Assembly: GCA_016199605.1 (NCBI GenBank)
Contig: JACQGJ010000414.1
Location: forward strand, 1-39,789
Length of the DNA: 39,789 nucleotides
Direction of reading: 5' to 3'
From: Armatimonadota bacterium
Lineage (GTDB): Bacteria > Armatimonadota > Abditibacteriia > CG2-30-59-28
Shown here: piece by piece, positions 1-39,789 of the stretch
How the letters are laid out: every line of letters begins with the position of its first letter
Position numbering within the stretch: the stretch's first letter is position 1
The notes under the pieces: generated by a model
What the model saw: the letters and a program-made list of their open reading frames with translations, nothing else
What the model was told of the DNA's origin: nothing
Database searches by the model: none
Made by a program: the position numbers and the translations under genes

Positions 1-576
1 CAAGGGACGACCGAAGTATTGCCATGCAAGGCCGGCGACGTTGCAGGAATCACGACCCTCTCTCGACCACCACTGCGGCGGAAGCCGTTCACCGAAGGGA
101 CACCAGTCGGGAGCGATCACGACGTAGCCACGTTGGACCGCTGCGACGGCATACTCGTAGTTGAGAGCCTCTATGGTTTTCGCGCCTTCGTCGCCCACGA
201 TCTCCCGGGTAACTCCGCAGATGTCCGCCTTACCATTGCCGTGGCCGTGCGCTGCCAGGATACCCGCCCGTCTTTCACCTTTCTTGAGACCTTTCGGCGT
301 GAGCAGGTATGCCGGTACAGTCACACCCCAAGACGAATCGAACAACACTTTTTCCCGGACGTAGTCGCCTTTGTCCACTCGCTCGACGACCTCGATGTCG
401 AGCGGCACTTTCCCCGGCCAGGGCCCGAGGCAGTTGCGATAGTGACGCGCAAAAGCCTTGCGCCATTTCTGGAAATCCTCCTCAGTCGTACCGTCGAACG
501 CACAATCCGGTTTCCAGTTCTTGCACCAATACTGAAGGACATCATACAAATCAACGTTGCGTTTTCGCGCGGGCAT
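1..576 (-). CDS. alpha/beta-hydrolase-fold protein (acetyl-xylan-esterase / dienelactone-hydrolase-like), N-terminal 192 codons; 3' end lies beyond the window start
   Basis: Absent from the ORF track because it has no stop in the window. My minus-strand translation from ATG 576..574 (GGAG 6 nt upstream) reads MPARKRNVDLYDVLQYWCKNW...VPAYLLTPKGLKKGERRAGILAAHGHGNGKADICG...GYVVIAPDW and stays open to nt 1. Plus-strand ORF 19..708 is its antisense shadow. Confidence 0.55.
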   Translation of the reverse strand, partial: MPARKRNVDLYDVLQYWCKNWKPDCAFDGTTEEDFQKWRKAFARHYRNCLGPWPGKVPLDIEVVERVDKGDYVREKVLFDSSWGVTVPAYLLTPKGLKKGERRAGILAAHGHGNGKADICGVTREIVGDEGAKTIEALNYEYAVAAVQRGYVVIAPDWCPFGERLPPQWWSREGRDSCNVAGLAWQYFGRPL

Positions 577-784
577 CCATGTCTCCTTTCGAGGGTCACT
601 TATGATCACAGCGCCGTCTCACAGCCACGACATGAGGCACAGGTCCGCTATGTCCCCGGTAGTGTAAAGGAATCTTGGGAGAACTGTCAAACACAGGGTC
701 AAAGTTGAGCTTTAGACCTTCGTGCTCGTTCGGGAGGTAGCACGTTCCCCGGACCAAGTCAGCAATCGGAGTTCCACTCTCTCG

Positions 785-2242
785 CTATCTCGCTCCTCCG
801 ACCTTCACCTTCGTGAATCTCGCGGGCGCGGCGCCGTGGGTCATCTGCGAGATCTGCATCGGGTCGCCCTTGCCGCAGTTGAGGACGCCGTTGGGAATCC
901 AGAAGCGTTCGTCGCAGATCGCGTCACACGAGTTCCAGAACTCGGGGGTGAGGCTCTGGTAGGTGACGTTCTTCAGCATCCCCACGATCTTTCCGGCCTT
1001 GATCTCCCAGAACGCGTCGCCGCCGAACTGGAAGTTGCACCGCATCTGGTCGATGCTGAAACTGCCCATGCCTTCGATGTAAATGCCGTCGTCGGTGTCG
1101 GAGATCAACTCGTCGAGACTCAACGGTCTCGGCCCAGGCGCAAGCGACAGGTTCGGAATGCGCACGATCGGGATTGAGCTCCAGTGATCGGCACGGCATC
1201 CGCCAACGCTACGGTCGAGGTCGATGGCGCCAGCGACTTCGCGTGAGGTCGAATAGCCGCGGAAGACCCCGCCTTCAACGATGTGCCACCGCTGTCCTTC
1301 CACTCCGTCGTCATCGAATCCCCATGTCGCCAGCCCGTGCGGCAAGGTGTTGTCGGCAATGAAGTTGACCTTCTCCCCGCCGTATTGGAGGTGGTTGAGC
1401 TTTTCGGGTGTCGCGAACGAACGACCCGCGAGCGACTCCTCCATGCCCAGCGCACGGTCGAGTTCGGTGGCGTGACCGACCGATTCATGAATGGTCAAAG
1501 CGAGGTTGTGCGGGTCGAGGATCAGGTCCTTGAATCCCACCGGCGATTCCTTCGCATGCAGCTTGGCGACAGCCTGCTCGGCGACGCGGTCCACGTTCTC
1601 CAGCAGGTCCTGCTCGTTGATGTTTTCGTAACCCATCGCCCGGGGTGGTGGTTCGTAGGTGCGCGACTGGGCGTCGCCGTCGCCGACGGCCGTCGCCCGG
1701 TACACCGCGCCCGTGGTGAAAACCTCGCTCGACAACTCCGATCCTTCGCTGCTGACGAACAGCCGCTCGTCCTTGCGCAGCGTGAGATTCGAGAAGGCTT
1801 TCGTGATTCCGGAATGCCGGAGCAGTCCACGGTTGATCTCCAACAGCAGCCCGACTTTCCGGTCGATCGGTACCGCAAACGGATCGACCTCATACGCCGG
1901 GCGAAACGCAGACTGCCGCGGCGGCTCGGGCACGAGGCGGACCGGCTCACGCATGGTGGTCGCCGACGCCCTCGCGATATCGACCGCCTGCCGGGCGACC
2001 CGCTCGACCTCGTCCCTGGTCAGTCGCCCCGATCCGGCAAATCCCCACGCGCCGTCGACGATGACGCGCACTCCCAGGCCGATGTCCTCGGAGTCACGGA
2101 TTCCGCTGACGCGCTCGTCTTCGCAGTTGAGGTTCTGGCGAAGGTAACGGGCGACCCGAACGTCGGCATATTGTTGTGCGCCGTAATGTTGCGCCACGTT
2201 GAGGGCGTGACGGGCAAGGTCAAGCAAAGATGTGTCGTGCAT
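785..2242 (-). CDS. tldD: TldD/PmbA-family metalloprotease (TldD-like)
   Basis: 485-aa ORF. Full-length resemblance to TldD, including the HESVGHATELDR (HExxxH) metal site and a C-terminal FQFGGDAF..NGVLNCGKG region. Confidence 0.88.
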   Translation of the reverse strand: MHDTSLLDLARHALNVAQHYGAQQYADVRVARYLRQNLNCEDERVSGIRDSEDIGLGVRVIVDGAWGFAGSGRLTRDEVERVARQAVDIARASATTMREPVRLVPEPPRQSAFRPAYEVDPFAVPIDRKVGLLLEINRGLLRHSGITKAFSNLTLRKDERLFVSSEGSELSSEVFTTGAVYRATAVGDGDAQSRTYEPPPRAMGYENINEQDLLENVDRVAEQAVAKLHAKESPVGFKDLILDPHNLALTIHESVGHATELDRALGMEESLAGRSFATPEKLNHLQYGGEKVNFIADNTLPHGLATWGFDDDGVEGQRWHIVEGGVFRGYSTSREVAGAIDLDRSVGGCRADHWSSIPIVRIPNLSLAPGPRPLSLDELISDTDDGIYIEGMGSFSIDQMRCNFQFGGDAFWEIKAGKIVGMLKNVTYQSLTPEFWNSCDAICDERFWIPNGVLNCGKGDPMQISQMTHGAAPARFTKVKVGGAR

Positions 2243-2267
2243 ACTTGTGCCTCCAGCGAATCCGATC

Positions 2268-4451
2268 CTATTTCGTTGTCTTCGATTTCCTATCCCAATC
2301 CAACTGCTCCCAGATGAATCCTGTCGGCGGGTCGGTGGCGAAGGAGGAATTCAACCTCAACGACTCGGCATGATACTTCCAAGCTTCGTCTCTCCTCCCC
2401 AATCTCTCCAGCACCTTCGCCATTTCCCAGTTCAGCAGGTCCGTGCTGTCGCAATTCGGCAGAGCGTCCACCGATTCGTCCTCCAGCCCGATGCGTCGAT
2501 AGCGGACGCGCATCTGGTATCCTGGATACTTCCCTAACTTCGGCGCATTCAGTCCCGTCTCCAAATCGGCCCGCGCTTGGTCCCATTCGCCGCGCGTCTC
2601 GTGAATCTGCGCGAGGAAGAGCCATGTGACCGGAGGCTTGCGGGCAAGTTTGGTGGCTATGGTGATGAGTTCTTTCTCGGCCCTTTTCGCATCTCCTGCT
2701 GCAAGGCGCGTCACTGCTTTCGAGAGTCTGTACGTCGGTAAGGATGGATCCAGGCGAATGCAATCGTCGAAATCGGATGCCAGCCATTTACTGGAGGGGA
2801 GTCGGCGGAACCGGAGCCAGGCGGCGTTATTCCGGACCAAGGCGTCCTCACCGTTGTATCGCAGTGGTCTCTCCTTGTCGGAGAATAGCCAGCCGCCCCT
2901 CCTGCAAAGCGAGTCGAGGGTGGTGTAGTAGGGACTGAAGTCTTGATCCAGTTCGATGGTTTCGTTCAATCCTTGCAGTGACCGGGTTTGCATCGCGTGG
3001 TCGAATTTGAGGTGCGCCTTCGACCAGGGAGCGGTGTAATAGGAGTAAACGGCAACGCCTGCCAACAGCAGAAAGACCGGGGGGACAAGCTCGCGGGCGT
3101 ATGCCCTGGACACTCTACAATCCGGGCAGCACCGCGATACCATCAATCCCAGCAACACCCAACTCGTCCCCGTGATCGCCGGGATCGCCTGCGTGGAGTT
3201 GAAGAGACTGAAAAAGAGGAACCCGACCAATGAGGCCAGCAGAGCGGTCTGCCGTCTGGCAACATGCAGGTCCTTCGAAGGATCGATGGTGCGAAAGCCC
3301 TGGAAGAAACCAACGCCCATTGTGCCGAGGAACAAGACCAGAGCGACGGCTCCTCCGTCAGCGGCATACTGGAGGAGCAGGTTGTGAGCGTGGAAGATCA
3401 GCTCACGCCCTTCATCAATCTTGATGTATCGAGGATAGATGATGGGCAGAAGCCCCGAACCCCAGCCCCACAGCGGTCGGTCCTGCCACATTGCCAGAAG
3501 CCGCTTCCACATTGCAAGGCGACCCACCGAGCCGTAGTCTGACCCGGTCAGCATCGTTCGGACTCGCTCCAGGAACCATTGGTGCGGGGAGAAGAACAAG
3601 GCCGCAAGCAACAGCGCCATCACACCGAGGAGCAGGAACTTCTGAGAGCCGAGCAACTCGACGAGACTTTTGAGCTGACCAGTAGCAAAGGAGACCGCGA
3701 GGAACGCCAACGTCGCGGCCACGACTCCCACCCAGCCACACCGCGAGTAGGTGAAGAGGATTCCGAAACAGAGAAGGAGAGCATAGAGGGAGTAGCACCG
3801 TAGCGCGAGCACGGAGGCGCGAGAGCCGGTGGGCGCTTCCATCCCTGCCAGGCTGGTCGGCAAGCAGCGTGACAGCACGAGGGGAAACAACAACACGAGG
3901 TATCCCGCGAGATCGTTGTGACTGTTCATCGTGGCGACCATGACCCGTTGTCCTGCAGGGCTGGTGTCGCGATGCGGGTCGAACAACCAGCCGGCAAACT
4001 GCATCAAGGCGAAAGTCAGAACGACGACGCCCCCGGCAAGCACCGCGGTAACGACTCGCTCGCGGTGCTCGTCAGACCGGCAGTAGAGATACGTCATCCA
4101 GGCGAGACCCAGATACCAGATCGACTGAAAGCTGACTTCGAGGCTGAAGCGAGGAAAGAACGACAACTGAGCGGAAATGACTAGCGACGCCGCAAGGAGT
4201 CCCATCAGGATGAAGACCGGGTTGCTCAGGCTTCGGTAGAACCGGGTGATTTCTTTTGTGCGGATCAGGGCGACGAGGAGTGCGATCCAGAGTATCGTCG
4301 TGACGATCTGTCCCTGGATCTTCCCAACCGCCGTCAGTGAAGTAACGAAGGTCCCTCCGCAGGTCACGAAGTAGATCATCAGAGCAGACAGGAGCGCTCC
4401 GCTGGGATCAAGGCGCTTCAATCTGCATTCAGTGGCGTGGTTCGTCGACAT
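2268..4451 (-). CDS. O-antigen-ligase (Wzy_C) family polytopic membrane protein with C-terminal TPR-like domain
   Basis: The longest ORF (840 aa, to 4790) runs through the 3' end of the upstream GT39 gene. I start it at ATG 4451 (MSTNHATECRLKRLDPSGALLSALMIYFV...). A long run of hydrophobic helices is followed by a soluble helical-repeat tail (..LNWEMAKVLERLGRRDEAWKYHAESLRLN..). The start is uncertain; an alternative ATG is at 4379. Confidence 0.7.
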   Translation of the reverse strand: MSTNHATECRLKRLDPSGALLSALMIYFVTCGGTFVTSLTAVGKIQGQIVTTILWIALLVALIRTKEITRFYRSLSNPVFILMGLLAASLVISAQLSFFPRFSLEVSFQSIWYLGLAWMTYLYCRSDEHRERVVTAVLAGGVVVLTFALMQFAGWLFDPHRDTSPAGQRVMVATMNSHNDLAGYLVLLFPLVLSRCLPTSLAGMEAPTGSRASVLALRCYSLYALLLCFGILFTYSRCGWVGVVAATLAFLAVSFATGQLKSLVELLGSQKFLLLGVMALLLAALFFSPHQWFLERVRTMLTGSDYGSVGRLAMWKRLLAMWQDRPLWGWGSGLLPIIYPRYIKIDEGRELIFHAHNLLLQYAADGGAVALVLFLGTMGVGFFQGFRTIDPSKDLHVARRQTALLASLVGFLFFSLFNSTQAIPAITGTSWVLLGLMVSRCCPDCRVSRAYARELVPPVFLLLAGVAVYSYYTAPWSKAHLKFDHAMQTRSLQGLNETIELDQDFSPYYTTLDSLCRRGGWLFSDKERPLRYNGEDALVRNNAAWLRFRRLPSSKWLASDFDDCIRLDPSLPTYRLSKAVTRLAAGDAKRAEKELITIATKLARKPPVTWLFLAQIHETRGEWDQARADLETGLNAPKLGKYPGYQMRVRYRRIGLEDESVDALPNCDSTDLLNWEMAKVLERLGRRDEAWKYHAESLRLNSSFATDPPTGFIWEQLDWDRKSKTTK

Positions 4452-6000
4452 GCGGGTTCCGGTAGAGCAGCACTTCGATCTGCGAGAAACGGTGTGTCTC
4501 CAATCGCTGAAGGTTCCTGTCGAACCACTTTCGCACGTAATCGCGCGGATCGGTGATGTAATTGTAGCACAGGACCAGCCACACTCGACCGTGTCCCGCA
4601 ACGGTACGCTCGGAATCACGAGCGACCTCCTCGGGCTTCGGCCCAACGCTGCTTGGCAGTCCGGCCCTGTTAAAGGACTGCTTGTAGTAGTGCCGGAAGG
4701 CCTGATCCTCCCAGGAGGCGTTGAACACAAGTAGGTCCTGGGGGCGCTTCGCCTCGGAGAAAAAGCGGCTGACTGCCCGCCAGTCTTCACGGGCGTAGAC
4801 GGGGTTGAAGTAGACGTTCTTCAGACAAAGCAGCCATATCGCAAGCAGCAAGGCGCCGCCCACTCCGGCGATGGGATGACGCCGTTGCTTCGCCGCGTCA
4901 ATTCCCGCGGCAAGGATCATCGCCGCCGATGGATAGGACACGGCGTAGTAACGGGACAGGTGAAATTCGGTCAGGATCGCTGCCAGAAAGCTGAAGGCAG
5001 CGGGACCGCAAAAGGACAAGAGAATCAACGAACCTGCCATCGACCGATCACCGTTCTTCGTCCCCAAGACCGATCTGCCTGCAAGAGATCGGGCCCCCGA
5101 CCACCAGAAGCACATCGCTATGAGAGAACCGACGAAGACCGTCATCACCAGCACACCCACATTCTCGCGGAAGAGTCCCTGGAAATACCCGAAGTTGAAG
5201 TCGAGGAACATGGCCACTACGCTGTTCACGGCCTTCATCATTGAACCGCCTGACGCGCGATTGCCCAGATGATGGCCGAGCATCAGCATCCCAATGATCC
5301 ACGGAAGGCAGAGCAGCAGCACTCCGACCTGCGAGAGAACCCACCGTCCGAAGGTTCGCGGCGTCTGGCGACATTCCAGCAACGCCCAAACCCCGTGAGC
5401 AGCGACCAGTCCGAGCGCCATGTAGTGAGTCATCAGCGAAAGGAACGTGGCGATGACGTATCCGGACCACACCGTCGTTTTACCGGTGGTAGCCGCGCGA
5501 TGAAGGAGGAGTGTAGACAGTAGCGTGAGCACTTCCAGCATGGCGTACATTCGCGTCTCCTGCGAATAGAAGACCTGATAGGGAGACAGGAGCGTGATCA
5601 CGGCCGTGATCCATGCCGCTCGACGTCCGAGGAGTGCGTCCGCTGTGATGAACATGAGGAGGACCAAGATGACACCGAAGACTGCAGAGGGCAGGCGCGC
5701 CCAGCATTCGGTGGAAATCCCCGGAAAGGCGGCGCTGAGCTTCAATAGTGGATGGAGGAGGACGTAGTAGGACGGCGGATGCACCGCGTCGTATAGAGCT
5801 TTCGCGATCAGGACTCCGATGGGTTTCTCTGCGACCCGCAGGGAAAACACCTCATCGAACCAGAAGCTCTGGTAACCGAGGCGGTAGAAACGAGTGAGCG
5901 TTGCCGCAACTCCCAGCAAGAGGAGCGGAGCCACGAGGCGCTTTTGCGAGGGAGCCTTCACTGTTTCATCGTGCGAATTCAAGGGCGGACACCACGGCAT
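4429..6000 (-). CDS. GT-C fold glycosyltransferase, family 39/ArnT-PMT-like (undecaprenyl/dolichyl-phosphate-sugar dependent)
   Basis: 523-aa polytopic membrane protein with the first-loop acidic motif (YQSFWFDEVFSLRVA) typical of ArnT/PMT-type GT-C enzymes. It overlaps the GT9 stop by 35 nt. An alternative GTG at 5961 lies 4 nt after that stop. Confidence 0.78.
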   Translation of the reverse strand: MPWCPPLNSHDETVKAPSQKRLVAPLLLLGVAATLTRFYRLGYQSFWFDEVFSLRVAEKPIGVLIAKALYDAVHPPSYYVLLHPLLKLSAAFPGISTECWARLPSAVFGVILVLLMFITADALLGRRAAWITAVITLLSPYQVFYSQETRMYAMLEVLTLLSTLLLHRAATTGKTTVWSGYVIATFLSLMTHYMALGLVAAHGVWALLECRQTPRTFGRWVLSQVGVLLLCLPWIIGMLMLGHHLGNRASGGSMMKAVNSVVAMFLDFNFGYFQGLFRENVGVLVMTVFVGSLIAMCFWWSGARSLAGRSVLGTKNGDRSMAGSLILLSFCGPAAFSFLAAILTEFHLSRYYAVSYPSAAMILAAGIDAAKQRRHPIAGVGGALLLAIWLLCLKNVYFNPVYAREDWRAVSRFFSEAKRPQDLLVFNASWEDQAFRHYYKQSFNRAGLPSSVGPKPEEVARDSERTVAGHGRVWLVLCYNYITDPRDYVRKWFDRNLQRLETHRFSQIEVLLYRNPHVDEPRH

Positions 6001-7138
6001 CGAATACCCGGCTGACAGAGATCATCCTCATGCACGGATGGGTCGTGCAGCCATAATCGAACCCCAGTTCCAGACACGGGCTGCAGGCGATGGGGCTTTG
6101 GACCACAGTATGTCTGTTGCCGACCGGCCCCCATTTGTTCGGATTCGTTGGTCCATGAAGGGCGACTGTCGGCGTTCCTGCGGCCGCGGCGATGTGCATC
6201 GCGCCGGTGTTGCCACAGACGAGGAGATCGCATCTTTGCAGCAACGCCACAAACTGAGTGAAGGAAAAAGATCCCACAAGATTCAGGCAAGGCTTGTCGA
6301 GCTTTACCGCGATTCGATCGACGAGATTCTTCTCTCCCGGACTTCCGGTCAGCATGATCCTCAAGTGGCTGTATCGGTGAGTCAGGCGATTGGCAAGCTC
6401 TGCATAGAGCTCGACCGGCCACTGGCGCGGCTTGCCCGAGCCTCCGCAGCCTGGGTGAATGGCGACGAGGAGCTGTGACATCTCTGAAGGTTTTGCTGGC
6501 TCCTGGTCCCGGCCAAGCAGTTCTGCGGCCAGGAGAGCGTCCCTCGCGGGGATCCATAGCTCCAAGCGGCGAACTCCGCGCGGCGCTCCCGCAAGGTCCA
6601 CCAAGTCCAGGAAGTTATCGACCTCATGGCGATTCCTCGGGGGACGGGTCGTCCGCGTGTAGCAGAACCGGCGATGCTGATCGCGAGGATCGAAGCCGAT
6701 TCTGTGTCTTGCTCCCGTGGCAAAGGTAAGAAGCGCGGTGATTCGCATCCACTGGTCGAAGTCGATGACTAGGTCGAAACTCCGTTTACGCAAGTCCGTC
6801 ACAAACCGCAGGAAATGGGCAGGGCGTTTCAGATAGCCCTGGAGGTCAAGGCGAAGGATCGTGTCAAAGAAAGGGAACGTCCGAACCGTGTCGTAAGTGA
6901 CCGAACTGCAAAGCAAGGTGAATTCTGCTCGCGGGAAATGGTTGCGCAGCGAGCGCCACGCCGGAACAGCCAGGACAGAATCACCAACGGCTGACAGTTT
7001 GATGAGCAGGATCCTGGACAGGTCTGCCGGGACTGGGGCGATGTCCGGCGCCCGTCTGACTTGAGAGAGCCCAACCAGATAACAGAGCGGGATCCCCAGA
7101 TGCCGATCGATGACTTTCAGGTAGGGGTTGTCCCGCAT
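5966..7138 (-). CDS. glycosyltransferase family 9 (ADP-heptose:LPS heptosyltransferase-like)
   Basis: 390 aa. Carries ILLIKLSAVGDSVLAVPAWRSL near the N-terminus and VCGNTGAMHIAAAAGTPTVALHGPTNPNKWGP near the C-terminus, the classic GT9 signatures. Confidence 0.85.
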   Translation of the reverse strand: MRDNPYLKVIDRHLGIPLCYLVGLSQVRRAPDIAPVPADLSRILLIKLSAVGDSVLAVPAWRSLRNHFPRAEFTLLCSSVTYDTVRTFPFFDTILRLDLQGYLKRPAHFLRFVTDLRKRSFDLVIDFDQWMRITALLTFATGARHRIGFDPRDQHRRFCYTRTTRPPRNRHEVDNFLDLVDLAGAPRGVRRLELWIPARDALLAAELLGRDQEPAKPSEMSQLLVAIHPGCGGSGKPRQWPVELYAELANRLTHRYSHLRIMLTGSPGEKNLVDRIAVKLDKPCLNLVGSFSFTQFVALLQRCDLLVCGNTGAMHIAAAAGTPTVALHGPTNPNKWGPVGNRHTVVQSPIACSPCLELGFDYGCTTHPCMRMISVSRVFDAVVSALEFAR

Positions 7139-7144
7139 GGGCGA

Positions 7145-7906
7145 TTAGCGACCCCAACGATGCGACCCTCGCGAGACGGATCGGGTTCGCGTCAGCATGT
7201 CGGCTGAGAAGCTTGGCGGGGGCGTGGGGATCCCTGCGGCGGGGGGGGCGCCGGGGCTTTGCTGTGTTTCCGTGGCTTTGCCCGCCTTGTCCTGAATCAC
7301 CGGCTTATCCTGTTTGTTCGCGCCCAAGGCGAGGGACAACATACCCGTCGGCCCACGCAGAGCGACCTGGTCTCCGGTGATCGCCAGTAGTGTGTAGCCG
7401 AAGGCCTGTTCCCCCACTTTGACCAGCGAGGAGTCTCCTTGCACGGTTTGCTCGAGCAGAACATAAGGCGTCTTGTTGATATGCACAACCCCCGTGGCTG
7501 CAATGCCCGGGGAGGCTCCACCTTGCCCCATGGGGCCGAACGAAGGCCCGAACCTCGCGCCGCCAAAAGGAGGAATCGACGGGAAACCACCTTTGGGTGG
7601 GGCGGGCAAGTTGGGCTTCGCCCCTTTCCCCGCAGAGCCTTCCTTGCTTGACTCGCCTTGAGAAGGCGGGGTAAAAAGATTGCGTCGCGCAACGATCAAG
7701 TAATCGTCGCTGCTTCTTATTCCCGGTTTGTCGGGGGCACCAGACCCGGGCTTCAAGCCTGACGTTGACGAAGGCCGACCTCTCGGTCCTTCCCCTTTCT
7801 GCATCTTGATGTAAGTGACGGAGAAAGCAGCCAGAGCGACGACAAACAGGCCAAGGATGATCGTGGCTTCTCTCTTTCCTATTTCCTTACGGGTTCCATT
7901 GGACAC
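7145..7906 (-). CDS. PilP-like pilus-assembly protein (single N-terminal TM, Pro/Gly-rich linker, C-terminal beta domain)
   Basis: GTG start with GGGAGAGGA 7 nt upstream. TM segment ATIILGLFVVALAAFSV, low-complexity P/G/S linker, and C-terminal VVHINKTPYVLLEQTV..VKVGEQAFGYTLLAITGDQVALRG. It sits directly after the PilM/N and PilO-like genes. The assignment rests mostly on position. Confidence 0.4.
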   Translation of the reverse strand: MSNGTRKEIGKREATIILGLFVVALAAFSVTYIKMQKGEGPRGRPSSTSGLKPGSGAPDKPGIRSSDDYLIVARRNLFTPPSQGESSKEGSAGKGAKPNLPAPPKGGFPSIPPFGGARFGPSFGPMGQGGASPGIAATGVVHINKTPYVLLEQTVQGDSSLVKVGEQAFGYTLLAITGDQVALRGPTGMLSLALGANKQDKPVIQDKAGKATETQQSPGAPPAAGIPTPPPSFSADMLTRTRSVSRGSHRWGR

Positions 7907-7924
7907 GACGTATTCCTCTCCCTC

Positions 7925-8464
7925 TTACTTGGAGCTGAAGGATGACACGATGATCTCTGAGGTGATCTCTGAAGCAGTCGCCGCGGTCTCCGGGCCTGCA
8001 TTGCTGCGCAAGCTGAAGTACTCGACATTGAGCGCTCCCTTCAGCCCGTTGATCCGAAGCAGCAGATCCGTGAGGCCCTCAAGGCTTCCGACGACCGCAA
8101 CGCGTATAGGGTGACGGGTGCAGCCCTTCTCTATGCGGGTTGTCATGGGCTGGGCTGACTCCAGTCTGAGGTCGCATTTCCTGCACAGCCCGGTGATCGT
8201 TTTGACGGCAAAGGCCGTATGCTCAACCGATGAAGAGGCCGTCCACAACCCGCCCAGAAGTTTGAGTGTGTCGCTCTCCGCGGACTCTTGCCGACGGACC
8301 TGCTCCCTCCGCAGGTGACTCAGTTCTCTCTGTTTCTCGACCAGCCGGTGTTGGACCTCGTTCCATCGAGACCACAGCGGGTCCACTATTCCCCGGTAGG
8401 CCCCGGCGATAACGATCGACACAACCAACACGAGAACGATCCGACTCCGCGACTGTTCCTTCAT
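7925..8464 (-). CDS. PilO-like pilus-assembly protein
   Basis: 179 aa. N-terminal TM (RIVLVLVVSIVIAGAY), a coiled-coil-like segment (WNEVQHRLVEKQRELSHLRREQ), then a small alpha/beta domain. There is a 6-nt gap after the PilM/N gene. Confidence 0.5.
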   Translation of the reverse strand: MKEQSRSRIVLVLVVSIVIAGAYRGIVDPLWSRWNEVQHRLVEKQRELSHLRREQVRRQESAESDTLKLLGGLWTASSSVEHTAFAVKTITGLCRKCDLRLESAQPMTTRIEKGCTRHPIRVAVVGSLEGLTDLLLRINGLKGALNVEYFSLRSNAGPETAATASEITSEIIVSSFSSK

Positions 8465-8470
8465 TCTACC

Positions 8471-10033
8471 TCACTGCCCCAGCGGTTTCATCGTGCAGGC
8501 AATCTGAAACTCGAAACGTTGTTGCCCCTCGGATTTCCCACCCGCGGATACAACCGCGGTCGTCGAGCGGCTATTGACGAGTCGGACTTCCGAAAACAGC
8601 CCCAGGTCCTCAAAGGTCCTCAAGGTGGCGGCGATATCCTCACTCGCCGGCGCGAGACCGTTCACGGTCACTTCCTTGTCCGTCTCACCCACCATCTCTG
8701 TAAACCAAACGTTTTTCGGTAGTTTGAGACTCAACCGACGAAGGGTTTCCAGCCATAGGTAGCTGCTGCGTCTGGCGTCTCGCGCCAAGGCCTCGATTTG
8801 CCTGGTATCGTTGAGCAATGGTTGAGAGCCCTTCTTGTCGGGCAGCGTCTGGCGCAATCGGTCCACCTGAGCTTCCAGGCCGTGCAGGCGATCTCTATTG
8901 AGGCCCAAATGCCGGTCGTAGGTTCGCCAGCCTGCCCAGGCAAGGCTGCCCAGAAGGAGAATCCCCAGAAAGACCCACGACCTCCGTCCCTGGCGCAATC
9001 GCCGAGAGGTCTGCTGGCTTCTTAAGAGATTGACCGACAGCCCCACGCCTTCGGTCTGAAGGGCAGCCGCAGTCGCCACGAAATACCGTTCCGGGTCGTC
9101 GATCGACACCCGGGACGAGCCTGACCTCACTGTAGAGGTGGCCCGGTGTCCAAGACTAACGGGCATATCTCGCCAGGGGTCCGCGAGGACCGTAGGCAAA
9201 ACCGTTCCCTCCGGCCCCAGCAACCCGCCGTTCATCTCTTTCAGGACTTCCTGGGCTTTCCTCCCGATCACCACGCATCCCTGAAGACTCCGGTCTTTCG
9301 TTGAAGAGCGGTATCCCATGAGAGTGCGACGCGCTTCCGCAACCAGTTGTTTGGGTGAGGTGGGTTCCACCGTTCTTGTAAGAAAAGTTCCCCCGCCATC
9401 ATAGACCGTCAGCGTGGCCTGGTTCGTATCAGCGTTCAGGATACTAACGGGAGATCCATCATCACTGCCGCCATTGCCGCTTTTCTGCGGCCACCAACGG
9501 GAGGCCAGATCTGCCGCCGCGAGAGAGCCCACCGTACAACTGGCCCTGCCACCGTCTACACTTTCAATGTAGGGCCGGGCGGCTTCGAAGTCCTCTTTCC
9601 TGACCATGGCGACCAACACCGGCGCCATCTTCTCTTCGCCTGTTTCGCCGACGGCAGACTTCTGTTCGGTCAACTGGCAGAAATCAGTCTGTAGATCGTG
9701 AGTTGGGAAGGGCACGTGTCGCTGCAGCTCGTATTGCAGCATCTGGCGGAGCGTCTCGGGCTCTGCGTGGGGCAGTTTCACTATTCGGGTGGCCGTGGAG
9801 GGGAAGGAGAGGCAAAAGTTCACCTTCAGCTTGCCCGCTGCAAGGCCAGTGCGGCTCGCGGCCTGTTTCAGGAAACCTCTGAGAGCGCGCACGGTCCGTT
9901 CCGGCTCCGGTCCCTCCGCAGGGAAGCACGCCACGTCGAGAACCTCCGCCGCACCGTTGTCGCGGCGTAAAGCCACCGCCCGGATCTCCTCGGGGGTTAT
10001 CTCAACACCCACTGTTACTTGATTACGAGCCAT
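8471..10033 (-). CDS. type IV pilus assembly protein, PilM-PilN fusion
   Basis: 520 aa. The N-terminal ~330 aa is actin/PilM-like (VGVEITPEEIRAVAL.., QMLQYELQRHVPFP). Then comes a VNLLRSQQ motif (PilN N-terminal INLLP-type peptide), a TM segment (SWVFLGILLLGSLAWAGW) and a PilN-like C-terminal domain. Confidence 0.7.
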   Translation of the reverse strand: MARNQVTVGVEITPEEIRAVALRRDNGAAEVLDVACFPAEGPEPERTVRALRGFLKQAASRTGLAAGKLKVNFCLSFPSTATRIVKLPHAEPETLRQMLQYELQRHVPFPTHDLQTDFCQLTEQKSAVGETGEEKMAPVLVAMVRKEDFEAARPYIESVDGGRASCTVGSLAAADLASRWWPQKSGNGGSDDGSPVSILNADTNQATLTVYDGGGTFLTRTVEPTSPKQLVAEARRTLMGYRSSTKDRSLQGCVVIGRKAQEVLKEMNGGLLGPEGTVLPTVLADPWRDMPVSLGHRATSTVRSGSSRVSIDDPERYFVATAAALQTEGVGLSVNLLRSQQTSRRLRQGRRSWVFLGILLLGSLAWAGWRTYDRHLGLNRDRLHGLEAQVDRLRQTLPDKKGSQPLLNDTRQIEALARDARRSSYLWLETLRRLSLKLPKNVWFTEMVGETDKEVTVNGLAPASEDIAATLRTFEDLGLFSEVRLVNSRSTTAVVSAGGKSEGQQRFEFQIACTMKPLGQ

Positions 10034-10045
10034 AGTAACGTACCA

Positions 10046-11272
10046 TCAACTGCCAGAGACAAGGCGAAACGTCTCCCTGGCGATGACCAACTCCTCATTG
10101 GCCAGCACGACCACGATTTGCACCGGCGAGCCGTCTCGGGAGATGATTCCTTCCTCTCCTCGCCGATTGTTCTTGCTCGGGTCCAGGTGAATCCCGAGAC
10201 ACTCCAGACCGCGACAGAGGCTCTCCCTTACAGCGATACCATTCTCTCCGATTCCGCCGGTAAATGCAAGCACATCGAACCCTTCCAGGATTGCCGTGTA
10301 TGCGCCGATGTATTTCTTCGTTTCATGAACGAAGACCCTCAAAGCGAGAGCAGCGCGGTGATTTCCCGCCGCGGCCGCTTCTTCGAGATCACGGACATCG
10401 CCACTCAACCCCGAGATACCTTTGAGTCCGCCGTTCTTTGACAAGGCGGAGCGAATGTCGTCGGTGGAAAGTCCCTCCTTTTCCATCATATACAGGATGA
10501 TGAACGGGTCGAGGTCGCCGTTGCGAGTGGCATTGGGCAGACCGGATTGCGGCGAGAACCCCATGCTGATGTCTACGGACTCGCCGTTCCTGATGGCGCA
10601 GATACTGGAGCTGCCGCCGAGGTGGCAGGAGATGATTTTCAACTCCTCACGGTTGCCTCCAACCAACTCGGGCGCCCGGTGGGACACATACCGGTGAGAA
10701 GCTCCATGAAAGCCGTACCGACGGATCGCGTGCTTCTCGGTCCATTCGTATGGAATCCCGTAGGTCCGCGCGTGGTCCGGGATCGTCTTGTGAAACGCGG
10801 GCTCAAACACACCGACCAGTGGTTTCCCGGGAAGGAGGTCCTGGAAGATTCGGAAGGCCTCGATGTAGGGAGGATTGTGCGCCGGGGCCAGAGGCGTGTA
10901 TTCCTCCATGGCCTGGATACCTTCCTCCGTGATGAACACCGCATCGGCGATGCCTTTTGCGTGCACCGGCTTGAAGCCGACGGCATCGAGGTCATTGAGG
11001 TCCGACAGGACTCCTGACACCGGATCGGTCAGGAGCTGGAGGACGTGCTCGATCGCCGCCCGCTGGTTGGGCGCTTCGATGTTTTTCTCAAGCTTCGCCT
11101 CGTCGCCGCGATGGTAAGTAAACGGCGAGGAGGCGCCGCCGACCCTCTCCACCTTGCCGACCGCCAGCAATGCCTCCCGCGGCATTTCGAAGAGCCGGAA
11201 TTTGAGGGAGGTTGAACCGACGTTAACGACTAAGAGTTTCACGGTGATTTCCTGGGATACATTGTCGGCCAT
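10046..11272 (-). CDS. ackA: acetate (acetate/propionate-family) kinase
   Basis: LLVVNVGSTSLKFRLFE.., ISCHLGGSSSICAIRNGESVDISMGFSPQSGLPNATRNGDLDP. The track start is TTG 11275; ATG 11272 is the likely start. Confidence 0.9.
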   Translation of the reverse strand: MADNVSQEITVKLLVVNVGSTSLKFRLFEMPREALLAVGKVERVGGASSPFTYHRGDEAKLEKNIEAPNQRAAIEHVLQLLTDPVSGVLSDLNDLDAVGFKPVHAKGIADAVFITEEGIQAMEEYTPLAPAHNPPYIEAFRIFQDLLPGKPLVGVFEPAFHKTIPDHARTYGIPYEWTEKHAIRRYGFHGASHRYVSHRAPELVGGNREELKIISCHLGGSSSICAIRNGESVDISMGFSPQSGLPNATRNGDLDPFIILYMMEKEGLSTDDIRSALSKNGGLKGISGLSGDVRDLEEAAAAGNHRAALALRVFVHETKKYIGAYTAILEGFDVLAFTGGIGENGIAVRESLCRGLECLGIHLDPSKNNRRGEEGIISRDGSPVQIVVVLANEELVIARETFRLVSGS

Positions 11273-11306
11273 CAAGCGCTGCCACGCGGCCGGAGGTATT
11301 CGTTAG

Positions 11307-11448
11307 TACTACAACCGCACTGCGTCATTCTGAGGAACGGAGTGACGAAGAATCTCGGTTTCCGAGTGGCGAATCGGGCGACGGGTCGAGATTCTTCACT
11401 CCCTCTGGTCGTTCAGAATGACGTTTTCGACGAAGTGCGGTTGTAGTA
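11307..11448. repeat. ~142-bp imperfect palindromic element (REP/MITE-like long hairpin)
   Basis: The outer arms TACTACAACCGCACT (11307-11321) and AGTGCGGTTGTAGTA (11434-11448) are perfect complements. Inner paired blocks are CGTCATTCTGA / TCAGAATGACG and GAAGAATCTCG / CGAGATTCTTC. The core resembles the cattctga..gaatctc palindromic repeats common in many bacterial genomes (recalled, not searched). Confidence 0.6.
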
Positions 11449-11491
11449 TCAGGGAGGAAAGATGCTCCCTTGTCTGAAGGGTCAATACAGT

Positions 11492-12262
11492 TCACGTTCC
11501 TTTCCTTTTCTTCGAGGACAATCGTTGCGCAAACGAGGCATGTTCTTTGGATGCGATACCTTTTTGCAGCACCGCCAGCACCCGCGCCATGTCACCTTGA
11601 AACAATGCGTTGACATCGAGATGCAGCCCGGGGAAAACCTGGCTGTGCAGAATTCCCGATTCATCCGCCAGCAGGGGAACATATTCCCCTTCCTTCAGCG
11701 CAAACCAGTCGATGCGCCGGTCCTCCACCTGCCACACCAGGTATTCCTGCACCTCATTGCGGCGGTACACTCGCAACTTGTCGTGCAGGTCGATGGAAAC
11801 GCTGCTGGGAGCAATCTCCACGATCAGTTCAGGAGGCCCTTCCAGGTAATCATCGCTCGTTACCAGAGCACTCCCGCCCAACGCGTGCTCCAGCCGCAGA
11901 AGAGCGTCAGGCTGGAATTCATTCTCCGCGTCCAGTCGAACGGTGGCATTGTCAGCCAGGTAGACACCTGGGGTTTCGGCGACGTAAACCGCCAGCCATC
12001 CCATGACGTTTCCATGAGGCTGAGCGTGCTTTTCGAGACGTACGGGCGACGGCATGTGAACCACTCCTTCTATCAATTCGGCTTTCTTCAGGGTCGGCAT
12101 GGTCTCGTACCGCCGCTCAAACTCCTGTCGGGTCAGCCGGTCGCCGTTCTCCAACCGCGGCGTCCTTGTCGCCGCTTGTCGCGGGGCGCGCAAGCGGTTT
12201 GTCCCCAGCCGTGCGGGAAGTTTCCGGGTTGTCCTTTTGCTTGTGGGTTCTTTGATTGGCAT
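11492..12262 (-). CDS. Uma2-family (DUF820) putative restriction-endonuclease-like protein
   Basis: 256 aa. Carries ..AELIEGVVHMPSP..QPDALLRLEH..PPELIVEIAPSSVSIDLHDKLRVYRRNEVQEYLVWQVEDRRIDWF..PGLHLDVNALF, i.e. PD-(D/E)xK-like Uma2 motifs, with a basic N-terminal extension. Confidence 0.82.
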   Translation of the reverse strand: MPIKEPTSKRTTRKLPARLGTNRLRAPRQAATRTPRLENGDRLTRQEFERRYETMPTLKKAELIEGVVHMPSPVRLEKHAQPHGNVMGWLAVYVAETPGVYLADNATVRLDAENEFQPDALLRLEHALGGSALVTSDDYLEGPPELIVEIAPSSVSIDLHDKLRVYRRNEVQEYLVWQVEDRRIDWFALKEGEYVPLLADESGILHSQVFPGLHLDVNALFQGDMARVLAVLQKGIASKEHASFAQRLSSKKRKGT

Positions 12263-12373
12263 GACACCACATCCCTTGTCAGCTTGTTTCGCAGCTCATT
12301 TCCATCGCCCTGCATTATACACCACCGTTCACATTTGCCGAAAGAGATTCAGCGCAACGTGAGCGGCGGCAAG

Positions 12374-13279
12374 CTATCTGGCACTTACCACCAACATCCC
12401 AATCGCTATCGACCGGATTTTCGTCTCCGGTGTCTCGGCGCGGGAAAGGAGGATGAGCGGAGCCTTGGCGCCGATGACAACCCCGCCGGACTCGCCTCCT
12501 GCAAAGTAGAGAATCGCACGGTAAAGAATGTTGGCGGCTTCGATGTCGGGCGCCACGAAGATATCGGTGTTCTCTACCAGCGGACTCTCGATGCCCTTTC
12601 GATCCGCGGCGAAGCGACTGAGAGGCACATCCATCGCGATGGGACCTTCGATGTAAGCCCCTTTGATCTGCCCTCGGCGGTTCATCAAGGTCAGCGCCGC
12701 CGCATCGACCGTTGCCGGCATGTCTTGATTGACGAACTCCAGAGCGCACAAGGCGGCGAGGTTCGGCTTCTCAATTCCGATGGCGTGCGCGACTTCGATG
12801 GCGTTACGGCAGATTTCGGCTTTCTGTTCGAGAGACGGGGCAATGTTGATGGCGGCGTCCGTCATAATCATCAAACGGTCAAAGCCGGGAACCTGGAACA
12901 CGATCACCTGGCTCAGCATCCTTCCGGTACGAAGCCCGCTTTCTCGATCAAGCACCGCGCGTATGAGCGTCGCCGTGCTGATTTTGCCTTTCATCAGAAG
13001 ATCCGCCTGCCCCTCGCGAACGAGGGCAATCGCTTGTCGCGCTGCTGCTGCATCGTCCGGCTCATTCAGGATCTGCGCGGCAGGAATCTCGAACCCGACC
13101 TCTCTCGCCAGCGTGTGAATCTTCTCGGCATTCCCCACAAAGATCCCTTCGGCGAGGCCAATCTCCTTCGCCTGCTTCAAGGCTTCGATCACGTCAGGAT
13201 CATGCCCGGCAGCGACGGCAATCTTCGCTGGCCCCCGTTGTTGTGCAGCGCTGACTAACTCACTTAACTGGTGGTACAT
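12374..13279 (-). CDS. ptb: phosphate butyryltransferase / phosphate acetyltransferase family (PTA_PTB)
   Basis: 301 aa. ..KIAVAAGHDPDVIEALKQA..LLMKGKISTATL..MIMTDAAINIAPSLEQK..NTDIFVAPDIEAANILYR... ATG 13279 has GAGGAG 8 nt upstream. Confidence 0.85.
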   Translation of the reverse strand: MYHQLSELVSAAQQRGPAKIAVAAGHDPDVIEALKQAKEIGLAEGIFVGNAEKIHTLAREVGFEIPAAQILNEPDDAAAARQAIALVREGQADLLMKGKISTATLIRAVLDRESGLRTGRMLSQVIVFQVPGFDRLMIMTDAAINIAPSLEQKAEICRNAIEVAHAIGIEKPNLAALCALEFVNQDMPATVDAAALTLMNRRGQIKGAYIEGPIAMDVPLSRFAADRKGIESPLVENTDIFVAPDIEAANILYRAILYFAGGESGGVVIGAKAPLILLSRAETPETKIRSIAIGMLVVSAR

Positions 13280-14048
13280 TCACAGATCTCCTCTTTTGGA
13301 TGCTTCTGAAGCGCCAGCGGCTCAAACCACGGTCACTCTTTTGCCGGCGGGATTTCCCTTCGGTGAAGTCGACAGTCACGGGCGTGGTTTCACCAGCAAC
13401 GACGGTCACCGAGACCTCCCCTGTGGAGATAAGCCCGAAGGGGGGCATGGATGTGAAGGCCGCAACCCCCAAGATATAGACCCCCGGCACCAACCCCATC
13501 AGCTTGTATGGGTTCTTGGGGGTGAGGATGTCAATGCTCCCCGGAGCAAGTCCGACTTCGTAAGAGACAGCCCCCGGAGCCCCAATGAACGTGACTTCGA
13601 CTGTCCCCAAGGTCTCGCCTGAGACTACCTCTACCTGTGCACTTCGACTATCGTTGCCGCCGGATCCCGTGACTTCACCCTCGACGGTGTAGACCCCTGT
13701 CAAGTTCGGGATCGGGTAGCCGACCACGCCTGTGAACTGAGGTGTTGTACCGAACCCTCGTGAGTAGATACTTGCACTCGCACCATCAGGCCGGGTCACC
13801 CAGATAGAAACTGACTCTCCCCCAGTGACCGAAAAAGACACGAGCAGCGTGTCACCCGGAACGTACCTCTTATATGCGCTTCCAGCAAACGCGATTTCGA
13901 AGGACTCGAACTGGCCACTCGATCCAAGAATGCCGGTGGGATCCTCAAATCCCCCGCCAGCGCATCCGGTCAAGAGGACGGCGGCAAAGCCAGTCCCCAA
14001 GAGGGACGCCATGATGAGGCGACTGCTCCTTTCCCCCATCCTGCCCAC
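13260..14048 (-). CDS. hypothetical lipoprotein (beta-rich, Ig/carboxypeptidase-regulatory-like repeats)
   Basis: Lipobox AAVLLTGC after a basic n-region, followed by beta-strand-rich Thr/Val/Gly sequence. The track start is GTG 14048; ATG 14039 is equally plausible. The 3' end overlaps the ptb start by 20 nt. Confidence 0.55.
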   Translation of the reverse strand: MGRMGERSSRLIMASLLGTGFAAVLLTGCAGGGFEDPTGILGSSGQFESFEIAFAGSAYKRYVPGDTLLVSFSVTGGESVSIWVTRPDGASASIYSRGFGTTPQFTGVVGYPIPNLTGVYTVEGEVTGSGGNDSRSAQVEVVSGETLGTVEVTFIGAPGAVSYEVGLAPGSIDILTPKNPYKLMGLVPGVYILGVAAFTSMPPFGLISTGEVSVTVVAGETTPVTVDFTEGKSRRQKSDRGLSRWRFRSIQKRRSVNVPPVK

Positions 14049-14055
14049 GATCCTT

Positions 14056-14276
14056 TCAGCAAAGGAGTTGCTCGGGATAAGTGAACGCGTCGGTCATGCA
14101 CATGCTGGCACGACACGAAGAATCAACTAAAGACCTATCTCTGGCCGGGGAGGATTGGGAGTCGTCGCCGTGATGCTTCCCTCGGCCACGATGGGATGTT
14201 CGCCTCCGTTGTGCGGTGCAGCAAAACCGGCAGGTCTCAGGCGACGAACAAGCTCGTGCCAGTTCACCGGTGGCAT
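14056..14276 (-). pseudogene. HicA-like toxin remnant (premature TAG plus frame change)
   Basis: A 49-codon ORF below the track cutoff runs from ATG 14276 to TAG 14127: MPPVNWHELVRRLRPAGFAAPHNGGEHPIVAEGSITATTPNPPRPEIGL*. It resembles the N-terminal two thirds of HicA-family toxins as I recall them. The expected tail seems to continue after the TAG (LILR..) and then in another frame (..RASMCMTDAFTYPEQLLC*, stop 14056). Confidence 0.4.
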
Positions 14277-14533
14277 CTTCGGTGTGCACTTTGACCTCGC
14301 GCTGAGGTGCGATACCGTGATTCCTCAATCCCGGAATTCGAAGTCCTTTTTGCAGGCGTAACACGATCCATTCCGCGAGGACCTCCCGCAGTTCCTTCCG
14401 GCATTCCTCCAGCGTCTTGCCTGTTGCCCATGCGCCGCGCAATTCTCGGACCTCGCCATAGAAAGGCGCGTCGTCCTCGATCATTTCGTACCGGGCGCGC
14501 GGCTGAGGCTAATTCATTTAGGTAGTGGAACAT
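14277..14533 (-). pseudogene. HicB-family antitoxin-like gene, apparently frameshifted near its 5' end
   Basis: From ATG 14533 the frame reads MFHYLNELASAA... The antitoxin-like sequence continues in the neighbouring frame: ..ARYEMIEDDAPFYGEVRELRGAWATGKTLEECRKELREVLAEWIVLRLQKGLRIPGL.. (track ORF 14056..14484). Deleting one base in the GC run around 14491-14503 joins them. That frame then has no stop until 14056. Confidence 0.45.
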
Positions 14534-15071
14534 ACTTGTCTTGTCCTCCGCCTATAGGTTGTATGGTTCCCGTTTTCCCTCCACAGGCGCGAGCGGCTCC
14601 GATCAGAATCATGGTTGTTTGGTCCGTAACCGTTTCTCCTGACTTGCTGTGAGAGGCCACACTGCTCATGATTAGCGGCTCTCCATCTCGCAGCAGCAGC
14701 GATGTTTTCGCCAGACGTTGAGATACGCCTTGCTGTTTTCTTGTGGTCATGCGGACTTCAGCATCGACCGACAGTTTGTTGGAGTCCACGATGCGAACTG
14801 TCACATCAACATTCAAGTCGCATCCTTCTTTTGCGTCGGTCTTCGTTTGGATAGAGGCTGGTATTCCATCCATGGTCATCACACTTGGTTCGCTCAATGC
14901 TTTCGCTGTTCCAGTCTTCACGTCCAATTCAACCACTTTGAAGAACACCGTGATGTACTGCGGCGTCTCTTCGGCGGGAGCCGACGCCAATGAACCCGAG
15001 AGAGCTACCAACAACACGACAACTCCGAGTGAGGTTCCCCATCCGACGGTACGCGTAATCCCTTGAGCCAT
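14514..15071 (-). CDS. small exported protein with secretin-core-like sequence pattern
   Basis: 185 aa. Signal-like N-terminus (GTSLGVVVLLVALSGSLASA). The following blocks resemble the secretin domain core: ITVFFKVVELD, LSEPSVMTMDGIPASIQ, LNVDVTVRIVDSNKLSVDAEV, TSLLLRDGEPLIMSSV, TTMILIGA. The CDS call is firmer than the family call. Confidence 0.5.
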   Translation of the reverse strand: MAQGITRTVGWGTSLGVVVLLVALSGSLASAPAEETPQYITVFFKVVELDVKTGTAKALSEPSVMTMDGIPASIQTKTDAKEGCDLNVDVTVRIVDSNKLSVDAEVRMTTRKQQGVSQRLAKTSLLLRDGEPLIMSSVASHSKSGETVTDQTTMILIGAARACGGKTGTIQPIGGGQDKYVPLPK

Positions 15072-15130
15072 TTCAATCCCTCCTGATGAAAAAGTTGGTG
15101 TGCATGAATGGAGTAAGGCGCAGTCCGCCC

Positions 15131-16351
15131 TTACGAGCCCAACACCGCCTTCACAATCTCGCCAAACTCCGAGTCCGTCAGGAGTCGTTTATTGTCAATG
15201 GCCGCCTGCTTCACCTTCGCGACGATCTCGAGCACCTGTTCCGGTGTCGCCTGTTTGCCGCTCTCTTCGAGCTTCTCCTCCACATTGGCAAGTCCGCAGC
15301 CTTTGCCCAGCTCAATCTGAACGCCGGGCCGACCAACCAGCTCAGGAAGGAACGGGATGTACTCGCAAGGCTCCACGTTCTTGCAGCGACGATGGAACAT
15401 TGCAACGATGCCGGACTCGATGTTGTAGAGCATGTCGCCAACGATCGGGCGATTTGGGGGCAGCTCGATATTGGATAGCCCCTGAACCAGCTTGGACAGA
15501 TCATACAGGACTTCCGTCTTGATGCCGAGGTCGACTCCATACATGCACAGAAGCGCCATGACTGTGTCTTCGAGAGGGACGTTGCCGGCGCGTTCACCGA
15601 TGGCAGAAACGGTCACATGCGCCACCGAAGCGCCGTTCGCCAGAGCGGCGAGAGTGTTGGCAACACCCAGGTCGAAGTCCTGGTGACAGTGAATCTCGAT
15701 GGGTTTGTTGAACCGCTCCTTCAGTTTTCGGACCACCATGGCAATGGCTTGCGGCGTTGTCCCCCCGAAGGAATCGGCAAGGGTCAGCGAGTCCATGTGC
15801 CCCTCGGTCGCCACCTTCTCGATCAAATCCATGTACTGGTTGAGATCGGAACGAGTGCTGTCGATGGTGAAGAACACCGTGTAAAGCCCCGCTTCTTTCG
15901 CTGCGAGAGTAGTGTCGATGGACGACTTGATCGCCCAGTCCATGCCCTTCCCATAGGCGTTCTTGATGATGTGATCGCTGGAGGGGATTTCGGTGATGAT
16001 TCCCGTAACCCCACACTCCTGCGCCAGCTTGACATCGGCTGGGATGCACCGAGCGAACGAGAAAATCTCGGAAGAGATCCCAAGACTAACAATATCCTTG
16101 ATCGCTGCTTCGTCGTCAGCGGACACGGCGGGCATGCCCGCTTCGATCCTGTGAACGCCGGCTTCCGCCAGTTTCCGGGCAATTGCGACTTTCTCCTCAC
16201 GACGGAATACGATGCCGGTCTGCTGCTCTCCGTCTCTAAGGGTCACGTCATGGATCTTGATCTTGTCCGCGAAGTGAAATTGGTCGCGGACTTCCGGCTC
16301 GAAATTCCACGGACTCGTAAACCAGCGGTCCGTCTTCCAGGGTTGACTCAT
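15131..16351 (-). CDS. HMGL-like pyruvate carboxyltransferase-domain enzyme (2-isopropylmalate/homocitrate/citramalate synthase family)
   Basis: IKIHDVTLRDGEQQTGIVF.., IEIHCHQDFDLGVANTLAALANGA... I start it at ATG 16351 (GGAGG 6 nt upstream) rather than at the longest-ORF start, 16456. Confidence 0.8.
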   Translation of the reverse strand: MSQPWKTDRWFTSPWNFEPEVRDQFHFADKIKIHDVTLRDGEQQTGIVFRREEKVAIARKLAEAGVHRIEAGMPAVSADDEAAIKDIVSLGISSEIFSFARCIPADVKLAQECGVTGIITEIPSSDHIIKNAYGKGMDWAIKSSIDTTLAAKEAGLYTVFFTIDSTRSDLNQYMDLIEKVATEGHMDSLTLADSFGGTTPQAIAMVVRKLKERFNKPIEIHCHQDFDLGVANTLAALANGASVAHVTVSAIGERAGNVPLEDTVMALLCMYGVDLGIKTEVLYDLSKLVQGLSNIELPPNRPIVGDMLYNIESGIVAMFHRRCKNVEPCEYIPFLPELVGRPGVQIELGKGCGLANVEEKLEESGKQATPEQVLEIVAKVKQAAIDNKRLLTDSEFGEIVKAVLGS

Positions 16352-16590
16352 GCAGGTCCTCCTTCGAAATTGAAACGTCGTCAATTTAGCTTCTGCCGAC
16401 GAATTCGTCAAGAGGAACCACCTTGCGCATGGATCACGCCCTTCGGGAAAACTCATAGGGACGCGAGCTTGTTGGGCTTTCGTGCTCGCAAGCCCCAGTG
16501 CGGCCCCGTCTTGTCAAAACGCTCGGTTGTGGCTACAATGACACCGTGAAATCCGGCTTATGCCGGTAGGTTTGGACGAGGTGATGTGTA

Positions 16591-16890
16591 GTGCCGACGT
16601 ACGAGTATGCGTGCAAGAAATGCGGAAACCAATTCGAAGTGTGGCAAAGCGCAAACGAGGAGCCTGTCAAGAGATGTGTCGTGAAAGGCTGCCGAGGCAC
16701 GGTGCAGAAGGTCTTTCACCCCGTCGGGATCATCTTCAAAGGAAGTGGGTGGCATATCACCGACTATAGCCGGAACGGTAATGGAGGAGAATCCAAGTCG
16801 GAGACCGCCGAGAAAACGGAGAAGACCGAGAAAGCTGAAAAGAAGAAGGACGAAGCCGTGGCGACAGCGAAAACCAGTACGGAGGAGTGA
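16591..16890 (+). CDS. FmdB-family zinc-ribbon protein (CxxC..CxxC)
   Basis: GTG start with GAGGTGA 6 nt upstream. MPTYEYACKKCGNQFEVWQSANEEPVKRCVVKGCRGTVQKVFH.. followed by a Lys/Glu-rich tail. Confidence 0.85.
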   Translation: MPTYEYACKKCGNQFEVWQSANEEPVKRCVVKGCRGTVQKVFHPVGIIFKGSGWHITDYSRNGNGGESKSETAEKTEKTEKAEKKKDEAVATAKTSTEE

Positions 16891-16917
16891 CCTGAGCTCC
16901 CGGAGTGGTGGAGCGTT

Positions 16918-16976
16918 GGAGTAAGGAAATGCGGAGGTTTGCCGATGAGTCTGTTTCCCTCTACTCCACTTTTCTA
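16918..16976 (+). terminator. possible intrinsic terminator after the FmdB gene
   Basis: GGAGTAAGGAAA (16918-16929) can pair with TTTCCCTCTACTCC (16954-16967), about 12 bp with two bulges, followed by ACTTTTCT. The 24-nt loop is large, so this is weak. Confidence 0.25.
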
Positions 16977-16993
16977 TCACTCCTCGCGCCGAT

Positions 16994-18448
16994 CTAAACC
17001 TTCTGCAACTGTCGCATGAAGGCAGTTGCCCCCTCGAATTTCGTCTCCACAACAATCCCCGAACTCGTGATCTTGAACTGGCGAACTCCTGTATCGTGGT
17101 TGGACCCACGCAGCTTCAGGACGCAAGCGGTCTTGCGGATATGTTCCTGAATCCGTCGCAACCGCAGCGAGACGATCCCATCGAAAACCATCGATAGCTC
17201 GGATTCCACCAATTCCTGGTCCGGCGAGGCGCCGGCGATCTGGCTTGTGAAGACTGACGTAATCTGTCGCGCACTGAAAAGGTCGATAAGGGCGTAGACG
17301 TAGTCGCGGAATCTCTTCGGGTCGTTGATGGAAGGCTCAAGGTCCGTCAGGCTGTCAATCACCACTCGCTTGGGCTGCAGGTTCTCCAGCAGCTCCTTCA
17401 GTTCCCAGTACAGAGCATCGGCGTTTATCTTCACCGGAGACCGGCTGATGAAAGTCAGGAATCCTTCCTGAATGAGAGCCTCGAGGTCGATTCCAATCGA
17501 GCGCCCGGTCTTCAGCAGTTTCTCATAATCCTCTCGCAATGCAATGTAGAGAGCCTTTTCCCCCTGTTGAATGCCGTTGGCCAGGAACTGAAGGCTGAAG
17601 ATACTCTTGCCGGTCCCCGCGTCACCGGTAATGAGGGTGGCAAACCCATCCACCAGCCCGCCCTCCAACATGCGATCGAGTCCTGCAATCCCCGTTTGTG
17701 CTCGCATGACCTCGGGAACGAACCGAAGCTCCCCCTCGCTGTCGACGGGAGCCTTGGGGGCTGGTTCGGGACGAGGAAAAACCTTGAAGCCGCCCGTCCC
17801 AATCTCAACCGAGTGCTTGCCGGTCAGGAATCCCTGACCACGGGCCTTGAGGACCTCAAGGGTCCGCTGCCGATCCATCGTATTGATCAAGGCATAGGAG
17901 ATCCGGATGACGGTGTCGACGATGTACTGCTCAAAAGCCACCTGCTCGGCGGTTTCGTGACCGACCTCTTGGGTTAAAAGAGTCGTGAACCCCCCCTGTC
18001 GCAAGCTGTTCAGAAGACTGTTGAGCAGGTCGCGCAACTCAACACCCTCAGTCGTGATACGCTGGAAGTGAGTGACACTGTCTATCAGAATCCGCTCCAC
18101 CTTCATATCCGAGACCAGCCGCTGGATTATGCCGGTTCCCTCCTGGATTTGCTTGTAGAAAACGGCGGGAGAGGTCGAGATGACCCGGAGCTTGTTCTGG
18201 TCCTCGAGTTCTTTCAAGTCCCAGCCCAGGTTCAAGGCATCCTGGTACATCTGCTGGGGGAACTCCTCGAAGGTGATCACGAGCCCTGCCTCGTCGTGTC
18301 GCGCCGCTCCTTCGTAAAGGAACTGAAGCCCCAAGGTCGTCTTTCCCGCACCGGGTGTACCTTGAATCAAAATGGCGTGTCCGGCAGTAAAGCCTCCTCT
18401 GAGAATCGTGTCGAGACCAGCGGTACCGGTGCTAATCTGTCTGATCAT
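16994..18448 (-). CDS. KaiC-like double RecA-domain ATPase
   Basis: 484 aa with two Walker A sites (IQGTPGAGKTTLGLQF; ITGDAGTGKSIFSLQF) and the KaiC-family duplicated architecture. GAAGGAG lies 6 nt upstream of the ATG. Confidence 0.88.
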   Translation of the reverse strand: MIRQISTGTAGLDTILRGGFTAGHAILIQGTPGAGKTTLGLQFLYEGAARHDEAGLVITFEEFPQQMYQDALNLGWDLKELEDQNKLRVISTSPAVFYKQIQEGTGIIQRLVSDMKVERILIDSVTHFQRITTEGVELRDLLNSLLNSLRQGGFTTLLTQEVGHETAEQVAFEQYIVDTVIRISYALINTMDRQRTLEVLKARGQGFLTGKHSVEIGTGGFKVFPRPEPAPKAPVDSEGELRFVPEVMRAQTGIAGLDRMLEGGLVDGFATLITGDAGTGKSIFSLQFLANGIQQGEKALYIALREDYEKLLKTGRSIGIDLEALIQEGFLTFISRSPVKINADALYWELKELLENLQPKRVVIDSLTDLEPSINDPKRFRDYVYALIDLFSARQITSVFTSQIAGASPDQELVESELSMVFDGIVSLRLRRIQEHIRKTACVLKLRGSNHDTGVRQFKITSSGIVVETKFEGATAFMRQLQKV

Positions 18449-18480
18449 GGGCGCTCCTTCGGAAAGAAGAAAGGATGGAG

Positions 18481-18852
18481 TTAACAGTTCTCAAGCCTGT
18501 GTGCAACGCAAGCAGGCGAGGTGAGAGCAGCAACGTAGATAGCGTCTTTGCCTTCCCCGATGCGTTCCAGAAGATGGGCCTCCACGAGGGCCTCTGCGGC
18601 CACTACAGTGACCTCCGGTGGAAAGCCAATCCAGAGGGCAAGTCCGTCCGCGGTATCCATGGTGTGACGGTTCTGCTGGAAGAAACGCAGAATGCCCTTC
18701 TTGGCCGGCGAGTCGAGGATATCCTCCAGCGTGAGGAGGTTACCAGCGGGCGCCTCGGAAGAAAAGGCCGACGAGGAACCGCCTTCCGCGTTGTTCTGGC
18801 TCCCAGCCTTGTCAATCGCTCGCCCCATCAACTCACCGTTGGAATAGGCCAT
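18481..18852 (-). CDS. hypothetical protein, C-terminal winged-helix-like segment
   Basis: 123 aa, ending 32 nt before the KaiC-like gene. A disordered N-terminus is followed by ..KKGILRFFQQNRHTMDTADGLALWIGFPPEVTVVAAEALVEAHLLERIGEGKDAIYV.. (wHTH-like pattern). No family recognised. Confidence 0.5.
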   Translation of the reverse strand: MAYSNGELMGRAIDKAGSQNNAEGGSSSAFSSEAPAGNLLTLEDILDSPAKKGILRFFQQNRHTMDTADGLALWIGFPPEVTVVAAEALVEAHLLERIGEGKDAIYVAALTSPACVAHRLENC

Positions 18853-18989
18853 ACGCTCATCCGTTCATCGAGTGCAACGAACCTTGGGTAGTTCTTCGTC
18901 GCAGTGTGAATCTGCGCTTGTCTGTGCGGTGGTGGAGGTTCGTTTTGGCTTTTCATCTTGCGGCAGTGTAAACAAATCCCCAGAGCCTG

Positions 18990-19736
18990 TCAACTAATGA
19001 GCTCGGTCGCTCCGCCGTCTTGCGGCTCGGACGCCTCATCGATGGGTTCCATCGCTCTCCGGGTTTGTTCGGTGCTGAGGGGTCGAACCGAGTAAACGCT
19101 GCCGAGAATGCGGACGATCCTTACAGCCGTGTGTCTGGCGATCTCCTCATCCTCTTCTGAACGGGCCGGCGCTGTGTATCGAAAGCCTTTCACCGTATAC
19201 GCGATTCGCCCCAATCCGCCGGGTGTGACAGCCTCTATCACTTCCCCTTCGGTGCCCACAAGTGAACCGACGACGGCCTCACTCGATCCCTGCTGAGAAT
19301 AGAGCAGTTTGTAGAGCACGCCGAAGAGCGCAGCCGAGGTGCCGACACCGGCGCCAGTGGCCAGGGGAACGCTGATGAAGGGCGAGCTCAACACGGGAAT
19401 CTGCGAGCAAATGTATCCCACTCCCCCGAAGGCAGTCACAAACGTGGAGATCGTGATGGGACTCAGCGGGGAGAAGTGGACTTGGTTTCCTCCGGAGAGG
19501 TCGCTCGCGTCGGCTGCGTGAGCGTCGACGTCCAGATGGGCGTGACCGACGTCGACGTGAAGATCGGTACCGGAGAGGTCATGTCCTCCGCTGATATCCA
19601 TGTCATGCCCGGCGCCGACTCCTCCGTGGATGCCTCCGAGTCCGGCCATGAGACCGGACCCAATCGCAAAAAAAAGACCCAGGAAGAAACAACCGAGGTA
19701 AATCTGGGGGAGACTGATACTGATATGTTCGAACAT
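18990..19736 (-). CDS. NfeD/YqiJ-like membrane protein
   Basis: I start at ATG 19736 (GGGAGGG 5 nt upstream), not at the longest-ORF start, 19892. It has TM helices, a His/Asp-rich loop (GHDMDISGGHDLSGTDLHVDVGHAHLDVDAH) and a C-terminal NfeD-type OB segment (GTEGEVIEAVTPGGLGRIAYTVKGFRYTAPARS..VRIVRILGSVYSVRPL). Confidence 0.68.
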   Translation of the reverse strand: MFEHISISLPQIYLGCFFLGLFFAIGSGLMAGLGGIHGGVGAGHDMDISGGHDLSGTDLHVDVGHAHLDVDAHAADASDLSGGNQVHFSPLSPITISTFVTAFGGVGYICSQIPVLSSPFISVPLATGAGVGTSAALFGVLYKLLYSQQGSSEAVVGSLVGTEGEVIEAVTPGGLGRIAYTVKGFRYTAPARSEEDEEIARHTAVRIVRILGSVYSVRPLSTEQTRRAMEPIDEASEPQDGGATELIS

Positions 19737-19931
19737 CCGCACCCTCCCGACCCGATAAGATTTACTGCAATCTCCGGGGCAAAGTCCATCGGATCCGTTC
19801 AACCAAGCTCCGGTGTTGAGCACTCGTCCATGAACCGAACCGCGCTGTCGCGATTGCGTGCCGGCAAAATCCCCGGCCAATGGAACAGACAACCGCGGCG
19901 TTGTTCCCGGGCGAGGTCTTAATCCGCCGTC

Positions 19932-19960
19932 ATCTTAGCACATGCCGTTTTGCGAAGCAA
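19932..19960 (-). promoter_or_regulatory. sigma70-like promoter candidate for the nfeD-like/kaiC-like operon
   Basis: Minus strand reads TTGCTT (19960-19955), a 17-nt spacer, then TAAGAT (19937-19932). This would give a leader of roughly 190 nt before ATG 19736. Confidence 0.3.
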
Positions 19961-20060
19961 GGCAGAAATGACAGCAGAAAGGACCTCCACAGTGGACCCC
20001 ACGAGCAAAGACCCACCCCGTGACAGTCACCCGATTCAAGGCGCAACGGACCCAAGCCGT

Positions 20061-20846
20061 TCACGACCTGGTCAGGACGACGGCAAAAACGACTGCAGCC
20101 AAGACAATTCTGTAGACCACGAACGGGGTAAAACCGCGGCGTTGGAGGAATTTGAGGAGAAAGCCGATGGCGAGGTAGCCCGTGATCGCCGAGGCGATGA
20201 TGGCGATGCAAAAGTCGCCGGCCTGACCGGCAGGGAAACCGTGCGCCAAATCCTTGCACCCAAACAGGACGGCGCCCGCGATGATAGGGACGGAAAGTAG
20301 AAAGGAAAATCGGGCCGCAGATTCTCGGTCCAGACCGAGGAACAGTCCGGCCGCGATGGTGACGCCGCTGCGAGACACTCCCGGCATGATGGCCAGCGCC
20401 TGGGAGCAACCGATGAGGAGAGAATCGAGCAGGTTGATTCGGGTGATGTCCCGGTTGCGCCGCGAGCAAAGATCGGCTGTCAACAGCACGAGCCCCATGA
20501 CTGCGAGCAGGGCGGCGATGTGGGTCGGCGCGCGAAAGGCGGTTTCAGCCTCGTGCTTGAGCAGTTTGCCTGCAATGGCGCCGGGAATGCTCGCGAGGAG
20601 GATCAACCCCAACATCTTCCGATGCGTCTTTTCTGTAAGAAGCGCGATCCAGTCTTTGCGGAAGTAAATGCAAACCGCCAGGAGGGTGCCGACGTTGGTC
20701 GCGATATCGAAGAGGAAATCGTTTGCGGTTCCCTCGCCCCATCGGAAAAGATAGTGGGCGAGGGCAAGATGCCCGGAGCTACTGACGGGGATGAACTCAG
20801 TAATGCCCTGAATGGAGCCGAGAATAAGTGCTTGCCAGGAGGTCAT
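20061..20846 (-). CDS. uppP: undecaprenyl-diphosphate phosphatase
   Basis: 261 aa. MTSWQALILGSIQGITEFIPVSSSGHLAL.. and ..PGVSRSGVTIAAG.. are the BacA/UppP signature motifs. Confidence 0.9.
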   Translation of the reverse strand: MTSWQALILGSIQGITEFIPVSSSGHLALAHYLFRWGEGTANDFLFDIATNVGTLLAVCIYFRKDWIALLTEKTHRKMLGLILLASIPGAIAGKLLKHEAETAFRAPTHIAALLAVMGLVLLTADLCSRRNRDITRINLLDSLLIGCSQALAIMPGVSRSGVTIAAGLFLGLDRESAARFSFLLSVPIIAGAVLFGCKDLAHGFPAGQAGDFCIAIIASAITGYLAIGFLLKFLQRRGFTPFVVYRIVLAAVVFAVVLTRS

Positions 20847-20922
20847 GCGATTCTTTTGATAGTCAGGAATTCAACGGTAAATGACAAAAGCCATAGAGCA
20901 GGCCGGGACACAGAGAAGTTCA

Positions 20923-22107
20923 TCACGGCTGAAAATCCTGCGGACGTATTGAGGTGATCCCAAAATAATGACGCAGCGCAGCAACGATACGCTCAGAGGA
21001 CCGGCCGTCTCCGTAGGGGTTCACGGCGTGTGCCATCGCGTTGTACGCGGACTCCGAGGAGAGCAACTCTCCCGCCTCGCGAAAGATGTCGCGGGTTCCG
21101 GTGCCGACAAGCTTGGCAGTACCGGCAGCGACACCCTCGGGGCGCTCGGTCGTAGTCCGCATCACCAGCACCGGCTTGCCCAAAGACGGAGCCTCTTCCT
21201 GAACGCCTCCCGAGTCAGTGAGAATCAGATAGGCGTCACGCATGTACCGGACGAAGTCAAAGTAGTCGGGCGGCTCAATGAGGGCAATCCGCTCTTTGCC
21301 TTCCAGCTCGGCCCGGACCACCTCTCTCACGACAGGGCTCTTGTGCATGGCGAAGAGGACCTGCACGTCAGCAAATTCCTCCGCCAATTGGCTGATGGCC
21401 CCGCAGAGGGACCGCATCGGGTCCCCCCAGTTCTCGCGACGATGGGCCGTGACAAGGATCGTGCGAAGGTTGGAGGGCTGATCGGTCTCAGCAGGCGGCA
21501 GTTCCTTCGCGGCATACAACAAGGCGTCGATGACCGTGTTTCCGGTGATGTAGACGCAGCCTTCCTCCACTCCGTCGGCGAGAAGGTTGCGCTTGGCCTG
21601 AGCCGTCGGAGCAAAATGGATGTCTGCGAGGCAAGTCGTCAGGCGTCGGTTCATCTCCTCCGGGTACGGATTCACCTTGTTGTCGGTGCGGAGTCCCGCC
21701 TCGACGTGCCCGACCGCTATCTGCTTCCCTCCCCCGTAAGCGTAAAAGGAGGCGAGGCTCGCGGCGAACACCGTCGTCGTATCCCCCTGGACGAGGACCG
21801 CCTCCGGCGAAAGATCCTCAAGGAGTGGCTTCAGCCCAGTCAGCACGCGGCTCGTGATCTCCGTAAGGGTCTGCCCGGGCTGCATAATGTTCAGATCGTG
21901 GTCAGGAGTGATTCTGAATCCCCGGAGGATCTGGTCGAGCATGGAGCGGTGTTGAGCGGTGACGACGACGACCGGCTCGAATTCGCCGGGGTGCTTCTGC
22001 AACTCCAGGATGACGGGAGCCATCTTTACCGCTTCAGGTCGAGTGCCGAAGATGGTGACGATGCGGAGAGGAAGGTGCGGCACGTCAGGCCATCCTCGAG
22101 AGCGCAT
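20923..22107 (-). CDS. wecB: UDP-N-acetylglucosamine 2-epimerase (non-hydrolysing)
   Basis: 394 aa. IVTIFGTRPEAVKMAPV.., VLVQGDTTTVFAASLASFY.., VGHVEAGLRT.., ILTDSGGVQEEAPSLGKPVLVMR... Overlaps the wecA stop by 23 nt. Confidence 0.9.
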   Translation of the reverse strand: MRSRGWPDVPHLPLRIVTIFGTRPEAVKMAPVILELQKHPGEFEPVVVVTAQHRSMLDQILRGFRITPDHDLNIMQPGQTLTEITSRVLTGLKPLLEDLSPEAVLVQGDTTTVFAASLASFYAYGGGKQIAVGHVEAGLRTDNKVNPYPEEMNRRLTTCLADIHFAPTAQAKRNLLADGVEEGCVYITGNTVIDALLYAAKELPPAETDQPSNLRTILVTAHRRENWGDPMRSLCGAISQLAEEFADVQVLFAMHKSPVVREVVRAELEGKERIALIEPPDYFDFVRYMRDAYLILTDSGGVQEEAPSLGKPVLVMRTTTERPEGVAAGTAKLVGTGTRDIFREAGELLSSESAYNAMAHAVNPYGDGRSSERIVAALRHYFGITSIRPQDFQP

Positions 22108-23035
22108 AGGCTGCCGCGCAGAGGACGAAGGTGATCAGATAAAGGACAACCACCACTTGCTTCTGAGAAAGCCCCCGATCCAGAAGCCGGTGATGCAGAT
22201 GGCCACGATCTGCAGAGAATATGGGCCTGCCTGCAGCAAACCGTCGGAGGATTGCGAAAGTTGTGTCGAACACCGGCACACCCAGGACCAGGACCGGCAC
22301 GACAATGGCAACGGTCGCGGCGCTTTTGAAGGTCCCGGCAACGGAGATGGCGGCCAGAAGGAATCCCAGCAACTGGCTCCCGGTGTCCCCCATGAAAATC
22401 TTCGCGGGGTTGAAGTTATAGCGAAGGAAACCGAGAGTCGAGCCGCATATAGCAGCCGCGATTGGGGCAGCAATCAGCGACTGTTGTCTCTGCATCGCCA
22501 TCAGACAGAGTGTCGCCGCCGAGATGGCAGACACGCCGGCGGCCAAACCATCCAAGCCGTCGATGAGGTTGATCGTGTTGGTGATGCCAACAATCCAGAC
22601 AACGGTGCAGAGAATACTCATGGCTTCGCTGAGACGATGGTAGTCCGTTCCAAAAGGCTCGGCGAAACCGAGAACGCGAATCCCAGCCAACCAAAGCACC
22701 AACGCTGCCAGGATTTGACCGGACAGTTTGACGAGGGGGCGCATGTCTCGTGTGTCATCCACAAAGCCCACAATGACCAGAATGCCACCGACCAGGGCAA
22801 TCTTCAGACCCACGGAATTCTGGAAAAACCAGTAGTCGGCCGCCGCTGCCAGAAGGATACCCACATAGATGGCAAGCCCACCCAGCCGAGGAGTTGGCTC
22901 CTCGTGTACGTTCCGTTCCTTCGGGTGGTCAATGGCGTCGACCTTCTTCGCCATCCATTTGGCCAAGGGCGTGAGTGCATAAGACGCCACAAGCGCGATG
23001 ACGAAAGCCAGCAGATACGAGTGCTTGTGCTGCAT
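22085..23035 (-). CDS. wecA: MraY/WecA-family (GT4) undecaprenyl-phosphate N-acetylhexosamine-1-phosphate transferase
   Basis: I start at ATG 23035 (MQHKHSYLLAFVIALVASYALTPL..), because the longest ORF (to 23152) overlaps the upstream gene. Motifs: ..HEEPTPRLGGLAIY.., ..NLIDGLDGLAAG.., ..IFMGDTGSQLLGF... Confidence 0.85.
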   Translation of the reverse strand: MQHKHSYLLAFVIALVASYALTPLAKWMAKKVDAIDHPKERNVHEEPTPRLGGLAIYVGILLAAAADYWFFQNSVGLKIALVGGILVIVGFVDDTRDMRPLVKLSGQILAALVLWLAGIRVLGFAEPFGTDYHRLSEAMSILCTVVWIVGITNTINLIDGLDGLAAGVSAISAATLCLMAMQRQQSLIAAPIAAAICGSTLGFLRYNFNPAKIFMGDTGSQLLGFLLAAISVAGTFKSAATVAIVVPVLVLGVPVFDTTFAILRRFAAGRPIFSADRGHLHHRLLDRGLSQKQVVVVLYLITFVLCAAAYALSRMA

Positions 23036-23045
23036 GTTATTCCCT

Positions 23046-23600
23046 TCAGGGGGGTGGGTTCTCAGCGATCGTACCCGGACCTCTTCGCTCGGAGAGGTAA
23101 AGTGCGGATTCGGCGGCGTGAATGAAGTCTGTCGCAGATTCGACCTCGACATCCGGGAATTGCGCCATGCCGATGCAAACGTTGATCCGCACAGATTTCC
23201 CGTTGTTCGAGAAATGTTGGTTGTGGACTCGCTTCAGGATCTTCTCTGCGACAATCGGCGCATCTCGTAGATCGGTGTGGGTCAGCAACACGGCGAACGC
23301 GTCGATGGCATACCGGCTGACTAAATCGCTCTCGCGCAGAACCGCCAGGCAAGATTTGCCGACTTCCTCAAGGACCGCCTCGATCCAATCCTCGCTGCTC
23401 TCTGCCAACAGCTTGTCATAGCCGTGTAAGCACACGAGAAGGCACGAGATTCTGAGCTTGAAGCGACGGGAGCGACTCACTTCAGCGTAAAGGCGTTCAC
23501 CAAACTCGTGCAACGTCACAATCCGGCGTGGGTACGGCTGAGCCACCATGTCCGCGAGACTCGCCGTCTGGACAATCGCATCTTCCATGTCGGGTACCAT
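23046..23600 (-). CDS. degenerate GGDEF-domain protein (AIDAF in place of GGDEF; RxxD I-site retained)
   Basis: ..CLLVCLHGYDKL..AVLRESDLVSRYAIDAFAVLLTHTD..RINVCIGMAQFP..AAESALYLSERRG.. follows the GGDEF fold pattern. The start is uncertain: ATG 23600 sits just after GAGGAAGG, ATG 23588 is possible, and the longest ORF reaches 23681. Confidence 0.68.
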   Translation of the reverse strand: MVPDMEDAIVQTASLADMVAQPYPRRIVTLHEFGERLYAEVSRSRRFKLRISCLLVCLHGYDKLLAESSEDWIEAVLEEVGKSCLAVLRESDLVSRYAIDAFAVLLTHTDLRDAPIVAEKILKRVHNQHFSNNGKSVRINVCIGMAQFPDVEVESATDFIHAAESALYLSERRGPGTIAENPPP

Positions 23601-23761
23601 CCTTCCTCTGCTGGGACTCGATTTTAACAAATGTTGAGGGACATTACAACCCGACGGGCTGTATCGCAGCGGTCTCATCATGAGCTCACCGCCCCCGTGC
23701 GTCGGCCTCTCCGTGGCGCAAGAACTGTTTTCCCGGGACGATCAAGGAGCTTCAGAGATGT

Positions 23762-24022
23762 GTGCGAGGGGTTGAGCCAAAGGTTCATCCGGGATTCCGC
23801 CCTGCCTGCATTCTCCTCATCATCGTGGCGGGATTGGTGGTCTGGCTGATCCCAACGCCTCCGAGACGAATCGAGTGGAAACAGACCTGGCAGATTGCCG
23901 TTGCGATTGTCGGAGCCATCGCTGCCGCCTGCATTCTCTGCGCGACCTTCATTGTACCGCGAAGCTGTTATCTTACAGACCACGGTGTTACCATTGGGAG
24001 GTTGCGACAAGCGGACCGTTGA
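23762..24022 (+). CDS. possible small two-TM membrane protein
   Basis: 86-aa GTG-start ORF with two hydrophobic helices (ACILLIIVAGLVVWLI; IAVAIVGAIAAACILCATFIV). It overlaps an antisense ORF of similar size and has only a distant AAGGAG, so support is weak. Confidence 0.3.
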   Translation: MRGVEPKVHPGFRPACILLIIVAGLVVWLIPTPPRRIEWKQTWQIAVAIVGAIAAACILCATFIVPRSCYLTDHGVTIGRLRQADR

Positions 24023-24076
24023 GAACGGCCGCCGTGCCGTGCCGATCTCTCGCTACAGCGTTCCGGAAGAAGTGTG

Positions 24077-24454
24077 CTAAAGCACGCGAAGGATTTCTGT
24101 GACGGTGATGTAAATCTCGATTTGGTCAAAGCGCGTTTCGAGTTTGCGCTTGAACGTGTGCAGCCAGCGGAACAACCGATTGTCATGGGTAGTTTCGATG
24201 ATCACGGTGCGGAGGCGGTCAGAGTAGATCTGCTCGGCGTCTCGCCATAGACCTTCCAAAGGGGCGGGGGCTGAAGCGGACGACCACCGCAAACCGCCGA
24301 ACTTGTCACAGAGCTCATTGACAGTTGCCGCAGATTCCGCGATCTCAATCTCTCTGCCGTCGTTGTAAAACACGGGTAGAAGGATTTCAATCTGATAGCG
24401 CAAGTCAGCGCGAAGCGATGGGCTCTTTTTTGCGGTTGCTCTTCTTCGAGGCAT
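24077..24454 (-). CDS. hypothetical protein (second gene of a small overlapping pair)
   Basis: Conserved-looking core: LRYQIEILLPVFYNDGREIEI..ELCDKFGGLRW..EGLWRD..YSDRLRTVIIET..IEIYITVTEI. The start is unresolved among ATG 24469, ATG 24454 and TTG 24403 (1 nt after the upstream TGA). The longest-ORF start, 24610, is unlikely. Confidence 0.45.
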   Translation of the reverse strand: MPRRRATAKKSPSLRADLRYQIEILLPVFYNDGREIEIAESAATVNELCDKFGGLRWSSASAPAPLEGLWRDAEQIYSDRLRTVIIETTHDNRLFRWLHTFKRKLETRFDQIEIYITVTEILRVL

Positions 24455-24626
24455 TCCTGGTGTCCCCATTGACTCGTTGATAGCGGATGCCGAGCTCATC
24501 CAACATTTCCAGTGCGGAAGGGCGCACCCAGATGATATCACCTGTGACAGCCCCGTATCCTTCGCGAACGAAGACTGTGCCCACACCGCGATCTCTGTCC
24601 TGAGGGTCAAAGCGAATCGGAATCAT
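24405..24626 (-). CDS. hypothetical 73-aa protein (first gene of the pair)
   Basis: MIPIRFDPQDRDRGVGTVFVREGYGAVTGDIIWVRPSALEMLDELGIRYQRVNG.. with a basic tail. It lies just downstream of an AT-rich divergent promoter region. No family recognised. Confidence 0.45.
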   Translation of the reverse strand: MIPIRFDPQDRDRGVGTVFVREGYGAVTGDIIWVRPSALEMLDELGIRYQRVNGDTRNASKKSNRKKEPIASR

Positions 24627-24759
24627 GCGACGGACCTCCTCACGGCGTGAATTATAGCAGGGGCAAGGGTGTGCTGCAATGTCGCACAGGTAATCATATA
24701 GGTTCGTGTAGGATATACTGGCAGTCGGCGCGTCCTCGTGTCCGGCAATCAGGTAAACA

Positions 24760-26052
24760 ATGCATCAGCGATCGCTTATAACTCAAGCCTTTCCAGCGTT
24801 GACGTCTGACGCTCGCCTCCTCTTCACCACTCGCGTCGCCCGGCTGTTTGCCTACGGCTTTCTGTCGGTCGTGCTCGTGCTCTACCTCGCCGAGGTGGGA
24901 TTGAGTGAGGCGCGGATTGGGGTGTTGCTCACCCTCACTCTCATCGGCGATACGGCCATCTCGTTGTGGATGACGACAAACGCCGACCGGATCGGCAGAC
25001 GCAAGATGCTCCTTGTCGGGGCGGGACTGATGCTGTTCGCCGGAGTGCTGTTCGCTCTCACCGGCAACTTCCTCCTTCTGGTGATAGCGGCAACTATCGG
25101 CGTCATCAGTCCCAGCGGCAATGAAGTCGGTCCGTTCCTATCCATCGAGCAGGCGGCGCTGTCGCAGACCGCTTCCGGCGAGCAGCGGACGCACGTATTC
25201 GCCTGGTATAATCTCGTCGGCTCCTTCGCCACTGCAGTCGGTTCTCTCGCGGGCGGGTCGCTCACTCAGCTCCTGCATTCCTCCGGGATAACTTCTTTGA
25301 ACAGCTACCGTGCGCCGGTGATCGGCTATGCCGCGGTCGGTATTCTGCTGGCGGCGTTGTTCGCTCGCCTCTCGCCCGCGGTGGAGGCTCCCGCGACCAA
25401 TCATCCGCCCGACTTCAAGACCCGGTTCGGGCTGCACCGGTCGCGCGGCGTGGTGTTCCGTCTGTCGGGGCTGTTCGCGCTGGACGCCTTTGCGGGAGGC
25501 TTTGTGTTGCAGAGCATGGTTGCCTACTGGTTCCACGTCCGCTTTGGCGTGGAACCCGCGGTGCTGGGGAGCATCTTCTTCGGGGCGAATGTCCTGGCAG
25601 GACTATCGGGGTTGGCGGCGGCGCGCATCGCCGCTCGCATCGGTCTCATCAACACGATGGTCTTCACCCACGTCCCGTCCAACGTGCTCCTGATCCTGGT
25701 TCCGCTGATGCCGAACCTTCCGCTGGCAATACTGGTGTTGCTGCTGCGGTTCAGCATTTCGCAGATGGACGTGCCGACACGCCAGTCCTACACGATGGCG
25801 GTGGTGGATCCTGATGAACGCTCCGCCGCCGCAGGCGTGACTGGTGTGGCTCGCACGACCGGAGCGGCGCTGTCTCCGATCATTGCCGGACCGCTGTTCG
25901 GTAACGCCGCCCTGCTGAGCGTTCCGTTCTTCCTGGCGGGGGGACTGAAGATCGTCTACGACCTGATGCTGTACCGCAACTTCCGCGCCCACAAGCCACC
26001 GGAGGAGGGGGGCCGTCTTTCGAGTCCGGACTTTGCGAAGGAGGACAGGTGA
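24760..26052 (+). CDS. MFS transporter
   Basis: 430 aa with repeated TM helices and the loop 2-3 motif NADRIGRRKML typical of the major facilitator superfamily. Confidence 0.85.
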   Translation: MHQRSLITQAFPALTSDARLLFTTRVARLFAYGFLSVVLVLYLAEVGLSEARIGVLLTLTLIGDTAISLWMTTNADRIGRRKMLLVGAGLMLFAGVLFALTGNFLLLVIAATIGVISPSGNEVGPFLSIEQAALSQTASGEQRTHVFAWYNLVGSFATAVGSLAGGSLTQLLHSSGITSLNSYRAPVIGYAAVGILLAALFARLSPAVEAPATNHPPDFKTRFGLHRSRGVVFRLSGLFALDAFAGGFVLQSMVAYWFHVRFGVEPAVLGSIFFGANVLAGLSGLAAARIAARIGLINTMVFTHVPSNVLLILVPLMPNLPLAILVLLLRFSISQMDVPTRQSYTMAVVDPDERSAAAGVTGVARTTGAALSPIIAGPLFGNAALLSVPFFLAGGLKIVYDLMLYRNFRAHKPPEEGGRLSSPDFAKEDR

Positions 26053-26196
26053 CGAATGTACTCAACCGAGGGTGGGCCGCGATTCCTCCTTGCAGCAGCA
26101 AGTCACTACCTTGCATTGCCTACGGGACAGGAACTACCTCGGCTAAAGACCTGCGACTAACCAGGCTTCTCCTGCGGTTTGAGCTGCGCCCGGCCT

Positions 26197-27387
26197 TCAT
26201 TTAATGACAACGATTGCCGTCTGCGGATTGAAGTCCTCCACCGAGACGAGATGCGGGTGCTGCAATCCTTGAGTCAACTTGCTGACCCGCTGCGGGACAT
26301 ACATCTCCAATTCGGGCAGTGTGACCACACCGTCTTGATTAGCATCTGCCGACCCCCTGAAGGCTTCCATCAGTGCAAGGGCAAACTGACTGTACCCCGC
26401 CCCGCCGTTCTCGGAGGACAACTCATCCCCTCTCGTCGCTGTGAGCAGGGCGATACCGGTATTTCTCATCGCTTGCGCGAGTTGCTCGCTGGTTGCCTGT
26501 CTGTCACCTAATCTCGCCCCTGCATGGCAGGCGTCGGCAAACAGGAGTTTCTTTGCGTAGATGCCGGTTAGCGTGTCGACCACTTGCTGCCACGCCACGC
26601 AAGTTCCCTCGATATCGTTGACCACCAATCCGCAAGGAGCGAGGTAGAGCTTGCCTTCCCTTTCCACTCCATGCGCGGAAAGGAATACCATGATCGTGTC
26701 CGAAGATTTCGCATCTTTGAGTTTGGCGAGGGCTTCCATGATGTTGGACTTGGTGGCTTTCGCGTCGGTCAGCACCATCGCGTGAACTCTGGTATACTGT
26801 TTGCCTTCCTGCTGTTGCATCAGAACGGCAAGCGCCTCTGCGTCTGTGGCAGCACAGGCAATGTCGTAGCGTAGGTTGCGGTGTTTGCTGATACCGACAC
26901 ACAGGAGGTGAAGATCGCTCGATATGGGCGTCACCTTCGCGTGGAGGACCTTGATCGTGACGTTGGTATCGTTGCCGTCGTCGTCACATACCGACGCACG
27001 GATCAGAATCTCCTTCTCCCCTTGGGGCAGTGGCACGTCAGTTACAAACTGGCGCCTAATCTTGTGTCCCGGGGGTACGTCCCTCGAGCTGGCAAGGATC
27101 GGCTTGGAGGGTGCGGTGATTGGCCTTGCGACGGACTCCGGGACAGGAATCCCGTTGACGAACAGTTTGAGCGCCTTTACACCTTTGTCGTCCGTCGCCT
27201 CAACCAGCACCCGCACCGTGCCTCCTGTGACCGCTTCATCGGGCTTGGGATTCAGAATCCTGCACGCGGGGGCAAGGCCACTTCCTTTTGGTTTCTCACC
27301 TTCTTGACCAAAGGCCGCCCGAAAAGCCCAAGCCAGCAGCACAACCACTGCCACCGATATCACCGCGAAAGTGCAATGATTCTTCAT
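26197..27387 (-). CDS. exported Ig-like + caspase-family (peptidase C14) protein
   Basis: GGAAGGAGGG lies 7 nt upstream of the ATG. Signal-like N-terminus (FAVISVAVVVLLAWAFRAAFG-QE). Ig-like segment (VRVLVEATDDKGVKALKLFVNG). Caspase fold with His in FLSAHG (codon 26673-26671) and Cys in FADACHAG (codon 26529-26527). EF-hand-type loop DANQDGVVTLPE. Confidence 0.85.
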   Translation of the reverse strand: MKNHCTFAVISVAVVVLLAWAFRAAFGQEGEKPKGSGLAPACRILNPKPDEAVTGGTVRVLVEATDDKGVKALKLFVNGIPVPESVARPITAPSKPILASSRDVPPGHKIRRQFVTDVPLPQGEKEILIRASVCDDDGNDTNVTIKVLHAKVTPISSDLHLLCVGISKHRNLRYDIACAATDAEALAVLMQQQEGKQYTRVHAMVLTDAKATKSNIMEALAKLKDAKSSDTIMVFLSAHGVEREGKLYLAPCGLVVNDIEGTCVAWQQVVDTLTGIYAKKLLFADACHAGARLGDRQATSEQLAQAMRNTGIALLTATRGDELSSENGGAGYSQFALALMEAFRGSADANQDGVVTLPELEMYVPQRVSKLTQGLQHPHLVSVEDFNPQTAIVVIK

Positions 27388-27449
27388 TAATGAACCCTCC
27401 TTCCTTTCATCACCTTGTCATTCCGTCATCTCTCATTCGATCATCTCGG

Positions 27450-30400
27450 TCAGTTCACCCTCACCAGCGTCGTCTCCGGGTTGAAGTCTCTGACGGAGAC
27501 GATGTGCGGGTGCTGAGCACCTTTTGTCACCTCGGTCACTCGCTTCGGTGCATAATTCAGGAGCTCGGACAACGTAACTCCGCCATCACTGTTGGTGTCA
27601 GCCTTGCCCCACAGGGCTTCCAGCAGCCCTACCGTGAAAGCCCCATGACCGAGCTCCTTCTCCTCGAAGGAAAACTCCTCCCCTTGCGACGAGGCAATGA
27701 GGGCGACGCCCGACCGCCGTGTCGCTTCCACCATCTGCTCACTCGTCGCCTGCCGCTCGCCTAACTTCGCTCCAGAATGACACGCATCGGCAAACAGCAA
27801 CTTCTTCGCGTAGATGTTCGACAGCGTCGCCAGCACTTCCTCCCACGGGAGGCAGGTGCTGGCGAGGGCGTCCGTGGAGACTTCGTGCGTCGCAAAGTAG
27901 AATTTGCCCCGCGCCTCGCCAGGAATGGATTTCCCGTTGGAGGAGACGGCAGTGCTCTGCACGCCGTGACCGGAGAGAAACACCATCACGGTGTCGGCTG
28001 GGGTGGCAGACTTCAACTCGCCCAGGGCGTCGCGGATATTCTCCTTGGTTGCTCTGTCGTCAGTCAAGAGGGTCGTATGGACCTTGGAGTATCGTTTCCC
28101 CTCCTGCGCTTTCATCACCTCGGCAATCGACTCCGCATCCTGAGCGGCGAAGGAGAGGTTGTAATCGTGATTGCGATATCTGTTCACGCCGACACAGAGA
28201 ACATACAGTTTGCCCAGCATCGGCTTCTCGTTCGGGCGGTGAATCGTGACCACTGCGTCCGACTTGTTCAGCTCGTCATCATAGACCACTGCTCGGATCA
28301 GACACTCCTTTTCACCCGGGGGTAGAGATAGATTGGCCGTGAAAGTGCGCATCACCTTATGGTTTTCCCGGATGTTCACCGCCCCATCGAGAATCGGTTT
28401 GATCTCTCCTCCCTCCGGCCTGGTGACAGATTCAGGCACGAGAACACCGTTCACGTACAGCTTCAATTCGGTCACCGTCTTGTCGTCCGTCGCCTCAACA
28501 CTCACCTTCACGGAATTGCCTGAGAGTTTTTCCTCCCCCTTTGGACTTACGAACCGGCACCCCGGCGCAATCCGCGCTAACGTTAGCGGCTCCTCCGTAA
28601 TCGCCTCCCCTCGCAACGCCTTTCGAGCAAGGTCGGGGCGACGGAAGGTCTCCTCAAACCGCCAGAAGGGCACAAGCTCATTGCCAAAGCGCCATTTGAA
28701 AAGGTTGTCCGCTCCTTCAGAGCAAGTGTAGTAACCCTCTGGGGTGAAAAACACCCAGAACCGCTGGGGTCCGTAAGGTCCAGCGGGCGCGGGTATCCCC
28801 ATGAGGGTACCCAGAAGACGGCGGCGTTCCACATCCCATACACCAAGGGCGCCGTCGGAGTTGCCAATGAGAACTCGCCGCCCGTCCGCAGAGAAGGAGA
28901 GCCAATTGGGGCGATCTCCCTGGACTTTGAGGGACGCCTTTTCCTCCCCGGTCTCAACATCCCAAAACCTGATGGTGTTGTCCCAGCTCGCAGTTGCGAC
29001 CATTCGACTTTTTGGTGAGAAACAGGCGGTGGCTGCCTGGTCCAACGGATTGCCAAGGGATCGCGTAGGTTCACCGGTGGCCGGGTCCCACAGCTTCGCG
29101 CCGCCAAGACCGGCGGTCAACACCCACCGCCCGTCCGGGGAGAAGCAACAGGTGGAATAGAGACCCACTATCGGGTCTCGCTCCAAGGTCTTGAGGAGTT
29201 CTCCCGTCTGCGCATTCCAGAGGTTAACCTCGCCGCCACGGACTCCTCCTTGTTGAAGCCCCGCGGAACTCACGAGACGTTGGCTGTCCGGCGAGAACGC
29301 CAAACCCGTGATCCGGTTTGTGTGACCGCGCAACGTATGCCGGAGCTGGCCCGTCGAGGTGTCCCACAGCCGGATCTCCAGCGTGTTGCGCCTCTCCTCG
29401 AAGTCTCCCCCCACCCCGCCGCACACGGCAGCGAAGGCGCGACCGTCGGGTGAGTAGGCAACCAATCCGACGTCGTGCCCGCATTCCCGGAAAGTACGCT
29501 CATGCTCGCCGGTTGCCGCATTCCAGAAAAGGACCTCTCCGTTGAAGTTGTCAGGCCGGTCGAGGAGCACAGAGCCTGCGATAGTCTTCCCATCCGGCGA
29601 AACGGTTACAGCGATGAGGCGCCTGTCTGGAGGCTGCACCAGTGGACACAGCCCCTGGCCGCGCACAACATCCCACACCAACCCCCCTCCGAGCGCGCTG
29701 CCTGTCACCAGGCGCTGCTCGGCCGGGAACAATGCGGGTGCGCACACTTCTGAGTTCTGGGCCTTGAACGCGGGACGGACGGAGCCCTCGCCAACCTCCC
29801 ATATCGCTCTCCCGGGGGCGGGACAAGAGAACGCCTCACCACCCCCGGTGGTCAGCCAGCGTCCGCGGGGTGAGAAGGCCAGGGTGCCTACGTCGCGTCG
29901 TGGACGAGCGACCTGTCCCAGCAACCTCCCGCTTTGGAGGTCCCAAAGGCGGACCACCCCGGACTTCTCGTGCTCACCCCTGAAAAGATGGCTCGCGGCC
30001 AGCAACCCCCCATCGCTGCTAACTGCCATCGAGAGGTGTGTAGTCTCCAGCGCTCCGGGATCCTCCGCCTGCAAGGAGTGAAGCTGGTTACCCGAAGCAG
30101 CGTCATAGATGCGAACAGCCGTCGAGAGGTATAGAGCAGCCATCAGGCGTGAGCCGTCGGGACTGACTGCAACCTGGGCGACGCCTTCTGAGATCGGCGT
30201 GCTCGGCCTCCGCAGATCGGCCGTGGTGACATCCCATACGCTTAACCCCCCTCCCTGCCGCCGACCGCGGGGCTGATTGCTGCACGCGACATAGAGCGTC
30301 TTCCCGTCGGGGGAGAAGGCAAGGCTGTCCACCGGCCCCGGATGGCCACTCAAAGACTTTAGAGGCTTCCATAGAGTCGCGTCCCACAGTGTGACCGTAG

Positions 30401-30890
30401 CGTCCCCGCCGCCACTGGCCAGGAGCCGTCCGTCAGGCGACCACGCCAAGGCGAAGATGCCAAAGGGAAAGTGGCGCTGTAGGGCATGGAGTTGATCACC
30501 TGTCCGGGGGTCCCATAGCCGGAGGGTGCTGTCCAACGGCCCTCCGGCACTGGCAAGGGTCTTTCCATCGGGCGAAAAGGCCACCGCCATCACCCGGTCG
30601 CGATGGCCCGCGAGCGTGCGAAGCAACTCGCCCGTCTCGCCAACCCACAGCTTTACCGACTGGTCCTTGCTCACACTCGCCAAAAGCCGACCATCGGGGG
30701 AGTAGGAAAGCGCGTTGACGACATCGCTGTGCCCCACCTGCAGGGCCAACTCAGGACGATCCTTGGGGAGGGAGTCAGGCGCATCGGCGGCATGGCTGGT
30801 CGGCCTGAGGAATGCAACCACCTCCAACGCAAACCACACAAGGAGAGACACTATCATCCGTCCAGCAGTCGTCCGGCAGGTGAGTGACAC
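27450..30890 (-). CDS. exported WD40 (14 blades) - Ig-like - caspase-family (peptidase C14) protein
   Basis: GTG 30890 has GGAGG 7 nt upstream, inside the 16-nt gap after the pseudopilin stop. N-terminal RMIVSLLVWFALEVVAFLRPTSHA-AD is signal-like. Fourteen units of ..SPDG..L.....D..++LWD.. occupy aa ~45-700 (nt ~28791-30758). An Ig-like segment covers aa ~775-890. In the C14 domain (aa ~894-1146), His is in FLSGHG (27968-27966) and Cys in FADACHSG (27782-27780). Confidence 0.9.
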   Translation of the reverse strand: MSLTCRTTAGRMIVSLLVWFALEVVAFLRPTSHAADAPDSLPKDRPELALQVGHSDVVNALSYSPDGRLLASVSKDQSVKLWVGETGELLRTLAGHRDRVMAVAFSPDGKTLASAGGPLDSTLRLWDPRTGDQLHALQRHFPFGIFALAWSPDGRLLASGGGDATVTLWDATLWKPLKSLSGHPGPVDSLAFSPDGKTLYVACSNQPRGRRQGGGLSVWDVTTADLRRPSTPISEGVAQVAVSPDGSRLMAALYLSTAVRIYDAASGNQLHSLQAEDPGALETTHLSMAVSSDGGLLAASHLFRGEHEKSGVVRLWDLQSGRLLGQVARPRRDVGTLAFSPRGRWLTTGGGEAFSCPAPGRAIWEVGEGSVRPAFKAQNSEVCAPALFPAEQRLVTGSALGGGLVWDVVRGQGLCPLVQPPDRRLIAVTVSPDGKTIAGSVLLDRPDNFNGEVLFWNAATGEHERTFRECGHDVGLVAYSPDGRAFAAVCGGVGGDFEERRNTLEIRLWDTSTGQLRHTLRGHTNRITGLAFSPDSQRLVSSAGLQQGGVRGGEVNLWNAQTGELLKTLERDPIVGLYSTCCFSPDGRWVLTAGLGGAKLWDPATGEPTRSLGNPLDQAATACFSPKSRMVATASWDNTIRFWDVETGEEKASLKVQGDRPNWLSFSADGRRVLIGNSDGALGVWDVERRRLLGTLMGIPAPAGPYGPQRFWVFFTPEGYYTCSEGADNLFKWRFGNELVPFWRFEETFRRPDLARKALRGEAITEEPLTLARIAPGCRFVSPKGEEKLSGNSVKVSVEATDDKTVTELKLYVNGVLVPESVTRPEGGEIKPILDGAVNIRENHKVMRTFTANLSLPPGEKECLIRAVVYDDELNKSDAVVTIHRPNEKPMLGKLYVLCVGVNRYRNHDYNLSFAAQDAESIAEVMKAQEGKRYSKVHTTLLTDDRATKENIRDALGELKSATPADTVMVFLSGHGVQSTAVSSNGKSIPGEARGKFYFATHEVSTDALASTCLPWEEVLATLSNIYAKKLLFADACHSGAKLGERQATSEQMVEATRRSGVALIASSQGEEFSFEEKELGHGAFTVGLLEALWGKADTNSDGGVTLSELLNYAPKRVTEVTKGAQHPHIVSVRDFNPETTLVRVN

Positions 30891-30906
30891 AGGTCAACCT
30901 CCACAC

Positions 30907-31593
30907 TTACCCAGAGCTGTCCCATCGGTGCCCAAGATCCGTTGGCTGCGAGGTCGGATCGTCATCCCGGTCGAACCACCCGGGATCATTGCTGACGCCT
31001 CGCCCCGTGAAGCCTCGATAGGCCTTCACATGTCCATCCACCCACAACGCATTGACCATCCGCACGCCGGGGTTGTTGTTCCAGAATCCCGCCCGGTTCA
31101 GATGCCAGTCATGCAACTCATGAATGATGATTTGTTCCGCGGGGCGACAGAAATCACCGTCCGTTGGTCCACCGTTGTTGTATAGGGAGTAGTAGTCAAT
31201 CACCGCGCGCCATGCGTAGGACACGAGGGCATTTGGATCGCTGACGTTGTGGGGGGCTGGATCGCTCGGGCACCAGTAGAGGAGGGCATTTTTCATGTAG
31301 GAGACGAGCAACGAGGGGTAGCCCCTCAATCTGATCCCGTAAGTAGGTTCCACGTACCAGGGCGTAGTGGTCGAGCCCGTCAGCAGCGAACTCGGGTAGA
31401 CGTCGTCGTAGTCGTCCACATACATGGCAAGGGCCAGCCCGATCTGCTTCATATTGGACAGGCACACGGCGGAGCGCGCCTTCTCTCGCGCCCTCGCGAA
31501 CACCGGGAACAGAATCGCCGCAAGAATCGCGATGATTGCGATTACCACCAGAAGCTCAATCAATGTGAAGCCGCCACGTCTCATTTGCCTCAT
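30907..31593 (-). CDS. prepilin-type N-terminal cleavage/methylation-domain pseudopilin (DUF1559-like)
   Basis: [40 protein letters not shown]... The C-terminal ..[11 protein letters not shown] keeps the DG but lacks the His of H-X9-DG. An alternative ATG at 31584 has better SD spacing. Confidence 0.85.
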
Positions 31594-31599
31594 CCCTTC

Positions 31600-32250
31600 T
31601 TATTGTCCGGTTACACTCCACATGCACTTGCCCGTCTTGCAGATCACGGCCCCGGGCTTCAGCCACTTGACGTGGCCATCGAAGAAGCAGTAGTTGGCGC
31701 CACGATTATGCCGCGTCGCCGCCTCAGCGCCTTCGCGGTCCAGACCATGTTCATTGGGTCCCCACCAAAGCCACGCGCCGTATTCGCCCTCAGAGAGCCA
31801 GATGCACTCGCTGGGGTACTCGATGAGGGTCTCGTTGTAGATCCAGAAGCTGGGGTCCGGCGGGCCCGGGTCTCCGTGTACAGCGTTCATACAGTAGCTC
31901 GAGCCCTGGTATTGGGTCGGGTCGGAACTGAGGTCGAAGCCGCCGCTGAAGGGGCTATCGGGCTTGTGGCTGGGGCACCGGAAGATCTGGGTGTTCTTGC
32001 AGTAGGGCAGCACTGCCGAACGCCAGCTATAGTTCATGGGTTCGGCACCGTACCCCCCAACGAGCAGGGCTTCATAGTCTTGGGCATAGGCCATCGTCGC
32101 CAACCCAAGTTGCTTGAGGTTGGAGAGGCAACTCGCTTGCCGTGCCTTCTCTCGCGCCCTCGCGAACACCGGGAACAGAATCGCCGCCAGGATCGCGATG
32201 ATCGCGATCACCACCAACAACTCGATCAACGTGAAACCGCGTGTACGCAT
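31600..32250 (-). CDS. prepilin-type pseudopilin, H-X9-DG family
   Basis: [49 protein letters not shown].. and C-terminal [20 protein letters not shown]. Confidence 0.87.
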
Positions 32251-32273
32251 GACAGTTCCTCACTTTCCGCGCG

Positions 32274-32972
32274 TTAGCCGCCCTCAATCGCCCACCAACA
32301 CTCCCCGCTCTGGCACTTGATTCCCCCGGCCTTGAGCCACTTCACGTGGCCGTCACAGAAGCCGAAGTTCCCGCCCTCGTTGTGCCGGGCCACGCCGTTG
32401 TTCGCCGTGGGAGCGGCTCCGAAGACAAAACCGTGGCTATTGTCCACGCCGGGGGGACCGAAAGAGTGATACCCGTCCGTCTCTCCGAGGAAGATGCACT
32501 GGGCCGGCATCTCGATGGCCCCGAGTGCCTGGCCGCCAGTGGGCGTCGGCGCTCCCGCCAGTTGGTGGACGATGCTCTGACCATACCCGGCGTTTGAGCC
32601 GTAATCCATGTCGCCTTCGCCAGGGCCTGAGCCCCTGCCGAAGATCGTCTGCGATGCCGGGAACCGCTTGCTGGGACAGAAGTAGATCCCGGTATTATTG
32701 ACATAGGGCAGGATGGCGATACGCCAGGTGTAATCTCCCCACGTCTGCGAACCGTACGGGGCGCCCGCGTCATACCACTCCATGGGCAGCAGTTCGTCAT
32801 AGTCCTGTGCATAGGACAGCACCGCGACCAGAAGCTGCTTCTCATTGGCCAGACAACTCGTCTGCCTTGCCTTCTCCCGCGCCTTGGCAAAGACGGGAAA
32901 GAGGATCGCCGCCAGAATGGCGATGATCGCGATCACCACCAGAAGCTCAATCAGCGTGAAGCCGCGCTTTAT
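32274..32972 (-). CDS. prepilin-type pseudopilin, H-X9-DG family, without a canonical start codon for its leader
   Basis: The track ORF starts at GTG 32939, inside the hydrophobic helix (MVIAIIAIL..). The same frame is open upstream to TGA 32990-32988 and encodes ..(I)[12 protein letters not shown]... The only start-like codon before the GFTLIE motif is ATA 32972-32970, 9 nt after AAGGAGG. C-terminal [19 protein letters not shown]. Confidence 0.65.
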
Positions 32973-33033
32973 CTTGTCATCCCTCCTTCAGGATTCAGCG
33001 ACACACCACGGCCGCCCGCCCGGCCGGCCGCCA

Positions 33034-33672
33034 TCAGTCCTCCGCTGCGGTGAACCAGCTCGTCTTGCCGACCATGGACGCCAGCTTGTACCACTTGGCA
33101 TGACCATCCACGAAGGCGTAGTTGCTGCCCTCATTGTGCCTGGAACTGATGGGGATGATCTGTTGGGCTGCGTCATAGAAGTACGGCTCATAGATCTGGA
33201 AGGGGACCCACTGCGGGTTCAGTTCGGCGATCATGACCGTCATCGTCGGCTCTGCCACGTCGCCCAGCCCAATCGTGGGGAGTTCAGGATGCAGGTAGCC
33301 ACACCCCATCCCGCTCACCTTGGGCCAGTACCAACTCCCGACGTTCCAGCCGTAGCTGAGCACCAGACCGCCTCGGGAGTCCGAGGGACAGCGGAACACG
33401 TGGGCGTTCTTTGCGTAGGGTTGCACCACGTCGGCCCAGGACTCCCAGGAGGATGGGCCCAACGCGCGCAGACAGACCCGGGGCAGCGTGTCCTCGTAGT
33501 CCTCGGCGTACATCAGCACCGCAAGGGTAACCTGCTTGACGTTGGACAAGCACACGGTCTGCCTTGCCTTCTCCCGCGCCCTCGCGAAGACAGGAAACAG
33601 AATCGCTGCAAGGATCGTGATGATTGCGATCACAATCAGCAATTCGATAAGCGTGAAACCCCTACGAGCCAT
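33034..33672 (-). CDS. prepilin-type pseudopilin, H-X9-DG family
   Basis: ATG 33672 (GGAGGA 7 nt upstream) gives [48 protein letters not shown]... C-terminal [19 protein letters not shown]. The track start, TTG 33690, is less likely. Confidence 0.87.
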
Positions 33673-34043
33673 CGGCCTTTCCTCCACCAAATCCGAGGAT
33701 TGAACCTGTAAAGGAATTCAGCGGCGGTCAACCGACCGTCCTGCCCGTTGGTGTCACCGACGGGATCAATCCTCGCAGTATACACGCTTTGAAGCAGTCT
33801 ACTTCAAATGACTGCAGTCGAATGGGACTGCTTCCCTGTGGTTGGCGATAGCAGGCTTGGCAATGGTGCGAGCCGTGGCAGAATTGATGGCATCCATCAG
33901 GGCTCTGCGACCCGATCAGTTTGAGACGTCGTGCAAGCGCCAGCTACTCGGATATATGACCATTTCGTGGCGTGATTATGCTGGATTCCAGTGAATCTGT
34001 CAAAAGGATATCTGAGGAGGAATTGCGTTAGTTCTGATTCTGA

Positions 34044-34072
34044 TTGCTTCCGGTTGGGAATGCTGATATACT
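34044..34072 (+). promoter_or_regulatory. sigma70-like promoter candidate for the cyclase-STAND gene
   Basis: TTGCTT (34044-34049), a 17-nt spacer, then TATACT (34067-34072), within an AT-richer intergenic region about 55 nt upstream of ATG 34127. Confidence 0.3.
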
Positions 34073-34126
34073 TGCGGCGCGTTCGGGGGATTGGGTTGCG
34101 ATCCTCCTTGATGAGTCGAGTCCGCC

Positions 34127-36748
34127 ATGTCCTCAAGCATTATCACAATGGTCTTTTCCGACCTGGTCAGCAGCACCTCGATCAAGATGCAGCTTCCGGG
34201 CGGGGACATCTCCGAACGAAATCGCGTCTACTTCGACACGATCCTCATGCCTCACCGCCGGCGAGTGCAATCCAGCCTGGAGCGATATGGCGGGAGAGTG
34301 GTGAAGACGGAGGGGGATGCCTTTTTCATTGTGTTCGGCGACGCGGTGCGAGCGGCGCAGTGGTCCATCGCTCTTCACCTCGACCATGCGGAGTACCCCA
34401 TCGACACGCCAGTGGGGCCGCTGCAAGCGCGGATTGGCATGCACACCGGAGCGCCTCTGGCAGATCAGGATGACTTCATTGGACACGATGTGGACTATGC
34501 CTCACGCGTCGGAGACCTGGCCAACGGCGGGCAAGTCGTGCTGTCGGAAGCCACCGCCGCGCTGGCGCGGGCGGCCCACATCTCAGGCGTTGAACTCCAC
34601 CCCCACGGCGAGAGAGACCTAAAAGGCGTCGGACGCACTCCGATCTTCGAGCTTCTCTACGCGGGCAGGCAGCCTCAGCCTCTGAGGGAACCTCTTCTGA
34701 CTCCCACCAATCTTCCCATCTCGGACACGCGCTTCATTGACCGGGAGATCGAGGTCTCTGAGGGTTGCGATCTGCTGCGGGACCCGGGAACGCGTCTGCT
34801 CACCCTTACGGGCTTTGCCGGTCTTGGGAAGACCCGCGTCGCCCACCAGATTGCGAAGCGCTGCGTAGACAGGTTCGCGGATGAGTTCCCGGAGGGTGTG
34901 TGGTGGGTGGAATTGGAGGACCTACAGGAAAACAGCGAGGTGATTCCTCGCATTGCCACGGACCTCGGAATCGATCTGCGGCCGCAACCTCCCGTGGCCG
35001 ACCAGGTTCTCGCTTTTCTCCGCGAGCGACAGATGGTGCTGGTTCTTGATAACTCAGAGCAGATTCCGAACGTTGCTGAGGTCGTCAAACGCTTACTTAC
35101 GGCGGCGCCCTCCCTCAAGTGTGTCATCACTTCACGACGCACCTTGGGCCTCCAGACGGAGCATGTCCTGGAGTTGCAGCCCTTGTCTTCCACTCATGCG
35201 GTGGAGCTGTTTGTGAGCCGAGCCCGAGCGCGCTCCAGCGATTTCGGGATGACGCCGGACAACGCTGTGGATATTCAGCAGCTTTGCGCCGTTCTCGAGG
35301 AAGTGCCGCTTGCCATTGAGCTGGCGGCTTCTCGCATCGTGGTGATGGAGGCCGGACAGATGCTGCAGCGCATGGACCGGCAAGTTGAGTTTCTCAAGTC
35401 CCGAGAGCCCGACCTGCGCCCACGACAGCGGGCCCTGCGCGCAGCCATCGACTGGTCTTACGAGTTGTTGACGGAGGACGACAAGAAGCTCTTGGCTGAG
35501 GTGTCGGTTTTTGCGGGAGGGTTCACGTTGGAGGATGCTGAGTCGGTATGCGACACCTTCGACGTTCTGGAGGGAGTTGAGGAGTTACGCCTTCAATCGC
35601 TCCTGCGGGCCGGTACGGATCCGGTGACACGGCGTCGCAGGTTCTCCATGCTGGCTGCGGTTCGCGCCTATGCCGAGGACAGACTGCGCGTGCGCCCGGA
35701 GCAGGAAAGAGCCGTGCGGCTTCGCCATGCGGAGCACTACCTTTCCATCGCGCAGGATTGCCTCTATAAGCTCCGCACCTCCGAAGAAGCAGCCGCGTCG
35801 GAGAAGATGGAGACGGAGCTTGCGAATCTCCGGGCAGCGTTTGAGTGGATCCAGAAGCCGGAGCATCACAGGCTGTGCGCGGAATTGTCCCTCGCTGTAG
35901 GCGCCTTCCTTCAACGGCGTGGTTTCACGCTGGAAGCCATGGCGTATTTCCACACAGGTCTTGATTCCGCTCGCGCGCTGGGACAGGAGGGGACCGTGTT
36001 GGCCGCGAAGATTCAGCGCGAACACGCGGGGCTGCACCACGATCGGTTTGAGTGGGCCGACGCAAGGAGAGACGCGATTGAAGCTCTTAACATCTTTGAG
36101 CAGTTGCGCCAACCGGAGGGGATCGCCAGCGCGTACAACCTCTTGGGGCTCATCGCAAAAGGCGAGACGGATTTCAGCGAGGCTCGACGCAGCTTCTCGG
36201 CGGCGATGAAACAATTCGAGGCCTGTGATGACAAGACCGGCGCTGCGATTGTCTACAACAACCTTGGTCTCGTGGAATACACGGACACGCAGGGCGATAA
36301 GGGGAAAGCTCTCCGCTGCTGGCAGGAGTCCTTGCGTCTATCCCGTGAGCAGGGCAACCACCGCGGCGTGGCAGAAGCGCTAATCAATCTGGGAGTCCTG
36401 GCTCAGGACCAGAAGCGCACCGACGAAGCGTACCATTACTACGCCGAAGCCCTCGGGGTCGAGAGGAAGCTCCGGCATTCTTTCGGTGTGGGGCGCGCTC
36501 TCAACAACCTTGCAGAGATCGCCGAGGCGAGGGGCGAGCTTCGCAAGGCACATCGCCTGTATGCCGCTGCGGCCTGTCTGTTTGACAGAGTGGCATCCCC
36601 CTATGAATGTCACGCGAGGACGAGACTGGTCCACGTCCGGGAGGCGCTTGGACTTACCGAAGAACCCGCAGGTTCTGTCCACCAACCCCTCAAAGACAAG
36701 ACCCTCGACGAGTTGCTTGAATGGGCGCAAGAAGAGAGCGCCGCCTGA
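34127..36748 (+). CDS. class III adenylate/guanylate cyclase domain - NB-ARC-type STAND ATPase - TPR repeat protein
   Basis: 873 aa. The cyclase domain covers aa ~4-178 (ITMVFSDLVSST; VVKTEGDAFFIVFGD; RIGMHTG; GHDVDYASRV). The NB-ARC-like module has Walker A GFAGLGKT (34811-34834), Walker B MVLVLDNSE (35033-35059), ITSRR, LQPLS..AVELF, EEVPLAIELAA and ..WSYELL..LLAEVSVFAGGFTLEDAE. TPR-like repeats cover aa ~520-840 (..AYNLLGLIA.., ..VYNNLGLVE.., ..ALINLGVLA.., ..ALNNLAEIA..). Confidence 0.87.
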   Translation: MSSSIITMVFSDLVSSTSIKMQLPGGDISERNRVYFDTILMPHRRRVQSSLERYGGRVVKTEGDAFFIVFGDAVRAAQWSIALHLDHAEYPIDTPVGPLQARIGMHTGAPLADQDDFIGHDVDYASRVGDLANGGQVVLSEATAALARAAHISGVELHPHGERDLKGVGRTPIFELLYAGRQPQPLREPLLTPTNLPISDTRFIDREIEVSEGCDLLRDPGTRLLTLTGFAGLGKTRVAHQIAKRCVDRFADEFPEGVWWVELEDLQENSEVIPRIATDLGIDLRPQPPVADQVLAFLRERQMVLVLDNSEQIPNVAEVVKRLLTAAPSLKCVITSRRTLGLQTEHVLELQPLSSTHAVELFVSRARARSSDFGMTPDNAVDIQQLCAVLEEVPLAIELAASRIVVMEAGQMLQRMDRQVEFLKSREPDLRPRQRALRAAIDWSYELLTEDDKKLLAEVSVFAGGFTLEDAESVCDTFDVLEGVEELRLQSLLRAGTDPVTRRRRFSMLAAVRAYAEDRLRVRPEQERAVRLRHAEHYLSIAQDCLYKLRTSEEAAASEKMETELANLRAAFEWIQKPEHHRLCAELSLAVGAFLQRRGFTLEAMAYFHTGLDSARALGQEGTVLAAKIQREHAGLHHDRFEWADARRDAIEALNIFEQLRQPEGIASAYNLLGLIAKGETDFSEARRSFSAAMKQFEACDDKTGAAIVYNNLGLVEYTDTQGDKGKALRCWQESLRLSREQGNHRGVAEALINLGVLAQDQKRTDEAYHYYAEALGVERKLRHSFGVGRALNNLAEIAEARGELRKAHRLYAAAACLFDRVASPYECHARTRLVHVREALGLTEEPAGSVHQPLKDKTLDELLEWAQEESAA

Positions 36749-36844
36749 ATTCCTGCTCGCTCAAATATTGGCAGTTGTGACACGCAAAGTGGGGGGCTCG
36801 TCCGTCTCGGCTGGAGTTAACGTTGTTGTGCTACTCAAAAAGTA

Positions 36845-38596
36845 TCACTGGACTGCCAGTGACAGTGCTTTCGGCCATGCCTGCCAGTCCCAGAAAGGCA
36901 TTGCCCCTGGCGGCGCGGAACCCAACACCGTTCCCGCACAGGCCACGACTCGACCTCTGCCATAGCTCCCCGCGATGAGAAACGGCTTGCCGCCTGCTTG
37001 TATAAGAACTTCTGCTGTGGGTTTGGGAGTTAGCTGGTGTAGCCACAAGACGCAGGGCTTCTGCGACCATGGCAGCGGCTTGCCAGCTTGCCAGTCGGCG
37101 GCGGGGACCAGTGCCGCCGGTGGACTGCAAAACGCACGATCAAAGGGATGGTTTACTGTGACCGGCAGCATCTCCTCGAGAAACGTGCTTTCCATCTTTG
37201 ACCCACCGTAGGACAACCAGCCGCCCAACACGACGAGGACCCCACCCGCGTCGACAAACTTACGGAGAGCGTCTCGTCCTTGGAAGCCGAGACCTTCAGC
37301 ATCCACGTCGGTCAGCACCACCGCCCGAAGTCCTGAGAGTTCGGTGGGATCGGTTGGGAACGGTGGAGTGAGAAGGCTGTTCCCTCCAGGAGTAGAGATG
37401 CAGGCAAGGCGCGTCACGGTTGTCCCCAGCTCTCTCGCCACTTCGTCCAATCGGTAGAACGGGAAGAAGGGACCGCGCAGCACGAAGAGGCCACCGTTGC
37501 TATCCGGCTTCACATCGCCACCGAGTACCTCGCCATACATTGTGACCAGTTCTCTATCGGGCAAGCGTTTCAACTCGGTGACGGTGAAGGTGTCCACCCA
37601 GAGGTCTACCTTCCCGTACCAGGTGCACAAGTATTGCATCCCACCGCGCGGCGGGCGGAGGAAATCTATGGAGAACTCCTCGAACTGGCGGGGTTGCTTG
37701 AACTCGTTTGCGAGTAGCGTCCGACTGCGCATGGAGTGAGAGTTGAGGACACCGTTGGAGGCGGTGTAGATGGTGCAAACCTGATCGGGTTTTGAGTTGT
37801 CGGAAACACGCAGGCGGAAAGTCGCCCGGAAGAGACCGGGGCCTTGGTCGGGAATCAGCGGGCCACTGATGAGTCCACCCACGTGGTCAACTCCGACCCG
37901 CGCATGAATCGCGCCGCCTGAATGGGAGTCGGGCAAGGCCTCCGTGGGAAGCTCCACCCCATAGGCTCTCGCCATGTAGGTCCAACGGCGCGCCTCTTTC
38001 CGTGGTTCGGGGATCTCCAGGTCTTGCAGGTCCATGTCGTCGACGAACAGAGCGGGCGAGACTTCCTTCGAGGCGTCATAGCAGTGAACGACGACGACAA
38101 TCCTTGCCTCCCGCGCCGTGTCGGGGGCAGGACCGGTCATCTCCGCAAACTTCCATGCGTCGGTCGAGGCATAGGGAATCTCAAGAAAGGAACCATCGCG
38201 CGTGGCAAGCAGCTTGTGTGAGTCGTCATAGAAAAGGAGCATCGTCTGCGACCAGAGGTTGCCCTTTCCACTCCAGCCGACGGACTTATACCAGCCGGAG
38301 AGACGGACGAGTTTCCCGGGAGTTACCTGAGCGGTCTCGGACGTGATCTCGATGCGCCCTACGTCGGCGTGGGAGGTCAACCGTATCGAGAGGGCGCCCT
38401 TGCCGGAACGATGTTCCTCGGCAGTGACGCTCCAGTCGAATCCCTTCGGCTGACCGGAGCAGGTCCAGGCGACTGGTTTGTCGCCAGCTATCTGTTCAAA
38501 GCCCTGGTTGGGGGGAGCAACGCGGTCAGCCTGCGACCCGTTGCACATAGCCAGGACCAGACTTGTGATGGCTGGGACTAATCCGAGGAGCCTCAT
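36845..38596 (-). CDS. secreted hypothetical protein (N-terminal CBM/galactose-binding-like domain; C-terminal GATase1-like/DUF1355-like domain)
   Basis: 583 aa. Signal-like N-terminus (LLGLVPAITSLVLAMC). An N-terminal jelly-roll-like pattern (NQGFEQ..WTCSG..GKGALSI..). The C-terminal ..AVVLTDVDAEGLGFQGRDALRKFVDAGGVLVVLGGW.. resembles class-I amidotransferase-like folds. The domain calls are tentative. Confidence 0.65.
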   Translation of the reverse strand: MRLLGLVPAITSLVLAMCNGSQADRVAPPNQGFEQIAGDKPVAWTCSGQPKGFDWSVTAEEHRSGKGALSIRLTSHADVGRIEITSETAQVTPGKLVRLSGWYKSVGWSGKGNLWSQTMLLFYDDSHKLLATRDGSFLEIPYASTDAWKFAEMTGPAPDTAREARIVVVVHCYDASKEVSPALFVDDMDLQDLEIPEPRKEARRWTYMARAYGVELPTEALPDSHSGGAIHARVGVDHVGGLISGPLIPDQGPGLFRATFRLRVSDNSKPDQVCTIYTASNGVLNSHSMRSRTLLANEFKQPRQFEEFSIDFLRPPRGGMQYLCTWYGKVDLWVDTFTVTELKRLPDRELVTMYGEVLGGDVKPDSNGGLFVLRGPFFPFYRLDEVARELGTTVTRLACISTPGGNSLLTPPFPTDPTELSGLRAVVLTDVDAEGLGFQGRDALRKFVDAGGVLVVLGGWLSYGGSKMESTFLEEMLPVTVNHPFDRAFCSPPAALVPAADWQAGKPLPWSQKPCVLWLHQLTPKPTAEVLIQAGGKPFLIAGSYGRGRVVACAGTVLGSAPPGAMPFWDWQAWPKALSLAVQ

Positions 38597-38709
38597 CTCT
38601 TCCCCCAGACCGGCGTGCGGTCCTCATAGCCCGACTGGTGGCTCCACGTCCCAGGGATCGCGTCGTGCAGGATATGTGACTTCATGTCCTTCCATGTCTC
38701 GGATTGCAT
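38593..38709 (-). CDS. possible 38-aa small ORF, stop overlapping the next gene's ATG (ATGA)
   Basis: Below the track cutoff: MQSETWKDMKSHILHDAIPGTWSHQSGYEDRTPVWGKR*. It fills the fucosidase-to-583-aa-gene gap, and its third codon positions are GC-rich over most of its length. No clear SD and no recognised family. Confidence 0.25.
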   Translation of the reverse strand: MQSETWKDMKSHILHDAIPGTWSHQSGYEDRTPVWGKR

Positions 38710-38721
38710 GAGGGGATCATC

Positions 38722-39789
38722 TCACCGCCGACCGACTGGCTTCAGCCGTATCCTTTGTAGGTTCATCACCGCGCCGTTGGGCATTTCAGTGACGCGAACG
38801 GATAGGGTCTGCCTGCCGCGGGAGAAACTCAAATCTCCCAGGTCCATCGTCTGAAATTCGGTCCATGAACCGGTCGATTTCACGGTAGCCGACAGAATCG
38901 GGCCGCCCTCCAAACCGACATTGAAACGGCTGCCGGCATTTTCGGCGGGACACGCGTAGACGATCTCCATACGATAGGCGCCTTCGGTGGGAAACCGACA
39001 TTCCCATGTCACGTAGTCATGGGGATCAGTCCAATAGCCGATGTTGTCCTTGCCGCCTCCTTGTTCATACCGGGCGGCATTACCGTGAATCTCAGCGTCC
39101 ACGGCCTTCAGCGCGAAGACTCCCTCCTCGTCTGGTTTGAGCAGAACCGGCGTATCGACTACGACAGGAACTGCCCCAAAGCTCAACTCCACGACTGTCG
39201 CAGCAAAGTCGACCTGTCGGGGCTTGCTGATCTGAGTGACCATTTCACCGCCGCGCGAACTCGCAGAGTTCGCGCCCTTGTTCACCGTAACTTTCAGCCG
39301 CTCGTTGCCCCTCAAAGCTCGAGCGCTGAGGACAGGGGTTTGCACACCCGCGATGCTCAGGCCCTCCTTAGGCCAATGAAACACGTGCAGGAAGATCCTC
39401 CTGCCTTTGACGGTGCATCTTCCGTCAAAGGAAAGACGCCGGAAGGGGCTTTTCGTTGTTCCGTAAATGCTGTCCCCGTTGACCTTCATCCATTCGCCGA
39501 TTCGAGCCAGCCGTTCGTTGATCTCTTCGGGGAAAGTCCCTTCAGCAGTCGGCCCGACGTTGAGCAGGAAGTTGCCACCCTTGCTGGCGATGTCGCACAA
39601 TTTCCGGATCAAGTCTTCGGCGGGCTTCCAGTTGTGATCGTTTTTCGAGTAACCCCAGGTATCGTTCATCGTCATGCAGGTTTCCCATAGCCGACCCCCA
39701 GGCAGGGCGTTGGCGGGGATCGTCTGCTCGGGTGTGGAGAAGTCCTCGGAGAGTTGGTTGCGGTCGTTGATGATAATCCTCGGTTGCAG
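38722..39789 (-). CDS. alpha-L-fucosidase (GH29) C-terminal part with CBM6/35-like carbohydrate-binding module; 5' end beyond the window end
   Basis: The track ORF starts at an internal Met (39675). The frame is open to nt 39789 and reads LQPRIIINDRNQLSEDFSTPEQTIPANALPGGRLWETCMTMNDTWGYSKNDHNWK.., typical of GH29. The C-terminal ..NIGYWTDPHDYVTWECRFPTEGAYRMEIVYA..STGSWTEFQTMDLG.. is CBM-like. Confidence 0.8.
   Translation of the reverse strand: MQPRIIINDRNQLSEDFSTPEQTIPANALPGGRLWETCMTMNDTWGYSKNDHNWKPAEDLIRKLCDIASKGGNFLLNVGPTAEGTFPEEINERLARIGEWMKVNGDSIYGTTKSPFRRLSFDGRCTVKGRRIFLHVFHWPKEGLSIAGVQTPVLSARALRGNERLKVTVNKGANSASSRGGEMVTQISKPRQVDFAATVVELSFGAVPVVVDTPVLLKPDEEGVFALKAVDAEIHGNAARYEQGGGKDNIGYWTDPHDYVTWECRFPTEGAYRMEIVYACPAENAGSRFNVGLEGGPILSATVKSTGSWTEFQTMDLGDLSFSRGRQTLSVRVTEMPNGAVMNLQRIRLKPVGRR

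Follow-up and report, generated by a model that had tools for sequence, protein, structure and literature searches.

A STAND NTPase gene as the recurrent neighbour of predicted exported WD40-Ig-caspase proteases, with a pilin gene array at an Armatimonadota locus

Within the close clade of the proteases described here, the recurrent neighbour kept beside the protease gene is, judged from the sequences, a gene encoding a cyclase- or TIR-NB-ARC-TPR STAND NTPase, whereas pilin genes accompany the proteases only in a small subgroup. The locus is best read, with a probability of roughly 55%, as a STAND-linked module of Sec-exported clan-CD proteases, which was duplicated in this genome and received the insertion of a lineage-specific pilin array. 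The functional link between STAND protein and proteases is one that we infer from gene linkage alone.

The window, i.e., the whole analysed stretch of 39,789 nt, contains six co-directional genes on the minus strand between positions 26197 and 33672, separated by intergenic gaps of 61, 23, 6, 16 and 62 nt. Four of the genes code for paralogous DUF1559/H-X9-DG prepilin-type proteins; the products of the other two are paralogous C14 (caspase-fold) proteins, both with intact His/Cys dyads and signal-peptide-like N-termini. The STAND gene is located just beyond the coordinates covered by the preliminary description, which missed it; it is divergent from pil1, lies 3.2 kb from casp1146 and is not operonic with the latter. 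The features are:

26197..27387, minus strand: casp396, signal peptide (aa 1-27), Big_7 Ig domain (aa 38-150) and C14 domain (aa 157-396; His239, Cys287); Pfam Big_7 and Peptidase_C14
27450..30890, minus strand: casp1146, signal peptide, 14 WD40 blades, conserved linker, Big_7 Ig domain and C14 caspase domain; Pfam WD40 and Peptidase_C14
30907..31593, minus strand: pil4, DUF1559 prepilin-type protein, 228 aa, His of H-X9-DG lost; Pfam and NCBIfam
31600..32250, minus strand: pil3, DUF1559/H-X9-DG prepilin-type protein, 216 aa; Pfam and NCBIfam
32274..32972, minus strand: pil2, DUF1559/H-X9-DG prepilin-type protein, 232 aa, apparent ATA start; Pfam and NCBIfam
33034..33672, minus strand: pil1, DUF1559/H-X9-DG prepilin-type protein, 212 aa, MARRG|FTLIELL; Pfam N_methyl and SBP_bac_10, TIGR02532 and TIGR04294
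33975..34003, minus strand: predicted sigma-70-like promoter candidate (TTGACA-17-CATAAT), ~300 nt upstream of pil1
34127..36748, plus strand: STAND NTPase, 873 aa, class III nucleotide cyclase (aa 5-171), NB-ARC (aa 216-446) and TPR (aa ~645-845) domains; Pfam

All six ORFs described before were recovered on the minus strand at the same positions and with the same gaps, and the GGAGG reported for the 16-nt gap between pil4 and casp1146 is indeed present, 7 nt upstream of the GTG at 30890. Each start examined has a Shine-Dalgarno site ahead of it; the one preceding the pil1 ATG reads GGTGGAGG, and GGAAGGAGGG sits just 5' of the casp396 ATG. For pil2 no ATG, GTG or TTG was found ahead of the GFTLIELL motif, and the start assigned previously (32972) is an ATA with GGAGGG 8 nt upstream. 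The promoter candidate, the best site within 25900-34300, agrees with the consensus at 11 of 12 positions; terminator-like matches in the gene set are weak and intragenic only. Judged by gene spacing, Shine-Dalgarno sites and missing terminators, the four pilin genes and the caspase genes probably share transcription from one promoter upstream of pil1, which supports the operon suggested in the preliminary description.

The larger protease, casp1146, is composed of the following parts:

30789..30890, minus strand: aa 1-34, predicted Sec signal (heuristic only), n-region MSLTCRTTAGR, h-region MIVSLLVWFALEVVAFL, c-region RPTSHA|A
28791..30737, minus strand: aa 52-700, 14 WD40 blades, two propellers inferred; Pfam WD40 and beta-propeller families
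28581..28778, minus strand: aa 705-770, linker TPEGYYxCSEGAD...FEETFRRPD, conserved in homologues
28236..28565, minus strand: aa 776-885, Ig-like domain; Pfam Big_7 at aa 776-824, aligns to the casp396 Ig domain
27453..28211, minus strand: aa 894-1146, caspase (C14) domain with His975 and Cys1037; Pfam and alignment to Yca1

Fourteen SPDG-type signatures, 42-53 aa apart, correspond to the 14 blades counted before. The linker matched no Pfam family and is kept in P0002, L084, L091, P0012-P0020 and other homologues. With the C-terminal module of casp1146, casp396 shares 48% identity. The dyads, SGHG (H975)/DACHSG (C1037) in casp1146 and SAHG (H239)/DACHAG (C287) in casp396, correspond in alignment to the motifs around the catalytic His and Cys in the yeast metacaspase Yca1, in line with the earlier claim that both are kept. 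The Pfam families anticipated for the gene set were likewise recovered (N_methyl and SBP_bac_10 in the pilins, WD40 and Peptidase_C14 in casp1146, Peptidase_C14 in casp396).

The cyclase domain of the window's STAND protein aligns to Ma1120 and carries an Asp where the catalytic Asn is expected, so that its activity is uncertain. Cyclase- or TIR-NB-ARC-TPR STAND genes adjoin clade caspases also in L091, L094, L100 and L001. In L091, the closest relative, the order is WD40-Ig-caspase, two small genes, one DUF1559 pilin and cyclase-NB-ARC-TPR; its STAND protein is 42.6% identical to that of the window over 880 aa, which is no closer than dozens of other database proteins. In L094 (GC 71%) a WD40-caspase gene is followed after 8 nt by Guanylate_cyc-NB-ARC on the same strand, and in L001/L002 (GC 36%) a WD40-Ig-caspase gene is followed after 240 nt by TIR-NB-ARC-TPR, which is 33% identical to the window's STAND protein over 659 aa (E 2e-90). 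The search from the STAND side comprised three look-ups, among the closest homologues of the window's STAND protein, and yielded a protease neighbour in all three. After P0083 (L100; 50% identity), across a gap of 21 nt, comes a 1356-aa protein that combines a signal peptide with TPRs, Big_7 and Peptidase_C14; its Ig-caspase module shares 48-49% identity with each of the two window caspases. P0087 (L101) has a TPR-CHAT protein with signal peptide 33 nt behind it, and P0088 (L102) is flanked by two such proteins. The pairing has the support of only some seven independent loci, mostly short metagenomic contigs with truncated genes; the contigs of L084 and L085 run out before a STAND gene could have been observed.

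It is unlikely, in our estimation, that the adjacency is incidental, with a tandem array of the expanded DUF1559 family having landed beside an unrelated caspase pair, and pilins, caspases and STAND protein being functionally unlinked. Such a chance arrangement would agree with the heavy expansion of both the pilin family (NCBIfam TIGR04294) and the STAND family: the cyclase-NB-ARC-TPR family is very large (5030 matches at E<=1e-40 among the candidates scored, the named ones from Armatimonadota) and chance adjacency of a STAND gene is therefore not negligible. Among the 80 distant caspase loci, a STAND homologue turns up within 10 kb at one only, a figure that also speaks for the specificity of the pairing in the close clade; none has a nearby prepilin gene, and no motif is shared between the pil1-STAND intergenic region of the window and that of L091. 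However, a STAND neighbour recurs in five loci with GC contents from 36% to 71%, found from both sides, the STAND-protease gaps at four junctions are 8, 21, 33 and 240 nt, and the pilins recur in two arrangements. Moreover, the wider flanks differ between the loci, so that simple inherited synteny does not account for the pairing.

The occurrence of pilin genes near the caspase genes was compared in the close clade, which is small (43-55% identity), and in a distant set of 80 homologue loci (1.27 Mb). Pfam assigns N_methyl and SBP_bac_10 (DUF1559) to all four pilins, pil4 has no match to TIGR04294 in NCBIfam, and these four are the only prepilin-type genes on the whole 39.8-kb contig. The preliminary description had raised the question of whether pilin-caspase adjacency is conserved; this holds for the closest relatives L091, L084 and L085, with prepilin gene(s) within ~1.2 kb of the caspase gene, and fails for all 80 distant loci, including 169 kb from 12 planctomycete loci. 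Prepilin genes were also lacking in L100-L102, and two members of the clade, L001 and L100, lack a pilin gene. The DUF1559 pilin genes of L091, L084 and L085 are convergent to the caspase gene with small genes between and are not co-transcribed with it. The order caspase, s1, s2, pilin is a single synteny block common to the three loci, so that recurrence beside clade caspases is limited to two independent arrangements, this block and the window. The pilin-caspase arrangement is thus likely non-random, though not general.

Type II secretion loci may carry adjacent cargo genes, e.g., Klebsiella pulA beside pulC-O, and type II secretion cargo carries Sec signals. A possible but less probable explanation, which follows the model of the preliminary description, is that pilins and proteases form one unit, in which a pseudopilus or type II-like machine secretes, presents or scaffolds the WD40-Ig-caspase, or the pilins are its substrates, and the STAND protein is a regulator or bystander. 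Pseudopilin-type genes adjoin genes of Sec-exported enzymes here as well, the window's genes lie close together, a Shine-Dalgarno site falling within the 16-nt gap, both proteases bear predicted Sec signals, and PilM/N-like and secretin-like ORFs are present on the same contig. In addition, the pilins recur in the second, different arrangement of the closest relatives, and they are missing from ~82 kb of other contigs that are probably related, as well as from the 1.27 Mb around distant homologues. Against a common unit speak the single synteny block, the convergent orientation within it and the two clade members devoid of pilin genes. Unlike type II secretion loci, the locus has no gene for a secretin, assembly ATPase, platform protein or prepilin peptidase, and its pilins are of the DUF1559 type and not GspG-K, all Gsp models scoring under their cut-offs. 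They share with the DUF1559/H-X9-DG family (PF07596, TIGR04294) the G|FTLIELL class III signal and the DUF1559 domain, with the C-terminal H-X9-DG in pil1-3 only; few papers mention this family, and those concern planctomycetes. Here the four paralogues stand in tandem inside a STAND-caspase locus of an Armatimonadetes MAG.

Export of both proteases, as proposed earlier, is supported by a home-made heuristic applied in a lenient and a strict version. In both N-termini a basic n-region leads into a hydrophobic core, and a small-x-small site follows (AFG|Q in casp396, SHA|A in casp1146); the core of casp1146 holds one Glu and fails the strictest version. Its signal region is placed as in homologues, right before the conserved RPELALQ.GH motif. 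Signal-peptide-like N-termini are found in every full-length close-clade member (casp396, casp1146, L084/P0205, P0204, P0206 and the L100 protein) and in 61 (lenient) or 45 (strict) of 70 proteins of the wider family, against a background of 45% or 27%. They are conserved in position, not in sequence, and lipoprotein boxes were read by eye in several distant homologues, e.g., L015, L034 and L049. Since Sec signal peptides are combined with WD40/TPR repeats and an Ig domain, the proteases are predicted to reside outside the cytoplasm. The preliminary description regarded an exported WD40-caspase as out of the ordinary. This view had to be abandoned, since proteins with signal peptide, WD40, Ig and caspase domains are widespread (236 cluster representatives at E<=1e-30, many phyla) and prokaryotic metacaspases with WD40 repeats, or with an N-terminal helix or signal sequence, had been listed in 2012 (PMC3501461).

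An improbable alternative is a classical cytoplasmic death or defence effector, whose N-terminal hydrophobic segments are not export signals and whose caspase is activated by the STAND/TIR protein directly or by a second messenger, as in type IV Thoeris or an apoptosome-like complex. In type IV Thoeris (bioRxiv 10.1101/2024.10.24.620036, PMC13243611) a gene with a nucleotide-signal-generating domain likewise adjoins a caspase-fold protease gene; here L001 has a TIR as this domain, and the window, L091, L094 and L100 have a class III cyclase. The layout also fits the NTP-dependent conflict systems of Kaur et al., 2020 (PMC7159879), among them that of the EACC1-associated caspase, which combine a STAND NTPase bearing repeat sensors with a caspase-superfamily peptidase, show cyclase/TIR interchange at the same position and are in some versions membrane-associated. 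L001 is furthermore surrounded by genes for a type I restriction-modification S subunit and an integrase and by an IS element, and the best NCBIfam match is 'caspase, EACC1-associated type', although weak (73-74 bits against a curated cut-off of 140). The positional conservation of the N-termini, the lipoboxes and the Big_7 Ig domain, which is typical of extracytoplasmic proteins, argue against a cytoplasmic location, and Pfam revealed no cytoplasmic sensor domain for a nucleotide signal. In contrast to type IV Thoeris, the signal generator is here the N-terminal domain of an NB-ARC-TPR STAND NTPase and the protease, with Sec signal peptide, WD40/TPR repeats and Ig domain, is predicted to be extracytoplasmic. 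EACC1, vWA-MoxR and effector-associated-domain components were not seen here, unlike in the systems of PMC7159879, in which article the words 'signal peptide', 'secreted' and 'pilin' are absent. PADLOC gave generic 'caspase' and 'TPR' matches and no specific system.

In the STAND-linked export module that we favour, the core pair, which comparative genomics shows, consists of a cytoplasmic cyclase-NB-ARC-TPR STAND NTPase and Sec-exported proteases (signal peptide, repeat domain, Ig, C14). The protease gene has been duplicated in this genome into the long WD40 form casp1146 and the short propeller-less casp396, and the array of four paralogous DUF1559/H-X9-DG genes is placed between the two partners. 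The site of action of the proteases may be the periplasm or the cell surface, where their WD40 and Ig parts would bind a target and the His/Cys dyad would cut it. The TPRs of the STAND protein might sense a cytoplasmic ligand, upon which a nucleotide signal (cNMP, or a TIR product in one relative) would be emitted that controls production or deployment of the envelope proteases or responds to protease products. As STAND protein and protease would occupy different compartments, the direct activation of STAND/TIR-caspase systems cannot apply as such. The pilin-like proteins are in this reading a lineage-specific accessory and could serve as cargo adaptors, scaffolds or substrates. Such a mechanism would class the module with conflict or surveillance systems rather than with housekeeping.

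In the survey of prokaryotic metacaspases/orthocaspases by Asplund-Samuelsson et al., 2012 (PMC3501461), which covers proteins bearing WD40 and proteins whose N-terminus carries a helix or signal peptide, WD40 is the commonest partner domain (10.9% of sequences). The clade described here shares with these metacaspases/orthocaspases the C14 domain with its His/Cys dyad and differs in the fixed order of signal peptide, repeats, conserved linker, Big_7 Ig and C-terminal caspase domain and in the recurrent STAND neighbour. The AlphaFold model of casp396 (pLDDT 86.8) shows a low-confidence stretch of residues 1-32 with a predicted helix at 12-25, after which come an Ig sandwich and a caspase fold. 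Foldseek matched it to MALT1 and caspases, the paracaspase MALT1 (caspase and Ig3; caspase-hemoglobinase fold) being the best structural match (E 1e-10, TM ~0.47 over ~250 residues). Both have an Ig-like domain beside the protease domain; sequence identity is 15-17%, the Ig domain here lies ahead of the protease domain, and MALT1 is intracellular.

The window corresponds to one entire contig (39,789 bp) from an Armatimonadetes MAG. The six minus-strand ORFs of the preliminary description were recovered at exactly the positions it had assigned (26197-33672), with gaps of 61, 23, 6, 16 and 62 nt; they encode four prepilin-type proteins (pil1 to pil4) and two C14 caspase-fold proteases (casp1146 and casp396). 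The observations of that description were confirmed, and its interpretation is supported in part. The following features of the window are referred to in the text:

8471-10033, minus strand: PilM/PilN-like fusion, on the same contig as the pilins
14514-15071, minus strand: weak secretin match, on the same contig as the pilins
30907-31593, minus strand: pil4, in which the His of H-X9-DG is lost and which, unlike the other three pilins, has an Asp/Pro/Ser-rich C-terminal extension
32939-32990, minus strand: start region of pil2, with no ATG, GTG or TTG 5' of GFTLIELL and ATA at 32972 as the sole plausible start
34003-33975: strong promoter-like site (predicted)
34127-36748, plus strand: STAND NTPase gene, divergent from pil1
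34127-34650, plus strand: cyclase domain of the STAND protein

All four pilins possess the prepilin N-terminus GFTLIELL(V/I)VIAII, with cleavage between G and F, and a DUF1559 domain. PF07963 and TIGR02532 scored above their cut-offs and PF07596 matched in all four; TIGR04294 exceeded its cut-off in pil1 to pil3, which have kept the C-terminal H-X9-DG, and gave no match in pil4. Mutual identity amounts to 36-47% over the full length, with the first 40 residues being almost identical. Either pil2 uses ATA, preceded by GGAGGG at a distance of 8 nt, as a rare non-canonical start codon, or an ATG was misread as ATA in the sequence. Based on the promoter-like site, the lack of convincing terminators and the Shine-Dalgarno sites at the starts examined, the six genes probably form a single transcription unit. 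RNA folding 3' of casp396 revealed no terminator-like structure (z 0.40), no common motif emerged when the region between pil1 and the STAND gene was aligned to its counterpart in L091, a related locus, and the composition of the window gave no sign of a horizontally acquired island.

The protease casp1146 is composed of a hydrophobic N-terminus, 14 WD40 blades, a linker of about 65 aa that matches no Pfam family, a Big_7 Ig domain and a C14 caspase domain, and casp396 of a signal peptide followed by Ig and caspase domains. The last 373 residues of casp1146 share 48% identity with casp396, which is therefore regarded as a tandem paralogue without propellers. The assignment of both enzymes to C14 was borne out by PF00656 (49.1 bits for casp396 and 67.8 bits for casp1146; cut-off 21.4), and the His/Cys dyads reported for them appear intact in the sequence (SGHG/DACHSG with H975/C1037 in casp1146, SAHG/DACHAG with H239/C287 in casp396). 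The catalytic His and Cys are invariant in an alignment of 30 sequences, and the dyad motifs align to SGHG and DSCHSG of the yeast metacaspase Yca1 (4f6o). A direct sequence search of casp396 against the PDB gave no match, and relatives of known structure were found by profile search, whose matches also include Geobacter GSU0716 (3bij), and by Foldseek, which ranked MALT1 and caspases 9, 8, 7 and 3 best (E 1e-10 to 1e-6), indicating a caspase-hemoglobinase fold. In the AlphaFold model of casp396 (pLDDT 86.8), an Ig sandwich and the caspase fold follow a low-confidence segment (residues 1-32) for which a helix is predicted at 12-25. An exact look-up of the window caspases in the contig index returned no record. 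Between the Ig and caspase domains of relatives, tandem 7-residue repeats (GKPIVVD, AKPIIAT, GKPITTD) of variable copy number were observed (L084 at about 3150-3330; also L085, L091, L100, P0013, P0015, P0020 and P0204); the window proteins have one KPIL copy at this position, in a linker of variable length.

Signal peptides were judged by a home-made heuristic with a lenient and a strict rule, not by SignalP. The N-terminus of casp396 represents a textbook Sec signal, with MKNH, an 18-residue hydrophobic core and AFG↓Q. Translation of casp1146 starts at a GTG, 7 nt downstream of GGAGG, and its N-terminus reads MSLTCRTTAGR / MIVSLLVWFALEVVAFL / RPTSHA↓A; with a single Glu in the core it fails the strictest rule and passes the lenient one. 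A signal-like N-terminus was found on every full-length member of the close clade, i.e., the relatives with 43-55% identity (P0205 of L084, P0204, P0206 and the L100 protein), directly preceding the motif RPELALQ.GH, which opens the first blade. Among 70 distant full-length homologues, 61 are signal-peptide-like by the lenient and 45 by the strict rule (background 45 and 27%, respectively), and several have lipoprotein boxes as read by eye. Comparison with these relatives supports the export postulated earlier for both proteases: the signal-like N-termini argue strongly for it, and the site of action of the proteases would be the periplasm or the cell surface.

Such an architecture is widespread. 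A full HMMER scan of 1.84 billion cluster representatives identified 8,792 relatives at E<=1e-10, of which 236 also reached E<=1e-30. In the top 150, a length of 900-1,500 aa with the caspase module at the C-terminus prevails, and a signal-peptide-like N-terminus was seen by eye in most of the first 40 long relatives listed. The architecture is shared by 80 genomic loci, spread over Bacteroidota, Planctomycetota, Nitrospirota, Proteobacteria, Acidobacteriota and further phyla. A 2012 catalogue (PMC3501461) already lists prokaryotic metacaspases with WD40 and others whose N-terminal helix may serve as a signal peptide. An exported WD40-caspase is therefore ordinary. A word-based search with casp396 retrieved nine matches only, and the close clade was found with a profile of the linker-Ig-caspase module. 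A plasmid search yielded distant caspase genes only (26-35% identity).

Adjacency of pilin and caspase genes is far more restricted. No prepilin-type gene was found in the 1.27 Mb flanking the 80 distant loci; 169 kb of this sequence surrounds 12 loci of planctomycetes, a group rich in DUF1559. The sole pilin HMM match among these loci, in L078, belongs to a zinc-ribbon membrane protein and was rejected. Within the close clade, which has about eight representatives, the following arrangements were detected:

L091 (GC 59%): caspase gene, small genes s1 and s2 (2722-3601), then a convergent DUF1559 pilin gene
L084: caspase gene, s1 and s2 (4383-5318), then at least two convergent pilin genes
L085: caspase gene, one small gene homologous to s1 (2410-2892), then one pilin gene

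These three loci share one synteny block from which the layout of the window differs, so that two independent pilin arrangements are indicated. The small conserved proteins s1 and s2 (118-170 aa) belong to no Pfam or PADLOC family and have no signal peptide; their homologues are limited to the L091/L084/L085 subclade, with none in the window or the other loci. The contig of L091 opens with a Nextera adapter at 1-50 (AGATGTGTATAAGAGACAG), and its WD40-caspase gene runs off this end. No pilin genes occur at L001 or L100 and no prepilin genes in L100-L102 (50 kb) or the remaining ~32 kb of the window, pil1 to pil4 being the only prepilin-type genes on the contig. The adjacency proposed in the preliminary description thus holds for a small subgroup of the close clade and fails in the 80 distant loci; the association looks non-random but narrow. 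Literature searches covering DUF1559, H-X9-DG, prepilins of Armatimonadetes and pairs of signal-peptide CHAT and cyclase proteins turned up no account of the arrangement.

A PilM/PilN-like fusion and an ORF weakly matching a secretin are present on the contig, located 16-25 kb from the pilin array among cell-envelope glycosylation genes. The 39.8-kb contig has no gene for a prepilin peptidase, an ATPase or a platform protein, and neither a GspD secretin, a GspE ATPase or a GspF platform gene nor GspG-K pseudopilins were found in the stretch between 24 and 39 kb of the window. The Gsp pseudopilin models cover only the N-terminal helix of the pilins, with scores below the cut-offs. The locus lacks the gene set of a type II secretion operon and is not counted among such operons.

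The informative neighbor lies just outside the region covered by the preliminary description. Divergent from pil1, the STAND gene encodes a protein of 873 aa with a class III cyclase, NB-ARC and TPRs in this order; PF00211 (Guanylate_cyc), PF00931 (NB-ARC) and TPR_12 scored above threshold, and no signal-like segment was detected at its N-terminus by the same heuristic. Homologous genes were found beside proteases elsewhere (identities refer to the window STAND protein):

L091: STAND and pilin genes divergent, a layout shared with the window; 42.6% over 880 aa
L094 (GC 71%): caspase gene, 8 nt, cyclase-NB-ARC gene on the same strand; 43.5%
L001/L002 (GC 36%): caspase gene, 240 nt, TIR-NB-ARC-TPR gene; 33% over 659 aa
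L100: 21 nt downstream of the STAND gene, a protein of 1,356 aa that combines a signal peptide with TPRs, Big_7 and C14
L101: 33 nt downstream of the STAND gene, a TPR-CHAT protein whose signal reads MTLRNFR...TWA↓Q
L102: STAND gene flanked by two signal-peptide TPR-CHAT genes

The Ig-caspase module of the L100 protein is 48-49% identical to both window caspases. When the closest homologues were looked up from the STAND side, an adjacent clan-CD protease, predicted to be exported, was present in three out of three. The STAND gene of the window and the proteases of the clade are thus recurrently linked. Near the caspase genes of the 80 distant loci, a STAND homologue was seen only once. The linkage is weakened by the very large size of the STAND family (5,030 matches at E<=1e-40 among the candidates scored) and by the mostly short contigs. 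In the cyclase domain of the window, the metal-binding Asp pair, Lys and Arg are kept. The transition-state Asn is replaced by Asp (GHDVDYASR versus GRNVAMAAR of Ma1120), which makes cyclase activity uncertain; the L091 homologue keeps the Asn.

Some of these loci show irregularities. In L094 a frameshift at about 870-960 splits the WD40-caspase gene, with the WD40 repeats continuing upstream in another frame, and represents either an assembly error or a pseudogene. P0002, the caspase of L001-L003, comprises 670 aa with no signal peptide and only four or five blades; a DDE transposase gene precedes it in L003, and genes for a type I restriction-modification S subunit and an integrase are located nearby. 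It is probably a 5'-truncated copy in a mobile or defence island.

Pairing of a STAND NTPase with a caspase-fold protease is common to immunity in bacteria and cell death in eukaryotes. To our knowledge, sensor and protease meet in the cytoplasm in every characterised STAND-caspase case. In type IV Thoeris a generator of a nucleotide signal is paired with a caspase-like effector (bioRxiv 10.1101/2024.10.24.620036), and STAND/caspase conflict systems were described by Kaur et al. (PMC7159879). As in these systems, a signal or NTPase gene lies beside a caspase-fold gene in the window, L091, L094, L100 and L001, and STAND genes accompany CHAT proteases in L101 and L102. Sensor and protease are both cytoplasmic in the known systems, whereas by the signal-peptide heuristic the effector of the present locus apparently does not share the compartment of its sensor. 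PADLOC assigned only its generic 'caspase' and 'TPR' models to the locus. It is best filed as a STAND-linked caspase-fold protease system whose Ig-bearing proteases are predicted to be exported, and the DUF1559 pilin array is attached in one small lineage of such systems. The original finding is corrected accordingly: the exported WD40-caspase is common, the pilins are confined to a small clade, and the STAND gene had been left out.

In such a system, the STAND protein would use its TPRs to sense a ligand and would answer with a cNMP signal; in the L001 relative, the signal would be a TIR product. As the proteases have signal-like N-termini and the STAND protein does not, coupling may be transcriptional, may run across the membrane, or the STAND protein may read products of the proteases. 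We know of no function for the DUF1559/H-X9-DG family, which has many members. In a more far-reaching reading, the locus would serve envelope surveillance or signalling: dedicated DUF1559 pseudopilins would deliver the Sec-exported WD40/TPR-Ig-caspase proteases to the cell surface or present them there, and a link through the membrane would couple the cytoplasmic cyclase- or TIR-STAND protein to these proteases, e.g., by sensing protease-released peptides or through a second messenger that switches the proteases on. We consider this three-part reading unlikely, with a probability of roughly 0.15. If true, it would provide the first function for DUF1559 and the first STAND-caspase pair split between two compartments. 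Should the STAND link to proteases with export signals hold, either a signal crosses the membrane or coupling occurs only via gene regulation, and each outcome would widen the known design space; likewise, a reproducible link between DUF1559 and an exported protease would open this family to experiment for the first time.

Clustering of the neighbors of the 80 distant loci revealed no universal partner; ten loci have DUF4384 proteins, and another ten have members of one cluster of the ABC-transporter type. DUF4384 is the commonest neighbor family of the distant signal-peptide WD40-caspases (L006, L007, L009, L010 and six others), and its gene is located directly upstream of the caspase gene in L007 and L010. 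Seven of the 80 loci (L006, L019, L022, L055, L057, L076 and L081) have at least two caspase-module genes, several of them directly adjacent, so duplication as in the window is recurrent in the family. In L099 (1-12280), a distant WD40-caspase gene, preceded by genes for a WD40 protein and a DUF4384 protein, directly follows a type VI secretion cluster (TssG, ClpV, Hcp, two VgrG, FHA and PAAR), and this caspase may be T6SS-associated.

What the first reader, a model, noticed from the sequence alone, without database searches (positions are those of the whole stretch)
34127..36748. Nucleotide cyclase sits where the effector domain sits in an Avs-like STAND (cyclase - NB-ARC - TPR)
The domain order is N-terminal enzymatic module, central STAND NTPase, C-terminal TPR array. 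This is the layout of antiviral STAND (Avs-type) and related conflict NTPases, but here the N-terminal module is a class III cyclase that begins at residue ~4 with no other sensor. Cyclase-ATPase fusions are known in actinobacteria, for example the mycobacterial Rv0386-type proteins with a LuxR HTH, and their biology is largely unresolved. This protein has no HTH. That makes a ligand-triggered, oligomerisation-activated second-messenger generator conceivable, which would be analogous in logic to cyclase-based defence signalling (Pycsar, CBASS). I saw no cNMP-binding protein in the window, so the receiver is unknown.
Basis: partly seen in the sequence, partly recalled or inferred. Interest (0 to 1): 0.7.

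Follow-up and report, generated by a model that had tools for sequence, protein, structure and literature searches.

The report
Cyclase-tipped STAND switch beside caspase genes
This gene encodes a real cyclase–ATPase–TPR signalling protein from a large, already catalogued but untested bacterial family; what is new is that its unusual cyclase subtype consistently travels with exported caspase-like proteases.

Summary
ORF 34127-36748 (+) encodes 873 aa: class III cyclase (5-171), NB-ARC NTPase (216-446), winged helix, TPR array (about 524-868). AlphaFold mean pLDDT is 91.5.

The cyclase does sit in an output slot that close NOD-TPR relatives fill with TIR, Ser/Thr kinase, SARP or XRE-HTH domains. 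The NTPase is not Avs-like. Its closest solved relative is AfsR (E 5e-25), then plant NLRs. No PADLOC Avs or Pycsar model matches. The rest of the contig is housekeeping, with no cNMP-binding gene.

The architecture is not new. More than 5,800 relatives exist, and JGI labels them "predicted ATPase/class 3 adenylate cyclase". cNMP cyclases on STAND and bNACHT proteins are already listed in the literature.

Two things were not noticed before:
- The cyclase belongs to a small sub-family of about 90 clusters, here called cycD. Its transition-state Asn is always Asp. It is fused to NB-ARC, NACHT, CHASE2, kinase or CHAT modules.
- CHAT or caspase genes were seen near cyclase-STAND genes in 8 of 10 loci with readable flanks. 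Here they lie in a divergent operon whose Ig-caspase module is 49% identical to the one next to the closest homologue.

Most likely mechanism (inferred): ligand- and ATP-driven oligomerisation dimerises the cyclase and releases cAMP. The biological role is unresolved.

The parts
34127..36748 (+). Whole gene: 873-aa cyclase - NB-ARC - winged helix - TPR protein. NCBI name: 'MAG: tetratricopeptide repeat protein [Armatimonadetes bacterium]'.
   Evidence: ORF list and translation. Pfam. Exact match P0001 in the protein collection. AF2 mean pLDDT 91.5.
34139..34639 (+). Class III nucleotide cyclase domain (residues 5-171) of the 'cycD' sub-family. Metal Asp D12 and D64, substrate Lys K60 and Asp D116, Arg R127 and Lys K166 are present. 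The transition-state Asn is replaced by Asp D123 (codon 34493-34495). There is a 9-residue insertion after the first strand/helix (residues about 20-32).
   Evidence: Pfam Guanylate_cyc 44.4 bits. Alignment to Ma1120. Column counts. Signature DKDDDRK in all sub-family members. D123/Y124 conserved in at least 90% of 48 representatives. Codons checked. Foldseek to Ma1120, TM 0.92.
34772..35464 (+). NB-ARC (AP-ATPase) nucleotide-binding oligomerisation domain, residues 216-446. Walker A is GFAGLGKT (K235). Walker B is LVLDN-SE (D308, N309, E311). Sensor-1 is R337. The GxP motif is VPLAIELAA (P394).
   Evidence: Pfam NB-ARC 42.1 bits. These residues are invariant in 50 homologues. The NOD profile's best solved relative is AfsR, E 5e-25.
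35465..35695 (+). Winged-helix / linker part of the NOD (residues about 447-523). Its counterpart in homologues is called HTH_77 by Pfam.
   Evidence: AF2 secondary structure: helices 450-489, beta hairpin 494-507, helix 510-521. PF25872 HTH_77 is recorded on homologues. The AfsR alignment runs through this region.
35696..36730 (+). C-terminal TPR array (residues about 524-868, about 19 helices). Presumed ligand sensor.
   Evidence: Pfam TPR_12 x3 and TPR_MalT 645-844. AF2 helices 524-868. Foldseek to PH0952 STAND-TPR over 714 columns.
33691..34126 (.). 436-nt divergent intergenic region between the cyclase-STAND gene and the minus-strand pseudopilin/caspase gene run. Holds sigma-70-like hexamers in both directions.
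   Evidence: Sequence. Promoter-like matches at 34003-33975 (-), 11 of 12, and 33857-33884 (+), 9 of 12; these are consensus matches only. No Rfam family. No CRP-like site.
27450..30890 (-). Probable partner gene: exported WD40 (two propellers) - Ig (Big_7-like) - caspase (Peptidase_C14) protein, 1146 aa. His/Cys dyad motifs SGHG and DACHSG are present.
   Evidence: Pfam WD40 and Peptidase_C14 at 897-1132. PADLOC generic 'caspase' model. C-terminal 400 aa are 48% identical (E 2e-96) to the caspase gene adjacent to the closest cyclase-STAND homologue. Hydrophobic N-terminus.
26197..27387 (-). Probable partner gene: exported Ig (Big_7) - caspase protein, 396 aa. Dyad motifs SAHG and DACHAG are present.
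   Evidence: Pfam Big_7 40-91 and Peptidase_C14 162-382. 49% identity (E 1e-106) to the C-terminus of the L001 neighbour. Signal-peptide-like N-terminus.
30907..33690 (-). Four tandem DUF1559 / prepilin N-methylation (pseudopilin-like) genes. They lie between the cyclase-STAND gene and the caspase genes, on the same strand as the caspases, with tight spacing (gaps 94, 23, 6 and 16 nt). They are context only, because they are not conserved next to homologues.
   Evidence: Pfam SBP_bac_10 (DUF1559) plus N_methyl. Coordinates. Absent from L001, L002, L003, L084 and L086.

Best explanation
The gene encodes a cytoplasmic STAND-type molecular switch whose output is a class III nucleotide cyclase.

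Inferred mechanism:
1. At rest the AfsR-like NB-ARC module holds ADP, and the C-terminal TPR array keeps the protein monomeric.
2. An unknown ligand binds the TPR array and allows ADP/ATP exchange and oligomerisation of the NB-ARC module.
3. Oligomerisation brings the N-terminal cyclase domains together.
4. Class III cyclases build their two active sites across a homodimer interface, so proximity turns the enzyme on.
5. The product is most likely 3',5'-cAMP, because the substrate-selecting pair is the adenine-type Lys60/Asp116.

The cyclase is a distinct sub-family (cycD). Its transition-state Asn is always Asp, so rate or chemistry may differ from textbook enzymes.

The gene belongs to a recurrent module with exported TPR/WD40-caspase or TPR-CHAT proteases. 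Here these are the divergently transcribed genes at 26197-30890. The signal it generates is therefore probably tied to that protease system rather than to general catabolite control.

What is shown: the domains, intact motifs, fold, family placement, N-terminal module swapping and the protease linkage.

What is inferred: the ligand, oligomerisation, cyclase activity and product, the receiver, and the biological role. That role could be regulation of the exported protease system, or a conflict / programmed-death-type response as proposed for such proteins by Kaur et al. 2020 and 2021.
For: Domains and fold:
- Pfam domains above threshold.
- High-confidence AF2 model.
- Structural matches to Ma1120 cyclase, PH0952 STAND-TPR, Apaf-1, CED-4 and plant NLRs.

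Catalytic motifs:
- ATPase motifs (K235, D308/N309/E311, R337, P394) are invariant in 50 homologues.
- Cyclase residues D12, K60, D64, D116, R127 and K166 are kept. D123 replaces Asn in every sub-family member across Armatimonadota, Planctomycetota and Cyanobacteria. This argues for selection on a working site.

Family placement:
- The NOD's closest solved relative is AfsR (E 5e-25), then plant NLRs.
- The N-terminal slot is exchangeable: TIR_2, Pkinase, SARP and SARP+cyclase on NOD-TPR bodies 40-44% identical, and XRE-HTH on 20 of the 120 best NOD relatives. TIR, kinase and dimeric DNA-binding outputs are commonly switched on by proximity or dimerisation (established knowledge).
- A crude NJ tree interleaves these forms.
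- The cycD module also sits on NACHT-HEAT-NCC-H-NCAB1 proteins (best hit 63% identical), and on CHASE2, kinase and CHAT or trypsin fusions.

Protease linkage:
- A TPR-Ig-caspase gene lies 20 nt downstream of P0002. A TPR-CHAT gene lies 33 nt downstream of P0006. TPR-CHAT genes flank P0007 on both sides. Further cases are P0005, P0101, P0011 and P0013.
- The window's two caspases share a 48-49% identical Ig-caspase module with the P0002 neighbour. The cyclase-STAND pair shows the same divergence, 50%.
Against: - No experiment exists for any member of this NB-ARC cyclase family that I could find.
- Asp at the Asn position could lower or change activity. Asn substitutions strongly reduce activity in mammalian cyclases (own knowledge, not tested here).
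- No cNMP-binding receiver was found in the window.
- The partner proteases all begin with signal-peptide-like segments, whereas the cyclase-STAND does not. A direct cytoplasmic cNMP-to-protease or apoptosome-like contact is therefore hard to picture.
- In this window the partners are not adjacent. They are 3.2 kb away on the other strand, behind four pseudopilin-like genes.
- Two of ten loci showed no protease in the flank (L085, L091).
- The control for the linkage is weak: different taxa and home-made HMMs.
Confidence: 0.55

Rival explanations
1. Avs-like antiviral sensor. The TPR array recognises a phage protein, the STAND oligomerises, and the cyclase emits a cNMP alarm. That alarm activates an unlinked effector, in Pycsar/CBASS fashion.
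For: - The layout is that of Avs/NLR-type proteins.
- The same NOD-TPR clade carries TIR domains.
- The same cycD cyclase (63% identical) tops NACHT-HEAT-NCC-H-NCAB1 proteins. Kibby et al. show that bacterial NACHT proteins defend against phage, and they list cNMP cyclases among the effector-position domains.
- One related pair (L090) is flanked by transposase, integrase and resolvase genes.
Against: - No PADLOC Avs, Pycsar or other defence model matches.
- The NOD profile finds AfsR and plant NLRs, with no Avs entry among the listed hits, which run to E about 0.1.
- The neighbourhood is housekeeping, GC content is even, and no Pfam hit to an integrase or transposase was found.
- No cNMP-binding effector lies nearby.
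- Many NOD relatives are XRE or SARP transcription factors.
- The matches in the phage collection are only three unannotated gut contigs at about 29-33% identity.
Confidence: 0.15
2. Ordinary environmental or metabolic cAMP signalling. On this reading the protein is a cytoplasmic sensor cyclase like the many multidomain class III cyclases of soil bacteria (the mycobacterial Rv0386 type, the rhizobial Cya paralogues). It would feed a global CRP-type regulon, and its position near the caspase genes would be coincidental.
For: - The family is very large and spread across free-living phyla.
- JGI's routine annotation is 'predicted ATPase/class 3 adenylate cyclase'.
- Relatives sit on megaplasmids and chromids of Streptomyces, Rhizobium, Sinorhizobium and Rhodococcus.
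- The Lys/Asp pair predicts cAMP.
- The flanks are housekeeping.
- The NOD is AfsR-like.
Against: - The protease linkage recurs in 8 of 10 loci. It includes direct CHAT-cyclase fusions and a co-diverged Ig-caspase module.
- The N-terminal slot swaps with TIR.
- Flanks are not conserved between homologues, and the closest relative is only 50% identical. That pattern fits an accessory gene.
Confidence: 0.18
3. The cyclase-like domain is not an enzyme. With Asp in place of the transition-state Asn, it would serve as a nucleotide-binding or dimerisation module that only reports or stabilises the oligomeric state. Kaur et al. suggested this for inactive cyclase domains in vWA-MoxR systems.
For: - The Asn-to-Asp change sits at a residue important for catalysis.
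- Some sub-family members have lost further residues: P0008 reads DEDGDRK and P0005 reads DDDNDRK.
- P0076 carries a degenerate cyclase-like N-terminus in front of a TIR domain.
- Kaur et al. describe catalytically inactive cNMP cyclase domains in conflict systems.
Against: - Both metal-binding Asp, the Lys/Asp substrate pair, Arg and the C-terminal Lys are strictly kept in nearly all members across three phyla at only 50-60% identity. That conservation is expected for a working active site.
- The Asp is itself invariant rather than drifting.
Confidence: 0.12

Closest known systems
AfsR (Streptomyces SARP - NB-ARC - TPR global regulator; PDB 8k60 / 8jke)
   Same: Closest solved relative of the NOD plus winged helix: profile E 5e-25, 91 bits over about 330 residues, and 2e-42 with the full-length profile. 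Both have a TPR C-terminus and the Walker B 'LDN' motif. The NCBIfam AfsR model aligns to residues 182-808. A hybrid SARP-cyclase-NB-ARC-TPR protein exists (P0021).
   Different: AfsR's output is a SARP DNA-binding domain (Trans_reg_C + BTAD). Here it is a cyclase, with no DNA-binding domain. The NCBIfam score of 66.8 is far below the equivalog cut-off of 1430.
Mycobacterial Rv0386 / Rv1358 / Rv2488c ('mclx') cyclase - AAA/NB-ARC - LuxR proteins
   Same: N-terminal class III cyclase followed by a STAND-like ATPase (PMC4452763). Biology also unresolved.
   Different: They end in a LuxR HTH, and none is found here. From my own knowledge their ATPase is of the AAA_16/MalT-like type and Rv0386 uses Gln/Asn instead of Lys/Asp.
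Bacterial NACHT (bNACHT) proteins with an N-terminal cNMP cyclase (Kibby et al.; Kaur et al. 2020 and 2021 catalogues)
   Same: The same cycD cyclase sub-family (63% identical, P0121) sits at the N-terminus of NACHT-HEAT-NCC-H-NCAB1 proteins. The literature lists cNMP cyclases among nucleotide-signal-generating effector-position domains of NACHT proteins. It also describes cyclases displacing caspases in conflict systems.
   Different: The NTPase clade differs (NACHT against NB-ARC), and so does the sensor (HEAT + NCC-H/NCAB1 against TPR). I found no experiment on a cyclase-bearing member.
Avs / AVAST antiviral STAND proteins
   Same: Three-part logic: N-terminal enzymatic module, central STAND NTPase, C-terminal TPR-like sensor. 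Activation is presumed to be by oligomerisation.
   Different: No PADLOC Avs model matches. No Avs structure appears among the listed sequence-profile or Foldseek hits. No defence-island context. Avs effectors act directly (nucleases, Sir2, TIR, proteases; own knowledge), whereas a cyclase needs a receiver.
Pycsar (and CBASS) cyclic-nucleotide defence signalling
   Same: The idea of a nucleotide cyclase that emits a second messenger on sensing.
   Different: Pycsar cyclases are stand-alone and are paired in an operon with an effector that carries a cNMP-binding domain (own knowledge). No PADLOC hit to any Pycsar or CBASS model, and no cNMP-binding gene in the window. CBASS uses a different enzyme fold (CD-NTase).
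PH0952 (Pyrococcus STAND with TPR sensor, PDB 6mfv) and Ma1120 (minimal mycobacterial adenylyl cyclase, PDB 4wp9)
   Same: These are the best structural matches for the NOD-TPR body (E 9e-15, 714 columns) and for the cyclase domain (TM 0.92, rmsd about 2 A) respectively. Ma1120 is also the best sequence match among solved structures.
   Different: PH0952 has no cyclase. Ma1120 has no STAND, and it has the canonical Asn where this protein has Asp123 (alignment).

Membership tests
Class III nucleotide cyclase (Pfam Guanylate_cyc) | Profile match above the curated threshold, and the cyclase fold | tested here: met
   44.4 bits against a cut-off of 21.9, residues 5-171. Foldseek to Ma1120, TM 0.92.
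Class III nucleotide cyclase (Pfam Guanylate_cyc) | Two metal-binding Asp, the substrate-selecting pair (Lys/Asp for ATP), and the transition-state Arg | tested here: met
   D12, D64, K60, D116, R127 and K166 are present.
Class III nucleotide cyclase (Pfam Guanylate_cyc) | Transition-state Asn (the N of the 'VNxAAR' motif) | tested here: not met
   Asp123 ('VDYASR'). Asn is found in 42 of 50 wider-family members, and Asp in all sub-family members.
Class III nucleotide cyclase (Pfam Guanylate_cyc) | Cyclic nucleotide synthesis | not testable with these tools
   Needs an enzyme assay.
STAND NTPase, NB-ARC / AP-ATPase clade | NB-ARC profile match. Walker A, Walker B, sensor-1 Arg and GxP motif. 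Winged helix after the NTPase. | tested here: met
   42.1 bits against 23.5. K235, D308, R337 and P394 are invariant in homologues. The profile finds AfsR and plant NLRs. A winged helix is present in the AF2 model.
Avs / AVAST antiviral STAND | Match to an Avs1-5 family model | tested here: not met
   PADLOC returned only a generic TPR model and a marginal REase hit. No Avs chain appears among the PDB profile or Foldseek hits listed.
Avs / AVAST antiviral STAND | Defence-island or mobile-element context | tested here: not met
   Neighbours are housekeeping genes, pseudopilin-like genes and caspase genes. GC content is even.
Avs / AVAST antiviral STAND | Sensor binds a conserved phage protein; protects against phage | not testable with these tools
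   Needs phage challenge and binding assays.
AfsR / SARP regulators | N-terminal SARP DNA-binding module (Trans_reg_C + BTAD) | tested here: not met
   No such domain in Pfam. The NCBIfam AfsR equivalog scores 66.8 against a cut-off of 1430.
AfsR / SARP regulators | AfsR-type NB-ARC + TPR body | tested here: met
   E 5e-25 to 8k60 over NOD + WH. The NCBIfam alignment spans residues 182-808.
Rv0386-type cyclase-ATPase-LuxR ('mclx') | C-terminal LuxR-type HTH | tested here: not met
   No HTH in Pfam at E <= 0.1. The C-terminus is TPR to the end.
Rv0386-type cyclase-ATPase-LuxR ('mclx') | Same ATPase clade | not tested
Pycsar | PycC-type cyclase plus an adjacent effector with a cNMP-binding domain | tested here: not met
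   No PADLOC match to any Pycsar model. No cNMP_binding domain in any of the 41 window ORFs scanned.
cycD cyclase sub-family (defined here) | Signature D-K-D-D-D-R-K with 'VDYAAR', the insertion 'KxxLPGxDIxxRN', and 'GGRVVKTEGD' | tested here: met
   The query shows all three. About 90 cluster representatives reach E <= 1e-30.
Cyclase-STAND + exported repeat-caspase/CHAT module (proposed here) | A caspase- or CHAT-encoding gene with TPR/WD40 repeats and a signal peptide next to the cyclase-STAND gene | tested here: inconclusive
   Present in the window, but 3.2-6.7 kb away, on the opposite strand, behind four other genes. The Ig-caspase module is 48-49% identical to the adjacent partner of the closest homologue. 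The linkage is seen in 8 of 10 loci, and the background control is weak.

The most novel reading that the evidence does not exclude
The cyclase-STAND and the exported repeat-Ig-caspase/CHAT proteases may form a conserved two-compartment system. A cytoplasmic, STAND-gated cycD cyclase, with its Asp-for-Asn active site, would produce a cyclic nucleotide that controls the production, export or activation of extracytoplasmic caspase-like proteases; or the control could run the other way. That would be a cNMP-caspase axis with no characterised precedent in bacteria. It could be a programmed-death or kin/conflict response of the kind predicted by Kaur et al. for multicellular-habit bacteria.
Probability: 0.2. 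Interest if true: 0.75.

Novelty: new member of a known kind. Interest (0 to 1): 0.4.

Why it matters
The cyclase - STAND - TPR layout is common and long catalogued, so the finding as stated does not open new ground. It still touches an open gap. I found no experimental study of a STAND protein whose output is a nucleotide cyclase, although thousands exist and computational surveys place such cyclases in immunity-like systems.

This locus, with its relatives, offers a compact test case:
- A small cytoplasmic protein with intact ATPase motifs.
- A sharply defined cyclase sub-family with one conserved unusual catalytic residue (Asp123).
- A recurrent, co-diverging partner: an exported Ig-caspase or TPR-CHAT protease.

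Two results would be informative. Showing what nucleotide it makes, and whether that signal governs the caspase-like proteases, would tell us whether bacterial NLR-like switches can work through diffusible messengers rather than direct killing. It would also tell us what bacterial caspase homologues in these phyla are for.

Tried and rejected
- CRP-type site (TGTGA-N6-TCACA, up to 2 mismatches). 10 matches in the window against 14.7 expected, and none in the 436-nt divergent intergenic region. This gives no support for a simple cAMP-CRP link to the neighbouring operon. Short repeats in that region are weak.
- Rfam and tRNA scans of the window found nothing.
- Reverse test from the caspase side. 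The search for homologous proteins with the Ig-caspase returned only itself, although a 49%-identical protein exists in L001. This is a limit of the word index. Whether Ig-caspase homologues usually neighbour cyclase-STANDs could therefore not be tested.
- The first local CHAT HMM was too narrow and missed the CHAT domains that Pfam saw. It was rebuilt with more diverse seeds. The local HMM counts are lower bounds.
- The metagenome scan returned mostly cyclase-only matches and only two more STAND-type loci, both cut or without a protease in the flank.
- The L091 neighbour (a 1120-aa WD40 protein directly upstream of P0057) was suspected to carry a caspase. No caspase or CHAT was detected, only a signal peptide and WD40 repeats.
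- Kaur et al. 'System 4' (EACC1 + caspase/cyclase) was considered as a match and rejected. It requires a 5' EACC1 single-TM gene, which is not seen here.
- Literature. I found no paper on NB-ARC cyclase fusions beyond catalogues. The body text of Shenoy et al. 2004 is not held. The 2026 'Pucsar' preprint contains the terms AP-ATPase, STAND and TPR but could not be opened. DefensePredictor and the Avs5 paper mention only unrelated cyclases.
- Phage collection: three unannotated human-gut 'Bacteriophage sp.' contigs at 29-33% identity. I judged this uninformative.
- The NJ tree of the NOD uses identity distances without support values. I use it only as an indication of interleaving, not as a phylogeny.

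Full report
**1. The observation**

The window holds an ORF at 34127-36748 (+) of 873 codons. It starts at the first ATG after an in-frame stop. Pfam gives three domains above their curated thresholds:
- Guanylate_cyc, residues 5-171, 44.4 bits, E 1.8e-11.
- NB-ARC, residues 216-446, 42.1 bits.
- TPR_12, three stretches, 66 bits, with a MalT-like TPR match at 645-844.

There is no HTH, membrane segment or extra sensor. An AlphaFold2 model built on 50 homologues is confident (mean pLDDT 91.5, pTM 0.77). Foldseek matches its parts as follows:
- The N-terminus matches Ma1120 adenylyl cyclase (TM 0.92).
- The body matches the archaeal STAND-TPR protein PH0952 (E 9e-15 over 714 columns).
- The NOD matches Apaf-1, CED-4 and plant NLRs.

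The protein collection holds the same sequence as an NCBI record named 'MAG: tetratricopeptide repeat protein [Armatimonadetes bacterium]'. Its longest listed contig is 39,789 bases, the length of this window.

**2. Are the two enzymes intact?**

The ATPase motifs are present and invariant across 50 homologues (codons checked):
- Walker A, GFAGLGKT (K235).
- Walker B, LVLDNSE (D308, N309, E311).
- Sensor-1, R337.
- The GxP motif, VPLAIELAA (P394).

The cyclase keeps both metal-binding aspartates (D12, D64), the adenine-type substrate pair (K60, D116), the transition-state arginine (R127) and K166. The transition-state asparagine is an aspartate, D123: 'HDVDYASR' against 'RNVAMAAR' in Ma1120.

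This is not drift:
- In the wider family 42 of 50 members have Asn. The query's closest relatives all have Asp. They also share a 9-residue insertion ('KxQLPGxDIxxRN') and 'GGRVVKTEGD'.
- An exhaustive phmmer search with the domain against 1.84 billion representatives gives 23,180 cyclases at E <= 1e-3 but only 90 at E <= 1e-30.
- In 48 of those representatives, D123 and Y124 are conserved in at least 90%.
- The signature D-K-D-D-D-R-K holds in Armatimonadota, Planctomycetota (Isosphaeraceae) and many cyanobacteria at only 50-60% identity.

I call this sub-family cycD. Conservation of the whole site argues for a working enzyme with an altered residue. Activity and product remain inferred.

**3. 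Where the NTPase belongs**

PADLOC finds no Avs, Pycsar or other defence model. The hits are a generic TPR model and a marginal type II restriction-enzyme hit (E 0.021). NCBIfam aligns the AfsR model to residues 182-808, far below its cut-off.

A profile of the NOD plus winged helix (16 sequences) was searched against all PDB sequences. It finds:
- AfsR first (8k60/8jke, E 5e-25, 91 bits).
- Then plant NLRs: Roq1 1e-14, RPP1 3e-11, MLA13, Sr35, ZAR1.
- Then PH0952 (4e-6).
- No Avs, MalT or Apaf-1 entry among the 60 hits listed, which run to E about 0.1 (95 matched at E <= 10).

The NOD is therefore an AP-ATPase/NB-ARC of the AfsR-like branch. The label 'Avs-like' holds for layout only.

**4. 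The N-terminal slot is exchangeable**

Bodies 40-44% identical to the query's NOD-TPR carry other N-terminal domains:
- TIR_2 (P0091; P0076, where it follows a degenerate cyclase-like segment).
- Pkinase (P0082, P0084).
- SARP+cyclase (P0021).

P0090, which JGI names a SARP-family activator, is another candidate, but the Pfam scan did not confirm a SARP domain in it.

Among the 120 best relatives of the NOD alone, 38 carry a cyclase, 20 an XRE-type HTH, one a SARP and one or two a kinase. A crude NJ tree interleaves these forms and puts the query's NOD next to TIR-bearing ones (no support values).

It also shows that the clade is a general output-swapping switch in which many members are transcription factors. 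Dimeric DNA binders, class III cyclases, TIR domains and kinases are all commonly switched on by proximity or dimerisation (established knowledge). This fits a shared mechanism.

**5. The cyclase module travels widely**

Pfam on 48 cycD representatives gives these partners:
- CHASE2 in 20.
- Pkinase in 13 (cycD-kinase-X).
- CHAT in 12 (CHAT-cycD-CHASE2).
- NB-ARC in 6.
- NACHT in 5. These have the form cycD-NACHT-HEAT-NCC-H-NCAB1 and include the best hit of all, P0121, at 63% identity.
- Trypsin_2-cycD-CHASE2 in one.

The genome scan found the cycD-CHASE2 form in Coleofasciculus, Acaryochloris, Altericista, Scytolyngbya and others. The published catalogues already describe this:
- cNMP cyclases are named as signal-generating domains that displace caspases in conflict systems of multicellular-habit bacteria (Kaur et al. 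2020, PMC7159879; Kaur et al. 2021, PMC8195603).
- They are listed among effector-position domains of bacterial NACHT proteins (Kibby et al.).
- The mycobacterial cyclase-AAA/NB-ARC-LuxR genes are also known (PMC4452763).

From my own knowledge, cyclase-AP-ATPase fusions were already drawn in the early STAND surveys (Koonin and Aravind 2002; Leipe et al. 2004). I could not open those papers here.

**6.

The contig is otherwise ordinary. It encodes:
- TldD; O-antigen ligase and glycosyltransferases; PilM/N and a secretin fragment.
- Acetate kinase and phosphotransacetylase; an HMGL-like enzyme; KaiC.
- BacA; an epimerase; a GGDEF protein; an MFS transporter.
- A GATase1-like protein and a fucosidase fragment.

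GC content is flat at about 0.60. No cNMP-binding protein was found.

Immediately upstream, across a 436-nt divergent intergenic region, runs a tightly spaced minus-strand series:
- Four DUF1559/prepilin-like genes.
- A WD40-Ig-caspase gene (27450-30890).
- An Ig-caspase gene (26197-27387).

The closest homologues show the same kind of partner:

| Homologue (locus) | Partner gene | Position |
|---|---|---|
| P0002 (L001) | TPR-Big_7-Peptidase_C14, 1356 aa | 20 nt downstream |
| P0006 (L002) | TPR-CHAT | 33 nt downstream |
| P0007 (L003, an Abditibacteriaceae MAG) | TPR-CHAT | both sides |
| P0005 (L084) | PDZ-TPR-CHAT | 2 kb downstream |
| P0101 (L086, Isosphaeraceae) | kinase-FGE-sulfatase gene, then WD40 genes with caspase-like regions | downstream |
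| P0013 (L090, canonical-Asn cyclase) | TPR-CHAT | 69 nt downstream |
| P0011 (L088, canonical-Asn cyclase) | CHAT gene abutting a second cyclase-AAA_16-TPR gene | about 6 kb upstream |

Two loci showed none (L085, L091). That makes 8 of 10 loci with readable flanks.

In cyanobacteria the link is either a direct CHAT-cycD-CHASE2 fusion or a CHAT neighbour.

The strongest single item is a sequence comparison. Both window caspases share a 370-400-residue Ig-caspase module that is 48-49% identical (E 1e-106 and 2e-96) to the C-terminus of the P0002 neighbour. The cyclase-STAND pair shows the same divergence, 50%. The two genes therefore appear to have been inherited together. The His and Cys dyad motifs are present.

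All nine partner proteases I inspected begin with a signal-peptide-like hydrophobic segment. The cyclase-STANDs do not. The partner is therefore probably exported.

**7. How it most likely works**

Shown:
- An intact STAND ATPase of the AfsR-like NB-ARC type.
- A TPR sensor-like array.
- A near-canonical cyclase at an exchangeable output position.
- A recurrent exported-protease partner.

Inferred:
- TPR ligand binding and ATP loading oligomerise the NOD.
- The cyclase domains dimerise and form active sites.
- cAMP is made (Lys60/Asp116).
- An unlinked receiver reads it.

The partner is extracytoplasmic, so a direct apoptosome-like recruitment of the caspase is unlikely. Regulatory coupling, in which the cNMP controls expression or export of the protease system, or a shared role in one response, is more plausible. 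I found no CRP-like site in the shared promoter region. I cannot decide between a regulatory role and a conflict or death-type role.

My confidence in each reading:

| Reading | Confidence |
|---|---|
| STAND-gated cyclase mechanism with a protease-linked role | 0.55 |
| Avs-like antiphage sensor | 0.15 |
| Unrelated general cAMP signalling | 0.18 |
| Non-catalytic domain | 0.12 |

**8. Verdict**

This is a real, well-formed member of a large, known and experimentally untouched family. It is not an Avs and not in a defence island, and the architecture itself is not new. Two features go beyond the finding and are worth a bench test: the conserved Asp-for-Asn cycD sub-family, and its linkage to exported caspase or CHAT proteases. 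Novelty: new member of a known kind. Interest: 0.4.

Noticed in passing
window 26197-33690 (-): A tightly spaced minus-strand run: four tandem DUF1559 + prepilin N-methylation (pseudopilin-like) genes, then a WD40-Ig-caspase gene and an Ig-caspase gene (gaps 94, 23, 6, 16 and 62 nt). All have hydrophobic N-termini. An apparent operon of pseudopilin-like proteins with exported caspases is unusual in itself.
   Followed up: partly
window 34493-34495 (Asp123); loci L006-L024, L094-L111: A cyclase sub-family ('cycD', about 90 clusters at 50% identity) in which the transition-state Asn is always Asp ('VDYAAR'). It also has a 9-residue insertion. It occurs in Armatimonadota, Planctomycetota and Cyanobacteria, fused to NB-ARC, NACHT, CHASE2, kinase, CHAT or trypsin modules.
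   Followed up: yes
L003 6705-6881 (same as L004 6693-6869): A 76-aa ORF encodes only the first 55 or so residues of a second cycD domain (47% identical to the query). It lies directly upstream of a TPR-CHAT gene and looks like a remnant of module shuffling between cyclase and protease genes.
   Followed up: no
L024 10001-16915 (Altericista sp. CCNU0014 chromosome): A cycD-CHASE2 gene followed by a DUF928 gene and then a 1270-aa protein with an AfsR-like NOD (local HMM) and WD40 repeats. The cyclase and the STAND are separate neighbouring genes here rather than a fusion.
   Followed up: partly
L086 4104-7067: In the Isosphaeraceae locus, a 987-aa NADH-dehydrogenase/Fe-S-type protein with a precomputed Pfam cNMP_binding hit lies 1 kb upstream of the cycD-STAND gene. 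This is the only cNMP-binding domain seen near any family member. Downstream lie a kinase-FGE-sulfatase gene and two large WD40 genes with caspase-like regions.
   Followed up: no
P0076 (1079 aa), residues 1-170 and 238-350: A relative with a degenerate cyclase-like N-terminal segment followed by TIR_2, then the NB-ARC-TPR body. It carries two stacked output modules, one apparently decayed.
   Followed up: no
L090 7369-16784: A canonical-Asn cyclase-STAND plus an adjacent TPR-CHAT gene, flanked by rve integrase, resolvase and DDE transposase genes. This suggests the two-gene pair can move as a unit.
   Followed up: no
window 11462-13258 (+) versus 11492-12262 (-) and 12374-13279 (-): The longest ORF here (598 aa, + strand) has no Pfam match. 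The two opposite-strand ORFs match Uma2 (putative restriction endonuclease fold) and phosphotransacetylase. The long + ORF is probably a shadow ORF.
   Followed up: partly
window 14056-14484 (-), 16994-18448 (-), 23046-23681 (-): A UPF0150 (HicB-like) small protein. A KaiC homologue with a weak PADLOC 'mad8' hit (E 1e-11). A stand-alone GGDEF protein, which would make a second nucleotide-messenger enzyme on the contig.
   Followed up: no
phage collection hits H16-H18 (MT838110.1, MT836681.1, MT835530.1): Three unannotated human-gut 'Bacteriophage sp.' contigs encode relatives (29-33% identity). One of them covers residues 1-788. Whether these are true phage genomes is unknown.
   Followed up: no
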